Origin: Actinomycetota bacterium
Lineage (GTDB): Bacteria; Actinomycetota; Acidimicrobiia; Acidimicrobiales; Aldehydirespiratoraceae
Direction: 5' to 3'
Length of the DNA stretch: 64,000 bases
Assembly (NCBI GenBank): GCA_039188975.1
Contig: JBCCYT010000002.1
Span: 3,021-67,020, forward strand
Shown: piece after piece, positions 1 to 64,000 of the stretch
Position numbering within the stretch: the stretch's first letter is position 1
Layout: each line of letters starts with the position of its first letter
Position numbers and translations under genes: made by a program
Notes under the pieces: model-generated
What the model saw: only the letters and a program-made list of their open reading frames with translations
Told to the model about the DNA's origin: nothing
Databases searched by the model: none

Positions 1-85
1 TGGATGAACAAGACGTCGCAAAGAGGGCAGCGATCAACACGATCGACCACCAGCTCGCCGTCCGCCGGCAGCGCAAGTGATGCAT
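1..85 (-). CDS. Putative lipoprotein, N-terminal fragment (runs off the window start)
   Basis: Not in the ORF track. The minus strand from ATG at 85 reads MHHLRCRRTASWWSIVLIAALFATSCSS: basic N-region, hydrophobic core, lipobox-like FATS-C. TACGCT lies 6 nt upstream of the ATG. Confidence 0.55.
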   Translation of the reverse strand, partial: MHHLRCRRTASWWSIVLIAALFATSCSS

Positions 86-150
86 GGCTGCAGCGTAGAC
101 GACCACGAGCAGTGGCCGTCTGGTCGGCGGGTGCGATTGTGGCCGTTTCC

Positions 151-1269
151 TTACAGCGGCGGCTCGACCTGCCATGCCTCGAGCGGTGCGTAGCGGGGCT
201 TGATGATGTGTTCGATGATCTGCAGCCGCTCACGGAACGGCAGGAAGCTCGACTTCATGGCGTTGACGGTGAGCCAGCGCAGCCGCGCCCAGTCGTACCC
301 GAACGCCTCGACCAGGGCCGTCATCTCCGACGTCATGCTCACGCCTGACATCAAGCGGTTGTCGGTGTTGACGGTGACCCGGAAGCGTAGATCGACGAGC
401 TGCTGGATGGGATGGTCTTCGATGCGTTCGACCACGCCGGTGTTCACATTGCTGGTCGGACAGACCTCGAGCGGGATTCGGGCATCTCGCAGGTAGTGGC
501 TCAACCGGCCGAGTTCGGTTTCGCCGTCGGGCGTCGTCGACCAGTCTTCGACGATCCGGATTCCGTGCCCGAGCCGCTCGGCGCCGCAGTACTGAACCGC
601 CTTCCAGATCGACCGCGGACCGTAGGCCTCTCCCGCATGAATCGTCACATGGAAGTTCTCGCGCTGACAGTACTGAAAGGCCAAGAGGTGCTCGTCGGGC
701 GGAAAGCCATCCTCGGGACCGGCGATGTCAAAGCCGACGACGCCGTGATCTCGATAGCGAACTGCGGCCTGGGCAACCTCGAGCCCTCGATCGAGATGCC
801 GCATCGCGGCGATCAGGACCCGGATCGTCAGTTCGGTGTCGGCCGATCCGGCCGCAAATCCGGTCAGCACCGCCTCGATCACTTGGTCGAGGGTGAGTCC
901 CCGCTCCGTGTGGAGTTCGGGGGCAAAACGAACCTCGGCGTACACCACGCCGTCAGCGGCGAGGTCTTCGGCACACTCGCGAGCGACGCGCTCGATCGCC
1001 GCGATCGTCTGCATCACCCCGACGGTGTGGCTGAAGGTTTCCAGATACAGCGTGAGGTCTTTGCGGTCGGCGCCTCGGCGGATCGTCTGCGTCAGGTCAT
1101 CGACGTCGGTGGTTGGAAGGCCGTCGTAGCCCGTCTCGGCAGCGAGCTCGATGATCGAGGCCGGACGAAGCCCACCGTCGAGGTGGTCGTGGAGCACCAC
1201 TTTTGGTGCCTGCCGGATTCGGTCGGGGGTGGGTGGTCCGACATCGGGGCTCAGGGTGGGGGTGTCCAT
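151..1269 (-). CDS. add: Adenosine deaminase
   Basis: Motifs LHDHLDGG, HAGE, RLGHG, CPTSN and NTDNRLMS. Start trimmed to MDTPT at 1269. Confidence 0.92.
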   Translation of the reverse strand: MDTPTLSPDVGPPTPDRIRQAPKVVLHDHLDGGLRPASIIELAAETGYDGLPTTDVDDLTQTIRRGADRKDLTLYLETFSHTVGVMQTIAAIERVARECAEDLAADGVVYAEVRFAPELHTERGLTLDQVIEAVLTGFAAGSADTELTIRVLIAAMRHLDRGLEVAQAAVRYRDHGVVGFDIAGPEDGFPPDEHLLAFQYCQRENFHVTIHAGEAYGPRSIWKAVQYCGAERLGHGIRIVEDWSTTPDGETELGRLSHYLRDARIPLEVCPTSNVNTGVVERIEDHPIQQLVDLRFRVTVNTDNRLMSGVSMTSEMTALVEAFGYDWARLRWLTVNAMKSSFLPFRERLQIIEHIIKPRYAPLEAWQVEPPL

Positions 1270-1349
1270 GAGCCAGATTATCGCCGCCGTTCCCAGTGCC
1301 GGATCACCGGCCCGGTAGGGTCGCCGAAATGGGGGACGAGACACGATCG

Positions 1350-2522
1350 ATGCCGCGCGTGCCGCTTGCGATCGTGCTCGTCTCGACGATGGTGGCGTCG
1401 ACCTACACCCTTTTTGCGCTGGCGGTTCTGGCGTCACCCATCATCGACGACCTCGGGGTGAGCCGCACCACCGTCGGCATCATTGGTTCGGTCAACACCG
1501 GCCTCGGTGCATTGACCGCCCCGTTGACGGGCCGAGTGACCGACCGAATCGGACCGCGCCGTGCAGTTCTTGGCCTGCTGGGTCTCTCGGCCGCGGCGAT
1601 GGTGTTGGTCGGGTTGGCCTCGAACGTGTGGATTCTTCTGCTCGCGTACGTGATCGGCGGTGTGCCCCAGGGGGGCGGAAACCCGGCGACAAATGCGCTG
1701 ATCGCGTCCACCCTCGCGCCCGGCGACCGAGGGGTGATGACCGGCATCAAGCAAAGCGGGGTGACCCTGGCTGTGTTCATCAGCGGCGTGACGATGCCAG
1801 CACTCGCCGAGGTCTGGAGCTGGCAGGGCGCCTATGTCGTCTTCGGTTGCCTGTTCCTCGGCCTGACGGGTCTGTGTTGGGCGCTGTTGCCGTCAGACGT
1901 GGGCGGGCCGTCGCCCGGAGTGGGCACCGCCGAAGGCAAGCGTGCGCCGTTGCCGCCGCTCATCATGCGCCTCGGGGTCTATGCGCTGCTGATGGGTCTG
2001 GCCAGCGGCGCAATCGGCCGCTTCCTTCCGCTCTTCGCCGAGGAGCAACTCGGGTACAGCCTCGCCGTCGCCGGGTTCGCGGCGTCGCTTTCTGGATTGC
2101 TGGGGATGGGTTTTCGCATCGCTGCGGCGCGGGTGGCGGAAACCCGGGTTGCGCCGACCACCTTGCTCGTCCAGCTGTCTTCGATCGGCGTCGTGTCGTC
2201 GGCGCTGCTGGCCCTGTCGGTGCCGTTCGGGCGTTGGCTGCTGTGGCCAGCGGTCGTGCTGTATGCGCTTGGACACACTGCGTGGAACGCCGTGGCGAAC
2301 CTGGCGGTCATCATGAATGTCTCGCAACGAGACGCGGGCCGGGCGTCGGGTGTGATCATCCTCGGGTTCTTGATGGGCCTCACCATTGCGGGTCCCGCGA
2401 CCGGTGTCATCGTCGATGCGACGGGCCGCTACGAGGTGGCGTGGTGGTTGTCGGTGGCACTGGCCGGGGTCTCGGCGGCCGTGCTGGCCCGTCGTCGCTC
2501 AGACGAAGCCACGCAGCGGTAG
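1350..2522 (+). CDS. MFS transporter
   Basis: About 12 hydrophobic segments; MFS motif A (GRVTDRIGPRR). Start uncertain. Confidence 0.85.
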   Translation: MPRVPLAIVLVSTMVASTYTLFALAVLASPIIDDLGVSRTTVGIIGSVNTGLGALTAPLTGRVTDRIGPRRAVLGLLGLSAAAMVLVGLASNVWILLLAYVIGGVPQGGGNPATNALIASTLAPGDRGVMTGIKQSGVTLAVFISGVTMPALAEVWSWQGAYVVFGCLFLGLTGLCWALLPSDVGGPSPGVGTAEGKRAPLPPLIMRLGVYALLMGLASGAIGRFLPLFAEEQLGYSLAVAGFAASLSGLLGMGFRIAAARVAETRVAPTTLLVQLSSIGVVSSALLALSVPFGRWLLWPAVVLYALGHTAWNAVANLAVIMNVSQRDAGRASGVIILGFLMGLTIAGPATGVIVDATGRYEVAWWLSVALAGVSAAVLARRRSDEATQR

Positions 2523-3344
2523 TGCGGGCGTCCGGCGGAGCCAGTTGTCATCGGCGTACGCGGCGGTCCCGTCGATGATGTGCAGCGTGTACGCATGGCG
2601 GCTGCGGCCTGAGGTGTTCGGCGCACTCCAATGGGGGAGTGTGCCGTGGAGCAAGACGAGCGTGCCAGCGTCAGCTTCGAGCGGGACGAGGTCGTCGGTG
2701 GCGTAGGGCGTGTCATCAAAGGTGTCCATGAACGCCTCGTCGCCCTCAGCGTTCATCCGGTAGCGGCTCTTGACCGGAATCCGGTGGCCCCCGGGATGGG
2801 CCCACAGGCAGCCGTTCTCCTGGGTCGCGTCTTCGATCGCGTACCAGAAGCCGATGACGGTCTGTGGCTCGGTCCACAGGAAGGTGTGGTCGCAATGCAG
2901 GCTGACCTCACCTCCGATGCCGGGCTGTTTGAAGATGTACATCGACTGCAGAAGCTGCGGGTCGGTGAAGCCGACGTCGGCCGCCACCTCGGCGAGTTCC
3001 GGCGTTCGGCTGAACGCATCGAAGGCCGGGTCGAGATCGTGCATCGCGTGGCCGAGCTTGTTGACGGCCAACGGCAGCGGCCGGGTCAGGGCGCCGTTCT
3101 CGACTGCGCCGTCTTCGAAGAACCAGCGGATCTTGTCGCCCGACGACAAGAACCAGTCGTCGTCACCGTGGGCCTGCTCGGAGGTGTCGAAGACGGTGAG
3201 GGCGCCGTCGTCGGTCGCATCGATGCCGTCGAGCAGCGTCTCGACATGGGCTTTGAGGTCGTCACAACGTTCGCGCGACACGAACTCGGGCAGGACGAGG
3301 AAGCCGTCTCGATCGAAATCGGCCAGCTGCTCAGCAGAGAGCAT
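2499..3344 (-). CDS. Fe(II)/2-oxoglutarate dioxygenase, PhyH family, PHYHD1-like
   Basis: HxD...H triad (HCD...LPH), FLSSGDKIRWFFE, NKLGHAMH, QSMYIFKQP, EDATQENGCLW. ATG overlaps the permease stop (ATGA). Confidence 0.9.
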   Translation of the reverse strand: MLSAEQLADFDRDGFLVLPEFVSRERCDDLKAHVETLLDGIDATDDGALTVFDTSEQAHGDDDWFLSSGDKIRWFFEDGAVENGALTRPLPLAVNKLGHAMHDLDPAFDAFSRTPELAEVAADVGFTDPQLLQSMYIFKQPGIGGEVSLHCDHTFLWTEPQTVIGFWYAIEDATQENGCLWAHPGGHRIPVKSRYRMNAEGDEAFMDTFDDTPYATDDLVPLEADAGTLVLLHGTLPHWSAPNTSGRSRHAYTLHIIDGTAAYADDNWLRRTPALPLRGFV

Positions 3345-4585
3345 CAGGTCTCTCCCTTTCGGTAGGGCTGGCCGAGCGCCACCGGCATGCGCAGGCGTTG
3401 AGCGAAGAAGATGAGCACGAGCAGCACGACCACGTACGGCAAGGTGTTGGACCACCAGCTCGGCACCGTGTCGGCGACGATCCACCAGAACAGCGCACCG
3501 GTGCCGAGCACGGCGGCGATGATCGTGTCGGCTTTGCGGCGCCGGGTGAATGCCCAAAAGCCAACGCCGGAAAACGCAATCGCGTTCACGAGCAACATGG
3601 CGTGCGACGCGGTCCCGTCGAGATCCCGCAGATCAAGTCCGAACACGTAGCCGAAGAGCAAGGCCCCGAGAAGCACTCCTCCCGGTCGCCAGTTCCCGAA
3701 GATCAGCGCGGCAAGCCCGATGAAGCCGCGTCCGGCCGAGTTGCCGCCCTGGAAGAGACCCGAGAGCTCGGTCGAGATGAACGCCCCACCGAGCCCAGCC
3801 AGACCGCCGGACATGATCACGGCGATGTACTTGTAGCGGATGATGTTGATGCCTTGGGCTTCGCCAGCTGACGGCTTCTCCCCACAGATCCGCAGGCGAA
3901 GACCAAAGCGGGTTCGCCAAATCAACCACAATGTGATCGGCACGAGGGCAATCGCAATGATCGCAACCCAGCTCGTGCCGCGCAGCAGACCTCGGGAGAG
4001 CTGGGCCACATCGGACAGGTACCAGATCTCCCATTGGGAGATCGTCAACAGCAGGTCCGGCGATTCCCAGCCGAAGACCGTTCCTCCTGCGAGGAACGGA
4101 ACATCCCAATCGCCGACTGCGCTCGTGCGCGGAGACGTCGTCGGCGATTCCCAGATCTCCTCAGACAGGTAGCGGGTGATCGCTGGCGCGAGGATGTTGA
4201 TCGCTACGCCCGAAATGATGTGATCGACCTGGAATGTGACGGTGGCGATCGCGTGGAGGAGTCCGCCGATCATGCCGCCACCCACACCGATCACCAGGCC
4301 CCACCAGGCGCCGTACTCGATCGAGCCCCAGGCGCCGAACCACATGCCGAGAATCAGCATGCCTTCGAGTCCGATATTGACGACCCCGGCCCGTTCGGAG
4401 AACAACCCGCCGAGCCCAGCGAGAAAGATCGGGACCGCGAATCGGAGCATCTCGCGAGCGGTGGCGATTTGGGTGAGGCGTTCGGTGTCGCTGATCGACT
4501 GCACGATCGTCAGCAACAAGACGCCGAGTGCTGCGTAGAGGGCCCAGCGGGCCCAGGCCGGCATGGTGCTGAGGCGAGTGATCAT
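3344..4585 (-). CDS. Nucleoside/sugar ABC transporter permease (NupC-like)
   Basis: SERAGVVNIGLEG and GRGFIGLAALIFGNW; multiple TM helices. Confidence 0.9.
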   Translation of the reverse strand: MITRLSTMPAWARWALYAALGVLLLTIVQSISDTERLTQIATAREMLRFAVPIFLAGLGGLFSERAGVVNIGLEGMLILGMWFGAWGSIEYGAWWGLVIGVGGGMIGGLLHAIATVTFQVDHIISGVAINILAPAITRYLSEEIWESPTTSPRTSAVGDWDVPFLAGGTVFGWESPDLLLTISQWEIWYLSDVAQLSRGLLRGTSWVAIIAIALVPITLWLIWRTRFGLRLRICGEKPSAGEAQGINIIRYKYIAVIMSGGLAGLGGAFISTELSGLFQGGNSAGRGFIGLAALIFGNWRPGGVLLGALLFGYVFGLDLRDLDGTASHAMLLVNAIAFSGVGFWAFTRRRKADTIIAAVLGTGALFWWIVADTVPSWWSNTLPYVVVLLVLIFFAQRLRMPVALGQPYRKGET

Positions 4586-5700
4586 GCCGGTACCGCCTCG
4601 CGGTGTGCCGCGAGCGCTTCGGCGGCCTCGCGTGCTTCATCTCGTTCGCGCACCCGATTGGCAACGCCGTAGGCGATCACTGCGGTGAGGAGCACGATGC
4701 CCTGCATGATCACGGCGATCTCGCGAGATGCGGCGCCGGTTGAATCGAGCACCCCCGACGACACATCCAGGAAGGCGAACAGCAATGCCGCGAACGCCAT
4801 GCCGCCGGGGTTGTTGCGACCGAGCAGCGCCACCGCGATGCCCTGAAAGCCGAGTCCTTGGATCGGGTCGGGCGGGAACTTGCCGCGGTCGGCGAGCTCG
4901 ACCATGCCGATGAGGCCGGCGACTGCACCGCTCAGCATCATGGCGGCCAGCACCATTCGTTTCGGGGGTACCCCACCGGCTCGAGCGGCGAACGGATTGA
5001 TCCCGCTCGCTCGGAGGTCGAAGCCGAAGCGGGTTCGGTTCAACAAGACGTAGTACAACACCCCGACCAAGATCGCGATGAGCAGCATGCCCGTCAGCTC
5101 TTTGCCTTGCCCGATGTCTCTGGTGACGATCTCGAGGAGGCCGTTGATGGTGGGAAGTAGCCCCGAGTCGTCGATTTGGTTCGTTCCGAGTTCAGTCGAC
5201 GAGAAGTTCTCGCCCAACTCTGCTTGCCACTCCTGCTGCAGCCAGGCGATCAGGCCACCCACTGCGATCGAGTTGAGCATGATCGTCGAAATCACCTCAT
5301 TGACACCCCGGGTGGTTTTCAAGATCCCGGCCACGCCTGCGTACAGCGCGCCGACGCCCATTGCGGTGACCATGATGACGAGAATGTGCAGCGCCTGAGG
5401 AAGGCTGATCAGTCCACCGATCTGTGCGGCGAACAGGAAGCCCATGAGGTACTGGCCTTCGACACCGATGTTGAAGAGGTTCATCCGGAACCCGATCGCG
5501 GCGGCCACGGCCGACAGGTAGAACGGCGTTGCCCGGTTGAGAATGTCGACCTGGGTTTCGAGTTTCGAGGCGTGGCTGATCATGTCGCCGTAGGCCTCGG
5601 CCGGGTTCGAGCCGAACGCCAGCAGGGCGAAGGTCGACACGACCAGCGTGAGCAGGAACGCGCCTACCGGAGCAGCAAGCGCAAAGGCGATTTTTCGCAT
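4582..5700 (-). CDS. Nucleoside/sugar ABC transporter permease (NupB-like)
   Basis: LFNIGVEGQY, GVNEVISTIMLN, GIAVALLGRNNP. Confidence 0.9.
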   Translation of the reverse strand: MRKIAFALAAPVGAFLLTLVVSTFALLAFGSNPAEAYGDMISHASKLETQVDILNRATPFYLSAVAAAIGFRMNLFNIGVEGQYLMGFLFAAQIGGLISLPQALHILVIMVTAMGVGALYAGVAGILKTTRGVNEVISTIMLNSIAVGGLIAWLQQEWQAELGENFSSTELGTNQIDDSGLLPTINGLLEIVTRDIGQGKELTGMLLIAILVGVLYYVLLNRTRFGFDLRASGINPFAARAGGVPPKRMVLAAMMLSGAVAGLIGMVELADRGKFPPDPIQGLGFQGIAVALLGRNNPGGMAFAALLFAFLDVSSGVLDSTGAASREIAVIMQGIVLLTAVIAYGVANRVRERDEAREAAEALAAHREAVPA

Positions 5701-7229
5701 TACGCGGTTCCCTCTCCCTGCAGGGCAGCCCCCGTCATGTAGGCGCCGAGATCGCGAGGGGTGACGTCCTCCGGTGAGACCGTGGCGACCAATTCGCCGC
5801 GCAGCATCACGACGATTGTGTCCGACAGCCCGATGAGTTCATCGAGATCGGCCGAAATCAGCAAGGTGGCGAGGCCGTCGCGCCGCGCCGTACGAATCTT
5901 GTTCCAGACGGCGGCTTGTGCGCCGACGTCGATGCCGCGCGTCGGGTGGGCCGCAACCAGAACCTCGGGGTGGGACGTCAGCTCTCGACAGATGATCAAC
6001 TTTTGCTGATTGCCGCCGGACAGGGCATGGGCCGACACCTCGATGTTCGGTGTGCGAACGTCGAACTTCTTGGCGATCTTCTCCGTCTGGGCACGCGCCG
6101 CCTCCGGATAGATCCACCATCGCGAGCCGAACGGGCGTTGGGTTTGGTGGCCGAGCGCGGCGTTCTCCCACAGCGGGGATGAGAGCAGCAAGCCCTCGTG
6201 ATGGCGGTCCTCTGGCACGTACGCCAGGCCCGCTTCGCGCCGGTGCCGCACCGACAGGTTGGTGATGTCGGAGCCCAGGAACTCGATCGAGCCTTCGGCA
6301 ACCTCGGCGGTACCGATGATCGCATCGACGAGTTCGCTCTGCCCATTGCCTTCGACACCGGCGATACCGACGATCTCTCCACGCCGAATGCGAAGGTCCA
6401 CGCCGCTCACGACGGGGCGTTCGTCGTCGTTGAGAACCGTCACCCGCTTCAGTTCGAGCGCGACCTCCTCGGTGACGGTCGAGACGGTCGTGTTGGGAGT
6501 CGGGAGTTCGCTGCCGACCATCAGCTCGGCCAGCTCTTGCGCGGTCACCCCGTCGTTTTTCATCGAGGCGACCGTCTTGCCTCGACGCAGCACGGTGATG
6601 CTGTCGGAGATCTCGAGCACCTCGTCGAGCTTGTGGTCGATGAAGAGGATCGTTGCGCCGCTTGCCTTGAGCTCGCGCATGCTCTCGAAGAGGGCCTCTA
6701 CCTCTTGGGGCACCAGGACGGCGGTGGGTTCGTCGAGAATCAGGATCTCAGCGCCGCGGTAGAGCACTTTGATGATCTCGACTCGCTGCCGTTCGCCGAC
6801 CTCGAGCGTCTCGACCATCTGGTTGATGTCGACGGTGAGACCGTAATCGTCGGCCACCCGGCGAAGATCCGACTCCGCCTGTGAGAAGTTGATGCGACCG
6901 CCCGGTTCGGTCGGCTCCGCGCCGAGAATGACGTTCTCGAGCACGGTGAGTTGATCAGCGAGCATGAAGTGCTGGTGGACCATGCCGATGCCGCGCTCGA
7001 TGGCGTCGGTCGGAGACGCGAATTCGACGAGTTCGCCGTTGACCTTCATCGTCCCCTCATCGGGCGGCTGCATGCCGTAGAGGATCTTCATGAGGGTCGA
7101 CTTGCCGGCCCCATTCTCCCCACAGATGGCGTGAATCTCGCCCTGCTCGACGGTGAGATTCACGTCGTCGTTGGCGACCACACCGGGGAATCGTTTGGTG
7201 ATTCCGGTCAGTTCGATTGCGGCGCTCAT
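5700..7229 (-). CDS. Nucleoside/sugar ABC transporter ATP-binding protein (two NBDs, NupA-like)
   Basis: Walker A GENGAGKST, LILDEPT, LSGGNQQK, PTRGIDVGA. Confidence 0.93.
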   Translation of the reverse strand: MSAAIELTGITKRFPGVVANDDVNLTVEQGEIHAICGENGAGKSTLMKILYGMQPPDEGTMKVNGELVEFASPTDAIERGIGMVHQHFMLADQLTVLENVILGAEPTEPGGRINFSQAESDLRRVADDYGLTVDINQMVETLEVGERQRVEIIKVLYRGAEILILDEPTAVLVPQEVEALFESMRELKASGATILFIDHKLDEVLEISDSITVLRRGKTVASMKNDGVTAQELAELMVGSELPTPNTTVSTVTEEVALELKRVTVLNDDERPVVSGVDLRIRRGEIVGIAGVEGNGQSELVDAIIGTAEVAEGSIEFLGSDITNLSVRHRREAGLAYVPEDRHHEGLLLSSPLWENAALGHQTQRPFGSRWWIYPEAARAQTEKIAKKFDVRTPNIEVSAHALSGGNQQKLIICRELTSHPEVLVAAHPTRGIDVGAQAAVWNKIRTARRDGLATLLISADLDELIGLSDTIVVMLRGELVATVSPEDVTPRDLGAYMTGAALQGEGTA

Positions 7230-7267
7230 GGCGTGCTTCCCCTCATGCCCGCTCGTGCCTCCCCAGC

Positions 7268-7343
7268 AGAAAACGAACGAGACCGGACCCTAACCGCTGA
7301 CCCCTGTCTGGAACAGACGAACGCAGCGGCGAGTCCGGCCTCG
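7268..7343 (-). terminator. Intercistronic stem-loop with U-rich tail after the BMP gene
   Basis: Minus strand CGAGGCCGGAC...CCGCTG...CAGCGG...GTCCGGTCTCG followed by TTCGTTTTCT. Confidence 0.55.
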
Positions 7344-7371
7344 CTCATGTCACGAATGTGCCTTCGTGGCC

Positions 7372-8520
7372 TCAGCCGTTGGTGACCTCGGTCGGATCGG
7401 TCGGCACGGTGATGTCGCCGGCGATGATCGCAGCCTTGGCCTCTTCGAGCTGGTCGACGATGTCGTCGACGTAGCCGCCGGTCGTCGAGTAGCCGACGCC
7501 GTCGACCGAAAGGTCATAGCGGGTTTCGCCGGCGGTGAAGCCGCCCTCTTCCTGCGTCTTCAGGATCTCGAAGACGGCCACGTCGACCCGCTTGAGCATC
7601 GAGGTGAGCACGTACTCCTGGAGGCTCTCGTCGACCGCACCGATGGTGTTGTACTGGTCGGAGTCGACGCCGATGCCCCACACCTTGGTGCCGGTGTCCT
7701 CGGAGTAGTCCTTGGCGGCCTGGAACATGCCGTTCCCGGCGCCACCGGCTGCGTGGTAGATCACGTCGGCGCCGTCTTCGTACATGGTGGTGGCGATGAC
7801 CTGGGCCCGGTCAGGCTGGTTGAAGCCGTCGAAGTCGGGGGCGTCGGTGATGTACTCGGCGACGACCTCGATCGAGGGATCGACCGATGCAACACCGGCG
7901 CGGAAGCCAGCCTCGAACTTCTCGATCAGACCAAAGCAGCACACGCCGCCGATGAAGCCGACCTTGCCGTTCTCGCTCTTGAGGGCGGCGGCCACGCCGA
8001 CCAGGTAGGACCCCTGCTCTTCGGCGAAGACCAGACCGGCGACGTTGTCACCGACCGGCGACGGCGGGTCGGTTTCGAAGTTGAGCATCGAGTCATCGAT
8101 CACCGCGAAGTTGGTGTCGGGGTTCTCGGCGGCGACCGCCGCGGCGTCTCCGGCGAAGAGGAAGCCGACGCCGATCACGATCGGGTTGGCGTCGGCGGCG
8201 AGCTGCAGCAGCTCGGCCCGGTTCGAACCATCGTCGTTGGGCGAGGCTTCCGAGAAGGCGATGCCCAGCTCGGAATCGGCCCGGTCGAGGCCCTCGGCCG
8301 CGGAGTCGTTGAACGACAGGTCGCCACGGCCACCGATGTCGTACACGAGGCCGACGGTGGTTTCTGCGGCCGGGACCTCTTCGGCCATCTCCGACGATGA
8401 CGCCGAATCAGACGCCGAGTCAGACGAGCTGGCTTCGGTGTCCTCGTCGTCGCCGCAGGCCGCAGCGATGAGTGAGAACGAAAGCAGCACCGACAGCAGC
8501 ATCAGCAAACGCTTGCGCAT
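7372..8520 (-). CDS. BMP family ABC substrate-binding lipoprotein (PnrA/NupN-like)
   Basis: Lipobox IAAAC; GGRGDLSFN, FAEEQGSYLVG, IGVDSDQ, SMLKRVD; SD GGAGGG upstream of ATG 8520. Confidence 0.92.
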   Translation of the reverse strand: MRKRLLMLLSVLLSFSLIAAACGDDEDTEASSSDSASDSASSSEMAEEVPAAETTVGLVYDIGGRGDLSFNDSAAEGLDRADSELGIAFSEASPNDDGSNRAELLQLAADANPIVIGVGFLFAGDAAAVAAENPDTNFAVIDDSMLNFETDPPSPVGDNVAGLVFAEEQGSYLVGVAAALKSENGKVGFIGGVCCFGLIEKFEAGFRAGVASVDPSIEVVAEYITDAPDFDGFNQPDRAQVIATTMYEDGADVIYHAAGGAGNGMFQAAKDYSEDTGTKVWGIGVDSDQYNTIGAVDESLQEYVLTSMLKRVDVAVFEILKTQEEGGFTAGETRYDLSVDGVGYSTTGGYVDDIVDQLEEAKAAIIAGDITVPTDPTEVTNG

Positions 8521-8662
8521 GGTGTTTCCCTCCAGAACCGCCCGTGGGGCGGCGGTTTCGTTGATGTCCGGGCGCGACAGCCGCCCCGGCGATTGCGAGC
8601 ACGGTAGCCCGCGCGTCGATGCCGCGCGCCCCTCGAAACGCACCTTTCACGCAGGCCGTGGG

Positions 8663-8671
8663 TTATCCACA
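8663..8671 (+). promoter_or_regulatory. Perfect DnaA box TTATCCACA
   Basis: Exact 9-mer consensus in the intergenic region upstream of the BMP gene; function unproven. Confidence 0.45.
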
Positions 8672-8710
8672 AGCACCCACATTGCTGATCGGCTCGGCTC
8701 AGTTGAAGAC

Positions 8711-9682
8711 TCAGTAGAAGACGCAGCGGCTCCGGTGGCGGGGGATGGCTTTGTATTCGGGGTCGGCCCCGGTGTTCCACAGAATGTTGTCGAGCGAACC
8801 AGTCGTGATCGTCGCACCAGCGCCGGTGCGTTGGGCCCGAACCGCAGTCGCGAGCAACTCGACGGCGTGCAGCCCACACGCCCGGATCTCGATCTCCTCA
8901 GGGCTCCCGATCTCGATGTTCTCCACCGCCTCGATCCGTTCGAGCAGCGCCGGCGAGAATTCCAGTACGCCATCGACTCGCAGCACGTGGGGCACGAGGT
9001 TGTCGGCGAACATCGTGAGCTGATCGAGATCGTCGAAGCGGCCGAGCCCGTCATGATCGAATGCCACCGCCAGGTCCTGCACCGTGATCTGGGCCCGCTT
9101 GTAGAACGCCACCGTTCCCGCAACCGGATGCTCGTGTTCGTCGCGGTAGAACGGCATCTCGGCGAGTGACGTCGCAAGCGCCGCTGCCGAGCCATCAGCC
9201 TGTTCGACGATCCCAACGAACGAGCCGTCGGCTCGCTCATCGACGAAGTCGGCCACGTCCGTGAGCGCGGTGGTGAAGAGCTCCATCAGCTCGTGCGCCG
9301 GGGAGCCGTCGAGCACTTGCCCGAACGTCGCCGACCAGTCAGCGACGGAGCGATCCCGCAGCCGATCCGTCGTAATCGTGCCGACCTCGGCCACCCAGTC
9401 ACGCAGGCTCGCTGCAACCGTGTGATAGCCGCTGTGCCCGGGCCGCTTTCTCAGATAGGGGAAGTAGCCGGAGCCGAAATTCACCGCATCGAGCGCAAGC
9501 ACGAATGCGGCGGTCGACTCGGCATCCCCGATCGGTTCTTGGCCGGGATCGTTGGGCGCCCGATCGAGATCGAGGCGTTCGGCAAGCGGCAGGATCGCCC
9601 CCGCGTTGATCCGCACGTGCGTCGAGACGTCGGCCACGGCGGCACACGAGGACCGGATGCGAGAGAAGAGCGTCGGGGTCAT
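8711..9682 (-). CDS. Queuosine salvage protein / queuosine-5'-phosphate N-glycosylase (Qng1, DUF2419 family)
   Basis: LDAVNFG, FYKRAQI, LTMFADNLVPHVL, GSPEEIEIRA, LDNILW and C-terminal HRSRCVFY are typical of DUF2419. Confidence 0.88.
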   Translation of the reverse strand: MTPTLFSRIRSSCAAVADVSTHVRINAGAILPLAERLDLDRAPNDPGQEPIGDAESTAAFVLALDAVNFGSGYFPYLRKRPGHSGYHTVAASLRDWVAEVGTITTDRLRDRSVADWSATFGQVLDGSPAHELMELFTTALTDVADFVDERADGSFVGIVEQADGSAAALATSLAEMPFYRDEHEHPVAGTVAFYKRAQITVQDLAVAFDHDGLGRFDDLDQLTMFADNLVPHVLRVDGVLEFSPALLERIEAVENIEIGSPEEIEIRACGLHAVELLATAVRAQRTGAGATITTGSLDNILWNTGADPEYKAIPRHRSRCVFY

Positions 9683-10005
9683 GAGCGGGTGAACGACGAT
9701 GCTCGTTCGACTCGAGCAATCCTGAGTTCGTACCAGTCGTACCAGTCGACGCGGCCCGACGACTGCGCGTCGAGGTGCTCAGGATCGGTGCGCCACGCCT
9801 CGACGGCCGCTTCGTCGCGCCAGTACGACACGGTGATGCCGGTACCGCTGTCATCGCGAACCGATTCGATGCCGAGAAAGCCATCGATGCGATGCGCAAG
9901 CTCAACCATGCGAGCCGCCGTGCGGTCGTAGTCAGGATGGTCACCCGGCACCTGCCGATTGGTGAAGATCACGGCCAGGTACGGCGGCTGCGGAGTGGAC
10001 GCCAT
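9679..10005 (-). CDS. Antibiotic biosynthesis monooxygenase (ABM) family protein
   Basis: PPYLAVIF, GFLGIES, GITVSYW...W...EH...Q..GR..WY; stop overlaps the qng1 start. Confidence 0.85.
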   Translation of the reverse strand: MASTPQPPYLAVIFTNRQVPGDHPDYDRTAARMVELAHRIDGFLGIESVRDDSGTGITVSYWRDEAAVEAWRTDPEHLDAQSSGRVDWYDWYELRIARVERASSFTRS

Positions 10006-10015
10006 GGGCCAGAAC

Positions 10016-11473
10016 TTAGAGGCGGCGGGCGCGCTTCCAGGCGGAATATGCGGCGAGGTGATGCAGCGAACGAACCGCCCGACCGGCTGACGCGTGGCAC
10101 AGCCGCCCCAACGACTTCAGCGTCGCCGGAGCCGGGTTTGACGGGTCGGCGTTCGCGAGTTCGGTCGCGACCATGATCGGTGTACCGGTGGCGGCGCTGA
10201 TCTCGGCCGCGGCTTCCGCATAACGAGTGTCCTGACGCTCATGGAAGCCGACGATTCGTTCCAGACCATGCTCGGGGTAGAACGAACCACGTCGCATCAT
10301 CGCCGCCGTATTCGACTGGATTCCGACGCCCAGCAGCACCGCAGCATCGACCTCCGGGTGCTCAGCGACGAGCTGCAAGATCTCCGGCACCGTGTCCCGC
10401 GTCTCGCCCCCGGCCATGTCGACCGGATTGTTCTTGCTCCATCGGGGCGGGAGCTTCTCGTCGATCGCCGCCATCAGATCATCGGGGAGTGCGGTTGGAA
10501 CGAGTCGGGTGTCGGCCATGGCGTCGACGGCGGCGACGCCCCACCCGCCAACCGTTGTGACGACGACGACTCGATCGCCCGTCGGCAGCGGTTGCGTGGC
10601 GAGCGTCGCGGCCGCCTCGAACGCCTCCTCCACATCCTTCGCTCGGATCAGGCCGGCCTGGCGACACATGCCGTCGAAGACCGCATCGTCGCTGGCCAGG
10701 GCGCCGGTGTGAGAAGCCGCGGCGCGAGCACCCGCCGCCGAGGCGCCGCCCTTCACGACGACGATCGGCTTCCTCGCCGCAAGGGGCTTCATGCGTTCGA
10801 ACATTTCGCGGCCGTCATCGACCGATTCGATGTACACGAGCGAGACGGCCGTTTCCGGATCGTTGGTGAAATAGTCGAGATAGTCGGCGATACCCAGCAC
10901 GGAAGCGTTCCCTGCAGCAACCGCTCTCGAAACGCCCACGCCGGTGTGGTTGGCGAGGTTGAGAAACGACGAGACGAAGTTCCCTGACTGGCTCGCGATG
11001 GCGATCTTTCCTGCGGGCGCATACGGGGCGACGATTTGGGCACACATCTTCGATGGCGTCGACACAACACCCTGCCCGTTCGGTCCGGCGAGGGCGATGC
11101 CGAGCTCGTCGCACAGCGCAACGAGCCGCTGTTCCATCTCGATGCCTTCAGGGCCAGCCTCGCGGTAGCCGCCCGCCGCGCAGAACGCAGCGGTGACACC
11201 CTTGGCCGCGGCCTGGCGCAACAGTCCTTCGTTGATCGCCGGTGGTGTGCAGATGAAGAGCATGTCGGCCGCGCCGTCGGGGATATCGTCGATCGAGCCG
11301 AGCACCTGCTGGCCGAGCACCTCGCCCGGCTCGCGGCTGACGGGAAACACGGCGCCCTCGTAGCCGCTGGTGAGAAGGTTGTGCAGCGTCACGAACCCGA
11401 ACTTTCCCGGGTGGTTCGACACGCCGGTGATGATGATGCCCTTCGGGTCGAACAGGGTGGAGAGATCGGTCAC
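10016..11473 (-). CDS. Acyl/acetate-CoA ligase (ADP-forming), alpha/CoA-binding subunit
   Basis: LFDPKGI, GPNGQG, SQSG, phospho-His motif ASHTGALA, NPVD. Confidence 0.88.
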   Translation of the reverse strand: MTDLSTLFDPKGIIITGVSNHPGKFGFVTLHNLLTSGYEGAVFPVSREPGEVLGQQVLGSIDDIPDGAADMLFICTPPAINEGLLRQAAAKGVTAAFCAAGGYREAGPEGIEMEQRLVALCDELGIALAGPNGQGVVSTPSKMCAQIVAPYAPAGKIAIASQSGNFVSSFLNLANHTGVGVSRAVAAGNASVLGIADYLDYFTNDPETAVSLVYIESVDDGREMFERMKPLAARKPIVVVKGGASAAGARAAASHTGALASDDAVFDGMCRQAGLIRAKDVEEAFEAAATLATQPLPTGDRVVVVTTVGGWGVAAVDAMADTRLVPTALPDDLMAAIDEKLPPRWSKNNPVDMAGGETRDTVPEILQLVAEHPEVDAAVLLGVGIQSNTAAMMRRGSFYPEHGLERIVGFHERQDTRYAEAAAEISAATGTPIMVATELANADPSNPAPATLKSLGRLCHASAGRAVRSLHHLAAYSAWKRARRL

Positions 11474-12135
11474 GACGCCACCTCTTCGAGCTCGATGAGC
11501 GCATCGACGGCGACCGGTTTTCCCTCCACCAGGATCAACGGATTGAGATCCGCCGATCGCACGCCCGTCTCTTCCGCCCCCACCCGGGCAAGCGCAACAA
11601 GCGCGTCGATGATCGCAGCGCGGTCGGCCGCCGGCTCGCCGCGGAACTCCTCGAACAGACGCTGTGTCTCGAGATCGTCGAGCATCTCGGCGGCGTCGAC
11701 CTCGGTGATCGGAGCCAGACGGAAGCTGACGTCGCGGATCGCTTCGGCGAGGATCCCGCCCACGCCCACCATCACCGTCATGCCGAACTGAGGATCGTCG
11801 TTGAGCCCCGCAATCAGTTCCCGATTGCCGTCGACCATCGTGGAAACGAGGACCTCGACATCGCCGTCCTCAGGCACCGCTTTGCCGAGAAGTTCGTCGC
11901 AGGCAGCGGCGAGCGCGTCGGGGTCGGAGATTCGGAGCCGAACCAGACCCCGTTCGGTCTTGTGGGCGATCGCTCGCCCGCACAGCTTCGCAACGACCGG
12001 GAAGGTGACCGTCGGGTCCGAGTCGACCGCCGCCAGCACCTCGGCGGTACTCGTGCCGGTGACGAAGGGGGAGACGGGAACGCCGTAGCCGGCGACCACC
12101 CGTCGCGATTCGGCTTCAGAGAGAGTGATGCTCAC
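11470..12135 (-). CDS. Acyl/acetate-CoA ligase (ADP-forming), beta/ATP-grasp subunit
   Basis: FPVVAK, AHKTERGLV, DPQFG, GVGGI, DLNPL; GTG start overlaps the galK stop. Confidence 0.85.
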   Translation of the reverse strand: MSITLSEAESRRVVAGYGVPVSPFVTGTSTAEVLAAVDSDPTVTFPVVAKLCGRAIAHKTERGLVRLRISDPDALAAACDELLGKAVPEDGDVEVLVSTMVDGNRELIAGLNDDPQFGMTVMVGVGGILAEAIRDVSFRLAPITEVDAAEMLDDLETQRLFEEFRGEPAADRAAIIDALVALARVGAEETGVRSADLNPLILVEGKPVAVDALIELEEVAS

Positions 12136-13280
12136 GCCGTGGGTTGTACCACGCGTGCCCCATCGACCGGCCAAACGACGTGAAAGGCCGGTTCGTCGGT
12201 CGACGGCTGTTCCGGCGGGGCGACGAACCGTTCGGCCATCTCGGCCACGAAGTCACCGACCTGGTCGACCGTGACGAGCGCGATGGCTGCGCCCGCAAAT
12301 CCGGCTCCGGTCATCCGTGCGCCGAGACAGCCATCGATGGTGCGAGCGAGCCGCACCGCTGCGTCGGGAGCCGGCCCGGCGACCGCGTAGTCGTCGGTGA
12401 GCGACTCATGGCTGGCATCCATCAGCGACCCCAACCGTTCGATGTCACCCTCTGCGGCGGCGTGGGCCGCAGCCCGGGTGCGTTCGTTCTCGGAGATCAC
12501 ATGGTGCGCACGTCGCCGGTCCACCGGATCGATGTCGACGCGACCGAGATCGTCGAGGCTCGCGTCGCGCAACGCCGCCACATTGAGCGCCGCCGCCACC
12601 CGCTCACACGCGGAGCGGCGCTTGGCGTATTCGGAGTCCACCAGCCCACGACGAGTGCCGGTGTCGAGGACGACGACGCGAACCGACTCCGGGAGGGGGA
12701 TCGGTTGCAGCTCCAGGCTGCGGCAGTCGATAAGCGACGCGGCCCCGGCCTCGCCGGCTGCCGAGATGAGTTGATCCATGATCCCGACGGGGACGCCGAT
12801 GACCTCGTGCTCGACTCGCTGCCCGATCCGGGCAAGGGTTGCGGCGTCGAGCGCATCGCCGACGAGGCTCACCAGCGCGGTTCCGATCGCCATTTCGAGC
12901 GCAGCTGACGACGACAGCGACGAGCCGGGGATGTCGCTGACCACCACACAGTCGAACCCGCCGACGTCGACGCCGTGGTCCGTGAGCGCCCACGCCATGC
13001 CGTGGAGATACCGCCCCCACCCCCCGGTCGCGGTCGGCGGGTCGCCGATCGAGAACTCGGTGGTGCCGAATCGTTCGCTGTGGCCGCACACCCGTCGGTC
13101 GGCACGTGGCGAGACGGCGACCGAGGTGCCGAACGGAATCGCCATCGGCAAGACGAAGCCGTCGTTGTAGTCGGTGTGGTCGCCGATGAGGTTGACGCGC
13201 CCCGGCGCAAGCGCAACGACCGAGGCAGAGCGCCCAAACGTCTGCAGGTGCAGCTCGGCGGCTACGTCAACGTTGACCAT
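12132..13280 (-). CDS. galK: Galactokinase
   Basis: APGRVNLIGDHTDYNDG, SLSSSAA, GIMDQ, GARMTGAGF. Confidence 0.92.
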   Translation of the reverse strand: MVNVDVAAELHLQTFGRSASVVALAPGRVNLIGDHTDYNDGFVLPMAIPFGTSVAVSPRADRRVCGHSERFGTTEFSIGDPPTATGGWGRYLHGMAWALTDHGVDVGGFDCVVVSDIPGSSLSSSAALEMAIGTALVSLVGDALDAATLARIGQRVEHEVIGVPVGIMDQLISAAGEAGAASLIDCRSLELQPIPLPESVRVVVLDTGTRRGLVDSEYAKRRSACERVAAALNVAALRDASLDDLGRVDIDPVDRRRAHHVISENERTRAAAHAAAEGDIERLGSLMDASHESLTDDYAVAGPAPDAAVRLARTIDGCLGARMTGAGFAGAAIALVTVDQVGDFVAEMAERFVAPPEQPSTDEPAFHVVWPVDGARVVQPTA

Positions 13281-13378
13281 TTTCTGAGCTTAATACTTGA
13301 CCGCACCCGTCACCGCCTGGAAACCTTCCCGAAATGTCAGACGGCGGGGGTCGTCTGACGCAACCCAGTGGAGGATTC

Positions 13379-14704
13379 ATGTCGAACTACCCCAGCCCGT
13401 CCGCGTGGGCACAGCACGTGTCGCGTCGTGGCGTTCTCAAGGGGGGTGCGGCCGCCGGTGGTTTGGTGGCCATGCCCACGATTCTGGCCGCCTGCGGCGA
13501 CGACGAGGGCAGCAGCTCCTTCTCGGGCTCGATCGGTGATGCCAGTGGCACGCTGTCGATCGGCTCGAACGCGTCGGATGACGCCCCGAAGGCGGGCCTC
13601 GCCGCCGTCGTGGCGGCGTTCCCGAACGAGAACGTCGAGACCACGATCAACACCCTTGATCACAACACCTACCAGGAGAACATCACGTCGATCCTGCAGG
13701 CCAAGGAGGACGACGTCCTCGCCTGGTTCGCCGGTTTCCGCAACAAGTTCTTCGCCGATCAGGGCCTCGTCGGCGACATCTCCGACGTGTGGGATTCCAT
13801 CTCCGGTCTCGGTGAGGGCTTCCGTGCAGCGTCGACCGCGTCTGACGGCAAGCAGTACTTCGTGCCGACCAGCTACTACACCTGGGCGGTCAACTACAAC
13901 AAGAACGTGTTCGACGAGAACGGCTACGCCATCCCGACCACCAAGGACGAGATGTTGGGCCTCGCCGAGCAGATGATGTCTGACGGCATCACGCCGTTCG
14001 CGTACGCCAACGACGGCAAGTGGCCGCTCATGGGCACCTTCGACGCCATCAACATGCGGGTCAACGGCTACGACTTCCACATCGACCTCATGGGTGGCAA
14101 CGAGTCGTGGACCGACGACCGTGTCCGCGCCGTGTTCACCGAGTGGGCTGAGCTTCTTCCCTTCGCCCAGGAAGGCGCCAACGGCCGTACCTGGCAAGAA
14201 GCGGCTGTCGACATGGAAGAGGGCCGCGCTGGCATGTACCTGCTCGGCACCTTCGCCGCATCCGCACTGGCCGACGCCTCGGTGATGGACTTCTTCAACT
14301 TCCCCGAGTACGACTCGGCCATCGGTGCCTCGGCCCTCGATGCCCCGATCGACGGCTACCAGATGGTGCAGGGCCCGGCCAACGAGGCCGCCGCCAAGGA
14401 AATGCTGCTCCACATGTCGACCGCAACCGCCCAGGACGCCTACCTGTCCGAGGATCCCTCGGTCGTGGCTTCCAACAGCGGCGCCAACACCAGCGTGTAC
14501 AACGACCTGCAGAAGAAGTCGGCTGAGCTCGCCAACGCCGCCACCGGCATCTCGCAGTTCCTCGACCGTGACACTATCCCGGACTTCGCGTCGGCGTGTG
14601 GTGACATGTTCGCCGAGTTTGTCGAAGACCCGTCTGGTGTCGACGCCGCACTCGCGGATCTGGAAGAGAAGAAGGTCGCCATCTTCGCCGACTTCAACTC
14701 CTGA
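13379..14704 (+). CDS. Carbohydrate ABC transporter substrate-binding protein (Tat lipoprotein)
   Basis: Twin-arginine SRRGVLK plus lipobox LAAC; DGKQYFVP; SD GGAGG at 13370. Confidence 0.9.
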   Translation: MSNYPSPSAWAQHVSRRGVLKGGAAAGGLVAMPTILAACGDDEGSSSFSGSIGDASGTLSIGSNASDDAPKAGLAAVVAAFPNENVETTINTLDHNTYQENITSILQAKEDDVLAWFAGFRNKFFADQGLVGDISDVWDSISGLGEGFRAASTASDGKQYFVPTSYYTWAVNYNKNVFDENGYAIPTTKDEMLGLAEQMMSDGITPFAYANDGKWPLMGTFDAINMRVNGYDFHIDLMGGNESWTDDRVRAVFTEWAELLPFAQEGANGRTWQEAAVDMEEGRAGMYLLGTFAASALADASVMDFFNFPEYDSAIGASALDAPIDGYQMVQGPANEAAAKEMLLHMSTATAQDAYLSEDPSVVASNSGANTSVYNDLQKKSAELANAATGISQFLDRDTIPDFASACGDMFAEFVEDPSGVDAALADLEEKKVAIFADFNS

Positions 14705-14713
14705 TTTCCGATC

Positions 14714-15715
14714 ATGGCTTCAGATCTCACCGAGACTCCTGAAGCTGCCGACGACTCAACGCCGTCGGCGCTCCGCAAGGAGCGTCGGCGGCGTTCGTCG
14801 TCTCGCAGCAGCGATCAACGCACCGTCGCCCTCATGGCGGGGATCCCATCGGTGCTGCACATCGGGCTGGTGTGGTTGCCCGCGATCGCCACCTTCTTTT
14901 TGTCGTTCACGAACTGGAACGGGTTCCGGTTCGACACGATCGACTGGGTCGGCCTCCGAAACTACCGCCAGCTCTTCACGGTGTTCGAAAAGGACCTCTA
15001 CGAGGCCTTGCTGAACAACCTGTGGGTGTTGGGCTTCTTGTTCGTCATCGCGACGCCGCTCGGCATGTTCTTGGCGTACCTACTCGACAAGAATCTCAAA
15101 GGCACCCCGATCTACCAGAGCGTCTTCTACTTCCCGGTCGTGCTCTCGCTCGCCGTCGTCGGCTTCATTTGGAAGTCGGTGATCTACTCACCTCGCCAGG
15201 GCCTGTTCAACACCGTGCTCGGCCGAACCGAGGAAGGCAACCAGATCGACTGGTTGGGCGACCCCGACTTCGTCATCTCGGTCACGAGCGACTACGGGCT
15301 CTCCAAGAACTTCCTCGCCCTGATCTTGCCGATGATCTGGCGTCACGCCGGGTACATCATGGTGCTCTATCTCGCAGGCCTCAAGAGTGTCGACCCGGCG
15401 CTGCGCGAGGCCGCCGCGATCGACGGCTGCACCGAATGGCAGTCGTTTCGACGGGTGATCTTCCCGTCGCTCAAGCCGGTGAACGTCGTGATCATCGTCA
15501 TCACCGTCATCGAGGCGCTGCGAATCTTCGACATCATCGACGTGCTCAACAACCCGATCGGCACCGACGTGTTGTCGATCCTTGTCACCGAGTCGATCCT
15601 GGGTGAGTCGAGCAACATCGGCCGCGGTTCTGCCTACGGCGTCATCTTGTTGCTGCTCTGCCTGATCTTCGTGGTCTGGTATCTGCGCAACACCTTCCGG
15701 GAGGAAGAAGTATGA
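14714..15715 (+). CDS. Carbohydrate ABC transporter permease
   Basis: WVGLRNY; EAA loop LREAAAIDG. Confidence 0.92.
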   Translation: MASDLTETPEAADDSTPSALRKERRRRSSSRSSDQRTVALMAGIPSVLHIGLVWLPAIATFFLSFTNWNGFRFDTIDWVGLRNYRQLFTVFEKDLYEALLNNLWVLGFLFVIATPLGMFLAYLLDKNLKGTPIYQSVFYFPVVLSLAVVGFIWKSVIYSPRQGLFNTVLGRTEEGNQIDWLGDPDFVISVTSDYGLSKNFLALILPMIWRHAGYIMVLYLAGLKSVDPALREAAAIDGCTEWQSFRRVIFPSLKPVNVVIIVITVIEALRIFDIIDVLNNPIGTDVLSILVTESILGESSNIGRGSAYGVILLLLCLIFVVWYLRNTFREEEV

Positions 15716-16578
15716 TCCAGAGCCGCCGTAATCAGATCCTGGCCCAGATCTTCTTGATCGCCCTTGCAGTGCTGTGGCTGCTGCCCATGCTCGGCATGGT
15801 GACGGCCTCGTTCCGCCCCTTCAGCGAGACCGCCTCCCAAGGTTTCTTCTCCTGGCCCGACACGCTCACGCTGGAGAACTTCGAGAATGCGTGGGAGCGG
15901 GGCAACATGACCCGCCACTGGGTCATCACGTTCATCGTGGTGATTCCTGCGGTGATCCTCGTGTTGTTCTTGTCATCGATGGTTGCCTACGTGGTGAGCC
16001 GCTACAGCTGGAAATACAACATCGCCCTGCTGATGCTGTTCACCGCCGGCAACCTGTTGCCGCCTCAGGCGATCGTTCAGCCACTGTTCCAGCTGTACAA
16101 CCGGATCCCGTTTCCCGAGATCCCGCTGCTTGCCGACACCGGCGAGCTGCGCGGGTCGCTGATCGGACTGATCCTCATTCATGTGGCGTTCCAGAGTGGA
16201 TTCTGCACATTCGTGCTCAGCAACTACATGAAGACGCTGCCCAAAGAGCTGAACGAGGCCGCCGCAGTCGACGGGGCCAGCGTCTGGCGCCAGTACTGGC
16301 AGATCGTGTTGCCGCTCACCCGTCCTGCGCTCGGCGCGCTCGGCACGCTGCAGTTCGCGTGGATCTACAACGACTACTTCTGGGCGGTCGTCTTGATCCA
16401 GAAGGGTGACAACCTCCCGATCACGTCGTCGCTGCGCAACCTGTCCGGTGAGTTCTTCACCGACGACAACCTTGTCGCCGCGGGTTCGCTGATCGTCGTG
16501 TTGCCAACGATCATCATCTACTTGGTCTTGCGCAAGCAGTTCATCGCCGGTCTGTCGGTCGGGGCCAGCAAGGGCTGA
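15712..16578 (+). CDS. Carbohydrate ABC transporter permease
   Basis: EAA loop ELNEAAAVDGA; C-terminal QFIAGL...KG. Confidence 0.92.
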   Translation: MIQSRRNQILAQIFLIALAVLWLLPMLGMVTASFRPFSETASQGFFSWPDTLTLENFENAWERGNMTRHWVITFIVVIPAVILVLFLSSMVAYVVSRYSWKYNIALLMLFTAGNLLPPQAIVQPLFQLYNRIPFPEIPLLADTGELRGSLIGLILIHVAFQSGFCTFVLSNYMKTLPKELNEAAAVDGASVWRQYWQIVLPLTRPALGALGTLQFAWIYNDYFWAVVLIQKGDNLPITSSLRNLSGEFFTDDNLVAAGSLIVVLPTIIIYLVLRKQFIAGLSVGASKG

Positions 16579-16580
16579 CC

Positions 16581-18662
16581 TTGCTTCACACCCTGTCGAG
16601 CGCTCGGCTCGAGCTGACGGTTGACGATGCCGCGGGCGGGCTAGAGGTCGTGCACCTCGCACGCCCGCTCGCCGGCGTCGAAACAGCAGTACTCGATGCC
16701 CCGGTTCCTGAGGCCGGTACTGACCAGCTTGCGCCGATCTCGGTGCTCGCCGAGGCGGCGGCGGGCTGGGGCGGGCGACCTGGCATCGCCGCTCATCGCA
16801 GTGGGCAGGCGGTCTTTCCTCGGCTGGGCCCGGCGATCGTGCATCGAGAACCCGGCGTTCTCCGCGCCGTCGCCGACGACCCCGGGACCGGCATTGCGGT
16901 CACCATCGACGCTCGACTCGACGATGCGGGGGTTCTCATCCTCACCGCAGAGGTCGAGAACCTCGGCGAACCACTGACCCTCGATGAGGTTTTGCTGACT
17001 GTGCCCGTGCCGTTTGCCTCGGAGCTGATGCAGATGGCGGGCCGATGGTCAGACGAATTCGACACGGTCCGAACGCCGTGGGCGTGGGGTTCGGTGGCGG
17101 TCGAGAACCGGTCGGGGCGAACCTCCCACACTCGCTTCCCGATGCTGTTTGCCGGTCGGAGCGGTTTTGGAGAGGAGTCCGGCATCGTCACCGCCATCCA
17201 CGTCGGATGGAGCGGCAACAGCCAGGTGCGAGCCGAACGGCTTCCGGACGGCCGACGCGTCCTCCAGGCCGGAGAGGTGCTGTTGCCCGGCGAGATCGTC
17301 CTCGGTCGAGAAGAGAGCTACCGGACCCCTCCGGTGTACGTGGCGCACTCGACGGCCGGTCTGAACGGCATCTCCGATGCTTTTCACGAGCACGTCCGGG
17401 CGCGATCCGTCCACCCTGATCGCCCTCGACCCGTGCTTCTCAACACCTGGGAGGCCGTGTACTTCCAGCACGACCTGGCGACGGTCACCGCACTCGCCGA
17501 CCGGGCCGCAGAGGTAGGTGTCGAGCGATTCGTGCTCGACGACGGCTGGTTCATCGGCCGTCATGACGACACTGCAGCGCTCGGCGACTGGGTCGTCGAC
17601 GAGGCGAAATGGCCAAATGGGCTCGGCCCGCTCATCGATCATGTCACCAGCCTGGGCATGGAGTTTGGCCTGTGGGTCGAGCCGGAGATGGTGAATCCCG
17701 ACAGCGATCTCTATCGGGCCCACCCCGACTGGGTGCTGGCCGACCCCCACCACGAACCCTTACTGGCCCGAGATCAGCTCGTCGTCGACCTCACCAACCC
17801 CGATGCGTATGCCCATGTGCGCGACGGCATGCTCGCCTTGCTCGACGAGTACGCGATCGCGTACCTCAAGTGGGACATGAACCGTGACCATGTCGCCCCG
17901 GTCGCGGTCGATGGTCGGCCAGGAACCCACCGCCAGACACGGGCGGTCTATGCCTTGATCGATGAACTGCGAGCTGCGCACCCCGGGGTCGAGATCGAGA
18001 GTTGCGCATCCGGTGGTGGGCGAATCGACCTCGGTGTTTTGGAACGTACCGATCGGGTCTGGACGAGCGACTGCAACGATGCGCTCGACCGGGTCAGAAT
18101 CCAGCGAGGCGCGTCCTATCTGATTCCACCAGAGCTCATGGGCGCTCACATCGGCCCGACTCGGTCCCACACAACCGGCCGGACGCACTCGGTTGCGTTC
18201 CGCGGTGCGACAGCGATGTTTGGCCACCTCGGGATCGAGTGGAATCTGCTCGAGGCGACCGATCGTGAGCGAGCCCAGCTGGTCCGGGTGATCGAGGCGC
18301 ACAAACGCCATCGGGACCTCCTGCACTCGGGCCGCACCCTGCGGATCGACACGGACGACCCGTCGCTTTCCGCCTTCGTCGTGGTCGGCGAAGAGCAACG
18401 CGAGGCCATCGTCTCGATCAGCCAAATCGCAACGTCGCAAGGGCTACCCGCAGGGACGGTTCGGATTCCGGGCCTGGATCCGCAGCGCCGCTACCGGGTC
18501 GAGCGCCTTGCGCTCGACGATCGACCGCTGGGCAAAGCGAAGCGTCAACCTCGGTGGCTCGATGGTGTGACCGTCCAGGGCGATCAGCTCGCAGGCAGCG
18601 GACTGACGTTGCCGGTGCTCAATCCGGAGACGGCGTTGCTGCTCCATCTTTCGGCGCACTGA
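16581..18662 (+). CDS. Alpha-galactosidase (GH36)
   Basis: NTWEAVYF, FVLDDGWF, FGLWVEPEM, YLKWDMNR, SCASGGGR, WTSDCND. Confidence 0.93.
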   Translation: MLHTLSSARLELTVDDAAGGLEVVHLARPLAGVETAVLDAPVPEAGTDQLAPISVLAEAAAGWGGRPGIAAHRSGQAVFPRLGPAIVHREPGVLRAVADDPGTGIAVTIDARLDDAGVLILTAEVENLGEPLTLDEVLLTVPVPFASELMQMAGRWSDEFDTVRTPWAWGSVAVENRSGRTSHTRFPMLFAGRSGFGEESGIVTAIHVGWSGNSQVRAERLPDGRRVLQAGEVLLPGEIVLGREESYRTPPVYVAHSTAGLNGISDAFHEHVRARSVHPDRPRPVLLNTWEAVYFQHDLATVTALADRAAEVGVERFVLDDGWFIGRHDDTAALGDWVVDEAKWPNGLGPLIDHVTSLGMEFGLWVEPEMVNPDSDLYRAHPDWVLADPHHEPLLARDQLVVDLTNPDAYAHVRDGMLALLDEYAIAYLKWDMNRDHVAPVAVDGRPGTHRQTRAVYALIDELRAAHPGVEIESCASGGGRIDLGVLERTDRVWTSDCNDALDRVRIQRGASYLIPPELMGAHIGPTRSHTTGRTHSVAFRGATAMFGHLGIEWNLLEATDRERAQLVRVIEAHKRHRDLLHSGRTLRIDTDDPSLSAFVVVGEEQREAIVSISQIATSQGLPAGTVRIPGLDPQRRYRVERLALDDRPLGKAKRQPRWLDGVTVQGDQLAGSGLTLPVLNPETALLLHLSAH

Positions 18663-19017
18663 GGTCGACCCGACACGCATCGGTTGCGCCTGGCATCTTG
18701 TGCCGGTTCTTTGCGATCCAGCCATAGATCGGCTTGGCGAGCCAGCTCACCGGTGGCCGAACGATCAGCTGGCCCGGCACCTGCCAGACACCGCCGGCTG
18801 CGATGAGCGATCGCCCAATCCCGAGGTGTCCTCGATGGGTCATGCCGTCATCGTCGACCCAGTACGCCGCTGTGGTCACGTCGTCCTCGCTCAGTCCGTA
18901 CGTTTCGATGTCGAGGATCTGCCACGGCGCCACCCGAACCTGATCGGGAAGGCGCCGCTCGATCCAGCCGGCACTCGTCGTGCAGAAGCCACAGTCGCCA
19001 TCGAAGATCAAGAGCAT
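18619..19017 (-). CDS. DCC1-like thiol-disulfide oxidoreductase (DUF393)
   Basis: N-terminal LIFDGDCGFC; Y.WIAKNR near the C-terminus. Confidence 0.85.
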   Translation of the reverse strand: MLLIFDGDCGFCTTSAGWIERRLPDQVRVAPWQILDIETYGLSEDDVTTAAYWVDDDGMTHRGHLGIGRSLIAAGGVWQVPGQLIVRPPVSWLAKPIYGWIAKNRHKMPGATDACRVDLSAPKDGAATPSPD

Positions 19018-19076
19018 GCGTCCATTGTCTCGCGCCGAAGGTGTCGCGCCACCTTGGGCCGGGCGAGACTCGTGTG

Positions 19077-19667
19077 GTGTCGGACACACGCCCCGTTCTC
19101 GCCTCCATCACCGATGCCCAGGTCTTCCTCGATTGGTACTGGCTCAAGGCAGAGCTGGTGGATCACTGTCGATCGGTCGGCCTGTCGACGCAGGGGACCA
19201 AGGCCGATCTCACCGACCGCATCGCTCACCTGCTGTCGACCGGCGAACGGCTCCGTCCGGTTCGCCTGGCTCGCCCGACCTCACCTGTCGACTGGGCCAC
19301 GGCCGAGCTGACGCCGGAGACCGTCATCACCGACAGTTATCGCAACGGTCCCAACGTCCGCCGGTTCTTCGTGGCCGAGCTGGGCGGGCGCTTCACGTTC
19401 AACATCGAGTTCATGGCATGGATGAGGGCCAATGTCGGTCGCACGCTTGCGGACGCCGTGGCTGAGTGGCGCGCGATCGAACATCGGCGCCAGCACGGCC
19501 AACGAGCAGGCATCCCCGAAGGCAACCAGTTCAACCAGTACGTCCGCGACTTCTTTGCAGCAAACCCGGAGCGGTCGATGGCCGACGCCCGGGCATGTTG
19601 GGCCGCGAAACGCCGTCGACCCGGCCACAACCGCTACGAGGCGGTCGATCTCGACATCGTTCCCTGA
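19077..19667 (+). CDS. DUF6434/SAP-like domain protein
   Basis: WYWLKAEL..CR..GL...G.K.DL..RI; FTFNIEFMAW; FNQYVRDFF. Start approximate. Confidence 0.7.
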   Translation: MSDTRPVLASITDAQVFLDWYWLKAELVDHCRSVGLSTQGTKADLTDRIAHLLSTGERLRPVRLARPTSPVDWATAELTPETVITDSYRNGPNVRRFFVAELGGRFTFNIEFMAWMRANVGRTLADAVAEWRAIEHRRQHGQRAGIPEGNQFNQYVRDFFAANPERSMADARACWAAKRRRPGHNRYEAVDLDIVP

Positions 19668-20605
19668 TCGTCAGCGAACGCAGATCGGAGCAGATCGAGG
19701 CAGTCGTCGACGAAGCGATTCCGGGCTCGATGAGTGGGGATGAACGCGCGCACCGCACCGGCTTCGTCGGCGCTGGAGCCCGGGAGACGTACGAGGGATC
19801 CACGCTCGAGCCGAGGCCGGACCGAACGATCCCAACCAAGCGCGATCCCATGGCCCTGCTCAGCGAGATCGAGACACACCGAATAGGACCCAAACGTCGA
19901 GCCATCGCCCATCGAAGCGCTGTCGCAGTCAACGCCAAGTCGAGCGAGGAATGCCGGCCAGCTGACGGTTGACGGGTCGTCGTGCTCGGTCTGAATCAGG
20001 TCGAGCTCGGTCAACATGGCGGGGGTCACCGACGGAGGGATCGTCTCGGCGTACGACGGGGCGCACACGGGAAAGACCGCTTCGGCGGCGAGGTACTCAA
20101 TCTCGAATCCGGCGGTGTGAGGACCCCAGTACTGCACGGCGAGGTCGAAGTTGTCGGGTGTCTGGTCGACCGGGTCACAGCCCGACAGCAGCCGGATGCG
20201 CAGCTCCGGGCGAGCCCGCTGGAGCTCGACGAGCGCCGGCGCGACGACGGTCGACGCCAGCGAGAGGCTCGACAACACGGTCAGGGTGCGCTCCTCGTCA
20301 GCTGTTCGTCGGAGGCGATCCGCAGCCGAGGCGAGTTCTCCGAGCGACAGCCGTACCGACGTGGCGAAACTCGTGCCGGCGGCGGTGGGCATGACGTCGT
20401 GGCGGTGGCGCTCGAACAGGTGCACGCCAAGGTCGCGTTCCAGATCGCGGACGTGGCGGCTGACGGTCGCCTGCGAGACAAAGAGCTCCTCTGCTGCACG
20501 GGTGAAATTCCCGTGCCGCTCGGCGGCCTCGAAGGTCACGAGCGTGGCGAGGGGGGGAGGAGTCGATCGAAGTCGGGCATACGCAGAGCGTATGGCTGTA
20601 GCCAA
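19634..20605 (-). CDS. LysR family transcriptional regulator (GcvA-like)
   Basis: PPLATLVTFEAAERHGNFTRAAEELFVSQATVSRHVRDLE helix-turn-helix. Confidence 0.9.
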   Translation of the reverse strand: MATAIRSAYARLRSTPPPLATLVTFEAAERHGNFTRAAEELFVSQATVSRHVRDLERDLGVHLFERHRHDVMPTAAGTSFATSVRLSLGELASAADRLRRTADEERTLTVLSSLSLASTVVAPALVELQRARPELRIRLLSGCDPVDQTPDNFDLAVQYWGPHTAGFEIEYLAAEAVFPVCAPSYAETIPPSVTPAMLTELDLIQTEHDDPSTVSWPAFLARLGVDCDSASMGDGSTFGSYSVCLDLAEQGHGIALGWDRSVRPRLERGSLVRLPGSSADEAGAVRAFIPTHRARNRFVDDCLDLLRSAFADDQGTMSRSTAS

Positions 20606-20649
20606 GATTCGTGCTTCAGCAGAGCGAGTTGCTTCTCTACGGTCATCAC

Positions 20650-21546
20650 GTGACGGATGACTCCTCTCGCTGGCTCGGCCCGACGCTCGTCCTCGGCTCG
20701 GCCGTGCTCTTCAGTCTCTCCGGTGTCCTCGCCAAAGCAATCGACGCCGAGAGTTGGACGATCTTGACGTGGCGGGGGCTCATCGGAGGGATCGGCATCG
20801 GTGCCTACGTCTGGTGGCGCCGCGGTCGTGATGTCCGGTCGGTGTTCCACCTCGATCGGTACGGCTGGGGGATCGCTGCGGTTGGGGCGCTCGGCTCGAT
20901 CACGTTCATCGGGGCCTTCAAGAACACGCTCGTTGCCAACGTCTCGGTGATCTACGCCACGATCCCGTTTGCCGCCGCTGGGCTCGAACGGCTGATCCTG
21001 GGTGAGCCTTTTCGCCGGCGCACACTCCGGGCAGCGACGATCACTCTGATGGGTGTCGTCGTCATCGTCGGCGGCAGTCTGGGCACACCCAACGTCGGCG
21101 GTGATGCCTTGGCCGTCGCGATGGTCGTGCTGAACGCGCTGTACATGGTGCTGATCCGGGCCTTTCCCGACACTGATTCGGTCCTCGCCGCCGCGGCCGG
21201 CGGACCGCTGTTGTTCATCACCGGATGGTTCGTTGTCGAACCGCTCGATGTTGCGTTCCGCGACATGAGCCTGATGGTGCTCTTCGGGCTGGTGTTCGGT
21301 GCCGCCACCGTGCTGTGGGTCGAGGGAACCCGTCTGATCCCCGCGTCTGAATCCGGCCTGCTTGGATCGGTCGAGACACCGCTCGCAATCGGGCTCGCGT
21401 GGGTGGTGCTGAGCGAGGCACCGCCATGGACCAGCCTGGCCGGAGCGGTTGTCGTCCTCGCCGCCGTGATCGGACACACCCGGGCCGATCTCATCGCTGA
21501 TTCCCAACCCGGCCTTCCGGGCGGCGATGATGGAGGGCATGCATGA
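20650..21546 (+). CDS. DMT/EamA family transporter
   Basis: About 10 TM segments in two EamA repeats; TACGGT 6 nt before GTG 20650. Confidence 0.85.
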   Translation: MTDDSSRWLGPTLVLGSAVLFSLSGVLAKAIDAESWTILTWRGLIGGIGIGAYVWWRRGRDVRSVFHLDRYGWGIAAVGALGSITFIGAFKNTLVANVSVIYATIPFAAAGLERLILGEPFRRRTLRAATITLMGVVVIVGGSLGTPNVGGDALAVAMVVLNALYMVLIRAFPDTDSVLAAAAGGPLLFITGWFVVEPLDVAFRDMSLMVLFGLVFGAATVLWVEGTRLIPASESGLLGSVETPLAIGLAWVVLSEAPPWTSLAGAVVVLAAVIGHTRADLIADSQPGLPGGDDGGHA

Positions 21547-23251
21547 CCTCGTGATCCGCAGCGGCAAGGTTGTCGATGGAACAGGAGCCGAGCCCGTCAC
21601 CGCCGACCTTGCGGTCGACGGTGACCGCATCGTCGCCGTCGGACGAGTGGCCGGAACCGGACGGCGAGAAATCGACGCCGATGGTGCGCTGGTCACGCCG
21701 GGATGGGTCGATGTGCACACCCACTACGACGGCCAGGCGACGTGGGACCCCGAGATGCGGCCCTCGATCGACCACGGCGTGACCACGGCCGTGATGGGCA
21801 ACTGTGGGGTTGGCTTCGCACCGGTCCGACCTGGCGGTGAGGCGTTTCTGATCGAGTTGATGGAGGCGATCGAGGACATCCCCGGTACGGCGCTGCACGA
21901 GGGCATCGATTGGCGTTGGGAGACGTTTGGCGAGTACATCGACGCCCTTGCCGAGATGCCGAGAACGCTCGACCTCGGCACCACCGTGCCCCACGCCGCA
22001 GTGCGGGCGTATGTCCTCGGCGACCGTTGCCACGACTACGAGATCAGCGGCGACGAGATCGACCAGATCGCGGTGATGATGGCCGACGGCGTGCGGTCTG
22101 GTGCGCTCGGCGTGTCGACCAGCCGCACCGTGTTGCATCGCAGCAAACACGGCTTCGAGCCGGGAACGTTCTCGCTCGATGAGGAGCTCATGGCGATCGC
22201 AGACGAGGTCGCAGCCGTCGGACGGGGTCTCTTCCAGTTCGTGTCCGACGACACGTACCAACAAGACGAATGGCGATGGCTCGAGCACCTCGGTGACGTC
22301 GGTGTGCCCGTCACCTACACCATGGCCCAAGAGCCGAAGCAGCCTGACGGCTTTCGCGAGTGCCTCGAACGGAATCAGGCGTCGATCGATGCCGGTCATC
22401 TCATCGCCCCGCAAGTACCGGCCCGGCCGACGGGCATGCTCTATGGCCTGGAGTCGAGCATGCATCCCTTCCGCGCCCATCCGTCGTTTCGAGCGATCGC
22501 CGACCGGCCGCACCCGGAGATCGTCGCCGCGCTACGTGATCCCGCCGTGCGAGCGCAGCTGCTCGCCGAAGCGCCCGCCAGCAAGAACCGATTCGTGCAC
22601 TTCATGGCCACGTCGTTCCATCAGATGTTTCCGCTCGGCGACCCAACCGACTACGAGCCCGAGCCGTCGATGTCGATTGCGGCGGTCGCCCAGCGCCAAG
22701 GACGCACACCACAAGACGTGGTCTACGACGCATTGCTGGAGGACGACGGCACCGGCATGATCTTCATGCCTCTCGGAAGCTACGTCGACCAAGATCACGA
22801 GGCCATTCGGGCCATGATCGAGCACCCAGCATCGATCTTCGGTCTCAGCGACGGAGGCGCACACTGCGGACTGATCTGCGACGCATCGATGCCGACCTAC
22901 ATGTTGACCCATTGGGCTCGCGACCGGCATCGGGGTCCGACGATTCCGGTCGAGCTGCTCGTGCACAAACAAACCCAGGCGACGAGTCGGGTCTACGGCC
23001 TCCACGACCGTGGGGTTCTCGCGCCGGGCAAGCTCGCAGACATCAACGTGATCGACCACGACCGACTCACACTGCGCAAGCCGCACATGGTTCGCGATCT
23101 TCCCGCCGGGGGGCGCAGACTGATGCAGAACGCCGAGGGCTACCTCGCGACGGTGAAGGCCGGGGAAATCGTGCTCGACCACGATCAGGTCACCGACGCC
23201 CGTCCGGGCCGAACCCTCAAAGCCACCGACGTTGGGATCAGGCGGGTCTGA
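21539..23251 (+). CDS. N-acyl-D-amino-acid deacylase family amidohydrolase
   Basis: PGWVDVHTHYD, GNCGVGFAP, LSDGGAH, DRGVLAPGKLADINV. Confidence 0.88.
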   Translation: MHDLVIRSGKVVDGTGAEPVTADLAVDGDRIVAVGRVAGTGRREIDADGALVTPGWVDVHTHYDGQATWDPEMRPSIDHGVTTAVMGNCGVGFAPVRPGGEAFLIELMEAIEDIPGTALHEGIDWRWETFGEYIDALAEMPRTLDLGTTVPHAAVRAYVLGDRCHDYEISGDEIDQIAVMMADGVRSGALGVSTSRTVLHRSKHGFEPGTFSLDEELMAIADEVAAVGRGLFQFVSDDTYQQDEWRWLEHLGDVGVPVTYTMAQEPKQPDGFRECLERNQASIDAGHLIAPQVPARPTGMLYGLESSMHPFRAHPSFRAIADRPHPEIVAALRDPAVRAQLLAEAPASKNRFVHFMATSFHQMFPLGDPTDYEPEPSMSIAAVAQRQGRTPQDVVYDALLEDDGTGMIFMPLGSYVDQDHEAIRAMIEHPASIFGLSDGGAHCGLICDASMPTYMLTHWARDRHRGPTIPVELLVHKQTQATSRVYGLHDRGVLAPGKLADINVIDHDRLTLRKPHMVRDLPAGGRRLMQNAEGYLATVKAGEIVLDHDQVTDARPGRTLKATDVGIRRV

Positions 23252-23781
23252 TGGCCGAGCAGATGGTCTTTCGAGCGCCGAGATCAACGCTTCTTCGCAG
23301 CGGGGTGGCGTGCATCCTCTTCGGGGGGCTGCTGGTGTATTCGATCGGTGCGGCCACCGATCGCTACCAAGGTCGGGTGTGCTACCAGTCGTGTCCTGCG
23401 GGAGAAGCGAGCTGGCTATGGGTCGTCATCGCCGCGTTCTCGATGCTGGTGCTTCTCCGGCTCATCGCCGTGACCTGGCGGCTCGCCGTCGAACGGACAG
23501 AACTCGACGCGGGCGGGGTCATGACAACCACGTTCCGATCGGGGGAGACCCGAGTCGGGTGGGACAGCATTGAGCGACTTGAAATGGTGGGCATCCCGAA
23601 CTTCCCGGTTCAGCTCCACGCCGCGACCACGGACGGGCGTTTGATTCGTCTCCGCGGCGTCACCCTCGCCGGCGGCCGAGTGCAGGGGCTTCACGCTGAT
23701 GCGTTTGCGTCTGAGATCGAACGCTTCGCCGGGCGTCACATCCCAGTCGAGCGTCCGGACGCGACGATGCCGCCGAACTGA
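23251..23781 (+). CDS. Membrane protein, probable bacterial PH domain
   Basis: ATG overlaps the upstream TGA; two TM helices followed by a beta-rich segment (VGWDSIERL). Confidence 0.55.
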   Translation: MAEQMVFRAPRSTLLRSGVACILFGGLLVYSIGAATDRYQGRVCYQSCPAGEASWLWVVIAAFSMLVLLRLIAVTWRLAVERTELDAGGVMTTTFRSGETRVGWDSIERLEMVGIPNFPVQLHAATTDGRLIRLRGVTLAGGRVQGLHADAFASEIERFAGRHIPVERPDATMPPN

Positions 23782-23848
23782 AGCGGCGGCATCGAGTGGT
23801 TGCTGGAGCGGAGCGGCTGAGCGCTTCCTGACCGGCCGGACGCCGGAT

Positions 23849-23938
23849 TCAGCTGTTTCGACCGAGGTTGGGCTTGCGGCCGTGGTTGGCCTTTGCCCGG
23901 CGGACCTTGGCCTTCTTCTTCTGCGTGCGCTTCGACAT
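23849..23938 (-). CDS. 50S ribosomal protein bL37 (29 aa)
   Basis: Not in the ORF track. Translates MSKRTQKKKAKVRRAKANHGRKPNLGRNS; KANHGRKPN is the actinobacterial bL37 signature. Confidence 0.85.
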   Translation of the reverse strand: MSKRTQKKKAKVRRAKANHGRKPNLGRNS

Positions 23939-23942
23939 AGCC

Positions 23943-24776
23943 CTAGAGGTTAGCGAGGATGCTGGAGTATCCCTCTCGGTAGCTCGGGTACGCCGGTTCC
24001 CACCCCAGATCCTTCAACTCGCTGTTGCGGCATCGCTTTCCCATCGGCGAGGCGGCGGGGGAGCGGTCGGGACCGAGCGCCACCCCGAGTTGGGTTGCGA
24101 GCCAGGTGTAGACGCGGTCTCGGGGTACCGGCTCGTCGTCGACCGCGATCGCCGCAGGCGGAGGACTCGGGTGGATGGCGCACAGCGCGAGCGACGCGGC
24201 GAGGTCATCGCGGTGGATTCGATTCGTCCATCGATCCGGTGTCCCCGCAGTCACCCCGACGGCCCCGGTTCGCACCTGCTCGATCATCCGGCCTCGGCCG
24301 GGACCGTAGATGCCGGCGGCACGAACGATCGTTGTCGGGACTCGGGCGGCGAGGGCCGTCTCGCCTTCGACAACGATTTCGGCGGTCCGCCGAGCCGGCG
24401 CCGGCGCGGTCGACGCCGTCACCCAGCGGGCATCGTCATACCCGTAAACCCCGGTGGTCGAGGTCAGCACCGCTCGGGCCGGTTCCGTGCGCAACGCATC
24501 GAGGACCCGTTGGGGACCGTCGACGTATGCGACTCGATACCCATCGTCGTCCCGGGTGGGCGGCGCGGTGGTGAAGATGACGACGTCGGCGTCGGGAAGA
24601 TCGACAAGGGAGGACGGGTCAGCGAGATCGGCCACGATCGGCGTTGCCCCGTCGACCGAGCGACCGCTCCGGTTGAGGGTCGACACACCGAGCCCGGCGC
24701 CGCTGAGCACGGTCGCCAGCACCAGCCCGGTATCGCCGGCACCGACGATCAACACATGGGGGAGTTCGGTGTTCAC
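23943..24776 (-). CDS. NAD-dependent epimerase/dehydratase (YeeZ-like SDR)
   Basis: IVGAGDTG, TSTTGVYG, GIYGPGR, NRIHRDDLA, YPSYREG. Confidence 0.85.
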   Translation of the reverse strand: MNTELPHVLIVGAGDTGLVLATVLSGAGLGVSTLNRSGRSVDGATPIVADLADPSSLVDLPDADVVIFTTAPPTRDDDGYRVAYVDGPQRVLDALRTEPARAVLTSTTGVYGYDDARWVTASTAPAPARRTAEIVVEGETALAARVPTTIVRAAGIYGPGRGRMIEQVRTGAVGVTAGTPDRWTNRIHRDDLAASLALCAIHPSPPPAAIAVDDEPVPRDRVYTWLATQLGVALGPDRSPAASPMGKRCRNSELKDLGWEPAYPSYREGYSSILANL

Positions 24777-24816
24777 GGGAGGCGACCGTAGTGCGGCGGG
24801 GCCCTACACTTCGCGT

Positions 24817-25422
24817 ATGGCTGAGTCCATCGGGGTGGACCCCGACTTCCAGGTTCCATGGACAGAAATGCAGCACGGCACGCGTGAGCACTACGCCCAT
24901 CTGACCGCGGCGTTCGAAGCGCATGCCCGCTCGGCGCTCGTCGACAATTTGATCAACATGCTTGGTCTGCTCAAAGGCCCGACCCTCGGCTACCAGAACG
25001 ACCGATACTCCCACTCGCTGCAATCTGGAACCCGGGCCTACCGCAACGACGAACCCCTCGACATGGTGGTCGGAGCGCTGCTGCACGACGTTGCTGACTC
25101 CTTCGCGCCGGAGAACCACTCCGATGCAGCCGCGGCGCTGCTGCGCCCCTATGTCGATGACGAGACGCACTGGGTCATCAAGTACCACGGCCTCTTCCAG
25201 GGCTACTACTACTTCCATCACCACGACGGTGACCGCAACGCACGCGACATGCACCGCGAGTCGCCGTACTACGACCGCTGTGTCGATTTTTGTCACGAGT
25301 ACGACCAAAACTGCTTCGACCCGGCGTACCCGGTCATGCACATCGAAGACTTCCGTCCAATGATGGAAGAGGTCTTCAGCAGACCGTCTCGGGTGCCGGG
25401 CGTGGCTCCGCTGCCGAGCTAA
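24817..25422 (+). CDS. HD-domain metalloprotein, PhnZ/TmpB-like
   Basis: SHSLQ...ALLHD...ENH...KYH...YDQ ligand spacing; TACACT 6 nt before the ATG. Confidence 0.75.
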   Translation: MAESIGVDPDFQVPWTEMQHGTREHYAHLTAAFEAHARSALVDNLINMLGLLKGPTLGYQNDRYSHSLQSGTRAYRNDEPLDMVVGALLHDVADSFAPENHSDAAAALLRPYVDDETHWVIKYHGLFQGYYYFHHHDGDRNARDMHRESPYYDRCVDFCHEYDQNCFDPAYPVMHIEDFRPMMEEVFSRPSRVPGVAPLPS

Positions 25423-26345
25423 CGCTTGTCGGCGGTCGCGGCGAGGATGGCGGCCAGCAGCGCGTCGCGCTGGGCGCTGAGCTCGGCGGTGGTCTGCTCG
25501 CCGGTGGCGTCGGCGATACCGGCAACGAGCGTGGCGGCGACCTCCGGGTCGAGGTGCACCGTGCCGAGATCGTCGAACCACCGGTTGAAGCTCTCGGTGT
25601 AGCGCTCCGTGAAGCTCGTGAGTCCGCCCTCGCCAGCGCCGAGATGGAAGAGCATCGTCGGCCCCATCACCGCCCACCGCAAGCCCGGGCCCGCCCACAC
25701 GGCGGTGTCGACGTCCTCCACGGATGCAACCCCGTTGGCCGCAAGGCTGATCGCTTCGCGCCACAGCGCCGCCTGAAGACGGTTGGCCACATGCCCTGGC
25801 ACTTCCTTGCGGACCTCGATCGTGACCTTGCCCACCGACTCGTAGAACGTGCGGGCCGCAGCGACGACACCCTCACCGGTGTGCTCGTTGCCGAGTACCT
25901 CGACGAGAGGAATCAGGTGGGGCGGGTTGAACGGATGGCCGAGAACGAACCGGGAGGGAGACCGCCAACCACCCTGCATCTCCGTGAGGGTGAGACCCGA
26001 CGCAGACGACGCCACCAGCGCGGCCGGGTCGAGCGCATCTTCGATGTCTCGGTACAGCTCGTGCTTGATCTCGAGTCGCTCTGGCACCGACTCCTGGATG
26101 AATGCGGCGCCATCGACCGCGGCTCGGGCATCGCGATGGAACGACACTGCGTCCGGGTTGGCGCCGTCGACGACGAGCCCGAGCTGCGCCAACGATGGCC
26201 AGGCCGTCTCGATGTAGTCACGCACCTGACGTTCGATCTGCGGTGCCGGGTCGAACACGGCGACGCTCTTGCCGCCTGCGAGAAACAGCGATGTCCAGCT
26301 CGCACCGATGACCCCACCGCCGAGCGAGCACGTGTGGTTCATCAT
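25419..26345 (-). CDS. 3-hydroxyacyl-CoA dehydrogenase family protein (L-carnitine dehydrogenase / lambda-crystallin-like)
   Basis: LGGGVIGASW, IQESVPE, GHPFNPPHLIPLVE, GHVANRLQAALWREA, GPGLRWAVMGP. Confidence 0.85.
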   Translation of the reverse strand: MMNHTCSLGGGVIGASWTSLFLAGGKSVAVFDPAPQIERQVRDYIETAWPSLAQLGLVVDGANPDAVSFHRDARAAVDGAAFIQESVPERLEIKHELYRDIEDALDPAALVASSASGLTLTEMQGGWRSPSRFVLGHPFNPPHLIPLVEVLGNEHTGEGVVAAARTFYESVGKVTIEVRKEVPGHVANRLQAALWREAISLAANGVASVEDVDTAVWAGPGLRWAVMGPTMLFHLGAGEGGLTSFTERYTESFNRWFDDLGTVHLDPEVAATLVAGIADATGEQTTAELSAQRDALLAAILAATADKR

Positions 26346-27790
26346 CAGTGGGCGATCATCACATGGCGAACCGCGGTGTACGCGTCGAGGGAGAACACCG
26401 ACATGTCGCAGCCGGTGCCGGAACCCTTCATGGCCGCCCACGGCATCTCCGGCGTGGCCACCCCGTGGGTGTTGACCCATGTGAAGCCGTAGCGCAGCTG
26501 ACTGGCGACGCTGGCGGCCGTGCCGACGTTTGCCGTCCAGATCGACGACGCCAGCCCGTAGCGGCCGGCATTGGCGGCGGCCACCGCATCGTCGGCATCG
26601 GCCACCCTCGTCACCGTGACAACCGGACCGAAGACCTCGTCACACGCGATCTCTGCCCGGCGATCGACATCGGCGACGACGGTTGGCGCATAGAAGAAAC
26701 CTCCCCCGGTGTCGGTCGTGCCCCCGACCACGACGTCGGCTTGTGCCCGCGCCCGGTCGACGAAACCAGCGACCCGATCTCGGTGCCGAGCCGACACCAG
26801 TGGCCCCATCTCGGTGGCCGGCTCTCGCGGGCCGCCGGTGACGATCTCGCCGACCTGCGCTTGCAGTCCGGCCACGATCTCGTCGTACACCCCCGGCGTG
26901 GCGAAGATCCGAGCCGGCTGGGCGCAGTCTTGCCCGGCATTGAAGAACGAACCTTCGCGGATGGTGCCGACGACGGCGTCGACATCGGCGTCATCGAAGA
27001 CGATCACTGGCGCCTTGCCGCCGAGTTCCAAGTGCACATGGCGGATCTGCTGTGAAGCCGCTCGCATCGCCGCCATACCGGTTGCTGGTGAGCCAGTGAT
27101 CGAGATGCCCTCGGTCTCGGGGTGGTTGAGCATGCGCTCACCGACCTCCGGGCCGGTGCCGTGCACGATGTTGACGACCCCGGCCGGAACGACGTCGGCC
27201 AACAGCGCTGCCAGCCGCAGTGTCGACAAGGGCGTGATCTCCGACGGCTTGAGCGTCACCGGGCACCCTGCCGCCAGGGGAGCGGCGAGCTTCCATGCGG
27301 CCATCATCAGCGGGTAGTTCCAGGGGGCGATCGCGGCGACCGGGCCGATCGGGTCTCGGCGAATCATCGACGTGTGGTGTTCGACGTACTCACCCGCCGC
27401 GAGACCGGTCATGGTGCGAGCCGCACCCGCCATGAACCGGAACGTGTCGATCGTCAACGGCATCTCGTCGTCGTGGGCTGATGGCCACGGCTTCCCCACG
27501 TCGAGCGACTCGAGTGCGGCGAGCTCCTCGCTGTGCTCCTCGATGACGTCAGCGATCTGGTGGAGGAGCAGGCTTCGGGCGATCGGGGTGTGGCGGCCGA
27601 ACCACTCGAACGCCCGGGCCGCAGCGGCCATGGCTGCATCGGTCTGCTCGTCGCTCGCCGCCGCAAGAGATGTGATCGTCGAGCCGGTGGCCGGGTCGAC
27701 GACGTCGACGGAATCGCCCGCGCCCTCGACCAGTTCCCCGTCGATCAACATCGCGGTCGCAAACGTGGACGGCACACCGGTATCGGCCAT
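26345..27790 (-). CDS. Aminobutyraldehyde/betaine-aldehyde-type aldehyde dehydrogenase (PatD/YdcW-like)
   Basis: SMIRRDPIG, PWNYPLMMAAWK, LELGGKAP, NAGQDC, EVFGPV. Confidence 0.88.
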   Translation of the reverse strand: MADTGVPSTFATAMLIDGELVEGAGDSVDVVDPATGSTITSLAAASDEQTDAAMAAAARAFEWFGRHTPIARSLLLHQIADVIEEHSEELAALESLDVGKPWPSAHDDEMPLTIDTFRFMAGAARTMTGLAAGEYVEHHTSMIRRDPIGPVAAIAPWNYPLMMAAWKLAAPLAAGCPVTLKPSEITPLSTLRLAALLADVVPAGVVNIVHGTGPEVGERMLNHPETEGISITGSPATGMAAMRAASQQIRHVHLELGGKAPVIVFDDADVDAVVGTIREGSFFNAGQDCAQPARIFATPGVYDEIVAGLQAQVGEIVTGGPREPATEMGPLVSARHRDRVAGFVDRARAQADVVVGGTTDTGGGFFYAPTVVADVDRRAEIACDEVFGPVVTVTRVADADDAVAAANAGRYGLASSIWTANVGTAASVASQLRYGFTWVNTHGVATPEMPWAAMKGSGTGCDMSVFSLDAYTAVRHVMIAH

Positions 27791-27823
27791 GAAGAATCCC
27801 CCTTGTCGGTGTGACGACCGTAG

Positions 27824-27851
27824 ACGGGATTGAACGATCGTTCAATCCCGT
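27824..27851. promoter_or_regulatory. Perfect 28-bp palindrome, probable TetR-family operator
   Basis: ACGGGATTGAACGATCGTTCAATCCCGT is its own reverse complement; it lies 33 nt upstream of the ALDH start. Confidence 0.7.
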
Positions 27852-27899
27852 GGTGCGGGCCTCGGATCGGCGCCGGCTGGTTCGACCCGGTCCGGCCGG

Positions 27900-28385
27900 C
27901 TAGGCGCCGGGCTGGATGACCAGATCGTCGGGGGTGCCCGACAACACCGTCACCTTTCCCGAATCCGTGAACGACGAGCACGGCTCCAACAACGCCTTCA
28001 CATCGCCGCTCGCGTCGAGCTCACCCACCGAATAGGCGCCGCCACCGGCACGCACCTCATCTCCGAACCCGGCTCGACGATCCGGGGTGAAAACGATCTC
28101 TTGGGAGCTGTTGTCCCAGGTCGTGCCCCGGTGCCACACCACCAACGACACCTCACCTGCGTTTGGCTCAACCAACAAAATGCAGCCGTTCACGAACGCC
28201 ACGACGCCCGTTGCCGCCACGCCATCGCGCCGTTCGCCATCATCGGTCGCCACGAACAACGGCCCATCCAACATCACGGCCGGTCCGCCACCGCCCGGAC
28301 CCCAGACGATCGCCCACACCGCCAGGGCCACCAGAATCGCCGACAGCGAGCCGAGACTGAGGGCGCGGTAATCGCCTGCCTGCAT
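27900..28385 (-). CDS. Hypothetical membrane-anchored protein
   Basis: N-terminal TM helix; GCILL...VVW..GT.W segment; TACTCT 6 nt before the ATG. Confidence 0.6.
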   Translation of the reverse strand: MQAGDYRALSLGSLSAILVALAVWAIVWGPGGGGPAVMLDGPLFVATDDGERRDGVAATGVVAFVNGCILLVEPNAGEVSLVVWHRGTTWDNSSQEIVFTPDRRAGFGDEVRAGGGAYSVGELDASGDVKALLEPCSSFTDSGKVTVLSGTPDDLVIQPGA

Positions 28386-28441
28386 GCGACAAGAGTAGTG
28401 CTGGACCAGGCACCTTCCGGGCCTCCGCTACCATCCCGCGC

Positions 28442-28894
28442 ATGACCCCCCAGTACATCCCGTCCCCCGCCTCCGGGATCAACCACCGCAAGATCGCGCA
28501 CGCCGAAACGGTCGACATCCTGAGCCGACTCTCGCTCTTCGAAGGAGCGGCCAAACGGCATCTGCGAGAGATCGCCCGGCACGCCCGGCTCGAACAGTTC
28601 GAAGCTGACCAAGACCTCACCGTCGAAGGGCACGCATCCCCATCAGCGCTCGTCATCGTCGCCGGCCGCGCGGTCGTTCGCCGCAACGGTCGAAAGGTCG
28701 CCGATGTCGGCCCCGGCGACATCGTCGGAGAGCTCGGATTGCTTGCCGATCAACCCCGCAACGCGACCGTTCGCACGACTGGACCGCTCGAATGCCTCGT
28801 GCTCGACCGCAGCGGACTCAAGGCCGCCGTGCTCGAACACCCCGCACTCGGATGGCACCTGCTGGGGACCGTCGCAGATCGCCTTCACGGCTGA
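28442..28894 (+). CDS. Stand-alone cyclic nucleotide-binding domain protein
   Basis: GPGDIVGELGLL...PRNATV phosphate-binding cassette; no HTH. Confidence 0.85.
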   Translation: MTPQYIPSPASGINHRKIAHAETVDILSRLSLFEGAAKRHLREIARHARLEQFEADQDLTVEGHASPSALVIVAGRAVVRRNGRKVADVGPGDIVGELGLLADQPRNATVRTTGPLECLVLDRSGLKAAVLEHPALGWHLLGTVADRLHG

Positions 28895-28940
28895 ACGCCG
28901 CTGAGGTCTGCGCCGGCCCCCGACGGGCTCCAACGGCTCC

Positions 28941-31900
28941 TCAGGCCAGGAACGAGTCCCGGTTCCCGGCCCGACTGACTCGGCCTGCCCCAGCCAGGAG
29001 CAGACCGACCAGGATGGCAGCGACGCCGAGTGCGAGCGACGAGCCCGGCTCGATGCCGGTGAACGCCAACCCGGTCGTGCTGCTCGAGCCTTCCTCGACT
29101 TCGAGCGTCACCCGATCCCAATCGTCATCGTCATCGTCGGGACCGGAACCCGGCGTCGAGTCCGTGTCGTCAGGGCCCGGGTTGTCCGGATCGTCATCAT
29201 TGTCGAACGACGTGATTTCAGCGACGTTGGCGATGTCGAGGTCGGGAATGGGATCGACCAGCGTCAGAACGACCGAGACGGTTGCGGTGTCGCCGGTGGC
29301 AAAGAGTTCGCCGTCGTTGACGACCGACACCGTGATGACCCCGTTGCCGCCGGATGCTGCATAGCTGACCGCCAGCTCGACGCCATTCGCAGATGTGATG
29401 GCCGCGACCGGGTTGTCGGCGATTGCGAAGGGTTCGAACACGTTGTTGTCGACCGAATCGGTCACCTCGAACGAGCGCACACCAGCACCCTGGTTTGTCA
29501 CGGTGATCCCGAAGGTGACGTCTTGGCCCGGGGTGACGGGGCTCGTGCCATCGGGGACTGTCTTCTCGAGCGCCAGGTCGTAGCTGATCGTCACCAGCTC
29601 ACGGTCGTGATCGTCCTCATCGACGCCAGACACCTCGTTGAGGTTGCCGTCGCCGTCGTGGTCGAAGTTGACGTTGTTGTGGCTGTTGCGATCGTCGTTG
29701 CCGTTTGGGTCGGTCCCCGGCGTGGTCAAGATCGTGTCATTGTTCGGATCCGCGTCCGGCGTGGAATCGATGTCGACCACGTTCGACGGCACGGTGTTGG
29801 TCGCATCGGTGTCGTCGTCGAACCCCGAGATCTCGGCAGTGTTGAAGAACTCCCCAGAGCTGGACAGGGTCTCGATCGTGGTCGAGATGGCGAACGACAC
29901 GGTCTCGCCCGGGGCGAGTTCATCGACGTCGAACGTCACCGTTCCGGTCGCGCCGTCGACCGCGCTGGTGGTCACGACCGCGGTACCGGCGGTGACCCCG
30001 TCGAACGATTCGAACGACACGTTGGTGTCGAGCACGTCGGTGACCTGTACCCGGTACGCCGGTTCGGTCCCCTGGTTCGTGACCGTGATCGACCACTGAA
30101 TCGGAGCGTCCGCATCGGACAGCGAGAAGGTCTGCCCGGCGGCGAGCTGCTTGACGAGGGCCAGGTCCCACACCCGGTTGTCGCGTACGCCCACGGCGGC
30201 GACATCGTGATCGTCCTCGTCGCCTGCGACCGGGTCGGTGCCGGTACCGGTGCCGTTGATTTCGTCGTCGCCCGGCTCACCCGGGCCACTCGGCTGGTTG
30301 TCGTCGCCTTGATCCGTGTTGGGCGTCGAGTCGACATCGGTTGGTGGTGGGTTGGTCGGATCGAGGTCGTCGTCAAACGCCGAGATCTCGGCCCAGTTGA
30401 TGGCCTGGGGGCCAACGAACCCGTCGGCGATCGTCAACGTGACCGGAATGGTCACCGAGTCGCCGGTGTCGAAGGACTCGGTCGGTTCCTTGACCGACGC
30501 CGACACCAGTCCGTTGGTACCGCTCGTCGAGTACACGACGTCGAGGTCGATGCCGTTGGTGCTGGTCACCGTGATGTCGCTGTTGTTCAGGTTGGAGAAG
30601 GGCTCGAACATGGCGAGGTTCACGTAGTCGACGATGTCGAACGACATCACCTCGTCGCGTTGGTTGGTGATCGTGATGTCGAAGGTGACCTCGTCGCCTT
30701 CAGCGACGGGGCCAGGCGTCGAGGCGCTCACGGTCTTGGCGAGCGCGAGATCGAACGTCTTCGGCACCGTGAACCCGGCATCGAAGTTGTGATCGTTTGC
30801 TCCGACTGCGCCGGTTGAAGCGGCGATGACCCCACCGGATACGTTCGAGTCGGTCGTGGTGGACCCGGCGCCGGTGATGGTCTCGGTGAGGTCGGCGGCG
30901 CTGAAACCGCCGGGAAGGGTCGTGGTCACCGTCGAGACATCGACGGCGATGCTGTAGTCGCTGTTCGGCTGCAAGCCGTCGACCGACCCGAAGCGATACA
31001 GGCCGTTGGCGTCGGTGATGGTCGACACGCCAGCCGCGGGAAGCCCAGGACCGGTGATCGTGAGGGTCACGCCGGCGAGCGCGGTTTCACCCGGATCCTG
31101 GATGCCGTCTCGATCGAGGTCGAGCCAGACATAGTCGCCGATCTCCAGCGGGATGGCGCAGCCCTCGACGTCACCGATGCCGTTCGACTTGCCGAACGTG
31201 CCGGCGGTCGGACCGCCGACGTACAACTCGACCGCGGTCTCTTCCTCGCCCGTGAGCGTGTCGAACCAGGCGAGGCCGCCGGAGTTCACTTCGAGAACCG
31301 GGTCGTACTGAGCGGTGATGACGGAACCCAGGTAGGGGTGGATCCAGTTGCCGCCGATCGTTGTTTCCACATGTTCGGTGTCGTCGTTGCGCGACGTGAA
31401 GCTGTCGTCGCCGTACCACTCCACATCGCCAGCCGGGCCGCTGACATAGCCCAGGTCGTCCTGGGTCTCGATGTCGCCCCCGGTTGCGTCGACGAAGTTG
31501 GTGGTTTCGCAACCCACGCCTCCCTCGACCACATAGGTCGGGGCGAGCGGGTCATTGCTCGTGTTGCACAGCCGGATCAGGTCGCCGGCGGCGTCGTACT
31601 GCGGCGGGCTGAGCGTCGGGAAGCCCGGGCCATTGTTGCCGTCGGTGTTGTAGTTCTCGTACCCGACCTGGTCGCCACCCCGGTCGAGCAAGGTGACGGC
31701 AAGGCCGCCGTCGTCGTCGATGGCGATCGCGGTGACCACGGCCGATGGGTGGTTGTAGCGCTGGCGGTTGTCGATGACGAACGGGGCTCGGAGGTCGTCC
31801 CATTCCGATGCCCACGGAAGGAACGAGCCGTCGGTGCAGCCGGTGTTCACATAGGCACAGCCACGGAAGTAGTCGAGCGAGAACCCGAACTTCGACGTGA

Positions 31901-33131
31901 CGGCGTCCGGGACGCGATCGGCGCCGGTCGAAAGCGTGAGCACACCGGCTTCGAGATCGGCTTGATCGCCGGAGGTCTCGGCCGTGCAGGACACGCCGAC
32001 GAGGAGCTGTCCGTCGTGGGTGACTTCGACGGCGAAGGGCCACCAGTCACTGGCACTCGCACTCCCCGATACGTTCGGGCAGGCAACGCTGCCATCGGCG
32101 ATGGTGTACGAGCCGATGAGTGACATGCCGACGCCGTCGATGTCGGAGATGTCGTAGGCCATGACCGCTTTCGAGAAGAGGTTCATGACGTAGAGGATTC
32201 GCCCGTCGTCGGAGATGTCGATGCCCCCGACGCCCATCTTGCTCACCGCATCGAAGGCTTCTGGGTCGGCTGACGGGTCAGCAAAGCCGACGGTGTCTGC
32301 ATCTCGCGCGGCGGTGAAGTCACCGAAGGTCGGGCCGCCGAGGGTTTCGAGATCGATGCCGTTCGGCGTTTCGTTGGGGAAGTTGAACCAGAACAGCCCG
32401 GCGGCGTCGTTGTCGCCGTCGCCGTCGGCATCGCCGAGTTCAACATGGCGCTTCACGTAGGCCGAGGTGAACAGCCGGGACTCCCACTCGTCGTAGGCAA
32501 GCCCGAAGATCGAGCCGAGTTCGTTCTTGCTGGAGATGTACGAGCTGGAACCGGACCCGTCGGCGGCAAACTCGACGAGAACTTCGTCGGGGCCGCCAGC
32601 CGATCGGTCGCCGTTGACGAAGCAGGTGGTCCAGAGGGTTCCGTCGGTGGTGTCGGGGTCCGGGCATTGCGAGGGAGGCACGACGCCGAACGTCACCGAG
32701 TCACCCGCATCGGCGAAGAGCACGGACGCGACCGAGTCGGTGCCGCTGAACGTCTCGGACCACCCGGCGGTCACGTCGGCGGGGTCGAGCGCGAACTCGA
32801 TCCGGAACGTCGACCCGTTCAGGGCGCTGGAGTCGACGGTCCAGGTCGGAGGGGTTCCGGGCGTCACGACGCCGTTGACGGTGGTGCCGTCGGCGTCGGT
32901 TGCGGTGACCGAGATGCCCGACGGCGGGAACAGGGGGTCGGTGTCGGCGACCTGTTCGCCGACATCGATCTGGCCATCCCGGTCGAAGTCGACGAAGAAC
33001 GAGCCGGTGACCGCCGGGTCGCCGGGTGCTGCGTTGGTCGACGCTGCGAATGCCACCGTGGTGGCGAGCAGCGAGAAGAGCGCAACGACTCCCGCGTGTG
33101 AACGGACCGATCGGAGCGGGTACAGAGACAT
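28941..33131 (-). CDS. Large secreted, sortase-anchored surface protein (SdrD B-like + three DUF11-like domains)
   Basis: Signal peptide; IGDYVWLDLDRDGIQD (SdrD_B); three DLALxK...ITVTNQ...NxAEI repeats; LAFTG at 29055-29069 followed by a TM helix and basic tail. Confidence 0.85.
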   Translation of the reverse strand: MSLYPLRSVRSHAGVVALFSLLATTVAFAASTNAAPGDPAVTGSFFVDFDRDGQIDVGEQVADTDPLFPPSGISVTATDADGTTVNGVVTPGTPPTWTVDSSALNGSTFRIEFALDPADVTAGWSETFSGTDSVASVLFADAGDSVTFGVVPPSQCPDPDTTDGTLWTTCFVNGDRSAGGPDEVLVEFAADGSGSSSYISSKNELGSIFGLAYDEWESRLFTSAYVKRHVELGDADGDGDNDAAGLFWFNFPNETPNGIDLETLGGPTFGDFTAARDADTVGFADPSADPEAFDAVSKMGVGGIDISDDGRILYVMNLFSKAVMAYDISDIDGVGMSLIGSYTIADGSVACPNVSGSASASDWWPFAVEVTHDGQLLVGVSCTAETSGDQADLEAGVLTLSTGADRVPDAVTSKFGFSLDYFRGCAYVNTGCTDGSFLPWASEWDDLRAPFVIDNRQRYNHPSAVVTAIAIDDDGGLAVTLLDRGGDQVGYENYNTDGNNGPGFPTLSPPQYDAAGDLIRLCNTSNDPLAPTYVVEGGVGCETTNFVDATGGDIETQDDLGYVSGPAGDVEWYGDDSFTSRNDDTEHVETTIGGNWIHPYLGSVITAQYDPVLEVNSGGLAWFDTLTGEEETAVELYVGGPTAGTFGKSNGIGDVEGCAIPLEIGDYVWLDLDRDGIQDPGETALAGVTLTITGPGLPAAGVSTITDANGLYRFGSVDGLQPNSDYSIAVDVSTVTTTLPGGFSAADLTETITGAGSTTTDSNVSGGVIAASTGAVGANDHNFDAGFTVPKTFDLALAKTVSASTPGPVAEGDEVTFDITITNQRDEVMSFDIVDYVNLAMFEPFSNLNNSDITVTSTNGIDLDVVYSTSGTNGLVSASVKEPTESFDTGDSVTIPVTLTIADGFVGPQAINWAEISAFDDDLDPTNPPPTDVDSTPNTDQGDDNQPSGPGEPGDDEINGTGTGTDPVAGDEDDHDVAAVGVRDNRVWDLALVKQLAAGQTFSLSDADAPIQWSITVTNQGTEPAYRVQVTDVLDTNVSFESFDGVTAGTAVVTTSAVDGATGTVTFDVDELAPGETVSFAISTTIETLSSSGEFFNTAEISGFDDDTDATNTVPSNVVDIDSTPDADPNNDTILTTPGTDPNGNDDRNSHNNVNFDHDGDGNLNEVSGVDEDDHDRELVTISYDLALEKTVPDGTSPVTPGQDVTFGITVTNQGAGVRSFEVTDSVDNNVFEPFAIADNPVAAITSANGVELAVSYAASGGNGVITVSVVNDGELFATGDTATVSVVLTLVDPIPDLDIANVAEITSFDNDDDPDNPGPDDTDSTPGSGPDDDDDDWDRVTLEVEEGSSSTTGLAFTGIEPGSSLALGVAAILVGLLLAGAGRVSRAGNRDSFLA

Positions 33132-33234
33132 GAGCCGCCTTCTTTCTGATGTTCCCTCGAACCCGCAAACGGTACCTTACTGACCGCGCGAGGTCATCGA
33201 CGGTCCGCGGTTGTGACCTTCGGGCCGGGGGCGT

Positions 33235-34272
33235 TCAGCCAGATGGGGCGTGCGAACCCGCCCAGTCGAGGAGCTCCTCGGCCGACCAGGTGTTGATGAT
33301 GTCGTCGATCGGCACCCCACAGCGAGCCGCCTTGTCGGCGCCGTAGGGCTGCCACTCGAGCTGGCCGGTTGCGTGTGCGTCAGAGTTGATGGCGATCTTG
33401 CAACCCCACTCGAGCGCCAGCTCCAGGAGCTCTTCGGGCGGGTCTTGACGTTCGGGTCGGCAATTGATCTCGACGGCGGTGTCGAACTGGGCGCATGCGG
33501 CAAAGACGATCTCGGCATCGAATGCCGATGGGGGGCGACCGCCTCCGCTCAGCTTGCGGTTGGTGCAATGGCCGAGAATGTCGGTGTGCGGTGATGCGAT
33601 TGCGGTGACCATCCGGCGAGTCATCTCGTCAGCGGGCAGCTTGAGCTTCGAATGCACACTCGCAATGACAACATCGAGGCGAGCGAGCATGTCGTCGGCC
33701 AAATCGAGCGTGCCGTCTTCGAAAATGTCGACCTCCATCCCGGTCAGCAGCTGAAACGGCGCGAGCTCCTCGTTGAGGGCGTCGATCTCGTCGAGTTGAG
33801 ACAGCAGCCGCTCCTCGTTGAGACCGTGGGCAACCGTGAGGCGGGCCGAATGGTCGGTGCACACCATCCACTCATGACCGAGCGCCCGGGCGGTGAGCGC
33901 CATGTTGCGCAGCGGCGCGCCGCCATCTGACCAGGTCGTGTGGGCATGGCATTCGCCTCGGATTGCGGCGAAGACGGCTTCGCCTTCGCCGATCGGAACT
34001 CGGCTTCGTTCTTCCAGCCGAGCGAGGTAGCCGTCGTCGTTGCCCTCGAGCGCGTCGACGATCACCTGGGCGGTCGACGGGCCGATGCCATCGAGCTCGG
34101 TCAGCGTCCTCGCTGCGGCCCGCGTGGTGATCGCATGGTCGCCCTCGGCGATGACGACATCGATTGCTCGCTGAAACGCTCGCACCTTCTGCGCTGGCGC
34201 CAACTCCCGGTCGAGATAGTGGATTGCAAGCTGAAGCGCGGCGGCTGGCTGCATGGGTGCGATGGTAGTCAT
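33235..34272 (-). CDS. PHP domain protein with N-terminal HhH (PolX-related, no polymerase core)
   Basis: LDGIGPST HhH; HAHTTWSDG, TDHS, SVHS, GH, EIN, NSDAH. Confidence 0.85.
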   Translation of the reverse strand: MTTIAPMQPAAALQLAIHYLDRELAPAQKVRAFQRAIDVVIAEGDHAITTRAAARTLTELDGIGPSTAQVIVDALEGNDDGYLARLEERSRVPIGEGEAVFAAIRGECHAHTTWSDGGAPLRNMALTARALGHEWMVCTDHSARLTVAHGLNEERLLSQLDEIDALNEELAPFQLLTGMEVDIFEDGTLDLADDMLARLDVVIASVHSKLKLPADEMTRRMVTAIASPHTDILGHCTNRKLSGGGRPPSAFDAEIVFAACAQFDTAVEINCRPERQDPPEELLELALEWGCKIAINSDAHATGQLEWQPYGADKAARCGVPIDDIINTWSAEELLDWAGSHAPSG

Positions 34273-34358
34273 GGAGTCGATCGCTCGGCGCAGCGACCGG
34301 TTGCTTCTCGGTCGTCGTGGTCCCGGAGCTGCAGGGTGATCCCGGCTCGGGGTCGGAG

Positions 34359-34724
34359 CTAGCCGAGGATCTCGACGGCGTCGAGGACGACGAGGACGAC
34401 GAGCAACACGATGATGCCGGTGTTGATCGCCGTCATCGGCCACTTCCATTTGTGATCGGCGCGGTGGAAGCGTCGGATCGACACCACATTGGCGGCGATC
34501 GCAATCAAACCGACCGGGAGCCCGATCCATGGACCAACGGCGCCGCTCAGGCCGATCAGCGGAAACCCGAACGGGATCAGCAGGTAGGTGAACGTGCAGC
34601 GGATCGCGGAAACGAGCACCGACTTCGAGAAGGCGTTTTCTGCGTCGGTCGTCGACACCCGGTCCTTCGCGGCGACCGGGATGGCGTTGTCGTCGACGTT
34701 CGGTGCTGCGCTCACGTCCGTCAC
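34359..34724 (-). CDS. Conserved small membrane protein
   Basis: C-terminal part of ORF 34359..35720: AFSKSVLVSAIRCTFTYLL plus 3 TM helices. TACGGT lies 7 nt before GTG 34724; alternative start 34715. Confidence 0.7.
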   Translation of the reverse strand: MTDVSAAPNVDDNAIPVAAKDRVSTTDAENAFSKSVLVSAIRCTFTYLLIPFGFPLIGLSGAVGPWIGLPVGLIAIAANVVSIRRFHRADHKWKWPMTAINTGIIVLLVVLVVLDAVEILG

Positions 34725-34769
34725 GACCTCCACCGTACTCGCGTCGGCGTCGCTAGCCTCGACCGGGCT

Positions 34770-35843
34770 ATGGAACGTTTCGGGTTCGTTGGTCTTCCCA
34801 ACGCAGGCAAGTCTTCGCTGTACAACGCACTGGCCGGCGGCGGCGCCCACGCAGCGCCGTATGCCTTCGCCACGACCGACCCCAACGTCGGCGTGGCGAA
34901 GGTGCCAGATCATCGCCTCGAAGCGCTCAGCGAGATGTCGCAATCGAAACAGACCATCCATGCGGCGGTGCAGTTCACCGACATCGGCGGGCTGGTCGAA
35001 GGGGCAAGCCAAGGCGAGGGACTCGGCAACGCATTCCTTTCTCACATTCGCGAGGTCGACGCAATCGTGTTCGTGTTGCGGGCGTTCCCCGACGACGATG
35101 TCCCCGGGCCGCAGGACCCGCTCGAGCACCTCCGGGTGGTTGAAATCGAGCTCGCCCTCGCTGATCTCGCGAGTGCCGAGAAGGCGCGAGACAAGACCCA
35201 ACGCATGCTGAAGGGCGACAGCTCGCTCAAGGGCACCGTCGACCTGCTCGGCCGTGTCGTCGACCTCTTGGGCGAAGGGACCCCGCTCTACCGGGCCGGA
35301 CTTCGCGACGATGAACGAGCCGATCTCAAAGAGTTCTTCTTCTTGACCAACAAGCCGGTGATGGCGGTGCTCAACATCGGCGAAGACCAGATCGGCGATG
35401 AAGACGCCATCGCCGCTCCGGTTCGCGACGAGCTCGACGGTGCCGAAGTCGTGCCGCTGTCGGTTCAGCTGGAAGCCGAAGCCGCCGTCATGGAACCCGA
35501 CGACCGGCAAGAGATGCTCGAAGCGCTCGGCCTCGGTGACGGTGCGGTGCCCGCCTTCTTGACGTCGGCGTACCACATGCTGGGTTTGCGGACGTATCTC
35601 ACCACCGGCGAGAAGGAATCGCGGGCCTGGACCTTCCGAGCCGGGTCGACGGCCCCCGAAGCCGCGGGCGTGATCCACACCGACTTCCAGCGCGGTTTCA
35701 TTCGGGCCGAAACCATCCAATGGAACGAACTCGTCGACGCCGGTTCATGGGCCGCAGCCCGCGACATCGGCAAGGTCCGCTCCGAAGGCAAGGACTACAT
35801 CGTGCACGACGGCGACGTCATGGAGTTCCGCTTCAACGTGTGA
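34770..35843 (+). CDS. ychF: Redox-regulated ATPase YchF
   Basis: GFVGLPNAGKS, GASQGEGLGN, IHTDFQRGFIRAE, C-terminal FRFNV. Confidence 0.95.
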   Translation: MERFGFVGLPNAGKSSLYNALAGGGAHAAPYAFATTDPNVGVAKVPDHRLEALSEMSQSKQTIHAAVQFTDIGGLVEGASQGEGLGNAFLSHIREVDAIVFVLRAFPDDDVPGPQDPLEHLRVVEIELALADLASAEKARDKTQRMLKGDSSLKGTVDLLGRVVDLLGEGTPLYRAGLRDDERADLKEFFFLTNKPVMAVLNIGEDQIGDEDAIAAPVRDELDGAEVVPLSVQLEAEAAVMEPDDRQEMLEALGLGDGAVPAFLTSAYHMLGLRTYLTTGEKESRAWTFRAGSTAPEAAGVIHTDFQRGFIRAETIQWNELVDAGSWAAARDIGKVRSEGKDYIVHDGDVMEFRFNV

Positions 35844-35927
35844 GCACCGCCCCGGGCGGGCTGTTCTCACACGATTTCGTTCGGTTCTTTGCCAATCCTT
35901 CACACTGCGAAACCACGCTTTGGTCTC

Positions 35928-36704
35928 ATGAAGAACCTCACCATCTTGCTCATCATCACCTCGGGCCTGCTCCTGGCGGCGTGTGGCGACGACGAAAGCG
36001 GCGCTGACGTCGAAGCCACTCCCGAGACGACCGAAGCCCCAACCGCCGATACCGAACCCACTCTCGAGCCCGACGACGAGACCGCCAGCGCGAGCACCGG
36101 CGCAGCCGAGGACCCATCCGTGTCATCGGTGACCGTGATCGCTGAGGTGTGGGCCGACAACTGGTTCTCGCTGACCGTCAACGGCGACTTCATCGGCGAA
36201 GACTCGGTGCCGATCACGACCGAACGGTCCTTCAACGCAGAGACGTTCACGTTCGAAACGACGCTGCCGATGACGATCGCCATCGAAGCCAAGGATTTCA
36301 AAGAGACCGACTCTGGTATCGAGTACATCGGCGAGCGAAATCAGCAGATGGGCGACGGCGGCATTATTGCCCAGTTCACCGATGCGGCGACGGGTGACGT
36401 GCTCGCCGTCACGAACAGCAGCTGGTCCATCCTCTCGGTACATCAGGCCCCGCTCGACAAGAGCTGCGAACAAGCCGCCGACCCCGACACCGCCTGTGAG
36501 TGGCTGATCATCGACCCGCCCACCGGATGGGAGACGATCGACTTCGACAGCTCGGCGTGGACATCGGCGACCGAATGGTCCGAGGCCGACGTCAGTCCCA
36601 AGGATGGCTACGACGAGATTTCGTGGACCCCATCAGCAGCGCTCATCTGGGGGACCGACCTCGAAATCGACAACACGGTCCTCCTGCGGACCGTCGTCGG
36701 CTGA
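35928..36704 (+). CDS. Putative lipoprotein of unknown function
   Basis: Lipobox LAAC, acidic linker, then a Trp-rich beta domain (VWADNWF). Confidence 0.7.
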   Translation: MKNLTILLIITSGLLLAACGDDESGADVEATPETTEAPTADTEPTLEPDDETASASTGAAEDPSVSSVTVIAEVWADNWFSLTVNGDFIGEDSVPITTERSFNAETFTFETTLPMTIAIEAKDFKETDSGIEYIGERNQQMGDGGIIAQFTDAATGDVLAVTNSSWSILSVHQAPLDKSCEQAADPDTACEWLIIDPPTGWETIDFDSSAWTSATEWSEADVSPKDGYDEISWTPSAALIWGTDLEIDNTVLLRTVVG

Positions 36705-36818
36705 CCGGGGCTGCAACGACGGGGACTGGAACGACGTGGGCTGTAACCGCAGTGCCACGGTCCAGGTCAGAGGCGCTGTGACGCATATCTCTCGATGGCA
36801 CGTTGTCCGGTCGTTTAC

Positions 36819-36842
36819 AGCCTACCGACCGGCAGGTAGGCT
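36819..36842. promoter_or_regulatory. Inverted repeat AGCCTACC-N8-GGTAGGCT over the desaturase promoter
   Basis: 8-bp perfect arms; the right arm contains TAGGCT, 8 nt before the ATG at 36851. Confidence 0.55.
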
Positions 36843-36850
36843 CGCCTGAG

Positions 36851-37783
36851 ATGACGCCACCACCCGACGCTCACCTTCGCGAAGCATTGGCGGAAACCGC
36901 CGAGTCGCTGCTCGAACGCCACCTGACCAACGCCCAGGAGTGGCACCCTCACGCTCTCATCCCCTGGTCTGCAGCCGAGGACTTTCCCGAGGACTACGAA
37001 TGGTCGCCGGAAGAGGCGAAGATTCCGCCCGCCGTCCGTAGCGCGCTGTTCGTCAATGTCCTCACCGAGGACAACCTGCCGTACTACTTCCGCGACATCG
37101 AGCGCATGTTCGGTCGCGACGGTGCCTGGGGTGAGTGGGTCCGACGCTGGACGGCGGAGGAAGGCCGTCACGGCATCGTCATCAACGGCTACCTGATGGC
37201 GACCCGAGCGATCGACCCGGTCGAACTCGAACGTGGGCGCATGGCGCAGGTGCAAAGCGGGCAGGTGCCCGAGCCCCCGACCCTCGCAGAGGGACTCGCA
37301 TATGTCTCGCTGCAAGAACTCGCCACCCGCATCAGCCACTTCAACACCGGCCAGTTGCTCGACGACAAGGCGGGTCAGAAGGTCATGAAGCGGGTCGCTC
37401 GCGACGAGAACCTCCACTATCTGTTCTACCGCGACGCCATGTCTGCCGTCTTCGAGGTCGATCCGTCGGCCGGTGTGATCGCGGCGTGGAATCAGGTTCG
37501 TGATTTCCAGATGCCCGGCACCGGCATTCCGGGCTTTGCCGAACATGCGAAGCAGATCGCCGACGCCGGCATCTACGACTTCGCCATTCATCACGACCGC
37601 ATTCTGCAACCCGTGGTCATGCGTGACTGGAACATCGAAGGGCTCGAGGGGCTGAACCCTGAAGCCGAAGAGGCTCGAGCAGCGATCGTGAAGCAGATCA
37701 CTCGCATCGGCAAGATCGGCCGCCGCATGGCTGAGAAGCGCGAGGCCCGCAAAGCGGCCGAGGCCGAGCTCGTCGCCGTCTGA
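36851..37783 (+). CDS. Acyl-ACP desaturase (DesA-like, soluble diiron)
   Basis: TEDNLP, WTAEEGRH, QELAT, DENLH, FQMPG. Confidence 0.92.
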   Translation: MTPPPDAHLREALAETAESLLERHLTNAQEWHPHALIPWSAAEDFPEDYEWSPEEAKIPPAVRSALFVNVLTEDNLPYYFRDIERMFGRDGAWGEWVRRWTAEEGRHGIVINGYLMATRAIDPVELERGRMAQVQSGQVPEPPTLAEGLAYVSLQELATRISHFNTGQLLDDKAGQKVMKRVARDENLHYLFYRDAMSAVFEVDPSAGVIAAWNQVRDFQMPGTGIPGFAEHAKQIADAGIYDFAIHHDRILQPVVMRDWNIEGLEGLNPEAEEARAAIVKQITRIGKIGRRMAEKREARKAAEAELVAV

Positions 37784-37847
37784 CCGAACGCCGTCGTTGC
37801 GCCGGGTACGACGGTGACCGGTCGACGCAACGGTCTAGATTCAGGTC

Positions 37848-38186
37848 ATGCCGTGGCTGGTGCACGAGGGCCGAGTCCTCGCGTCGTTGGAGATCGCCGA
37901 GTCGCGCCCGGCGCGACGCCGCGGGTTGCTCGGCCGTGACGGGATCGATGGTGCGTTGTTGCTGCGGCCGGCGCGGTCGGTACACACCATCCGCATGCGC
38001 TTCGCCATCGATGTCGCTCATGTCGTCGACGGCGATGACGTGGTGACGGTCAGGTCGGTGAGCACCATGCGCCCGGGCCGGCTTGGCAAGTGGTCGCTGA
38101 AACAGACGTCGGTGATCGAGGCCGAGGCCGGTTCGTTTCGCCGTTGGGGGATCGAACCCGGGATGCTTCTGGAGATCCGGGAGTGA
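37848..38186 (+). CDS. DUF192 family protein
   Basis: RRRGLLGR, SVHTIRMRFAIDV, VIEAEAG. Confidence 0.82.
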   Translation: MPWLVHEGRVLASLEIAESRPARRRGLLGRDGIDGALLLRPARSVHTIRMRFAIDVAHVVDGDDVVTVRSVSTMRPGRLGKWSLKQTSVIEAEAGSFRRWGIEPGMLLEIRE

Positions 38187-39010
38187 CGGGGATCCTCACC
38201 CTGGTCGCCACCCCGATCGGTAATCTCGGCGACCTCTCGCCGCGCGCCGTCGAGGCGTTCGAGGCGGCTGATCTGGTGTGCTGTGAGGACACGCGCCGCA
38301 CCGGGGCGCTGCTCAAGCACGTCGGCGTGCGGGTGACCGAGCTTCGACGTCTCGATGATCACACCGAGCACGACACGATTCCGATGCTGCTCGATCGATT
38401 GCGAGCCGGGGCCCAGGTCGTCTTGGTGAGCGATGCAGGAACTCCCGGCATCAGCGACCCAGGTGAACGGCTCGTCGCCGCGGCGGTCGACGCCGAGCTG
38501 AGGGTGACGACCGTGCCCGGGCCGGTGGCGGCGATCGCCGCGCTCGTCTCCAGCGGCCTCCCGAGCGGACGCTTCGTATTCGAGGGATTTCTCGCTCGGA
38601 AGGGCCGCGACCGGACGGCCCAGCTCGCCGCGATCGCGGCGGAGACCCGCACCACCGTCTTCTATGAGTCTCCCAACCGGGTTGCGGCGACCTTGGCGTC
38701 GCTCGCAGAGATCTGCGGTCGCGAGCGACGGGCGGTTGTGGCGCGAGAGTTGACCAAGCTTCATGAGGAACTGCGTCGTGGTCCGCTCGACGAGCTCGCT
38801 GCGTGGGCGGCTGGCGGCGTGAAGGGCGAAGTGGTCGTGATCGTTGCCGGCGCCGACGCGCCGGCTGAGCTCGACGACGATGCGCTTCGTGACCGGCTGC
38901 GAGCCGCGCTCGACGCAGGCTCGAGCCGGCGTGACGCCATCGATCGGGTTGCGGCGGAGACAGGGGCGCGGCGGGGCCGGATTTACGACGTGGCGTTGGA
39001 TCTGGGGTAG
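38183..39010 (+). CDS. rsmI: 16S rRNA (cytidine(1402)-2'-O)-methyltransferase
   Basis: LVATPIGNLGD, CEDTR, VSDAGTPGISDPG, RELTKLHEE. Confidence 0.95.
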   Translation: MTGILTLVATPIGNLGDLSPRAVEAFEAADLVCCEDTRRTGALLKHVGVRVTELRRLDDHTEHDTIPMLLDRLRAGAQVVLVSDAGTPGISDPGERLVAAAVDAELRVTTVPGPVAAIAALVSSGLPSGRFVFEGFLARKGRDRTAQLAAIAAETRTTVFYESPNRVAATLASLAEICGRERRAVVARELTKLHEELRRGPLDELAAWAAGGVKGEVVVIVAGADAPAELDDDALRDRLRAALDAGSSRRDAIDRVAAETGARRGRIYDVALDLG

Positions 39011-39057
39011 CTCGGCGCCGTTCGGGGGAGCCGGCGGTGGCGAGATATCCCCAGGCG

Positions 39058-39079
39058 TGTCACACCCCCTCCGTAGTGT
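39058..39079 (+). promoter_or_regulatory. RecA-NDp/PafBC-like promoter motif TGTCAC-N10-TAGTGT
   Basis: TGTC core, 10-nt spacer, TANNNT, then the rmuC ATG 7 nt downstream. Confidence 0.55.
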
Positions 39080-39086
39080 CGTGGGT

Positions 39087-40472
39087 ATGGAACCTGTGCT
39101 CGTGATCTCACTGCTGATCGCCTTCCTTGCTGTCGCTGCCCTCGGCGCCGGCACGGCCCTCTTTGTCGTACGGAGTCGCACTGCGGCTGAAGGTGAGACG
39201 GTGCAGCGCTTGGCGGCCGAGCTCGCCGCTCGCCACGACGCGCAGGTCGACGGTGTCGTCGAGCGGGTCGTGTCGGTGGCCGGTGACAGCTTCGACAGCC
39301 GATTGCAAACCGGCACCGCTGAGCTCGAGCATCGTCGCCAAGCCATCGACGACCGGCTTGAGGGAGTCGTGAAGTCGTTGGCCGACAAGGTCGACTCCGT
39401 CGACAAGCTGGTTGCCGAGCGTGTCGGTGGCATGTCGGACACCGTTGGGGAGCGAGTCGGCGGGATGTCCAAGAGCCTGGGTCACCAGGTCACCACGATG
39501 AATACCGAACTCGGGCAGCTCCGGATGCTCGTCGGGCAGCTGCAAAAGGAGCGGGCCCAGCAACACGGTCAGTTCGTCGAGTCGCTCGAAGCCGCCACTC
39601 GCCAGCAAAAGGTGCTGGCCGAAACCACCCAGCATCTCCGTGAGGCGTTGGCGAGCCCTCAGGCGCGGGGGCAATGGGGCGAGCGGATGGCCGAGGACGT
39701 GCTGCGCTCGGCCGGGATGCGTGAAGGCATCAACTACCGCAAGCAACGAGCGATCGAGGGCGGCACCCGGCCCGATTTCACGTTCCTGTTGCCCGACGAT
39801 CAGCACCTTCACATGGACGTGAAGTTCCCGGTCGCGAACTATCTGCGCTACCTCGAAGCGCCGTCCGATGCCGAGGCCGCCATCTTGCGCGACCGCTTTC
39901 TCAAAGATGTTCGGGAGCGAGTCAAGGAACTCCACGGCCGCGGCTATGCGGCCTCCGATACGACGGTTGGGTACCTCCTGTTGTTCATCCCCAACGAGAG
40001 CGTGTACGGCTTCATCCACGAAAACGACACCGCACTGCTCGATGACGCCCTCGGCAAGAAGGTCGTCCTGTGCTCGCCGACGACACTGTTCGCGGTCCTC
40101 GGTGTCGTGCGCCAGGCGATGGACACGTTTGCCGTCGAACGCAAGACCGACGAGATCTTGCAGGTGCTCGCCGGTTTCGGTGCCCAGTGGTCGAAGTTCT
40201 CCGACCAGGTCGACAAGGTCGAACGGCATCTGGCGACGCTGACCAACAGCGTCAACGACCTGGCCGGACCGCGTCGCAATCAGCTCGAGCGTCAGCTGAG
40301 CAAGATCGAGACGATCCGGGCGCGCTCGATCGATCCCGGCGCGAACACCGACCACCACGCGTCACCGGACACTCCCGCGGCATTGCCCGCCCAGACCGAC
40401 GCGTCCGCCGACGCGTCGACCGACGGCGCGCTGCCGTTCCTTCGCGAGGTCACCGACCGTAACGCGAGCTGA
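39087..40472 (+). CDS. rmuC: DNA recombination protein RmuC
   Basis: N-terminal TM and coiled coil; RGQWGE, RPD, DVKFP, LFIPNE, SPTTL. Confidence 0.9.
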   Translation: MEPVLVISLLIAFLAVAALGAGTALFVVRSRTAAEGETVQRLAAELAARHDAQVDGVVERVVSVAGDSFDSRLQTGTAELEHRRQAIDDRLEGVVKSLADKVDSVDKLVAERVGGMSDTVGERVGGMSKSLGHQVTTMNTELGQLRMLVGQLQKERAQQHGQFVESLEAATRQQKVLAETTQHLREALASPQARGQWGERMAEDVLRSAGMREGINYRKQRAIEGGTRPDFTFLLPDDQHLHMDVKFPVANYLRYLEAPSDAEAAILRDRFLKDVRERVKELHGRGYAASDTTVGYLLLFIPNESVYGFIHENDTALLDDALGKKVVLCSPTTLFAVLGVVRQAMDTFAVERKTDEILQVLAGFGAQWSKFSDQVDKVERHLATLTNSVNDLAGPRRNQLERQLSKIETIRARSIDPGANTDHHASPDTPAALPAQTDASADASTDGALPFLREVTDRNAS

Positions 40473-40537
40473 TCGGGGCGACCGGCAACACGGGAATACC
40501 CCGTCGGCATCGATGCGTCACCGGTACCCTCGAAGGT

Positions 40538-42193
<1,656 letters not shown>

Positions 42194-42196
42194 CCG

Positions 42197-42964
42197 ATGC
42201 CGTGGGTCGATCAGCACTGCCACATCTCGCCGGGCGCTGACGGGGCGGCGCAGGTGGCTGCTGCTCGTGCCGAACGGGTCGAGCGGATGATCACCGTTGG
42301 ATGTGATCTCGACCAGTCGCGGCAGATGATTGCAACGGCGAGCGAGCACGACGGTGTGTACGCCACGGCCGGGGTCCATCCCCACGACGCAAGCAAGGGC
42401 GTCGACGGCATTGCCGACTTGCTCGAACATCCGCTGGTGGTGGCGGTGGGAGAGGCCGGGCTCGACTACCACTACGACAACTCACCGCGTGAGCTCCAAC
42501 GTGGCGTGTTCGCCGAGCAGATCGGGATGGCGAACGAACGGTCGATGCCGCTGGTGATTCACACCCGCAGTGCGTGGGACGAGACCTTCGAAATCCTCGA
42601 CCGAGAGGGAACGCCTGATCGAACCGTCTTCCACTGCTTCACCGGCGGGCCCGACGAAGCACGCGAGTGCCTCGATCGTGGTGGCATCGTGTCGTTCTCG
42701 GGGATCATTACCTTCCCGAGCGGCCAGGATCTGCGTGACGCGGCGGCACTCGTCCCCCTCGACCGATTGCTCGTCGAAACCGACTCGCCCTATTTGGCTC
42801 CGGTGCCCAACCGGGGGAAACCCAACCAGCCAGCGTGGGTGCCGCTCGTCGGGGCCGCGGTGGCTGCGGCCAAGGGCCTCGGTGTGGACGACGTCGAAGC
42901 CGCAACCTGGGCTACTGCAGCGGCGTTCTACGGCCTCGACGAGGTTGACGCCGCCGCCCGGTAG
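42197..42964 (+). CDS. tatD: TatD family hydrolase
   Basis: DQHCH, GVHPH, GEAGLDY, IHTR, HCFTG, ETDSPYL. Confidence 0.93.
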   Translation: MPWVDQHCHISPGADGAAQVAAARAERVERMITVGCDLDQSRQMIATASEHDGVYATAGVHPHDASKGVDGIADLLEHPLVVAVGEAGLDYHYDNSPRELQRGVFAEQIGMANERSMPLVIHTRSAWDETFEILDREGTPDRTVFHCFTGGPDEARECLDRGGIVSFSGIITFPSGQDLRDAAALVPLDRLLVETDSPYLAPVPNRGKPNQPAWVPLVGAAVAAAKGLGVDDVEAATWATAAAFYGLDEVDAAAR

Positions 42965-42988
42965 CGACGGCGGACTCCACACCCGACA

Positions 42989-43017
42989 TTGCAATTGTGT
43001 TACGACGAACCTAGCGT
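42989..43017 (+). promoter_or_regulatory. Sigma-A-type promoter TTGCAA-N17-TAGCGT of the rpf-like gene (leaderless)
   Basis: -35 at 42989-42994, 17-nt spacer, -10 at 43012-43017, ATG at 43024. Confidence 0.6.
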
Positions 43018-43023
43018 TTCTGC

Positions 43024-43764
43024 ATGGTTCGAGGAAGAGCGCCCCGCCGTGTTGCGGCTGCCGTGAGCAACGCGATCCTCGTCGTCTCACTGCTTGGGAC
43101 CGCGGTCGTCGCCGCCCAACCCGTACCCGAACAGGTCGATATCACCGGGTTCAGCGCACGAGCGGCGGCCTGGTCCGTCGCCAATGTCGCGCATCAGCAG
43201 GCCGCGACCGAACGAGCAATCGCGCTTGGCGAGGAGGCCGCGGCCGAGGAGGCGGCGCTCGCCGCGGTTGCTGCAGCTGCCGCAGCAACGACGACGGCGC
43301 CCCCCACCACGACCACGACCACGACCACCGCGCCCGCATCGACCACGACTGCGGCCCCAACGACCACCGCGGCCCCGGCGACGACGGCGACGCCACCGAC
43401 CGCGCCGGTCGCGGATGAGCCGGCGGCCGATCAGGCCGCCGCCGATGAACACCTTGACGAAGCACCGGTGTCCTCCACCACGACCGAAGTCCCGGCCAGC
43501 GGTCCGACCGCCGAGCAGTGGGAGGCGCTGCGCCAGTGCGAATCGAGCGGCCGCTACGACGCGGTGAGCCCCAATGGCCGCTACCGGGGTGCCTACCAAT
43601 TCTCTCAGGCGACCTGGGACTGGGTTGCCGGTTGGGCGAACGCCGCGCTGATTGGGGTTGATCCCGCGTCGGCGTCGGTCGCTGATCAAGACGCTCAGGC
43701 CCAGGCGCTCTATGATCGCCAGGGCGCTCGCCCCTGGCCTCACTGCGGCAGGTACTTGCCGTGA
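43024..43764 (+). CDS. Resuscitation-promoting factor-like lytic transglycosylase
   Basis: Signal/TM, Thr/Ala linker, C-terminal WEALRQCESSG...YRGAYQF..TW...QG..PWP.C. Confidence 0.88.
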   Translation: MVRGRAPRRVAAAVSNAILVVSLLGTAVVAAQPVPEQVDITGFSARAAAWSVANVAHQQAATERAIALGEEAAAEEAALAAVAAAAAATTTAPPTTTTTTTTAPASTTTAAPTTTAAPATTATPPTAPVADEPAADQAAADEHLDEAPVSSTTTEVPASGPTAEQWEALRQCESSGRYDAVSPNGRYRGAYQFSQATWDWVAGWANAALIGVDPASASVADQDAQAQALYDRQGARPWPHCGRYLP

Positions 43765-43774
43765 GCCCTCGCGC

Positions 43775-44593
43775 GTGACCCACTCGCCAACCGAGCTCCG
43801 AGCGCTGCTCGACCGGCATGGGCTCTCGGCCCGGCGTGCGCTTGGCCAGAACTTCGTGGTCGATCCCAATACCGTCCGTCGAATCGTGGCGCTCAGCGGT
43901 GCTGGCGACGGTGATCCCGTCATCGAGATCGGTCCGGGCTTGGGGTCGCTCACCTTGGCGCTCATCGAGGTGGGCGCATCGATCACCGCGGTCGAGATGG
44001 ATACCGAACTCGTACCGATCCTGCGCGAGGTCGTCGCCCACGGCGACGTGACGATCGTCGAGGGTGATGCTCAGCACGTCGCCTGGGACGATGTGCTGGC
44101 CGACCATCCGGCTTGGAGGCTTGTCGCCAACCTTCCGTACAACGTCGCCACACCGCTCATCCTCGATCTGTTGCGATCCGTCCCGCCCATCAGAGAAATG
44201 CTGGTGATGGTGCAGCTCGAAGTCGCTGAGCGCCTGGCGGCAACGGTCCCCAACCCAGCGATCGGTATTCCGTCGGTGTTGGTCGCGTACCACGGCACGG
44301 CAACGATCGCGGCTCGCATCCCGCCCACCGTGTTCCACCCGCGCCCTCGGGTCGACAGCGCCCTTGTGCGAATCGTCCGTCACGAGACGCCACCGATCGC
44401 CGCACCGATCGAGACGCTGGAGCCGCTGGTACGGGCGGCGTATCGGCAACGTCGCAAGATGATCCGCAAGTCACTCGCCGGGCTGGCGAGTGCGGACCAG
44501 ATGATGGCCGCCGGCATCGACCCACAGGCCCGCCCAGAGACACTGAGCATCGAGTCGTGGGGTCGATTGGCCACCGAGATCGGCACCCGCTGA
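43775..44593 (+). CDS. rsmA: 16S rRNA m6,2A dimethyltransferase KsgA
   Basis: LGQNF, IEIGPGLGSLT, VANLPYN, FHPRPRVDS. Confidence 0.95.
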   Translation: MTHSPTELRALLDRHGLSARRALGQNFVVDPNTVRRIVALSGAGDGDPVIEIGPGLGSLTLALIEVGASITAVEMDTELVPILREVVAHGDVTIVEGDAQHVAWDDVLADHPAWRLVANLPYNVATPLILDLLRSVPPIREMLVMVQLEVAERLAATVPNPAIGIPSVLVAYHGTATIAARIPPTVFHPRPRVDSALVRIVRHETPPIAAPIETLEPLVRAAYRQRRKMIRKSLAGLASADQMMAAGIDPQARPETLSIESWGRLATEIGTR

Positions 44594-44648
44594 TGGCCGC
44601 GAGGGGCGTCGGCTCGGCGGCGCGTCGTCCGCGCTCTAGCCTGCGGCG

Positions 44649-45371
44649 GTGCCGAGCTTTCCCGCGACAACCCTCAACGCGCCGGCGAAGCTGACGCTGT
44701 CGCTGCGGGTGACGGGCGTTCGCGACGACGGCTATCACCTGATCGACGCCGAGATGGTGTCACTCGACTTCCACGACCGGATCGAGGTCGCTCCGGGCGA
44801 TGGGTTGCGGGTTGTGGGAGCACACGGAACCGAAACCGTTGGTCCCGACGTCGACAATCTCGCTCGGCGAGCGCTCGCGCTCGCCGGTCGCACCGCTGAT
44901 GTCACCCTGCACAAGAACATCCCCGCCGGTGCCGGCCTCGGCGGCGGATCGTCAGACGCGGCGGCCATCTTGCGCTGGGCCGGCTTCACCGACCTCGCCG
45001 CCGCCGCCCGGTTGGGCGCCGACATCGCGTATTGCCTGGTTGGTGGTCGCGCCCGAGTCCGAGGGGTGGGCGAGATCGTCGATCCGCTGCCCTTCGTGCC
45101 ACAAACCCTCACGCTCGTGACCCCGCCGGTCTTTTGCGCGACCCCCGAGGTGTATCGGGTGTGGGATGAACTCGGTGGACCGGTCGGGTCGCACGGCAAC
45201 GATCTCGAGCCGGCGGCCCTGACGGTCGCTCCCGAACTCGCACGCTGGCGCGATGAACTGGGCGCCGCAACCGGCGAACAGCCGAGGCTGGCGGGCAGTG
45301 GAAGTACCTGGTTCGTCGAGGGAGCGTTCCCCGACGCAGGACGGGTCGTCACCACGATCCCCGCGCCGTGA
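44649..45371 (+). CDS. ispE: 4-diphosphocytidyl-2-C-methyl-D-erythritol kinase
   Basis: APAKLTLSL, DGYH, IPAGAGLGGGSSDAA, LGAD, NDLE, GSGST. Confidence 0.93.
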   Translation: MPSFPATTLNAPAKLTLSLRVTGVRDDGYHLIDAEMVSLDFHDRIEVAPGDGLRVVGAHGTETVGPDVDNLARRALALAGRTADVTLHKNIPAGAGLGGGSSDAAAILRWAGFTDLAAAARLGADIAYCLVGGRARVRGVGEIVDPLPFVPQTLTLVTPPVFCATPEVYRVWDELGGPVGSHGNDLEPAALTVAPELARWRDELGAATGEQPRLAGSGSTWFVEGAFPDAGRVVTTIPAP

Positions 45372-45434
45372 GCGCGTGGGACCGTCGACAGATCAGAGCA
45401 TCACCAGATGACGGGGGCGCATACGCGCCAGCCA

Positions 45435-45524
45435 TCACTTGCGCTGGTGACGCGTCCTCCGGAGCATCTTCTTGTGCTTCTTCTTGCGCATGCGCTTGCG
45501 GCGCTTCTTGATGAGTGAACCCAT
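45435..45524 (-). CDS. 30S ribosomal protein bS22 (AURKAIP1/COX24 domain), 29 aa
   Basis: Not in the ORF track. Translates MGSLIKKRRKRMRKKKHKKMLRRTRHQRK. Confidence 0.92.
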   Translation of the reverse strand: MGSLIKKRRKRMRKKKHKKMLRRTRHQRK

Positions 45525-45600
45525 ACGGCAGGCGACGCTACCGGGTTCATCACGGTGTGCCACGCGCCCGGCGACACAGTCGATACCGTGTGCAGTTCCT

Positions 45601-45674
45601 TGGCCCGTAGTTCAACTGGTTAGAACGTCGGACTTTGACTCCGGATGTTGCAGGTTCGAGTCCTGCCGGGCCAG
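45601..45674 (+). tRNA. tRNA-Gln(UUG), CCA not encoded
   Basis: Acceptor stem TGGCCCG/CGGGCCA, D arm GTTC/GAAC, anticodon TTG at 45635-45637, T arm GCAGG-TTCGAGT-CCTGC. Confidence 0.95.
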
Positions 45675-45768
45675 CTCAGAAGTCAATGCCACCGCACGGC
45701 GGTTCGCCTGACCGCGCGCTGATCGCGCGGGGTAGGGTCTGGCCCGGGAACCACCGGGGGCTAACGGG

Positions 45769-46755
45769 ATGCAACTTCTCAACCACAAGAAACTGCACGT
45801 CGTCGCGGGTCGAGCCACACAGGCGCTCGCAGGAGAGATCTGCAACGAGCTCGACGTGCGCATGGGCACACCAAACATCGCCGAGTTCGCGAACGGCGAG
45901 ATTCACGTCAAGTACGGCGAGTCGATTCGCGGCTCCGACGTGTTCATCGTGCAGACCCACACCGAGTGGGAGGGCGCCTCGATCAACGACTCCATCATGG
46001 AGCACCTGATCATGGTCGACGCTGCGAAGCGAGCCTCTGCGAAACGCATCACTGCGGTTGCGCCGTTCTATGGCTACAGCCGCCAGGACCGCAAGGCGTC
46101 GGGGCGAGAGCCGATCACCGCCCGCCTCATCGCCGACCTGTTCGAGGCGGCAGGGGCCGATCGATTGATCTCGGTCGACCTCCACAGCGGGCAGATCCAG
46201 GGGTTCTTCGACGGCCCGGTCGATCACCTCACCGCGATGCCGGTGCTCGTCGACTACCTCACCGATCTCAAGGGTGACGAGGACATGGTGATCGTGTCGC
46301 CCGATGCGGGGCGCATGAAGGTCGCCGAGCGCTACACGAACCTGCTCGACGCCGACCTGGCGTACGTGCACAAGCGCCGCTCGACCGAGGAGAAGAACAC
46401 CGTTGAAGCCAAGGAGATCATCGGCGACGTCGCCGGTCGCTGCTGCGTTCTGATCGATGACATGATCGACACCGGCGGCACGATCTGCGCCGCGGCGGAC
46501 CTGCTGCACGAGTACGACGCCGCTCGGATCATCATCGCCACGACCCATGGCGTGTTCTCTGGTCCGGCGATCGACCGCATCAAGAACGCGCCGGTCGAGA
46601 CGGTGCTCGTCACCGACACGTTGCCGCTCCCGAGCGAGAAACGGGCCGACAAGATCACGGTCCTCTCCGTTGCACCGATCATCGCTCAGGCCATCAGTGC
46701 CGTCTTCGAAGACACGTCGGTGAGCGAGATCTTCCAGGGGAACCACCTGGCGTAG
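45769..46755 (+). CDS. prs: Ribose-phosphate pyrophosphokinase
   Basis: FANGEI, YSRQDRK, DLHSGQIQGFF, VSPDAG, IDDMIDTGGT. Confidence 0.96.
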   Translation: MQLLNHKKLHVVAGRATQALAGEICNELDVRMGTPNIAEFANGEIHVKYGESIRGSDVFIVQTHTEWEGASINDSIMEHLIMVDAAKRASAKRITAVAPFYGYSRQDRKASGREPITARLIADLFEAAGADRLISVDLHSGQIQGFFDGPVDHLTAMPVLVDYLTDLKGDEDMVIVSPDAGRMKVAERYTNLLDADLAYVHKRRSTEEKNTVEAKEIIGDVAGRCCVLIDDMIDTGGTICAAADLLHEYDAARIIIATTHGVFSGPAIDRIKNAPVETVLVTDTLPLPSEKRADKITVLSVAPIIAQAISAVFEDTSVSEIFQGNHLA

Positions 46756-46843
46756 GGGTCTCCTGTCCGCCCCGCTAACCTTGACCCCTGGCCCACATCG
46801 GGCCCCACCGTTCGCACTGCGCCCGTTTTGGAGCCGAATTCTC

Positions 46844-47467
46844 ATGTCTGACCTGCTGCTGAGCGCCGAGACCGGGCGCAAGGAAGGCACCCGTCCCTCC
46901 CGCCGACTCCGTCGTGAGGGCAAGATCCCTGCCGTGGTCTACGGCCTCGATACCGATCCGGTCGCCATCTCGGTCGACTGGCCCGAGTTGCGTCGGTGCC
47001 TCACCACCGATGCCGGCCTCAATGCGCTGATCACGCTGGACATCGACGGCTCCAGCCTCTTGTCGGTCGTCAAGGACATCCAGCGGCATCCGACCCGTCG
47101 TGACGTGCTGCACGTGGATTTCTTGCGAGTCACCGAAGATCAGCTGATCGATGTCAGCGTGCCTGTCGTGCTGGTGGGCGAGGCCCGCAACGTCACCATG
47201 TACGACGGTATGGTCGACCAGTCGATGTACGAGATGACGATCTCGGTCAAGCCGACGTCGGTTCCCCAGCAGATCGAGGTCGACGTCACCGAGCTTGAAC
47301 TCGGCGAGACGATCAAGGTCGAAGACGTCGATCTTCCCGATGGTGCGTCATCGCCGATGAACCCGGGTGAGACGGTCGCCATCGCGCTGATCACCCGCTC
47401 GACTCGTGAGGCGATTCGCCGGGCCGAGCAGGCCGAAGCGGCCGAGGCTGAAGAAGCCGAGGGCTGA
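46844..47467 (+). CDS. rplY: 50S ribosomal protein L25/Ctc
   Basis: RRLRREGKIPAVVYG, LHVDF; long form with C-terminal beta domain. Confidence 0.94.
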   Translation: MSDLLLSAETGRKEGTRPSRRLRREGKIPAVVYGLDTDPVAISVDWPELRRCLTTDAGLNALITLDIDGSSLLSVVKDIQRHPTRRDVLHVDFLRVTEDQLIDVSVPVVLVGEARNVTMYDGMVDQSMYEMTISVKPTSVPQQIEVDVTELELGETIKVEDVDLPDGASSPMNPGETVAIALITRSTREAIRRAEQAEAAEAEEAEG

Positions 47468-47488
47468 GCCCTCCCGGCCTGACCTCCC

Positions 47489-48100
47489 ATGGTCCGGTCC
47501 AACCGCGAACGATCTGCGACACCGGTTGATCTGGTTGTCGTCGGGCTCGGGAATCCGGGTGACGACTACGCCCAGACACGGCACAACGCCGGCTTTTGGG
47601 TCGTGGATGAGCTGGTGCGTCGACACGGCGGCAAGCTCCGCCGGGGACGCCGTGATCACGCCGAGAGCGACGTGTTGCGGCTGGGCGATCGGCGGGTCGT
47701 CGTGGCCCAACCGACCACGTTCTACAACGAGGCTGGCCGCGCGGTTGGCGCCTTGCTCAAGAAGCACGGCATCGTCGACCACAGCCGACTCGTGCTGGTG
47801 CATGACGAGCTCGATCTGCCGGTCGGTCGGATGAAGCTCAAGTTCGGGGGCGGCCTCGCAGGCAACAACGGCCTCAAATCGGTTCGGGCCCACCTGCGTA
47901 GCGAGGACTTCTCCCGGGTACGGGTCGGGGTCGGAAAGCCTGCGTCGGGCACGGTCACCGGCCGTGACTGGGTGTTGAAGCGACCCGCTCGCGCCGAACG
48001 CCCAATCCTCGAGCAGGTCGTGGCCGATGCCGCCGATGCGCTCGAATACCTCGCCGGGACCGACATCGAGGCGGCGATGAACCTCTACAACCGATCGTGA
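47489..48100 (+). CDS. pth: Peptidyl-tRNA hydrolase
   Basis: VGLGNPG, TRHNAGF, HDELDL. Confidence 0.94.
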   Translation: MVRSNRERSATPVDLVVVGLGNPGDDYAQTRHNAGFWVVDELVRRHGGKLRRGRRDHAESDVLRLGDRRVVVAQPTTFYNEAGRAVGALLKKHGIVDHSRLVLVHDELDLPVGRMKLKFGGGLAGNNGLKSVRAHLRSEDFSRVRVGVGKPASGTVTGRDWVLKRPARAERPILEQVVADAADALEYLAGTDIEAAMNLYNRS

Positions 48101-48128
48101 CCGCACCATCTCCAACCAAACCCACACC

Positions 48129-51100
48129 GTGAGCGACTCTCGTCTCGTCCCCGCACCCCTCAGCGACCTTCTCGATCTGCTCAGCGATGAGCCAGCGATC
48201 GACGCGGCCCTCGGCCGCCGGGACCCGGTTCTCGCGGTCGCCGACCCCGGTCGGGCGCTGGTTCTCGCAGGGCTCGTCGCGGCGTCCGATCGTCGTCCGG
48301 TGCTCGTGGGTACGCCCACCCAGGCCGAAGCGGAGCGCCTCGCGGTCGACGCCGCGGCGATCCTCGGCGCAGATCGGGTTCTGCACTTCCCGGCCTGGGA
48401 GACGCTGCCGTTCGAGCGTGTCTCGCCCGGTGTCGAAACCATGGGGCAGCGTCTCGAGGTCCTGCATCGGCTTCGAAGCGATCGCCCGCCGTCGCTGGTC
48501 ATCGCCTCGGCCCGGGCACTGATTCAACGAATCGACCCCGAGGCGGGCCGACCGCCGATCGTTGTGCAGCCGGGCGACCAGATCGATCCGGTGGCACTCG
48601 TCGCAGAGCTGGTCATGCTCGGGTATCGGCGAGAGGGCCAAGTCGAACACCGCGGTGAGGTCGCCGTTCGCGGTTCGATCGTCGACGTGTATCCCAGCAC
48701 TGCCGATGCGCCGGTGCGCATCGATCTCTGGGGTGATGAAGTCGACCGGCTGACCGAGTTCGCGGTGGCTGATCAGCGCTCCACGCAACCGGTCGATTCG
48801 GCGACCATCTTCCCCTGCCGAGAGTTCCGGCCCACCGAGTCTCGGCGAGTGCGGGCGGAGGATCTGGTCGCCGAGGAACCGTGGGGCCGTGAGCAATGGG
48901 ATCGGTTCGCCGACGGGGCGCTGTTCGACGGTATGGAGTCGTGGCTGCCCTGGCTCGTCGAGGGCGAGCATCTCGTCACCGACCTCATCGGGGACGACGG
49001 GCTGATCGCGTTCGTCGAGCCCCGACGGGTTCGAGACCGAGCGGCAGAGATTCTGGCGGAGGAGGCTGATCTGGCTTCGACGCTTGCCAAGACGTGGGAT
49101 GTCGCGGCCGACGAGGTCCATCGCCTGCACCTCGATTTTGATCGCCTGCTGGCGGTGACGGGCGCCCCGTCGTGGTCGATCCTGGCGACCCCGGACAAGC
49201 CGTCGACCCCGGTGGTCGCTGCGTCTGGGTGGGAGCCGGTGGTCGGCGACCTGGCGCCGACGATCAACCACATGCGGACACTGCTCGCTGACGGATATCG
49301 GGTCGTGGTTGCCGCTGACGGCGAGGCGAGCGCAAACCGCCTGTCGGATCTGTTGGCCGAACACGATGTGGCGGTGCCGGTGCGGAGCGGGCCGACCAAG
49401 GTCGGCGAGACGCCGCCTCCGGGCAGCGTGATCGTGGCGCCCATCGATCGTGGGGCGATCCTCGCGGACATCAAGCTCGCCGTGATTGCGGAATCGGACC
49501 TCACGGGCCGGCGTCGCACGCATCGTCAGGCCCGGCGACGTACGCGCGACACCCAGCGGTTCTTCGAGGATCTGCGCGAGGGCAGCTACGTCGTGCACCA
49601 TCAGCATGGCGTGGCCCAATTCGGCGGAATGGTCACCCGAGCGATCGGCGGGAATGAACGCGACTACCTGCTGCTCGAGTACCGAGGAGGCGACAAGCTC
49701 TACGTGCCGTCTGACCAAATCGAGTCGGTTCGGCACTACACCGGGGGCGACACTCCTTCGCTTTCGAAGATGGGTGGGTCCGACTGGAACCAGACCAAGG
49801 CCAAAGTCCGGTCGGCGGTCCAAGAAATCGCCCAGGAACTCGTGGTGCTGTACCAGAGGCGAGTGACGAGCTCGGGCCACGCCTTTGCCGCCGACACCCC
49901 CTGGCAAGGGGAGTTCGAGGCCTCGTTCCCGTTCCAGGAGACCACTGACCAGCTCAATGCGATCGTCGATGTCAAGAACGACATGGAGATCGAGTCGCCC
50001 ATGGATCGCCTCGTCGTCGGCGATGTCGGCTTCGGCAAGACCGAGGTTGCGATGCGGGCCGCGTTCAAAGCAATCCAGGACGGCAAGCAGGTTGCGGTGC
50101 TCGTGCCAACGACACTGCTCGCTCAGCAGCATCTCACCACCTTCAGTGAACGCATGGCGCCGTACCCGATTCGGGTCGAGGTGCTGAGCCGGTTCCTGAC
50201 GACCAAGCAGGCCAAGGAGGTCACTGACGGGCTCAAGGACGGCGAGGTCGACCTCGTGATCGGCACCCATCGACTCTTGGGTGGCGAGATCGGCTTCAAG
50301 AACCTCGGCCTCTTGATCGTTGACGAGGAACAACGATTCGGTGTCAGTCACAAAGAAGCGATCAAGGAACTCCGCACCGACGTCGACGTGTTGACGCTCA
50401 CGGCGACACCGATCCCACGGACCATGGAGATGTCGCTCACCGGGATTCGCGACATGTCGCTACTCACTACTCCACCGGCCGATCGGCAGCCGATCTTGAC
50501 CTATGTCGGCGAGTACGAAGAGCGGGCGGTCGCCGAAGCGATCCGCCGAGAGCTCCTGCGGGAGGGCCAGGTCTTCTTCGTGCACAACCGGGTTCGCGAC
50601 ATCGAGCACGTTGCCGAGAAGTTGCGCAATCTCGTCCCCGAGGCGCGGGTTGCGATCGCCCACGGCCAGATGGACGAAGGCACGCTGGAGCGGGTCGTCA
50701 TCGACTTCTGGGAAGGGAACTACGACGTATTGGTCTGCACGACGATCATCGAGTCGGGCATCGACATGCCGACGGTCAACACGCTCGTGGTCGATCGGGC
50801 CGATCGCCTCGGCCTGGGCCAGCTCCATCAACTTCGAGGTCGCGTGGGCCGCGCTGGTCAGCGGGCCTACGCCTACCTGTTCCACCCGGTCGATCAGATC
50901 CTGAGCGAGGAGGCCTACGAGCGGCTCAAGACCATCGGCGAGGCCACCGAGCTCGGTTCTGGCTTTCGCATCGCAATGCGCGATCTCGAGATCCGGGGCG
51001 CCGGCAATCTGCTCGGCACCGGCCAGTCGGGGCACATTGCTGCGGTTGGCTACGACCTCTACTGCCAGATGGTCACCGAGGCGGTCGGTGAGTTGAAGGG

Positions 51101-51623
51101 CGAGTCGGCGAAGGAGCCGGTCGAAATCGCGATCGAGGTGCCGGGCGACGCACATCTGCCCGACGACTATGTCCTCAAAGAGACCAACCGGCTCGAGGCC
51201 TACCGGCGGCTGGCGTCGATCGAGAGCCTCGAAGCGCTCGACGATGTGCGCAGCGAGTGGCTCGATCGCTTCGGTCCGATCCCGAAGCCGGCCGAGGCGC
51301 TCTTGCAGGTCGGGCGCTTACGGGTCGAGTGCGTTCGTTCCGGCGTGCGAGAGATCACGGTGACCAAGGGCCCCGGCTTCGGTGGTCCGGACTGGGTTGC
51401 CCGGCTGTCGCCCGTCCATCTCCCCGACAGCAAACAGGTCCGCATGGAACGGCTGTACTCCGGCAAGGGGAGCGGCAACGCTGCGGTGTACAAAGAGGCG
51501 CTCGGCGAACTGCAGCTGCCGTTGCAAAAGAAGGGCGGTGACATCGTGGATCAGCTGGCGAAGATCATGGACGACCTGATCCCCGACAGCCCCGATTGGG
51601 CCGGTAGCCTTCCCTCCTCGTGA
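48129..51623 (+). CDS. mfd: Transcription-repair coupling factor
   Basis: FPAWETLPFE, GDVGFGKTE, DEEQRFG, TATPIPRT, QLRGRVGR, RDLEIRGAG. Confidence 0.97.
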   Translation: MSDSRLVPAPLSDLLDLLSDEPAIDAALGRRDPVLAVADPGRALVLAGLVAASDRRPVLVGTPTQAEAERLAVDAAAILGADRVLHFPAWETLPFERVSPGVETMGQRLEVLHRLRSDRPPSLVIASARALIQRIDPEAGRPPIVVQPGDQIDPVALVAELVMLGYRREGQVEHRGEVAVRGSIVDVYPSTADAPVRIDLWGDEVDRLTEFAVADQRSTQPVDSATIFPCREFRPTESRRVRAEDLVAEEPWGREQWDRFADGALFDGMESWLPWLVEGEHLVTDLIGDDGLIAFVEPRRVRDRAAEILAEEADLASTLAKTWDVAADEVHRLHLDFDRLLAVTGAPSWSILATPDKPSTPVVAASGWEPVVGDLAPTINHMRTLLADGYRVVVAADGEASANRLSDLLAEHDVAVPVRSGPTKVGETPPPGSVIVAPIDRGAILADIKLAVIAESDLTGRRRTHRQARRRTRDTQRFFEDLREGSYVVHHQHGVAQFGGMVTRAIGGNERDYLLLEYRGGDKLYVPSDQIESVRHYTGGDTPSLSKMGGSDWNQTKAKVRSAVQEIAQELVVLYQRRVTSSGHAFAADTPWQGEFEASFPFQETTDQLNAIVDVKNDMEIESPMDRLVVGDVGFGKTEVAMRAAFKAIQDGKQVAVLVPTTLLAQQHLTTFSERMAPYPIRVEVLSRFLTTKQAKEVTDGLKDGEVDLVIGTHRLLGGEIGFKNLGLLIVDEEQRFGVSHKEAIKELRTDVDVLTLTATPIPRTMEMSLTGIRDMSLLTTPPADRQPILTYVGEYEERAVAEAIRRELLREGQVFFVHNRVRDIEHVAEKLRNLVPEARVAIAHGQMDEGTLERVVIDFWEGNYDVLVCTTIIESGIDMPTVNTLVVDRADRLGLGQLHQLRGRVGRAGQRAYAYLFHPVDQILSEEAYERLKTIGEATELGSGFRIAMRDLEIRGAGNLLGTGQSGHIAAVGYDLYCQMVTEAVGELKGESAKEPVEIAIEVPGDAHLPDDYVLKETNRLEAYRRLASIESLEALDDVRSEWLDRFGPIPKPAEALLQVGRLRVECVRSGVREITVTKGPGFGGPDWVARLSPVHLPDSKQVRMERLYSGKGSGNAAVYKEALGELQLPLQKKGGDIVDQLAKIMDDLIPDSPDWAGSLPSS

Positions 51624-52657
51624 GTACTGATTCGCAGCCTTCGTCTTCCTCTGACGCCGAGTCGCCCGCTGACGCGGGCGCTCCTGGCGATGCCACATCG
51701 GAGTCGGCGCCGCCGTCCACCGTTCGACTCGGCCTCCTCATCGTGTTGATCGCCGGCGTGCTCGGCGCGGCGGTGTGGGCGGTGGTCAATGAGCGAGCGG
51801 GCGACGAGCTTGCGGCCTCGATCGGCGACCGGGAGTACACCGTCGACCAGCTCACGGCCGTGCTCGCCGATGAGCCGACCAACGACGGCGTGATCGCGTC
51901 GCCGGAACGAGCGGCCGAGCGAATCACCAACTTCTTGATCGTCGAAGCGGTTGCCGACGAGCTGACCGCTCGCGATGCGCCCGTCACGGACGGCGACACG
52001 GCCGATGCCATCGCGGCGGTCGAGACCGATCCGCAGTTGCTCACCGACTCCACCACCGAAGCTGGTCAACAGCTCGTTCGAGAGCGTGCCGTTGTCTTTG
52101 CGCTGCAGCGCTATGCGGACGAGATCGCCTTTGCGCAAGCAGGCGACGTCGTCGTCCCCGAGTATCTCTGCTCGAGTCACGTGCTGGTCGAGACCGAGGA
52201 CGAGGCGCTCGATGTCATCGCCGAGCTGGAAGGGGGACTGGCCTTTGCCGACGCCGCCGTGCAGTTCAGCACCGGTCCGTCCGGTCCGAATGGTGGGGAT
52301 CTCGGCTGTGTCGACACGGCGGGTTTCGTCGTGGAATTCGTGGTCGGCGCCCGAGAATCTGGCAGCGGCACGGTGTCGCCCCCGGTGCAGTCACAATTCG
52401 GTTGGCACGTGATCCAGGTGCGGTCGATTGGTGAACTCTCGGCGGAGAACCATCCGGAGATGTCCGAGGCCGAGATCAGTGCGGCGCTGGACGAGGCTGC
52501 GCTTTCGTCCCAGCAGCCGATCGCGCAGCAGGCGTTTGACGATGTGTTGCAGGCGGCCATCGAGACCGTCCGTGTCGGTGCCTATGTCAACCCGCGCTTC
52601 GGCGCATGGGACCCCGAGGTTCGGTTCGTCGTGCCGCCGTCGGGCGTGAGCCGCTGA
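51620..52657 (+). CDS. Membrane-anchored parvulin-type peptidyl-prolyl isomerase (PrsA/SurA-like)
   Basis: TM anchor; SHVLV, GGDLG, SPPVQSQFGWHVI. Confidence 0.85.
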   Translation: MSTDSQPSSSSDAESPADAGAPGDATSESAPPSTVRLGLLIVLIAGVLGAAVWAVVNERAGDELAASIGDREYTVDQLTAVLADEPTNDGVIASPERAAERITNFLIVEAVADELTARDAPVTDGDTADAIAAVETDPQLLTDSTTEAGQQLVRERAVVFALQRYADEIAFAQAGDVVVPEYLCSSHVLVETEDEALDVIAELEGGLAFADAAVQFSTGPSGPNGGDLGCVDTAGFVVEFVVGARESGSGTVSPPVQSQFGWHVIQVRSIGELSAENHPEMSEAEISAALDEAALSSQQPIAQQAFDDVLQAAIETVRVGAYVNPRFGAWDPEVRFVVPPSGVSR

Positions 52658-52662
52658 CCCAC

Positions 52663-54099
52663 GTGGGTCGGCTCACGATCGTCGGGCTCGGCCCCGCCGG
52701 GCCGGAACTGATCACGCCGCAGACGCGCGCCGTTCTCGATCGAGACGTGCCGTGCTGGTTGCGCACGGCACGCCATCCCGCGGCGATCGCCGTTGCTGCC
52801 CCGTCGTTTGATGGTGTGTACGAGTCCGCCGAGCGGTTCGCCGACGTGTATGTCGAGATCTGTGAACGACTCGTCACCGAGACCGATCGTCATGGTGAGG
52901 TCGTGTATGCCGTGCCTGGCTCGCCGCTGGTGCTCGAGCGGACGGCGGCGCTGCTTCGAGACGACGACCGGGTCGAGGTGGAGTTGTTGTCGGCGGTGTC
53001 GTTCCTCGATCTCGTGTGGGCTCGTCTGGCCGTCGACCCGGTCGAGGCTGGTGTCCGGCTCGTCGATGGTCACGTCTTCGCGACCGCTGCGGCTGGTCAG
53101 ACAGGTCCGCTCTTGGTCGCCCACACCCATGCCAACCATGTTCTCTCCGACATCAAGCTGGCGTTCGAGCAACCGCCTCCGGGGGCGATCTTGCTCCACC
53201 ATCTCGGGTTGCCTGATGAGTCGATCGTCGAGGTGACCGACTGGGCCGAGATCGATCGCACGCTCGAGGCTGATCATCTCACGTCGTTGCTGATCCCCGA
53301 GGTTGTCGAACCAGTGGCCCAGGAGTTCGCCCGGTTCGATGAACTCGTACGGGTACTTCGCGATGAATGTCCGTGGGATCGCAAGCAGACCCATGCCAGT
53401 CTGCGGACGCACCTCCTCGAGGAGACCCATGAGGTGCTCGAAGCGCTCGACGCTCGTGCAGAGCTCAGCGACGACGATGTCCACCCAGATCTTGATGACC
53501 ATCTGGCCGAGGAGCTCGGTGATCTGCTGTATCAGATCTTCTTCCACGCTCGTCTGGCGGCGGAGCGGGGTGCGTTCTCGGTGAGCGATGTGGCCCGAGA
53601 GGTGCACGACAAGCTGGTGTCTCGCCACCCACATGTGTTTGGCGACGTCGATGCCGCCGACGCGGACGCCGTCGAATCGAACTGGGAGGCGATCAAGGCG
53701 ACGGAGAAGCAGCGTCAGTCGGCTCTCGACGGGATCCCCCCGTCGCTGCCCGGCTTGGCCCTGGCCGCCAAACACCAGGGCCGAGCTGCGAAGGCCGGGT
53801 TCGATTGGGATGGTGGTGTGGAGGTTGCGTTCGCCGACGTCGAGGAGGAGCTGGCGGAGGTCCGCGCCGACCCGTCGGAGGCCGAGGTCGGCGATCTCTT
53901 GTTCGCTGGGGTGCAGGTCGCCCGTCGGCTCGGCGTCGATCCCGAGGCGGCGATCCGGGGTGCGGTGCACCGCTATGCCGCACGCTTCCGAATCGTGGAG
54001 GGACTCGCCGGTTCGACAGAGGCGCTCGCGGCGGCTGACGAGACCCAACTCGGCGTGTGGTGGTCGATCGCCAAGTCGCGCGAATCTTTGGCAGACTGA
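52663..54099 (+). CDS. mazG: Tetrapyrrole-methylase-like/MazG nucleoside triphosphate pyrophosphohydrolase fusion (YabN-like)
   Basis: TIVGLGP...VVYAVPGSP N-domain; CPWDRKQT, LEETHE, EELGDLL, RHPHVF, GFDW. Confidence 0.9.
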   Translation: MGRLTIVGLGPAGPELITPQTRAVLDRDVPCWLRTARHPAAIAVAAPSFDGVYESAERFADVYVEICERLVTETDRHGEVVYAVPGSPLVLERTAALLRDDDRVEVELLSAVSFLDLVWARLAVDPVEAGVRLVDGHVFATAAAGQTGPLLVAHTHANHVLSDIKLAFEQPPPGAILLHHLGLPDESIVEVTDWAEIDRTLEADHLTSLLIPEVVEPVAQEFARFDELVRVLRDECPWDRKQTHASLRTHLLEETHEVLEALDARAELSDDDVHPDLDDHLAEELGDLLYQIFFHARLAAERGAFSVSDVAREVHDKLVSRHPHVFGDVDAADADAVESNWEAIKATEKQRQSALDGIPPSLPGLALAAKHQGRAAKAGFDWDGGVEVAFADVEEELAEVRADPSEAEVGDLLFAGVQVARRLGVDPEAAIRGAVHRYAARFRIVEGLAGSTEALAAADETQLGVWWSIAKSRESLAD

Positions 54100-54177
54100 C
54101 GGCTCGGGGAGGCGGAGAACCCGAGTGTCTCGCGCGCCTCGCGCGGGCTCCCTCACCCCTCGCGCGAAGACCACTAG

Positions 54178-55530
<1,353 letters not shown>

Positions 55531-55532
55531 AG

Positions 55533-55943
55533 ATGGCTTCTCGTTCTCGTACGGCGGCGGGATCGGCCCGCAAGAACCCGGCCCGCGGCGCCCCGTCGCG
55601 GACGGCGAAGCGTGCGCCGCGTCCTGTCGAGAAGTCGAGAGGCACCGCTCGTCGATCGTCGTTTCGTTCCGGCCTCACCGTCCGGGCGGCGTTGATCGCG
55701 CTCACGCTCGTGGCAGGCGGGGTGCTTGCGTACATTCCGGTCACCGACTTCCTCGACCTCCGGGGTGAACTTCAAGACCTCGAAGACGAGGGCGATCAGC
55801 TGCGGGTCGAACTCGATGTTGCGGAGCGAAACGTCCGTGTCGCCGAGAGCCGCAACGCCGAGCGGGCCCGGTGCTATGCGAACTACGTCACCCCGGGGTC
55901 AGAGAGCTATTCGATTCCCGGAAGTTCCGGTTGCGTGCAGTAG
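55533..55943 (+). CDS. Septum formation initiator (FtsB/DivIC-like)
   Basis: Basic N-tail, one TM, coiled coil, AR...YVTPG.E.Y; lies directly after eno. Confidence 0.75.
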   Translation: MASRSRTAAGSARKNPARGAPSRTAKRAPRPVEKSRGTARRSSFRSGLTVRAALIALTLVAGGVLAYIPVTDFLDLRGELQDLEDEGDQLRVELDVAERNVRVAESRNAERARCYANYVTPGSESYSIPGSSGCVQ

Positions 55944-55953
55944 ACCAGAGATC

Positions 55954-56907
55954 ATGAGCAGGTCGTCGTCGCCCGTGGTCGCCCGTGGATTGGTTCGGCG
56001 TTTTGGCGACCTCACTGCGGTGGCCGGTATCGATCTCGACGTCGGCGAGGGCGAGATCTTCGGCTTTCTCGGGCCGAACGGTGCGGGTAAGTCGACCACG
56101 GTGCGAATGCTGGTGACCCTGCTGGCCCCCAGCGAAGGCCAGGCGCTGGTCGCCGGCTACGACGTTGCGACGCAGCCAATGGAGGTGCGTCACCGGATTG
56201 GTGTGGCCCTCCAGGACGCCGCAATCGACCCGCTCATGTCCGGCAACGAGTTGTTGCGCCTCCAGGCGGTGATGCACGGCTTGGGAAGCAAGGAGGCGAT
56301 GCGACGGTGCGGTGAACTGCTCGAACGGGTGGGCCTGACCGCCGCGGCTGACCGTCGGGTCGGTACCTACTCCGGCGGTATGCGTCGCCGGCTCGACCTG
56401 GCCCTCGCCCTCGTTCACCGGCCAGAGGTGCTGTTTCTCGACGAGCCGACCACCGGGCTCGACCCAACCAGTCGCCAGGCGGTGTGGGAAGAGGTCCGCT
56501 CGTTGAACGACGAGGGCACGACCGTGTTCTTGACGACGCAATACCTCGAAGAGGCCGATCAGCTTGCCGGGCGGATTGCGATCATCGACCAGGGCATGAT
56601 CGTGCGCGAGGGCGACCCGGCGGCGCTCAAGGCGGCGGTGGGGGATCCGACCCTCCGTCTCGAGGTGGCCGATTCGAGTCGCTTCGAGGACGCCCGAACG
56701 GTGCTCGCGACATTTGGACCGCAACGACCAGCACGAACCGGCCGAGTTGCGATCGGACTGCAGGGCGGGACCAGCTCACTGGCCAGCGTGATCCGCGCGC
56801 TGGACGATGCCGGCATTGTGGTTGGTCATGTCGAAGTCGACTCTCCGAGCCTTGACGATGTGTTCGCCGACGCAACCGGACGGCGGCTCGAGGGCGCTGG
56901 GTCGTGA
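55954..56907 (+). CDS. ABC exporter ATP-binding protein (DrrA-like)
   Basis: GPNGAGKST, YSGGMRRRL, LFLDEPTTGLDP, TTQYLEEAD. Confidence 0.92.
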   Translation: MSRSSSPVVARGLVRRFGDLTAVAGIDLDVGEGEIFGFLGPNGAGKSTTVRMLVTLLAPSEGQALVAGYDVATQPMEVRHRIGVALQDAAIDPLMSGNELLRLQAVMHGLGSKEAMRRCGELLERVGLTAAADRRVGTYSGGMRRRLDLALALVHRPEVLFLDEPTTGLDPTSRQAVWEEVRSLNDEGTTVFLTTQYLEEADQLAGRIAIIDQGMIVREGDPAALKAAVGDPTLRLEVADSSRFEDARTVLATFGPQRPARTGRVAIGLQGGTSSLASVIRALDDAGIVVGHVEVDSPSLDDVFADATGRRLEGAGS

Positions 56908-57704
56908 CGGCCACCCCTCGGTCGAGCTGGGTGATCGGCGTTGAACAGACTCGTGCGCTTGCCGCTCGCTCGGTGCGCAATACCGCCCGGGAACCATCGG
57001 CCTGGGCTCCGGCCATGATCTTCCCGCTGCTCTTGGCGGTGATCTACAGCGCTCAGTTCTCCCGGGCGGCAGAACTGCCGGGGTTCCCAGAGGTCGACTC
57101 GTTCTTGCAGTTCATCCTCCCGGCATCGGTCCTCCAGGGGGTCTCGTTCTTCGCGGGCGATGTCGGCACGGGCATGGCGACCGACATCCAGACCGGTTTC
57201 TTTGACCGGCTCGTGATGTCACCCACCGGGCGGCTCTCGATCTTCATTGGCCGGCTCGGGGGCTCGATGTTGTTCTCCGCAGGGGTTGCGGCGGTGCTCG
57301 TCGCCGTGTTCTCGGTGTTCGGCGCTCCGGTGCAAGGCGGATTTCTCGCCTCGGTTGCGGTGGTTGTCATCGCTGCCGGCTTGGCTGCGGCGATCGGCGG
57401 GTTCAGCCTTGCCGTGGCGATCAGCACGGGTTCGACCGAGGCGACCCAGGCCATGTTTCCGCTGGTGTTCGTGGCCGTCTTCGTGTCGTCGGCGTTCTTC
57501 CCGACCGAGCTGATGAGCGGCTGGTATCAGCAAGTGGCCGAAGCCAACCCGGTGACGTTGATCGTGAACCCCACCCGCCGAATTGCGCTCGAGGGGTTCT
57601 CGGTTGCTGCGTTCGCGCAGGCCGCGCTGTGGATTGCGCTCCTGGCGGCGGTGTCGTTGGGACTGGCCTATCGCGCGTACCGGACCCGGCTGACGCGCGC
57701 ATGA
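56904..57704 (+). CDS. ABC-2 type exporter permease
   Basis: Six TM helices; FVSSAFFP...W...NPVT. Confidence 0.88.
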   Translation: MTATPRSSWVIGVEQTRALAARSVRNTAREPSAWAPAMIFPLLLAVIYSAQFSRAAELPGFPEVDSFLQFILPASVLQGVSFFAGDVGTGMATDIQTGFFDRLVMSPTGRLSIFIGRLGGSMLFSAGVAAVLVAVFSVFGAPVQGGFLASVAVVVIAAGLAAAIGGFSLAVAISTGSTEATQAMFPLVFVAVFVSSAFFPTELMSGWYQQVAEANPVTLIVNPTRRIALEGFSVAAFAQAALWIALLAAVSLGLAYRAYRTRLTRA

Positions 57705-58507
57705 CGACCACAGCAACCTCATCCACCGCGCTTCGACGCCGTGCATCGCACTGGCCCGCACTGCGAGAGCTCGCTCGCCGCTCGCTGCTACGTCTCGTGC
57801 GGGTTCCGCAACTGCTCATGCCAATGGTTGTGATGCCTGCGTTCTTCGTGACGGCCTTTTCCGGGAGTTTCGACGGCATCTCGCAGGTGGATGGCTTCCC
57901 GACCGACAATCTGATCAATTGGGTCGCGGCCTTTGCGTTGCTCCAGACCTGCTCGTTCGCGGGCATTGGTGCGGCCACGTCGATGGCGACCGACCTCGAA
58001 ACCCGATTCATCGACCGGCTCCTCGTCACCCCGGTCTCACCGACGCTGCTGCTCCTCGCTCCCCTGACCCAGGCGATCGTGCGGTCGTTGGTGCCCAGCA
58101 CTGTCGTGTTGGTGCTGGCCTGGGCCAATGGTGCGTCGATGCCGGGCGGTCCGGTCGGTGTGGTGATGGCCTACCTCGGTGGTGTCTGTGTGGCGTTGGC
58201 GATGGGCTGTCTTGGTGTTGGCATTGTCTTGTTGATCGGGAACTTGCGGGCCATGGCGATCGTGCAGGTGATCGCCTTCGTCTTGATGTTCCCGTCGACT
58301 GGTCAGGTGCCGATCGAGCTGATGGACGGCTGGCTGGCACGCGTCGCCGAGATCAACCCGATCACGCCGCTGTTGGCGATGACGCGCCAGGGGTTCCTGG
58401 GCCCGGTCACCTGGGCGGAGACGTGGCCAGGGTTGATCGTGACCGTGTGCGGCGTGGGTGGGTTCGGCGCGTTCGCTCGGTCCCAGGTGGTTCGCCTGAC
58501 CACCTGA
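57701..58507 (+). CDS. ABC-2 type exporter permease
   Basis: Six TM helices; DRLLVTP, M.GWL....INP; ATGA overlap with the upstream gene. Confidence 0.88.
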   Translation: MTTTATSSTALRRRASHWPALRELARRSLLRLVRVPQLLMPMVVMPAFFVTAFSGSFDGISQVDGFPTDNLINWVAAFALLQTCSFAGIGAATSMATDLETRFIDRLLVTPVSPTLLLLAPLTQAIVRSLVPSTVVLVLAWANGASMPGGPVGVVMAYLGGVCVALAMGCLGVGIVLLIGNLRAMAIVQVIAFVLMFPSTGQVPIELMDGWLARVAEINPITPLLAMTRQGFLGPVTWAETWPGLIVTVCGVGGFGAFARSQVVRLTT

Positions 58508-58522
58508 GGACGGGGGCGAACG

Positions 58523-58963
58523 TCAGGTGAAGCGGATGGCTCGACGGGCGACGGGGGTATCGGTGACGACGTTCGTGATCGTCTCGCCGAACTCGCTGAA
58601 CACCTCGATGACCTCGTTGAGATGGGCGAGGTCGCGACACCATGCACGGATCACGTGACTCTCCGCGCCGGTGACTCGGTTGCACTCGATCACCTCGGGC
58701 AGCTCCGCGGCCCGCTCGCCGATACGGACGGGCGAGCCGTTCGACGTGTGGATGACGCGCATGATCACCAGGATTGGTGAACCGACCGCAGCCGGATCGA
58801 CCGTGGCGGTGTATCCCGTGATGATGCCCTCTCGCTCGAGTCGGCGGACCCGTTCGGTCGCTGCGGGCGCGGAAAGGCCAACCCGCTCGCCGAGTTCGCG
58901 GTAGGACAGGCGGCCGTCCTGGGTGAGTTCGTGCAGGATTCGGCGGGAGATCTGATCGAGCAT
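58523..58963 (-). CDS. Lrp/AsnC family transcriptional regulator
   Basis: LDQISRRILHELTQDGRLSYRELGERVGLS...ERVRRLE; CNRVTG. Confidence 0.92.
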   Translation of the reverse strand: MLDQISRRILHELTQDGRLSYRELGERVGLSAPAATERVRRLEREGIITGYTATVDPAAVGSPILVIMRVIHTSNGSPVRIGERAAELPEVIECNRVTGAESHVIRAWCRDLAHLNEVIEVFSEFGETITNVVTDTPVARRAIRFT

Positions 58964-59103
58964 GGGAAACCTCGTGTCGATGATCACACGGATAGGAAAA
59001 CAAAGGCAAATCAGCCAAGTTACCTTGCTATTCATCAGCAAAGCGAAGAAAAGGCCGCAGGAACCACGATATCCCTCGTCAGCGATTTCGTACGGTGGAC
59101 GCC

Positions 59104-59247
59104 ATGAAGACGAACCGTTCCCTCGCTCAGTTCAACCGCCTGCTCAAGGCCTGGAACGACCACCAGGACCTGCGAGCCAAGGGTGCCCCCATCGCCGAGC
59201 TGGCTGCCTCTCGAGCACGGCTCGACATGATCCGCCACGCAGGCTGA
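59104..59247 (+). CDS. Small hypothetical protein (47 aa)
   Basis: Not in the ORF track. MKTNRSLAQFNRLLKAWNDHQDLRAKGAPIAELAASRARLDMIRHAG; strong G/C bias at third codon positions; TACGGT 7 nt before the ATG. Confidence 0.7.
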   Translation: MKTNRSLAQFNRLLKAWNDHQDLRAKGAPIAELAASRARLDMIRHAG

Positions 59248-59281
59248 GCCCGGTTGACCGGGGTGCTCTACGATTGAGCGC

Positions 59282-60376
59282 GTGAAGGATCTCTTCAACG
59301 CCCTCGATACGTGGAGCGCTACGGGTCGCACGGCGGCCATCGCCCGGGTCGTCGATCTTGACGGCTCCGGACCCCGACTTCCGGGTGCGGCGATGGCGGT
59401 GACGACCGACCACGACGTCCGCGGCTCGGTGAGCGGCGGATGCGTCGAAGGAGCCGTCGTCATCGAAGCGCTCGAGGTGATCGAAGCCGACGCCCACCGA
59501 GTCGTGACCTTCGGGTACAGCGACGACGAGGCGTTCGCGGTGGGATTGACCTGCGGTGGCACCATCCACCTCTTCCTCGAACGGTTCGAGCCGGGCGACT
59601 GGTACACGCTGCTCAAGGCCGACATCGCCGCGGAGCGGGCCGTTGCGCTCGCCACCGTGATCGACGGTCCCGGCGCAGGGAACAAGCTGCTCGTACGGTC
59701 CGACCAGCCAGTCGTCGGCACTCTGGGCTCCGACGGGCTCGACCGTGTCGTCGAGCGAGACGCCCGAGGCGAGCTCGCCGCCGGCCGTTCCGGACTGCGT
59801 CACTACGGCGAGAACGGCGAGGCTCGCGAGGACATCGTTGCGGTGTTCATCGAGTCCTTCGCCCCGCCGCCGCAGATGTTGATCTTCGGTGCCGTCGACT
59901 TCACGGCCGCTCTGGCTCGGGTCGCAAAGGTTCTCGGTTATCGCGTCACCGTGTGCGACGCCCGGGAAGTGTTCGCAACCCGCCAGCGCTTCCCGATGGC
60001 CGACGACCTGGTGGTCGATTGGCCCGATCGTCTCCTCGCCGAGGTGGGCGACGAACTCGGTCCGCGTGACGCCGTGTGCGTTTTGACCCACGATGCGAAA
60101 TTCGATGTGCCGGCCGTGACCGCCGCACTCGATACCGACGTGGGGTACATCGGCGTGATGGGATCGCGACGTACCCACGACGATCGCACCGGCCGACTGG
60201 TCGAAGCCGGGGTCACGGCAGAGGGATTCGGGCGGCTGCGATCACCCATCGGGCTCGATCTCGGTGCCCGGACGCCGGAAGAAACGGCGATCTCCATCGT
60301 CGCCGAGATCATCGCCGAACGCACCGGCCGTACCGTCGCCGCCCTGTCGACGACCGACGGCCCGATCCACGACTGA
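59282..60376 (+). CDS. XdhC/CoxI family molybdenum-hydroxylase maturation factor
   Basis: GSVSGGCVE, GLTCGG, LTHDAKFD, YIGVMGSRR, PIGLDLGARTPEE. Confidence 0.92.
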   Translation: MKDLFNALDTWSATGRTAAIARVVDLDGSGPRLPGAAMAVTTDHDVRGSVSGGCVEGAVVIEALEVIEADAHRVVTFGYSDDEAFAVGLTCGGTIHLFLERFEPGDWYTLLKADIAAERAVALATVIDGPGAGNKLLVRSDQPVVGTLGSDGLDRVVERDARGELAAGRSGLRHYGENGEAREDIVAVFIESFAPPPQMLIFGAVDFTAALARVAKVLGYRVTVCDAREVFATRQRFPMADDLVVDWPDRLLAEVGDELGPRDAVCVLTHDAKFDVPAVTAALDTDVGYIGVMGSRRTHDDRTGRLVEAGVTAEGFGRLRSPIGLDLGARTPEETAISIVAEIIAERTGRTVAALSTTDGPIHD

Positions 60377-60400
60377 CGCAGCGCAGCCCGCCGAAAGACC

Positions 60401-60880
60401 CTAGGGCGTTGGTGGAGGTCCAGGCGGGGCGGATGGGTTGGCACGGACGTGGAAACTCTGGCGCCAGTCGAGGTGGGTCGCCTCGTCGATCGACAGCTGC
60501 CAGGTGTAGCTTTGGCCGGGGTTGACCGGAAGCGCCGGGAACATGATGGCCAACGGCACCGAGAGCGGGGTGCCCGCCTTCAAGCCCGCCGGTCGCCCCG
60601 CTTCGAACCGTCCTTGCACGACCAGCGGCTGATGGTTGATCTCGACGGGATGCCCATCCTCGTCGAGCAGGTCGAGACGCCACGCGTGGCCCACGTTCGC
60701 TCGGTCCCACGGCACCTCGATACGGATCGCAACACCCATTGGTTGCGGGCGAGGTCCGATGACCGAAAGGCCACCGCCGAGCACATAGAGCTTGCGGTCG
60801 GCGACTTGCGCCGAGTCGGCCAACAACATGGTCACACGGAGGTTTGGCGGGGTTGCGGGGGCAGGAACGATCGGGTCCAC
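60401..60880 (-). CDS. DUF6941-like hypothetical protein
   Basis: MLLADSAQVADRKLYVLGGG N-terminal motif; beta-rich; TAGGGT 7 nt before GTG 60880. Confidence 0.65.
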   Translation of the reverse strand: MDPIVPAPATPPNLRVTMLLADSAQVADRKLYVLGGGLSVIGPRPQPMGVAIRIEVPWDRANVGHAWRLDLLDEDGHPVEINHQPLVVQGRFEAGRPAGLKAGTPLSVPLAIMFPALPVNPGQSYTWQLSIDEATHLDWRQSFHVRANPSAPPGPPPTP

Positions 60881-60903
60881 GGCTGCGACCCTAGGCTGTT
60901 GCG

Positions 60904-61497
60904 GTGACTGACGCCGACCCCACTCACTCACCGCGGACACCGTCGATCGCTGCGGTGATCTTGGCGGCGGGTGCCGGCTCCAGGTTTGGGGGCGATGCCC
61001 ACAAGCTCGTCACGGAGATCGGCGGCGCACCGATCATTTCCCACGCCATCGCGGCGGCTCGAGGCGCTCAGGTCGACGAGGTGATCGTGGTGCAGGGGGC
61101 AGTCGATCTCACCGCCTTCGTGCCCGACGATGTGACCCTGCTCGACAACGAGCAATGGGCCGACGGACAGGCGACGTCGCTGCGAGCTGCCGTCGCCTAC
61201 GCAGAAGCGCGCCGACACGATGTCATCGTGGTCGGGCTCGGTGACAGCCCGGGCGTCACGACTGAGGTCTGGGACTCGCTCGTCAACGTCGAGGCTGATC
61301 TTGCCTCGGCTCGCTACAACGGCGATCTTCGCCCGCCGGTGCGCCTGGCCGCGTCGATGTGGCCGAGCTTGCCGGTCAGCGGGGACGAGGGCGCACGAGC
61401 CCTGATGCGCCACCGGCCCGACCTGGTGCGACCGGTACCGGTCGAGGGGGACCCTCGCGATATCGACACCCTGCAGGATCTGCGTCGGTGGAGCTGA
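60904..61497 (+). CDS. Molybdenum cofactor cytidylyltransferase-like nucleotidyltransferase (MocA/YgfJ family)
   Basis: ILAAGAGSRFG..K, W..GQATSL, LGDSP, GDEGAR, DIDT..D. Confidence 0.85.
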   Translation: MTDADPTHSPRTPSIAAVILAAGAGSRFGGDAHKLVTEIGGAPIISHAIAAARGAQVDEVIVVQGAVDLTAFVPDDVTLLDNEQWADGQATSLRAAVAYAEARRHDVIVVGLGDSPGVTTEVWDSLVNVEADLASARYNGDLRPPVRLAASMWPSLPVSGDEGARALMRHRPDLVRPVPVEGDPRDIDTLQDLRRWS

Positions 61498-62105
61498 TCG
61501 ACACCTTCACCGTCGCTCGCTCGGTCGATGACACCTGGGCGTTGCTCACCGATCCCGTGCGGGTCGCACCGTGTATCCCGGGTGCGCACCTGACCGAGAT
61601 CGACGGCGCTGACCACCACGGGGTCGTCAATGTGCGACTTGGCGTTCTCCAGGCCCGGTTCACGGGGGTCGCCCATTTCGAGGTCGATCCCGATCGGAAC
61701 CGGATCATCGTGCGAGCCACCGGCGATGGAAACCAAGGCCCGGCCGAGGCCCACATCACCGCCCGGCTCGAGCCGTTGTCGGACGAGCAGACCCAGGTCA
61801 ACGTCGACACCGACCTGCAGCTCAGCGGCCGGCTCGCGCATCTCGGGCGGGGAGTGATCATCGAGGTCAGCTCTGCGTTGACCGCCGAGTTCGCCGCCAA
61901 CCTCGCCGCATCGACCGCAGCCGAAGGCGTTCTCGGGCCCGATGCGTTCGTTGCTGTGCGTACCGGTGTCGCAATGCCCGAACCGGACGCACTCGACCTC
62001 CTCGATGCTGCCCGGCGCCCGATCGCCAAACGGCTCGTTCCGCTCGCGGGTGTGGTCGTCGCGGTGGCCGGCGCAGTGCGGAAACGGCGACGTCGACACC
62101 GATGA
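61488..62105 (+). CDS. CoxG/SRPBCC family protein
   Basis: W.LLTD...APCIPGA, GRLAHLGRG; C-terminal TM and basic tail. Confidence 0.82.
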   Translation: MELIDTFTVARSVDDTWALLTDPVRVAPCIPGAHLTEIDGADHHGVVNVRLGVLQARFTGVAHFEVDPDRNRIIVRATGDGNQGPAEAHITARLEPLSDEQTQVNVDTDLQLSGRLAHLGRGVIIEVSSALTAEFAANLAASTAAEGVLGPDAFVAVRTGVAMPEPDALDLLDAARRPIAKRLVPLAGVVVAVAGAVRKRRRRHR

Positions 62106-62602
62106 GTTCGTTCGCCCTCCCGTCACCCGGCGACCTCGAGCGGGTTGCCGAGCTGCTCGGCCGCCGACCGGGCGGCGCCTTCGAGATCGTTGTGCGCAAC
62201 GACGCCGGCGACCCGGTCGTCTTGCGGAACGCGCCGCTGCTCGATTCTGGCCGGCCGATGCCCACTCGATACTGGCTGGTGGGCGATCACGAACGCCGAG
62301 TCGTCGGTCGCATCGAGAGCGACGGCGGGGTCGATCGGGCAGAAGCCGACATCGGTCTCGATGCAATTCAGGCCGCCCACGACCGATACGCCGCAGAGCG
62401 TGATGCCGCAATGCCGCCCGATCACAGTGGCCCACGGCCATCTGCTGGGGTCGGCGGCACCCGTCGCGGGGTCAAGTGCCTCCATGCCCACTACGCCTGG
62501 TATCTCGCAGGCGGCGACGACCCCGTCGGACGATGGGTCGCGGCCCGATTCTCGGCGTACGAAGACCGAACCGACCTTCCCGAGGAACACGCCCATGACT
62601 GA
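62102..62602 (+). CDS. DUF501 family protein
   Basis: LGRRP, G.PMPTRYWL, GVGG...VKCLHAH. Confidence 0.88.
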   Translation: MSSFALPSPGDLERVAELLGRRPGGAFEIVVRNDAGDPVVLRNAPLLDSGRPMPTRYWLVGDHERRVVGRIESDGGVDRAEADIGLDAIQAAHDRYAAERDAAMPPDHSGPRPSAGVGGTRRGVKCLHAHYAWYLAGGDDPVGRWVAARFSAYEDRTDLPEEHAHD

Positions 62603-63503
62603 AACCGTCGCTGCCCTCGACCTTGGAACGAATTCGACCCGGCTGCTCGTCCACGATGGTGAACGCTCCCTCGAGCGCCGCATGACGATCACCCGCCTCG
62701 GTCAAGACGTGGACCGCACCGGCCGCCTCGCCGACGAAGCGATCGACCGGGTGCTTGCGTGCCTGCGAGAGTACCGAGCGGTGATGGACCGCTTTGGGGT
62801 CACCCGGGTTCGCGCCGCCGCGACATCGGCGGCGCGCGACGCGGCGAACCGAGACGACTTCTTCGATGCGGTCGAGGCTGTCATCGGTGTTCGACCCGAA
62901 CTGTTGTCTGGACTCGAGGAAGGCCAACTCTCGTTCCGAGGTGCGACCGCCGATCTCGACCCCGAGGACGGCCCGTTCCTTGTCTTTGACATCGGTGGAG
63001 GCTCGACCGAATTCGCCTACGGCATCGATGATGCTGAAGCGGCGATATCGCTCGACATCGGCTGTGTCCGCCTCACCGAGAAGTACGTCGAACACGATCC
63101 GCCCGCACCGGAGGAGCTGGTGGCCTGCCTGTCGATCACCGAAGCACACCTCGACGATGTCGCTCGCGAAATGCCGCAGGTCGCGCACGCGCAAACGTAT
63201 GTGGGGCTGGCGGGGACGGTTGCGGCGGCCGCGGCGGTCGAGATCGGTCTCGCCGAATACGACCGCGATCAGATTCACCACTTTCGGCTGACCAAGGACG
63301 CAGCCGAAGACGTGTACCGCACGCTCGTCACCGAATCTCGAGCCGAACGCATCCACAATCCCGGTCTCGAAGAAGCTCGTGCCGATGTGATCGTCGGTGG
63401 CATGTGCATCCTCATCCGCATCATGCGCTACTTCGACATCGACGAACTCGTCGTGTCGGAGTCAGACATTCTCGACGGACTTGCCGCCTCGCTGCGCGAC
63501 TGA
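62595..63503 (+). CDS. ppx: Ppx/GppA family exopolyphosphatase (Ppx2-like)
   Basis: ALDLGTNSTRLL, ATSAARDA.N, DIGGGSTE, RADVIVGG, DILDG. Confidence 0.92.
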   Translation: MTETVAALDLGTNSTRLLVHDGERSLERRMTITRLGQDVDRTGRLADEAIDRVLACLREYRAVMDRFGVTRVRAAATSAARDAANRDDFFDAVEAVIGVRPELLSGLEEGQLSFRGATADLDPEDGPFLVFDIGGGSTEFAYGIDDAEAAISLDIGCVRLTEKYVEHDPPAPEELVACLSITEAHLDDVAREMPQVAHAQTYVGLAGTVAAAAAVEIGLAEYDRDQIHHFRLTKDAAEDVYRTLVTESRAERIHNPGLEEARADVIVGGMCILIRIMRYFDIDELVVSESDILDGLAASLRD

Positions 63504-63537
63504 TCCAGGTTGCGTGGTCGCAGCTGCCGGCTGCGCC

Positions 63538-64000
63538 TCAGGCCGGTGCCGGTGGGTCGCTTGGTGGCCCGGCGAAGAGCTGCGCCATCGACAGCCAATC
63601 GTGAGCCAGCGAACCCTCGACGGCAAGGTCAACATCGGCGATGTTTCGTCGCTGGGCGGTGACCAGGCAGAAGTCCAACGCGGTACCGGTCACCGATGAG
63701 GCAGCGTCGTCGGGGCCCCAAACCCAATGCGCGCCGGATGGCGCGGTCAGTTCGACTCGGACCTCGCCGGAGGGGACGTCGAGGCCACGGTTGATGTACG
63801 TCCAGCCCCGGGTGATCACGCCAAGTTGCGCGATGTGACGCAGCCGGTCGGTCGGCTCGCGGGAAGCGCCCACGGTGTCGCAGATGTCTTGCCCGTGAGC
63901 CCAGGCTTCCATCAACCGAGCGGTGAGGAATGACTTCGCCCCCATCGACGGGCCGTACCACTCGATGCGGGCGTCCTCGGCGCACTCGCTCGCCGCGGCG
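63538..64000 (-). CDS. TIGR03084-type metal-binding protein (MDMPI-like), C-terminal part; start outside the window
   Basis: WYGPSMGAKSFLTARLMEAWAHGQD, PTDRLRHIA, DFCLVTAQRR, AQLFAGPP. Confidence 0.8.
   Translation of the reverse strand, partial: AAASECAEDARIEWYGPSMGAKSFLTARLMEAWAHGQDICDTVGASREPTDRLRHIAQLGVITRGWTYINRGLDVPSGEVRVELTAPSGAHWVWGPDDAASSVTGTALDFCLVTAQRRNIADVDLAVEGSLAHDWLSMAQLFAGPPSDPPAPA

Follow-up and report, generated by a model that had tools for sequence, protein, structure and literature searches.

Nucleoside importers of the PnrA, TmpC, BmpA and BmpD type consist of a BMP lipoprotein, an ATPase and two permeases, and in cdd-deoA-add-deoC salvage clusters relatives carry a full set of salvage genes around the importer. 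PHYHD1 and FJS proteins are 2′-O-methylnucleoside demethylases, an activity published in December 2025 in a paper whose main text is without gene context (Stonkus et al., 2025, PMC12709175). Qng1 is a hydrolase of queuosine (Q) 5′-monophosphate (Hung et al., 2023, PMC9881137; PDB 7U91 and 7UK3). Transporters of Q precursors are found clustered with qng1, and an Acidobacteriota UPS transporter encoded next to qng1 unexpectedly carried preQ0/preQ1 and not Q (Quaiyum et al., 2024, PMC11130926). The locus presented here follows the same logic; BMP-type ABC importers are not named in the main text of that study, and 'ABC_tran PF00005' is listed as untested.

The locus lies at one end of the window, the stretch of 64,000 nucleotides that was analysed. 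Its features are as follows.

151..1269, minus strand: add, adenosine deaminase (NF006847 equivalog, scoring 544 bits with the cut-off at 412; PF00962)
1329..2522, plus strand: MFS transporter gene, inverted (PF07690; start at 1329 or 1350)
2499..3344, minus strand: PhyH, PHYHD1-type Fe(II)/2-oxoglutarate dioxygenase (PF05721, E 2e-40)
3344..4585, minus strand: ABC permease 2 (BPD_transp_2)
4582..5700, minus strand: ABC permease 1 (BPD_transp_2)
5700..7229, minus strand: ABC ATPase, two-domain
7372..8520, minus strand: BMP/PnrA-type nucleoside-binding lipoprotein (PF02608; lipobox Cys22; canonical pocket motifs)
8601..8606, minus strand: −10-like hexamer TACCGT, about 80 nt 5′ of the BMP start
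8663..8671, plus strand: 9-mer TTATCCACA, within the qng1-BMP spacer
8711..9682, minus strand: Qng1/DUF2419-family protein of the NFGSG/DNL subfamily (PF10343, Q_salvage, E 2e-54)
9679..10005, minus strand: ABM-domain protein (PF03992)
10016..13280, minus strand: acdA-acdB (acyl-CoA ligase halves) and galK, not nucleoside genes

The genes from add to ABM are those listed in the initial annotation, and each was recovered intact and in that order by domain or profile matches. The true starts of add, PhyH and BMP are likely at 1269, 3344 and 8520. The importer set lies in one run and shares its gene layout, pocket motifs and nearby add with the PnrA-type systems; the locus does not represent a new type of system. 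It differs from the salvage clusters in that cdd, pdp and deoC are gone from the locus in the host family and PHYHD1 directly follows a permease gene. The reading preferred here, with a probability of roughly 0.55, is that of a nucleoside importer operon terminated by a PHYHD1-type gene, whose product likely demethylates imported 2′-O-methyl nucleosides, together with a likely separately transcribed and remodelled Qng1-like gene whose product would act on a guanosine-type nucleoside other than Q 5′-phosphate.

Stop-to-start overlaps join the genes of the ATPase, both permeases and PhyH, the PhyH start overlapping the stop of permease 2 (TGATG), and the 3′ end of the MFS gene overlaps PhyH by 24 nt. 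The add and MFS genes are transcribed away from each other, and add likely has its own promoter. ABM overlaps qng1 and begins 10 bp behind acdA, and the pair is therefore read as the tail of an upstream galK-acdB-acdA run, 190 bp away from BMP. The TACCGT hexamer in this spacer is likely an importer-specific promoter: of the 24 upstream regions compared, which include some with and some without qng1, 23 share TAnnnT (shuffled sequences: mean 6.2, maximum 12, n=2000). A sigma-70 promoter scan of the locus returned 0 sites, and the terminator count at the locus was not above that of shuffles. Taken together, the −10-like site between qng1 and BMP and the divergence of add from the MFS gene suggest, as a prediction from sequence, that the genes from add to ABM are divided among three or more transcription units. 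The proposal of one co-regulated unit that includes qng1 receives no clear support in that form. Rfam searches at the gathering threshold of 19 loci, including qng1-BMP spacers, the tgt locus and a Desulfobacteraceae locus (L103), detected no riboswitch and no other element. Five of the 24 upstream regions, each from the same genus, contain the TTATCCACA 9-mer, which has 8 copies in the genome and presumably matches the DnaA-box consensus.

The PhyH protein matches human PHYHD1 with E 3e-61 (210 bits, spanning residues 2-277) and PHYH with E 1e-6 (phmmer). The H-x-D...H iron triad is formed by H150, D152 and H238 (human H156, D158 and H246), and K96, H99, Q133, S148, F155 and W268 correspond to human K102, H105, Q139, S154, F161 and W277. 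The iron triad, the 2-oxoglutarate Arg and all named ribose and base residues are common to this protein and PHYHD1 (PDB 2OPW/3OBZ). All 94 rows of a PHYHD1 alignment have K96, Q133, H150, D152, H238, R249 and W268, and 93 of them have H99. The bacterial PHYHD1 enzymes that have been tested have a Tyr where the protein described here has a Phe, a eukaryote-type residue set. It is predicted to be a 2′-O-methylnucleoside demethylase, and this assignment is likely.

An improbable alternative, to which the lowest probability is given, is that the enzyme does not use 2′-O-methyl groups and has some other nucleoside or purine derivative as its substrate, on which it would address a different methylation or carry out a hydroxylation. 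The cavity helix points in this direction, as it is four residues shorter than in human PHYHD1 (the region of human Q56-L71 aligns with a 4-residue deletion). So do a gene of a low-GC clade that is convergent on the purine catabolism genes ygeY-ygeW-arcC-xdh, and the sole match of a plasmid search, which lies on an Azospirillum plasmid among methyltransferases and a TauD gene with no nucleoside context. Against it, every ribose and base residue named from docking is kept, and all full-length PHYHD1 proteins tested were active, whereas PHYH was inactive (PMC12709175).

The demethylase reading also draws on the coupling of PhyH to an importer, a point of difference from the published PHYHD1 enzymes. 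Among 36 genomes of the host family, PhyH adjoins the importer in all 32 that have it; the importer is without PhyH in three (G017, G027 and G036). In 17 of 19 host-family loci, one of them with a partial PhyH match, the aligned ends of permease and PhyH lie no more than 50 nt apart. The linkage is also present in 6 of 9 other-family genomes and in 4 of 4 further genomes, and six other families show it, with variable gene order and with cdd, pdp, pmm, deoC, upp, IUNH and psuG as companions. One proteobacterial-type locus (L248) reads ATPase-perm-perm-cdd-pnp-deoA-deoB-PHYHD1, with an overlapping PHYHD1 start; its PHYHD1 falls outside the main cluster of a weakly supported tree. Some congeners of the host have exchanged the importer cassette in place, a difference from PnrA-type systems; G003 and G004, which carry such a replacement, retain PhyH together with the signal peptide and the promoter region. 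Since most of the linked loci are kin, much of the linkage may go back to one inherited event. In a set of 80 metagenomic PHYHD1 loci, a nucleoside gene is present in only 22 and importer parts in 8 (11 and 7 among the 30 loci of at least 8 kb), and one PHYHD1 clade of 36 rows has none.

With the residues all kept and the linkage found in 32 of 32 genomes and in six other families with varied order, a functional unit of importer and PHYHD1-type enzyme for modified (2′-O-methyl) nucleosides is well supported as a prediction. The initial annotation had tied both to modified nucleosides, and this part is borne out by residue conservation, the published activity (PMC12709175) and a linkage conserved through rearrangement.

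The closest solved relatives of the BMP protein are Lbp, a pneumococcal lipoprotein and TmpC (E 1e-40 to 1e-47). By motif through alignments, F70 and F233 are assigned to the two-Phe base sandwich and D142, D286 and K310 to the ribose contacts; these positions would correspond to those numbered for BmpA in PMC13325309. The protein has the canonical Asp/Lys motifs for ribose binding, with no sign of specialization. By family membership and pocket motifs, the BMP protein would bind nucleosides that the ABC complex imports, and the PHYHD1-type enzyme would strip their 2′-O-methyl groups. The product might then be processed by Add and two nucleoside hydrolases encoded elsewhere in the genome, a route suggested by the finding of no cdd, pdp, deoA, deoB or deoC in this genome. 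The add gene is a member of an ordinary nucleoside-salvage cluster; in 11 of 17 host-family loci with PhyH it follows that gene downstream at a distance of no more than a few kb. The MFS gene is found in 10 of these 17.

The Qng1-like protein superimposes on StQng1 (7UK3) with a TM score of 0.88 at 32% identity. It shares with Qng1/QNG1 the HhH-glycosylase fold and the residues D69, N72, K199, D207, D231, D298, W302, H316, Y323 and Y93; the residue map places them at D65, N68, K195, D203, D227, D298, W302, H316 and Y323, with Y93 kept as Y86. The catalytic residues D69, N72, D207 and D231 are thereby conserved, along with K199 and the C-terminal Tyr, which has a catalytic role in StQng1. The phosphate, ribose-stacking and several side-chain residues are not kept. 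StQng1 R80, Y232, K233 and Q306 are replaced by Y76, N228, L229 and A306, Y76 lying in a gapped loop and being the least sure of the mapped positions. The ribose-stacking F75 is replaced by S71, W94 by H87 and W299 by N299, and residues 23-60 contain no Trp or His and hence no equivalents of W48 and H53. S71 (126 of 129) and N228 (125 of 129) mark the NFGSG/DNL subfamily, which is represented by about 2300 stretches in GTDB genomes of many phyla. With the phosphate pocket and most of the side-chain pocket changed, the identification of this gene as a Qng1 that releases queuine from Q nucleotides is not upheld. The protein's likely substrate is a modified nucleoside of guanosine type, distinct from Q 5′-phosphate, which it would hydrolyse in free form, as the glycosylase core and the guanine-reading Asp and Trp are kept and the phosphate pocket is not. 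A preQ1-like or other modified guanosine is a likelier substrate than Q; a riboside of a 7-substituted guanine or deazaguanine that bears a small side chain would fit, preQ1-type first and m7G second, and could be supplied in part by the BMP importer.

A reading in line with the initial annotation is queuine salvage, whereby the importer brings in Q and the Qng1 homologue frees queuine, which is then inserted by TGT, either directly or following a lyase step. The fold is that of Qng1, and since the StQng1 rate on free Q is about 60% of that on Q 5′-monophosphate (PMC9881137), loss of the phosphate pocket could simply favour Q. The annotation's expectation of tgt without queC and queF was confirmed: the genome has TGT, QueA and QueG, and no QueC/QueF and no QPTR were found. 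A Bartonella study reports dual specificity for Q-salvage enzymes whose TGT has the Val motif. Nevertheless, queuine salvage is distinctly unlikely. The equivalents of W48, H53, W94 and W299 are missing from the side-chain pocket, tgt is present in all 36 host-family genomes whether or not they have qng1, and the host TGT, a point of difference from Qng1/QNG1 systems, is of preQ1 type; its motif is GGLSVG and not the queuine-accepting GG[LS][AS]G, a type predicted to exclude queuine. No protein of the TIGR01212 family, to which the queuine lyase QueL may belong and which NCBIfam names MnmL/YtqA, was found in this genome. With a preQ1-type TGT and neither QPTR nor queuine lyase found, queuine would have no known use in this genome. 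Neither the TGT motif nor queA separates the two Qng1 types, as GGLSVG and queA are likewise present in G218 and G178, which have the other type. In four Riflebacteria-type loci the Qng1-like gene has a TIGR01212 radical SAM gene as its neighbour, a lead towards QueL that is given little weight.

A second alternative accepts the importer-PHYHD1 unit and holds that ABM-qng1 is an unrelated insertion after acdB-acdA, kept by synteny and serving housekeeping (e.g. tRNA-turnover products) with no tie to import. It is rather unlikely, and the most probable of the alternatives. It agrees with the presence of the importer's −10-like site irrespective of qng1 and with the absence of qng1 from 13 of 36 host-family genomes, among them the single-contig G017, G021, G027, G029, G030 and G035; acdA directly precedes BMP in 4 qng1-negative loci. 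Across phyla, 75 of 80 qng1 loci lack a nucleoside gene and their neighbours are highly diverse. A BMP gene neighbours only 2 of the 80, one of them inside the operon, and a PF10343 search of a 400-genome phylum set found no Qng1 gene ending a BMP operon. Against an insertion of this kind, the qng1-like gene still precedes BMP in G018 and G028, both of which lack acdA and ABM there, and it lies inside the BMP operon of L103. Other Acidimicrobiia have it beside pmm/upp/deoC/pnp; in G052 it is part of a pmm-upp-deoC-add-pdp-cdd-ABC cluster, and in three further loci (L134, L142 and L157) it adjoins pmm/pnp. The different Qng1 type of G218 is head-to-head with a BMP operon.

Linkage at the locus is above chance, with PhyH at the importer in every host-family genome that has it and qng1 directly before BMP in 23 of 23 host-family genomes with qng1. 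The proposed linkage of all the named genes stood in part: the PhyH-importer pair holds in the host and other families, but qng1 is rarely beside importers in other phyla, and only 8 of the 20 host-family loci fetched have all five named parts (add, PHYHD1-like gene, importer, qng1 and ABM).

On the preferred reading, coupling of PHYHD1 to an importer would represent a natural bacterial pathway, with which it can be tested whether bacteria feed on breakdown products of 2′-O-methylated RNA. A bolder proposal, unlikely at present, is that the NFGSG/DNL subfamily represents an unrecognized preQ1-riboside hydrolase that, with the BMP importer, supplies preQ1 to TGT-QueA-QueG; if true, it would provide a preQ1 source for bacteria without preQ1 synthesis or a known precursor transporter, and the two enzymes would form a gateway in which PHYHD1 de-blocks the sugar and the Qng1-like protein recovers the rare base of scavenged RNA nucleosides. 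TGT and QueA are frequently present, and QueC missing, in the hosts of these proteins, which puts the origin of their preQ1 in question. In 40 of the 80 cross-phylum genomes, picked for longer contigs, the search gave raw counts, with no enrichment claimed, of 39 for tgt, 37 for queA, 15 for queC and 9 for TIGR01212. Many proteins annotated as 'queuosine salvage protein' are without the residues that define the Qng1 substrate, and queuosine-pathway reconstructions from annotation may be wrong for them.

The ABM gene accompanies qng1 in 10 of 13 host-family loci and is present in 0 of 8 qng1-negative host-family loci and 0 of 80 cross-phylum qng1 loci. It is a lineage-specific companion of the qng1-like gene. 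For MFS and ABM no link was found beyond the host family, and both look like passengers. The qng1-like copies of Thermoleophilia type adjoin uvrD.

The initial annotation had combined genes for adenosine deaminase (add), a PHYHD1-like dioxygenase, a nucleoside importer, Qng1 and ABM into one candidate modified-nucleoside scavenging unit. Each of these genes is present and intact in the window. The association of the PHYHD1-type enzyme with the importer is supported; a Qng1 that releases queuine from queuosine (Q) nucleotides, given the changed pockets, and a single transcript are not. The principal features are:

2499..3344, minus strand: PhyH (protein P0001), PHYHD1-type dioxygenase, predicted 2'-O-methylnucleoside demethylase
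7372..8520, minus strand: BMP lipoprotein of the importer, which also has a two-domain ATPase and two permeases
8711..9682, minus strand: qng1-like gene (protein P0003)

The window sequence displays three blocks. The upstream one is galK-acdB-acdA-ABM-qng1, with a 10-bp gap ahead of ABM and an ATGA overlap between ABM and qng1. After a 190-bp spacer, the middle block consists of BMP, a 142-bp gap and then ATPase-permease-permease-PhyH chained by stop-start overlaps. In the third block an inverted MFS gene overlaps the PhyH 3' end, and add is divergent from it. The PHYHD1-type and Qng1-like genes are probably not on one transcript, and the evidence for this separation is new. The source genome (G000) is in 328 contigs and is 96.5% complete. 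A second, sugar-type ABC importer at 13334-16578, divergent from galK, has a TAT-signal binding protein and two BPD_transp_1 permeases; it probably takes up galactosides and has no bearing on the nucleoside locus.

Importer-add clusters are a known kind of locus; what is novel is that two enzymes, PHYHD1-type and Qng1-like, flank one importer. PHYHD1 activity is already published (PMC12709175), and transporters beside qng1 were surveyed by Quaiyum et al. (2024; PMC11130926), where BMP is unnamed in the main text. A search of literature listings found nothing on PHYHD1 joined to an importer or on the present Qng1 subfamily, although Table S2 of the survey may bear on the claim.

The PhyH gene is present in 41 of 60 relatives, i.e., 32/36 Aldehydirespiratoraceae and 9/24 genomes from other families. 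By coordinates, or by adjacent permeases where contigs break, it follows the importer in all 32 of the PhyH-bearing family genomes; three family genomes have the importer without PhyH. The match in G024 is only partial (L071:12671-13147), a frameshift or assembly error. Outside the family, six of the nine genes are within ~8 kb of the importer; of the remaining three, one neighbours cdd, another shows no linkage and the last ends at a contig edge. A 300-genome phylum sample has the gene in five genomes, all of one order, and in the four newly found it lies within importer/add/upp/pmm clusters. Gene orders differ (perm-PhyH-cdd; perm-pdp-PhyH-add-deoC; perm-PhyH-add-psuG; cdd-PhyH).

Among 80 metagenomic PHYHD1 loci, a nucleoside gene was detected in 22, importer parts in 8 and xdh/ygeY in 6 others; for the loci of at least 8 kb (n=30), a nucleoside gene is found in 11 and importer parts in 7. 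Most positives fall among the Acidimicrobiales proteins, and one clade of 36 rows contains no positive locus, so the link is not universal. The best independent instance is locus L248, with the order ATPase-perm-perm-cdd-pnp-deoA-deoB-PHYHD1 and an overlap at PHYHD1. Its deoA is nearest to plasmid proteins of Azospirillum/Burkholderia, and its PHYHD1 enzyme is placed outside the main cluster with weak tree support.

In a low-GC clade (L196:6974-14554, L179, L181, L182, L184, L191), PHYHD1 is convergent on purine catabolism genes (ygeY-like, ygeW, arcC, selenium-dependent xdh). Two adenosine-deaminase paralogues are near PHYHD1 in G268, G150 and G348 (L080-L082); in G058 (L057) the one of lower similarity (45-49%) comes immediately after PhyH and may act on a modified adenosine.

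P0001 matches human PHYHD1 with E 3e-61 across residues 2-277, versus E 1e-6 for PHYH. Stonkus et al. (2025; PMC12709175) showed that free 2'-O-methyl nucleosides, but neither nucleotides nor RNA, are demethylated by PHYHD1 and its relatives; their docking points to K102, H105, Q139, W277, F161 and S154 as the residues that contact the substrate. All six are retained in P0001. Across 94 homologue rows there is no variation at K96, Q133, H150, D152, H238, R249 or W268; H99 is retained in 93 rows and S148 is variable. When aligned to human PHYHD1, the cavity helix of P0001 is four residues shorter.

Ordinary nucleoside hydrolases generally require unblocked hydroxyls on the ribose. Only a few hydrolases cleaving 2'-O-methyl nucleosides are given in PMC12709175. 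For these two reasons, PhyH demethylation would likely come first and nucleoside hydrolysis second. G000 carries genes for two nucleoside hydrolases and a pfkB kinase, as well as upp and psuG, and gives one partial PF01048 match; tblastn with relatives' proteins and TIGR01354 found no cdd, deoA, deoB, pnp, deoC or tdk. One G000 protein is 78% identical to mycothiol-dependent formaldehyde dehydrogenase. In a single case (G059, L058:5143-8095), S-(hydroxymethyl)mycothiol dehydrogenase is encoded two genes away from PHYHD1 and could serve as a sink for released formaldehyde.

The nearest solved relatives of the window BMP are Lbp, the pneumococcal lipoprotein and TmpC. It retains the sandwich of two Phe residues and the Asp/Asp/Lys motifs for ribose that are described for BMP-type pockets (PMC13325309, PMC7093131). 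No marks of specialisation for modified nucleosides were found in these pocket motifs. A Cys-Cys pair at residues 194-195 (GGVCCFGLIEKF) is kept by many BMPs of the family as well as by those of G058/G059 and is absent from aligned solved structures.

A TAnnnT hexamer is present 30-110 nt ahead of the BMP start in 23/24 regions, with and without qng1; 2000 shuffles gave 6.2 on average and never more than 12. As the pattern was picked after inspection of the spacers and the 24 regions come from kin genomes, the count points to a likely promoter and is not a p-value. A perfect TTATCCACA, which we take to be the DnaA-box consensus, is at 8663-8671 upstream of the importer's -10-like site and is common to G003, G004, G006 and G013; it has only 8 genome copies, about chance level.

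The BMP-ABC cassettes of G003, G004 and G014 have only 42-56% identity, versus 68-84% for the flanking qng1 and PhyH, and group with other families. A single clade of eight congeneric ATPases is rejected (AU test, p 5e-5; the grouping was chosen once the first tree was known). At the DNA level, identity of ~77% in G003/G004 extends through the spacer as far as position 8436, within the signal region of BMP, and picks up again where PhyH begins. The whole cassette was thus exchanged in place; in G003/G004 the signal peptide and the promoter region remain native. The distant incoming cassettes (L077 in G004, L094 in G003 and L063 in G014) have altered pocket motifs (DGTFND, IDG, Trp replacing the second Phe).

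The P0003 model displays the Qng1 fold (pLDDT 97), with TM 0.88 and 32% identity to the characterised StQng1. By the StQng1 residue map (Hung et al., 2023, PMC9881137), the catalytic set and guanine-reading D298/W302 are retained, and phosphate residues R80, Y232, K233 and Q306, as well as F75, W94 and W299, are missing; residues 23-60 have no Trp or His to stand for W48/H53. Of the best 150 representatives at 50% identity, 129 were kept after 21 had been set aside on length; S71 occurs in 126 of these, N228 in 125 and L229 in 96, and Q306 remains in 53. The pocket changes are, as read from alignment, a subfamily trait, and this NFGSG/DNL subfamily is newly defined at residue level. Both motifs are matched by about 2300 GTDB stretches, from many phyla by record title.

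The qng1-like gene is in 23/36 family genomes, always directly ahead of BMP; in G028 it is in two pieces (L074:12868-13917), a frameshift or assembly error. ABM accompanies it in 10/13 fetched family loci and is found in 0/8 loci without it.

The initial annotation had also raised the presence of tgt with absence of queCDEF. G000 carries tgt, queA and queG; in a search that further covered QueC, QueF, QPTR and TIGR01212, only QueC gave a match, a short and weak one. Its TGT motif, GGLSVG, differs from the GG[LS][AS]G of queuine-using TGTs (PMC11570991, whose abstract gives dual specificity in Bartonella). Given these que results and the TGT motif, G000 would depend on outside preQ1, and queuine would have no known use there. 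The qng1-negative G019 and G021 share the G000 profile for queA, queC, queF, QPTR and queG, and tgt is in 36/36 family genomes, so qng1 is not required for that profile.

Across phyla, 80 qng1-like loci have a BMP gene in only 2 and any nucleoside gene in 5, three of them Acidimicrobiia; other immediate neighbours are scattered. The best case tying the subfamily to nucleoside import is the Desulfobacteraceae operon BMP-qng-ATPase-perm-perm (L103:4950-11192). In G052 the gene is at the edge of a pmm-upp-deoC-add-pdp-cdd-ABC cluster, and in G218 another Qng1 type is head-to-head with a BMP operon. Seven Thermoleophilia-type copies have no nucleoside neighbours in the fetched loci; a UvrD neighbour was confirmed in 3/3 tested. 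In raw tallies with no control set, 40 of the 80 genomes have tgt in 39, queA in 37, queC in 15 and TIGR01212 in 9 (38, 35, 15 and 9 of 38 without the unpublished G392 and G364, loci L155 and L107), and GGL[SA]VG is in 20/30 TGT loci. Genome G293 underlies none of the claims.

In Riflebacteria-type loci (L096:7443-8387, L097, L098, L115) a TIGR01212 (MnmL/YtqA) radical SAM gene is near the qng1-like gene, and some also have what are, by their motifs, presumably cmoA/cmoB-like genes. Five Chloroflexota loci (L135, L146, L148, L155, L159) share an MFS family close to the qng1-like gene, directly upstream on the same strand in L135, L155 (an unpublished genome) and L159; it is a candidate precursor transporter.
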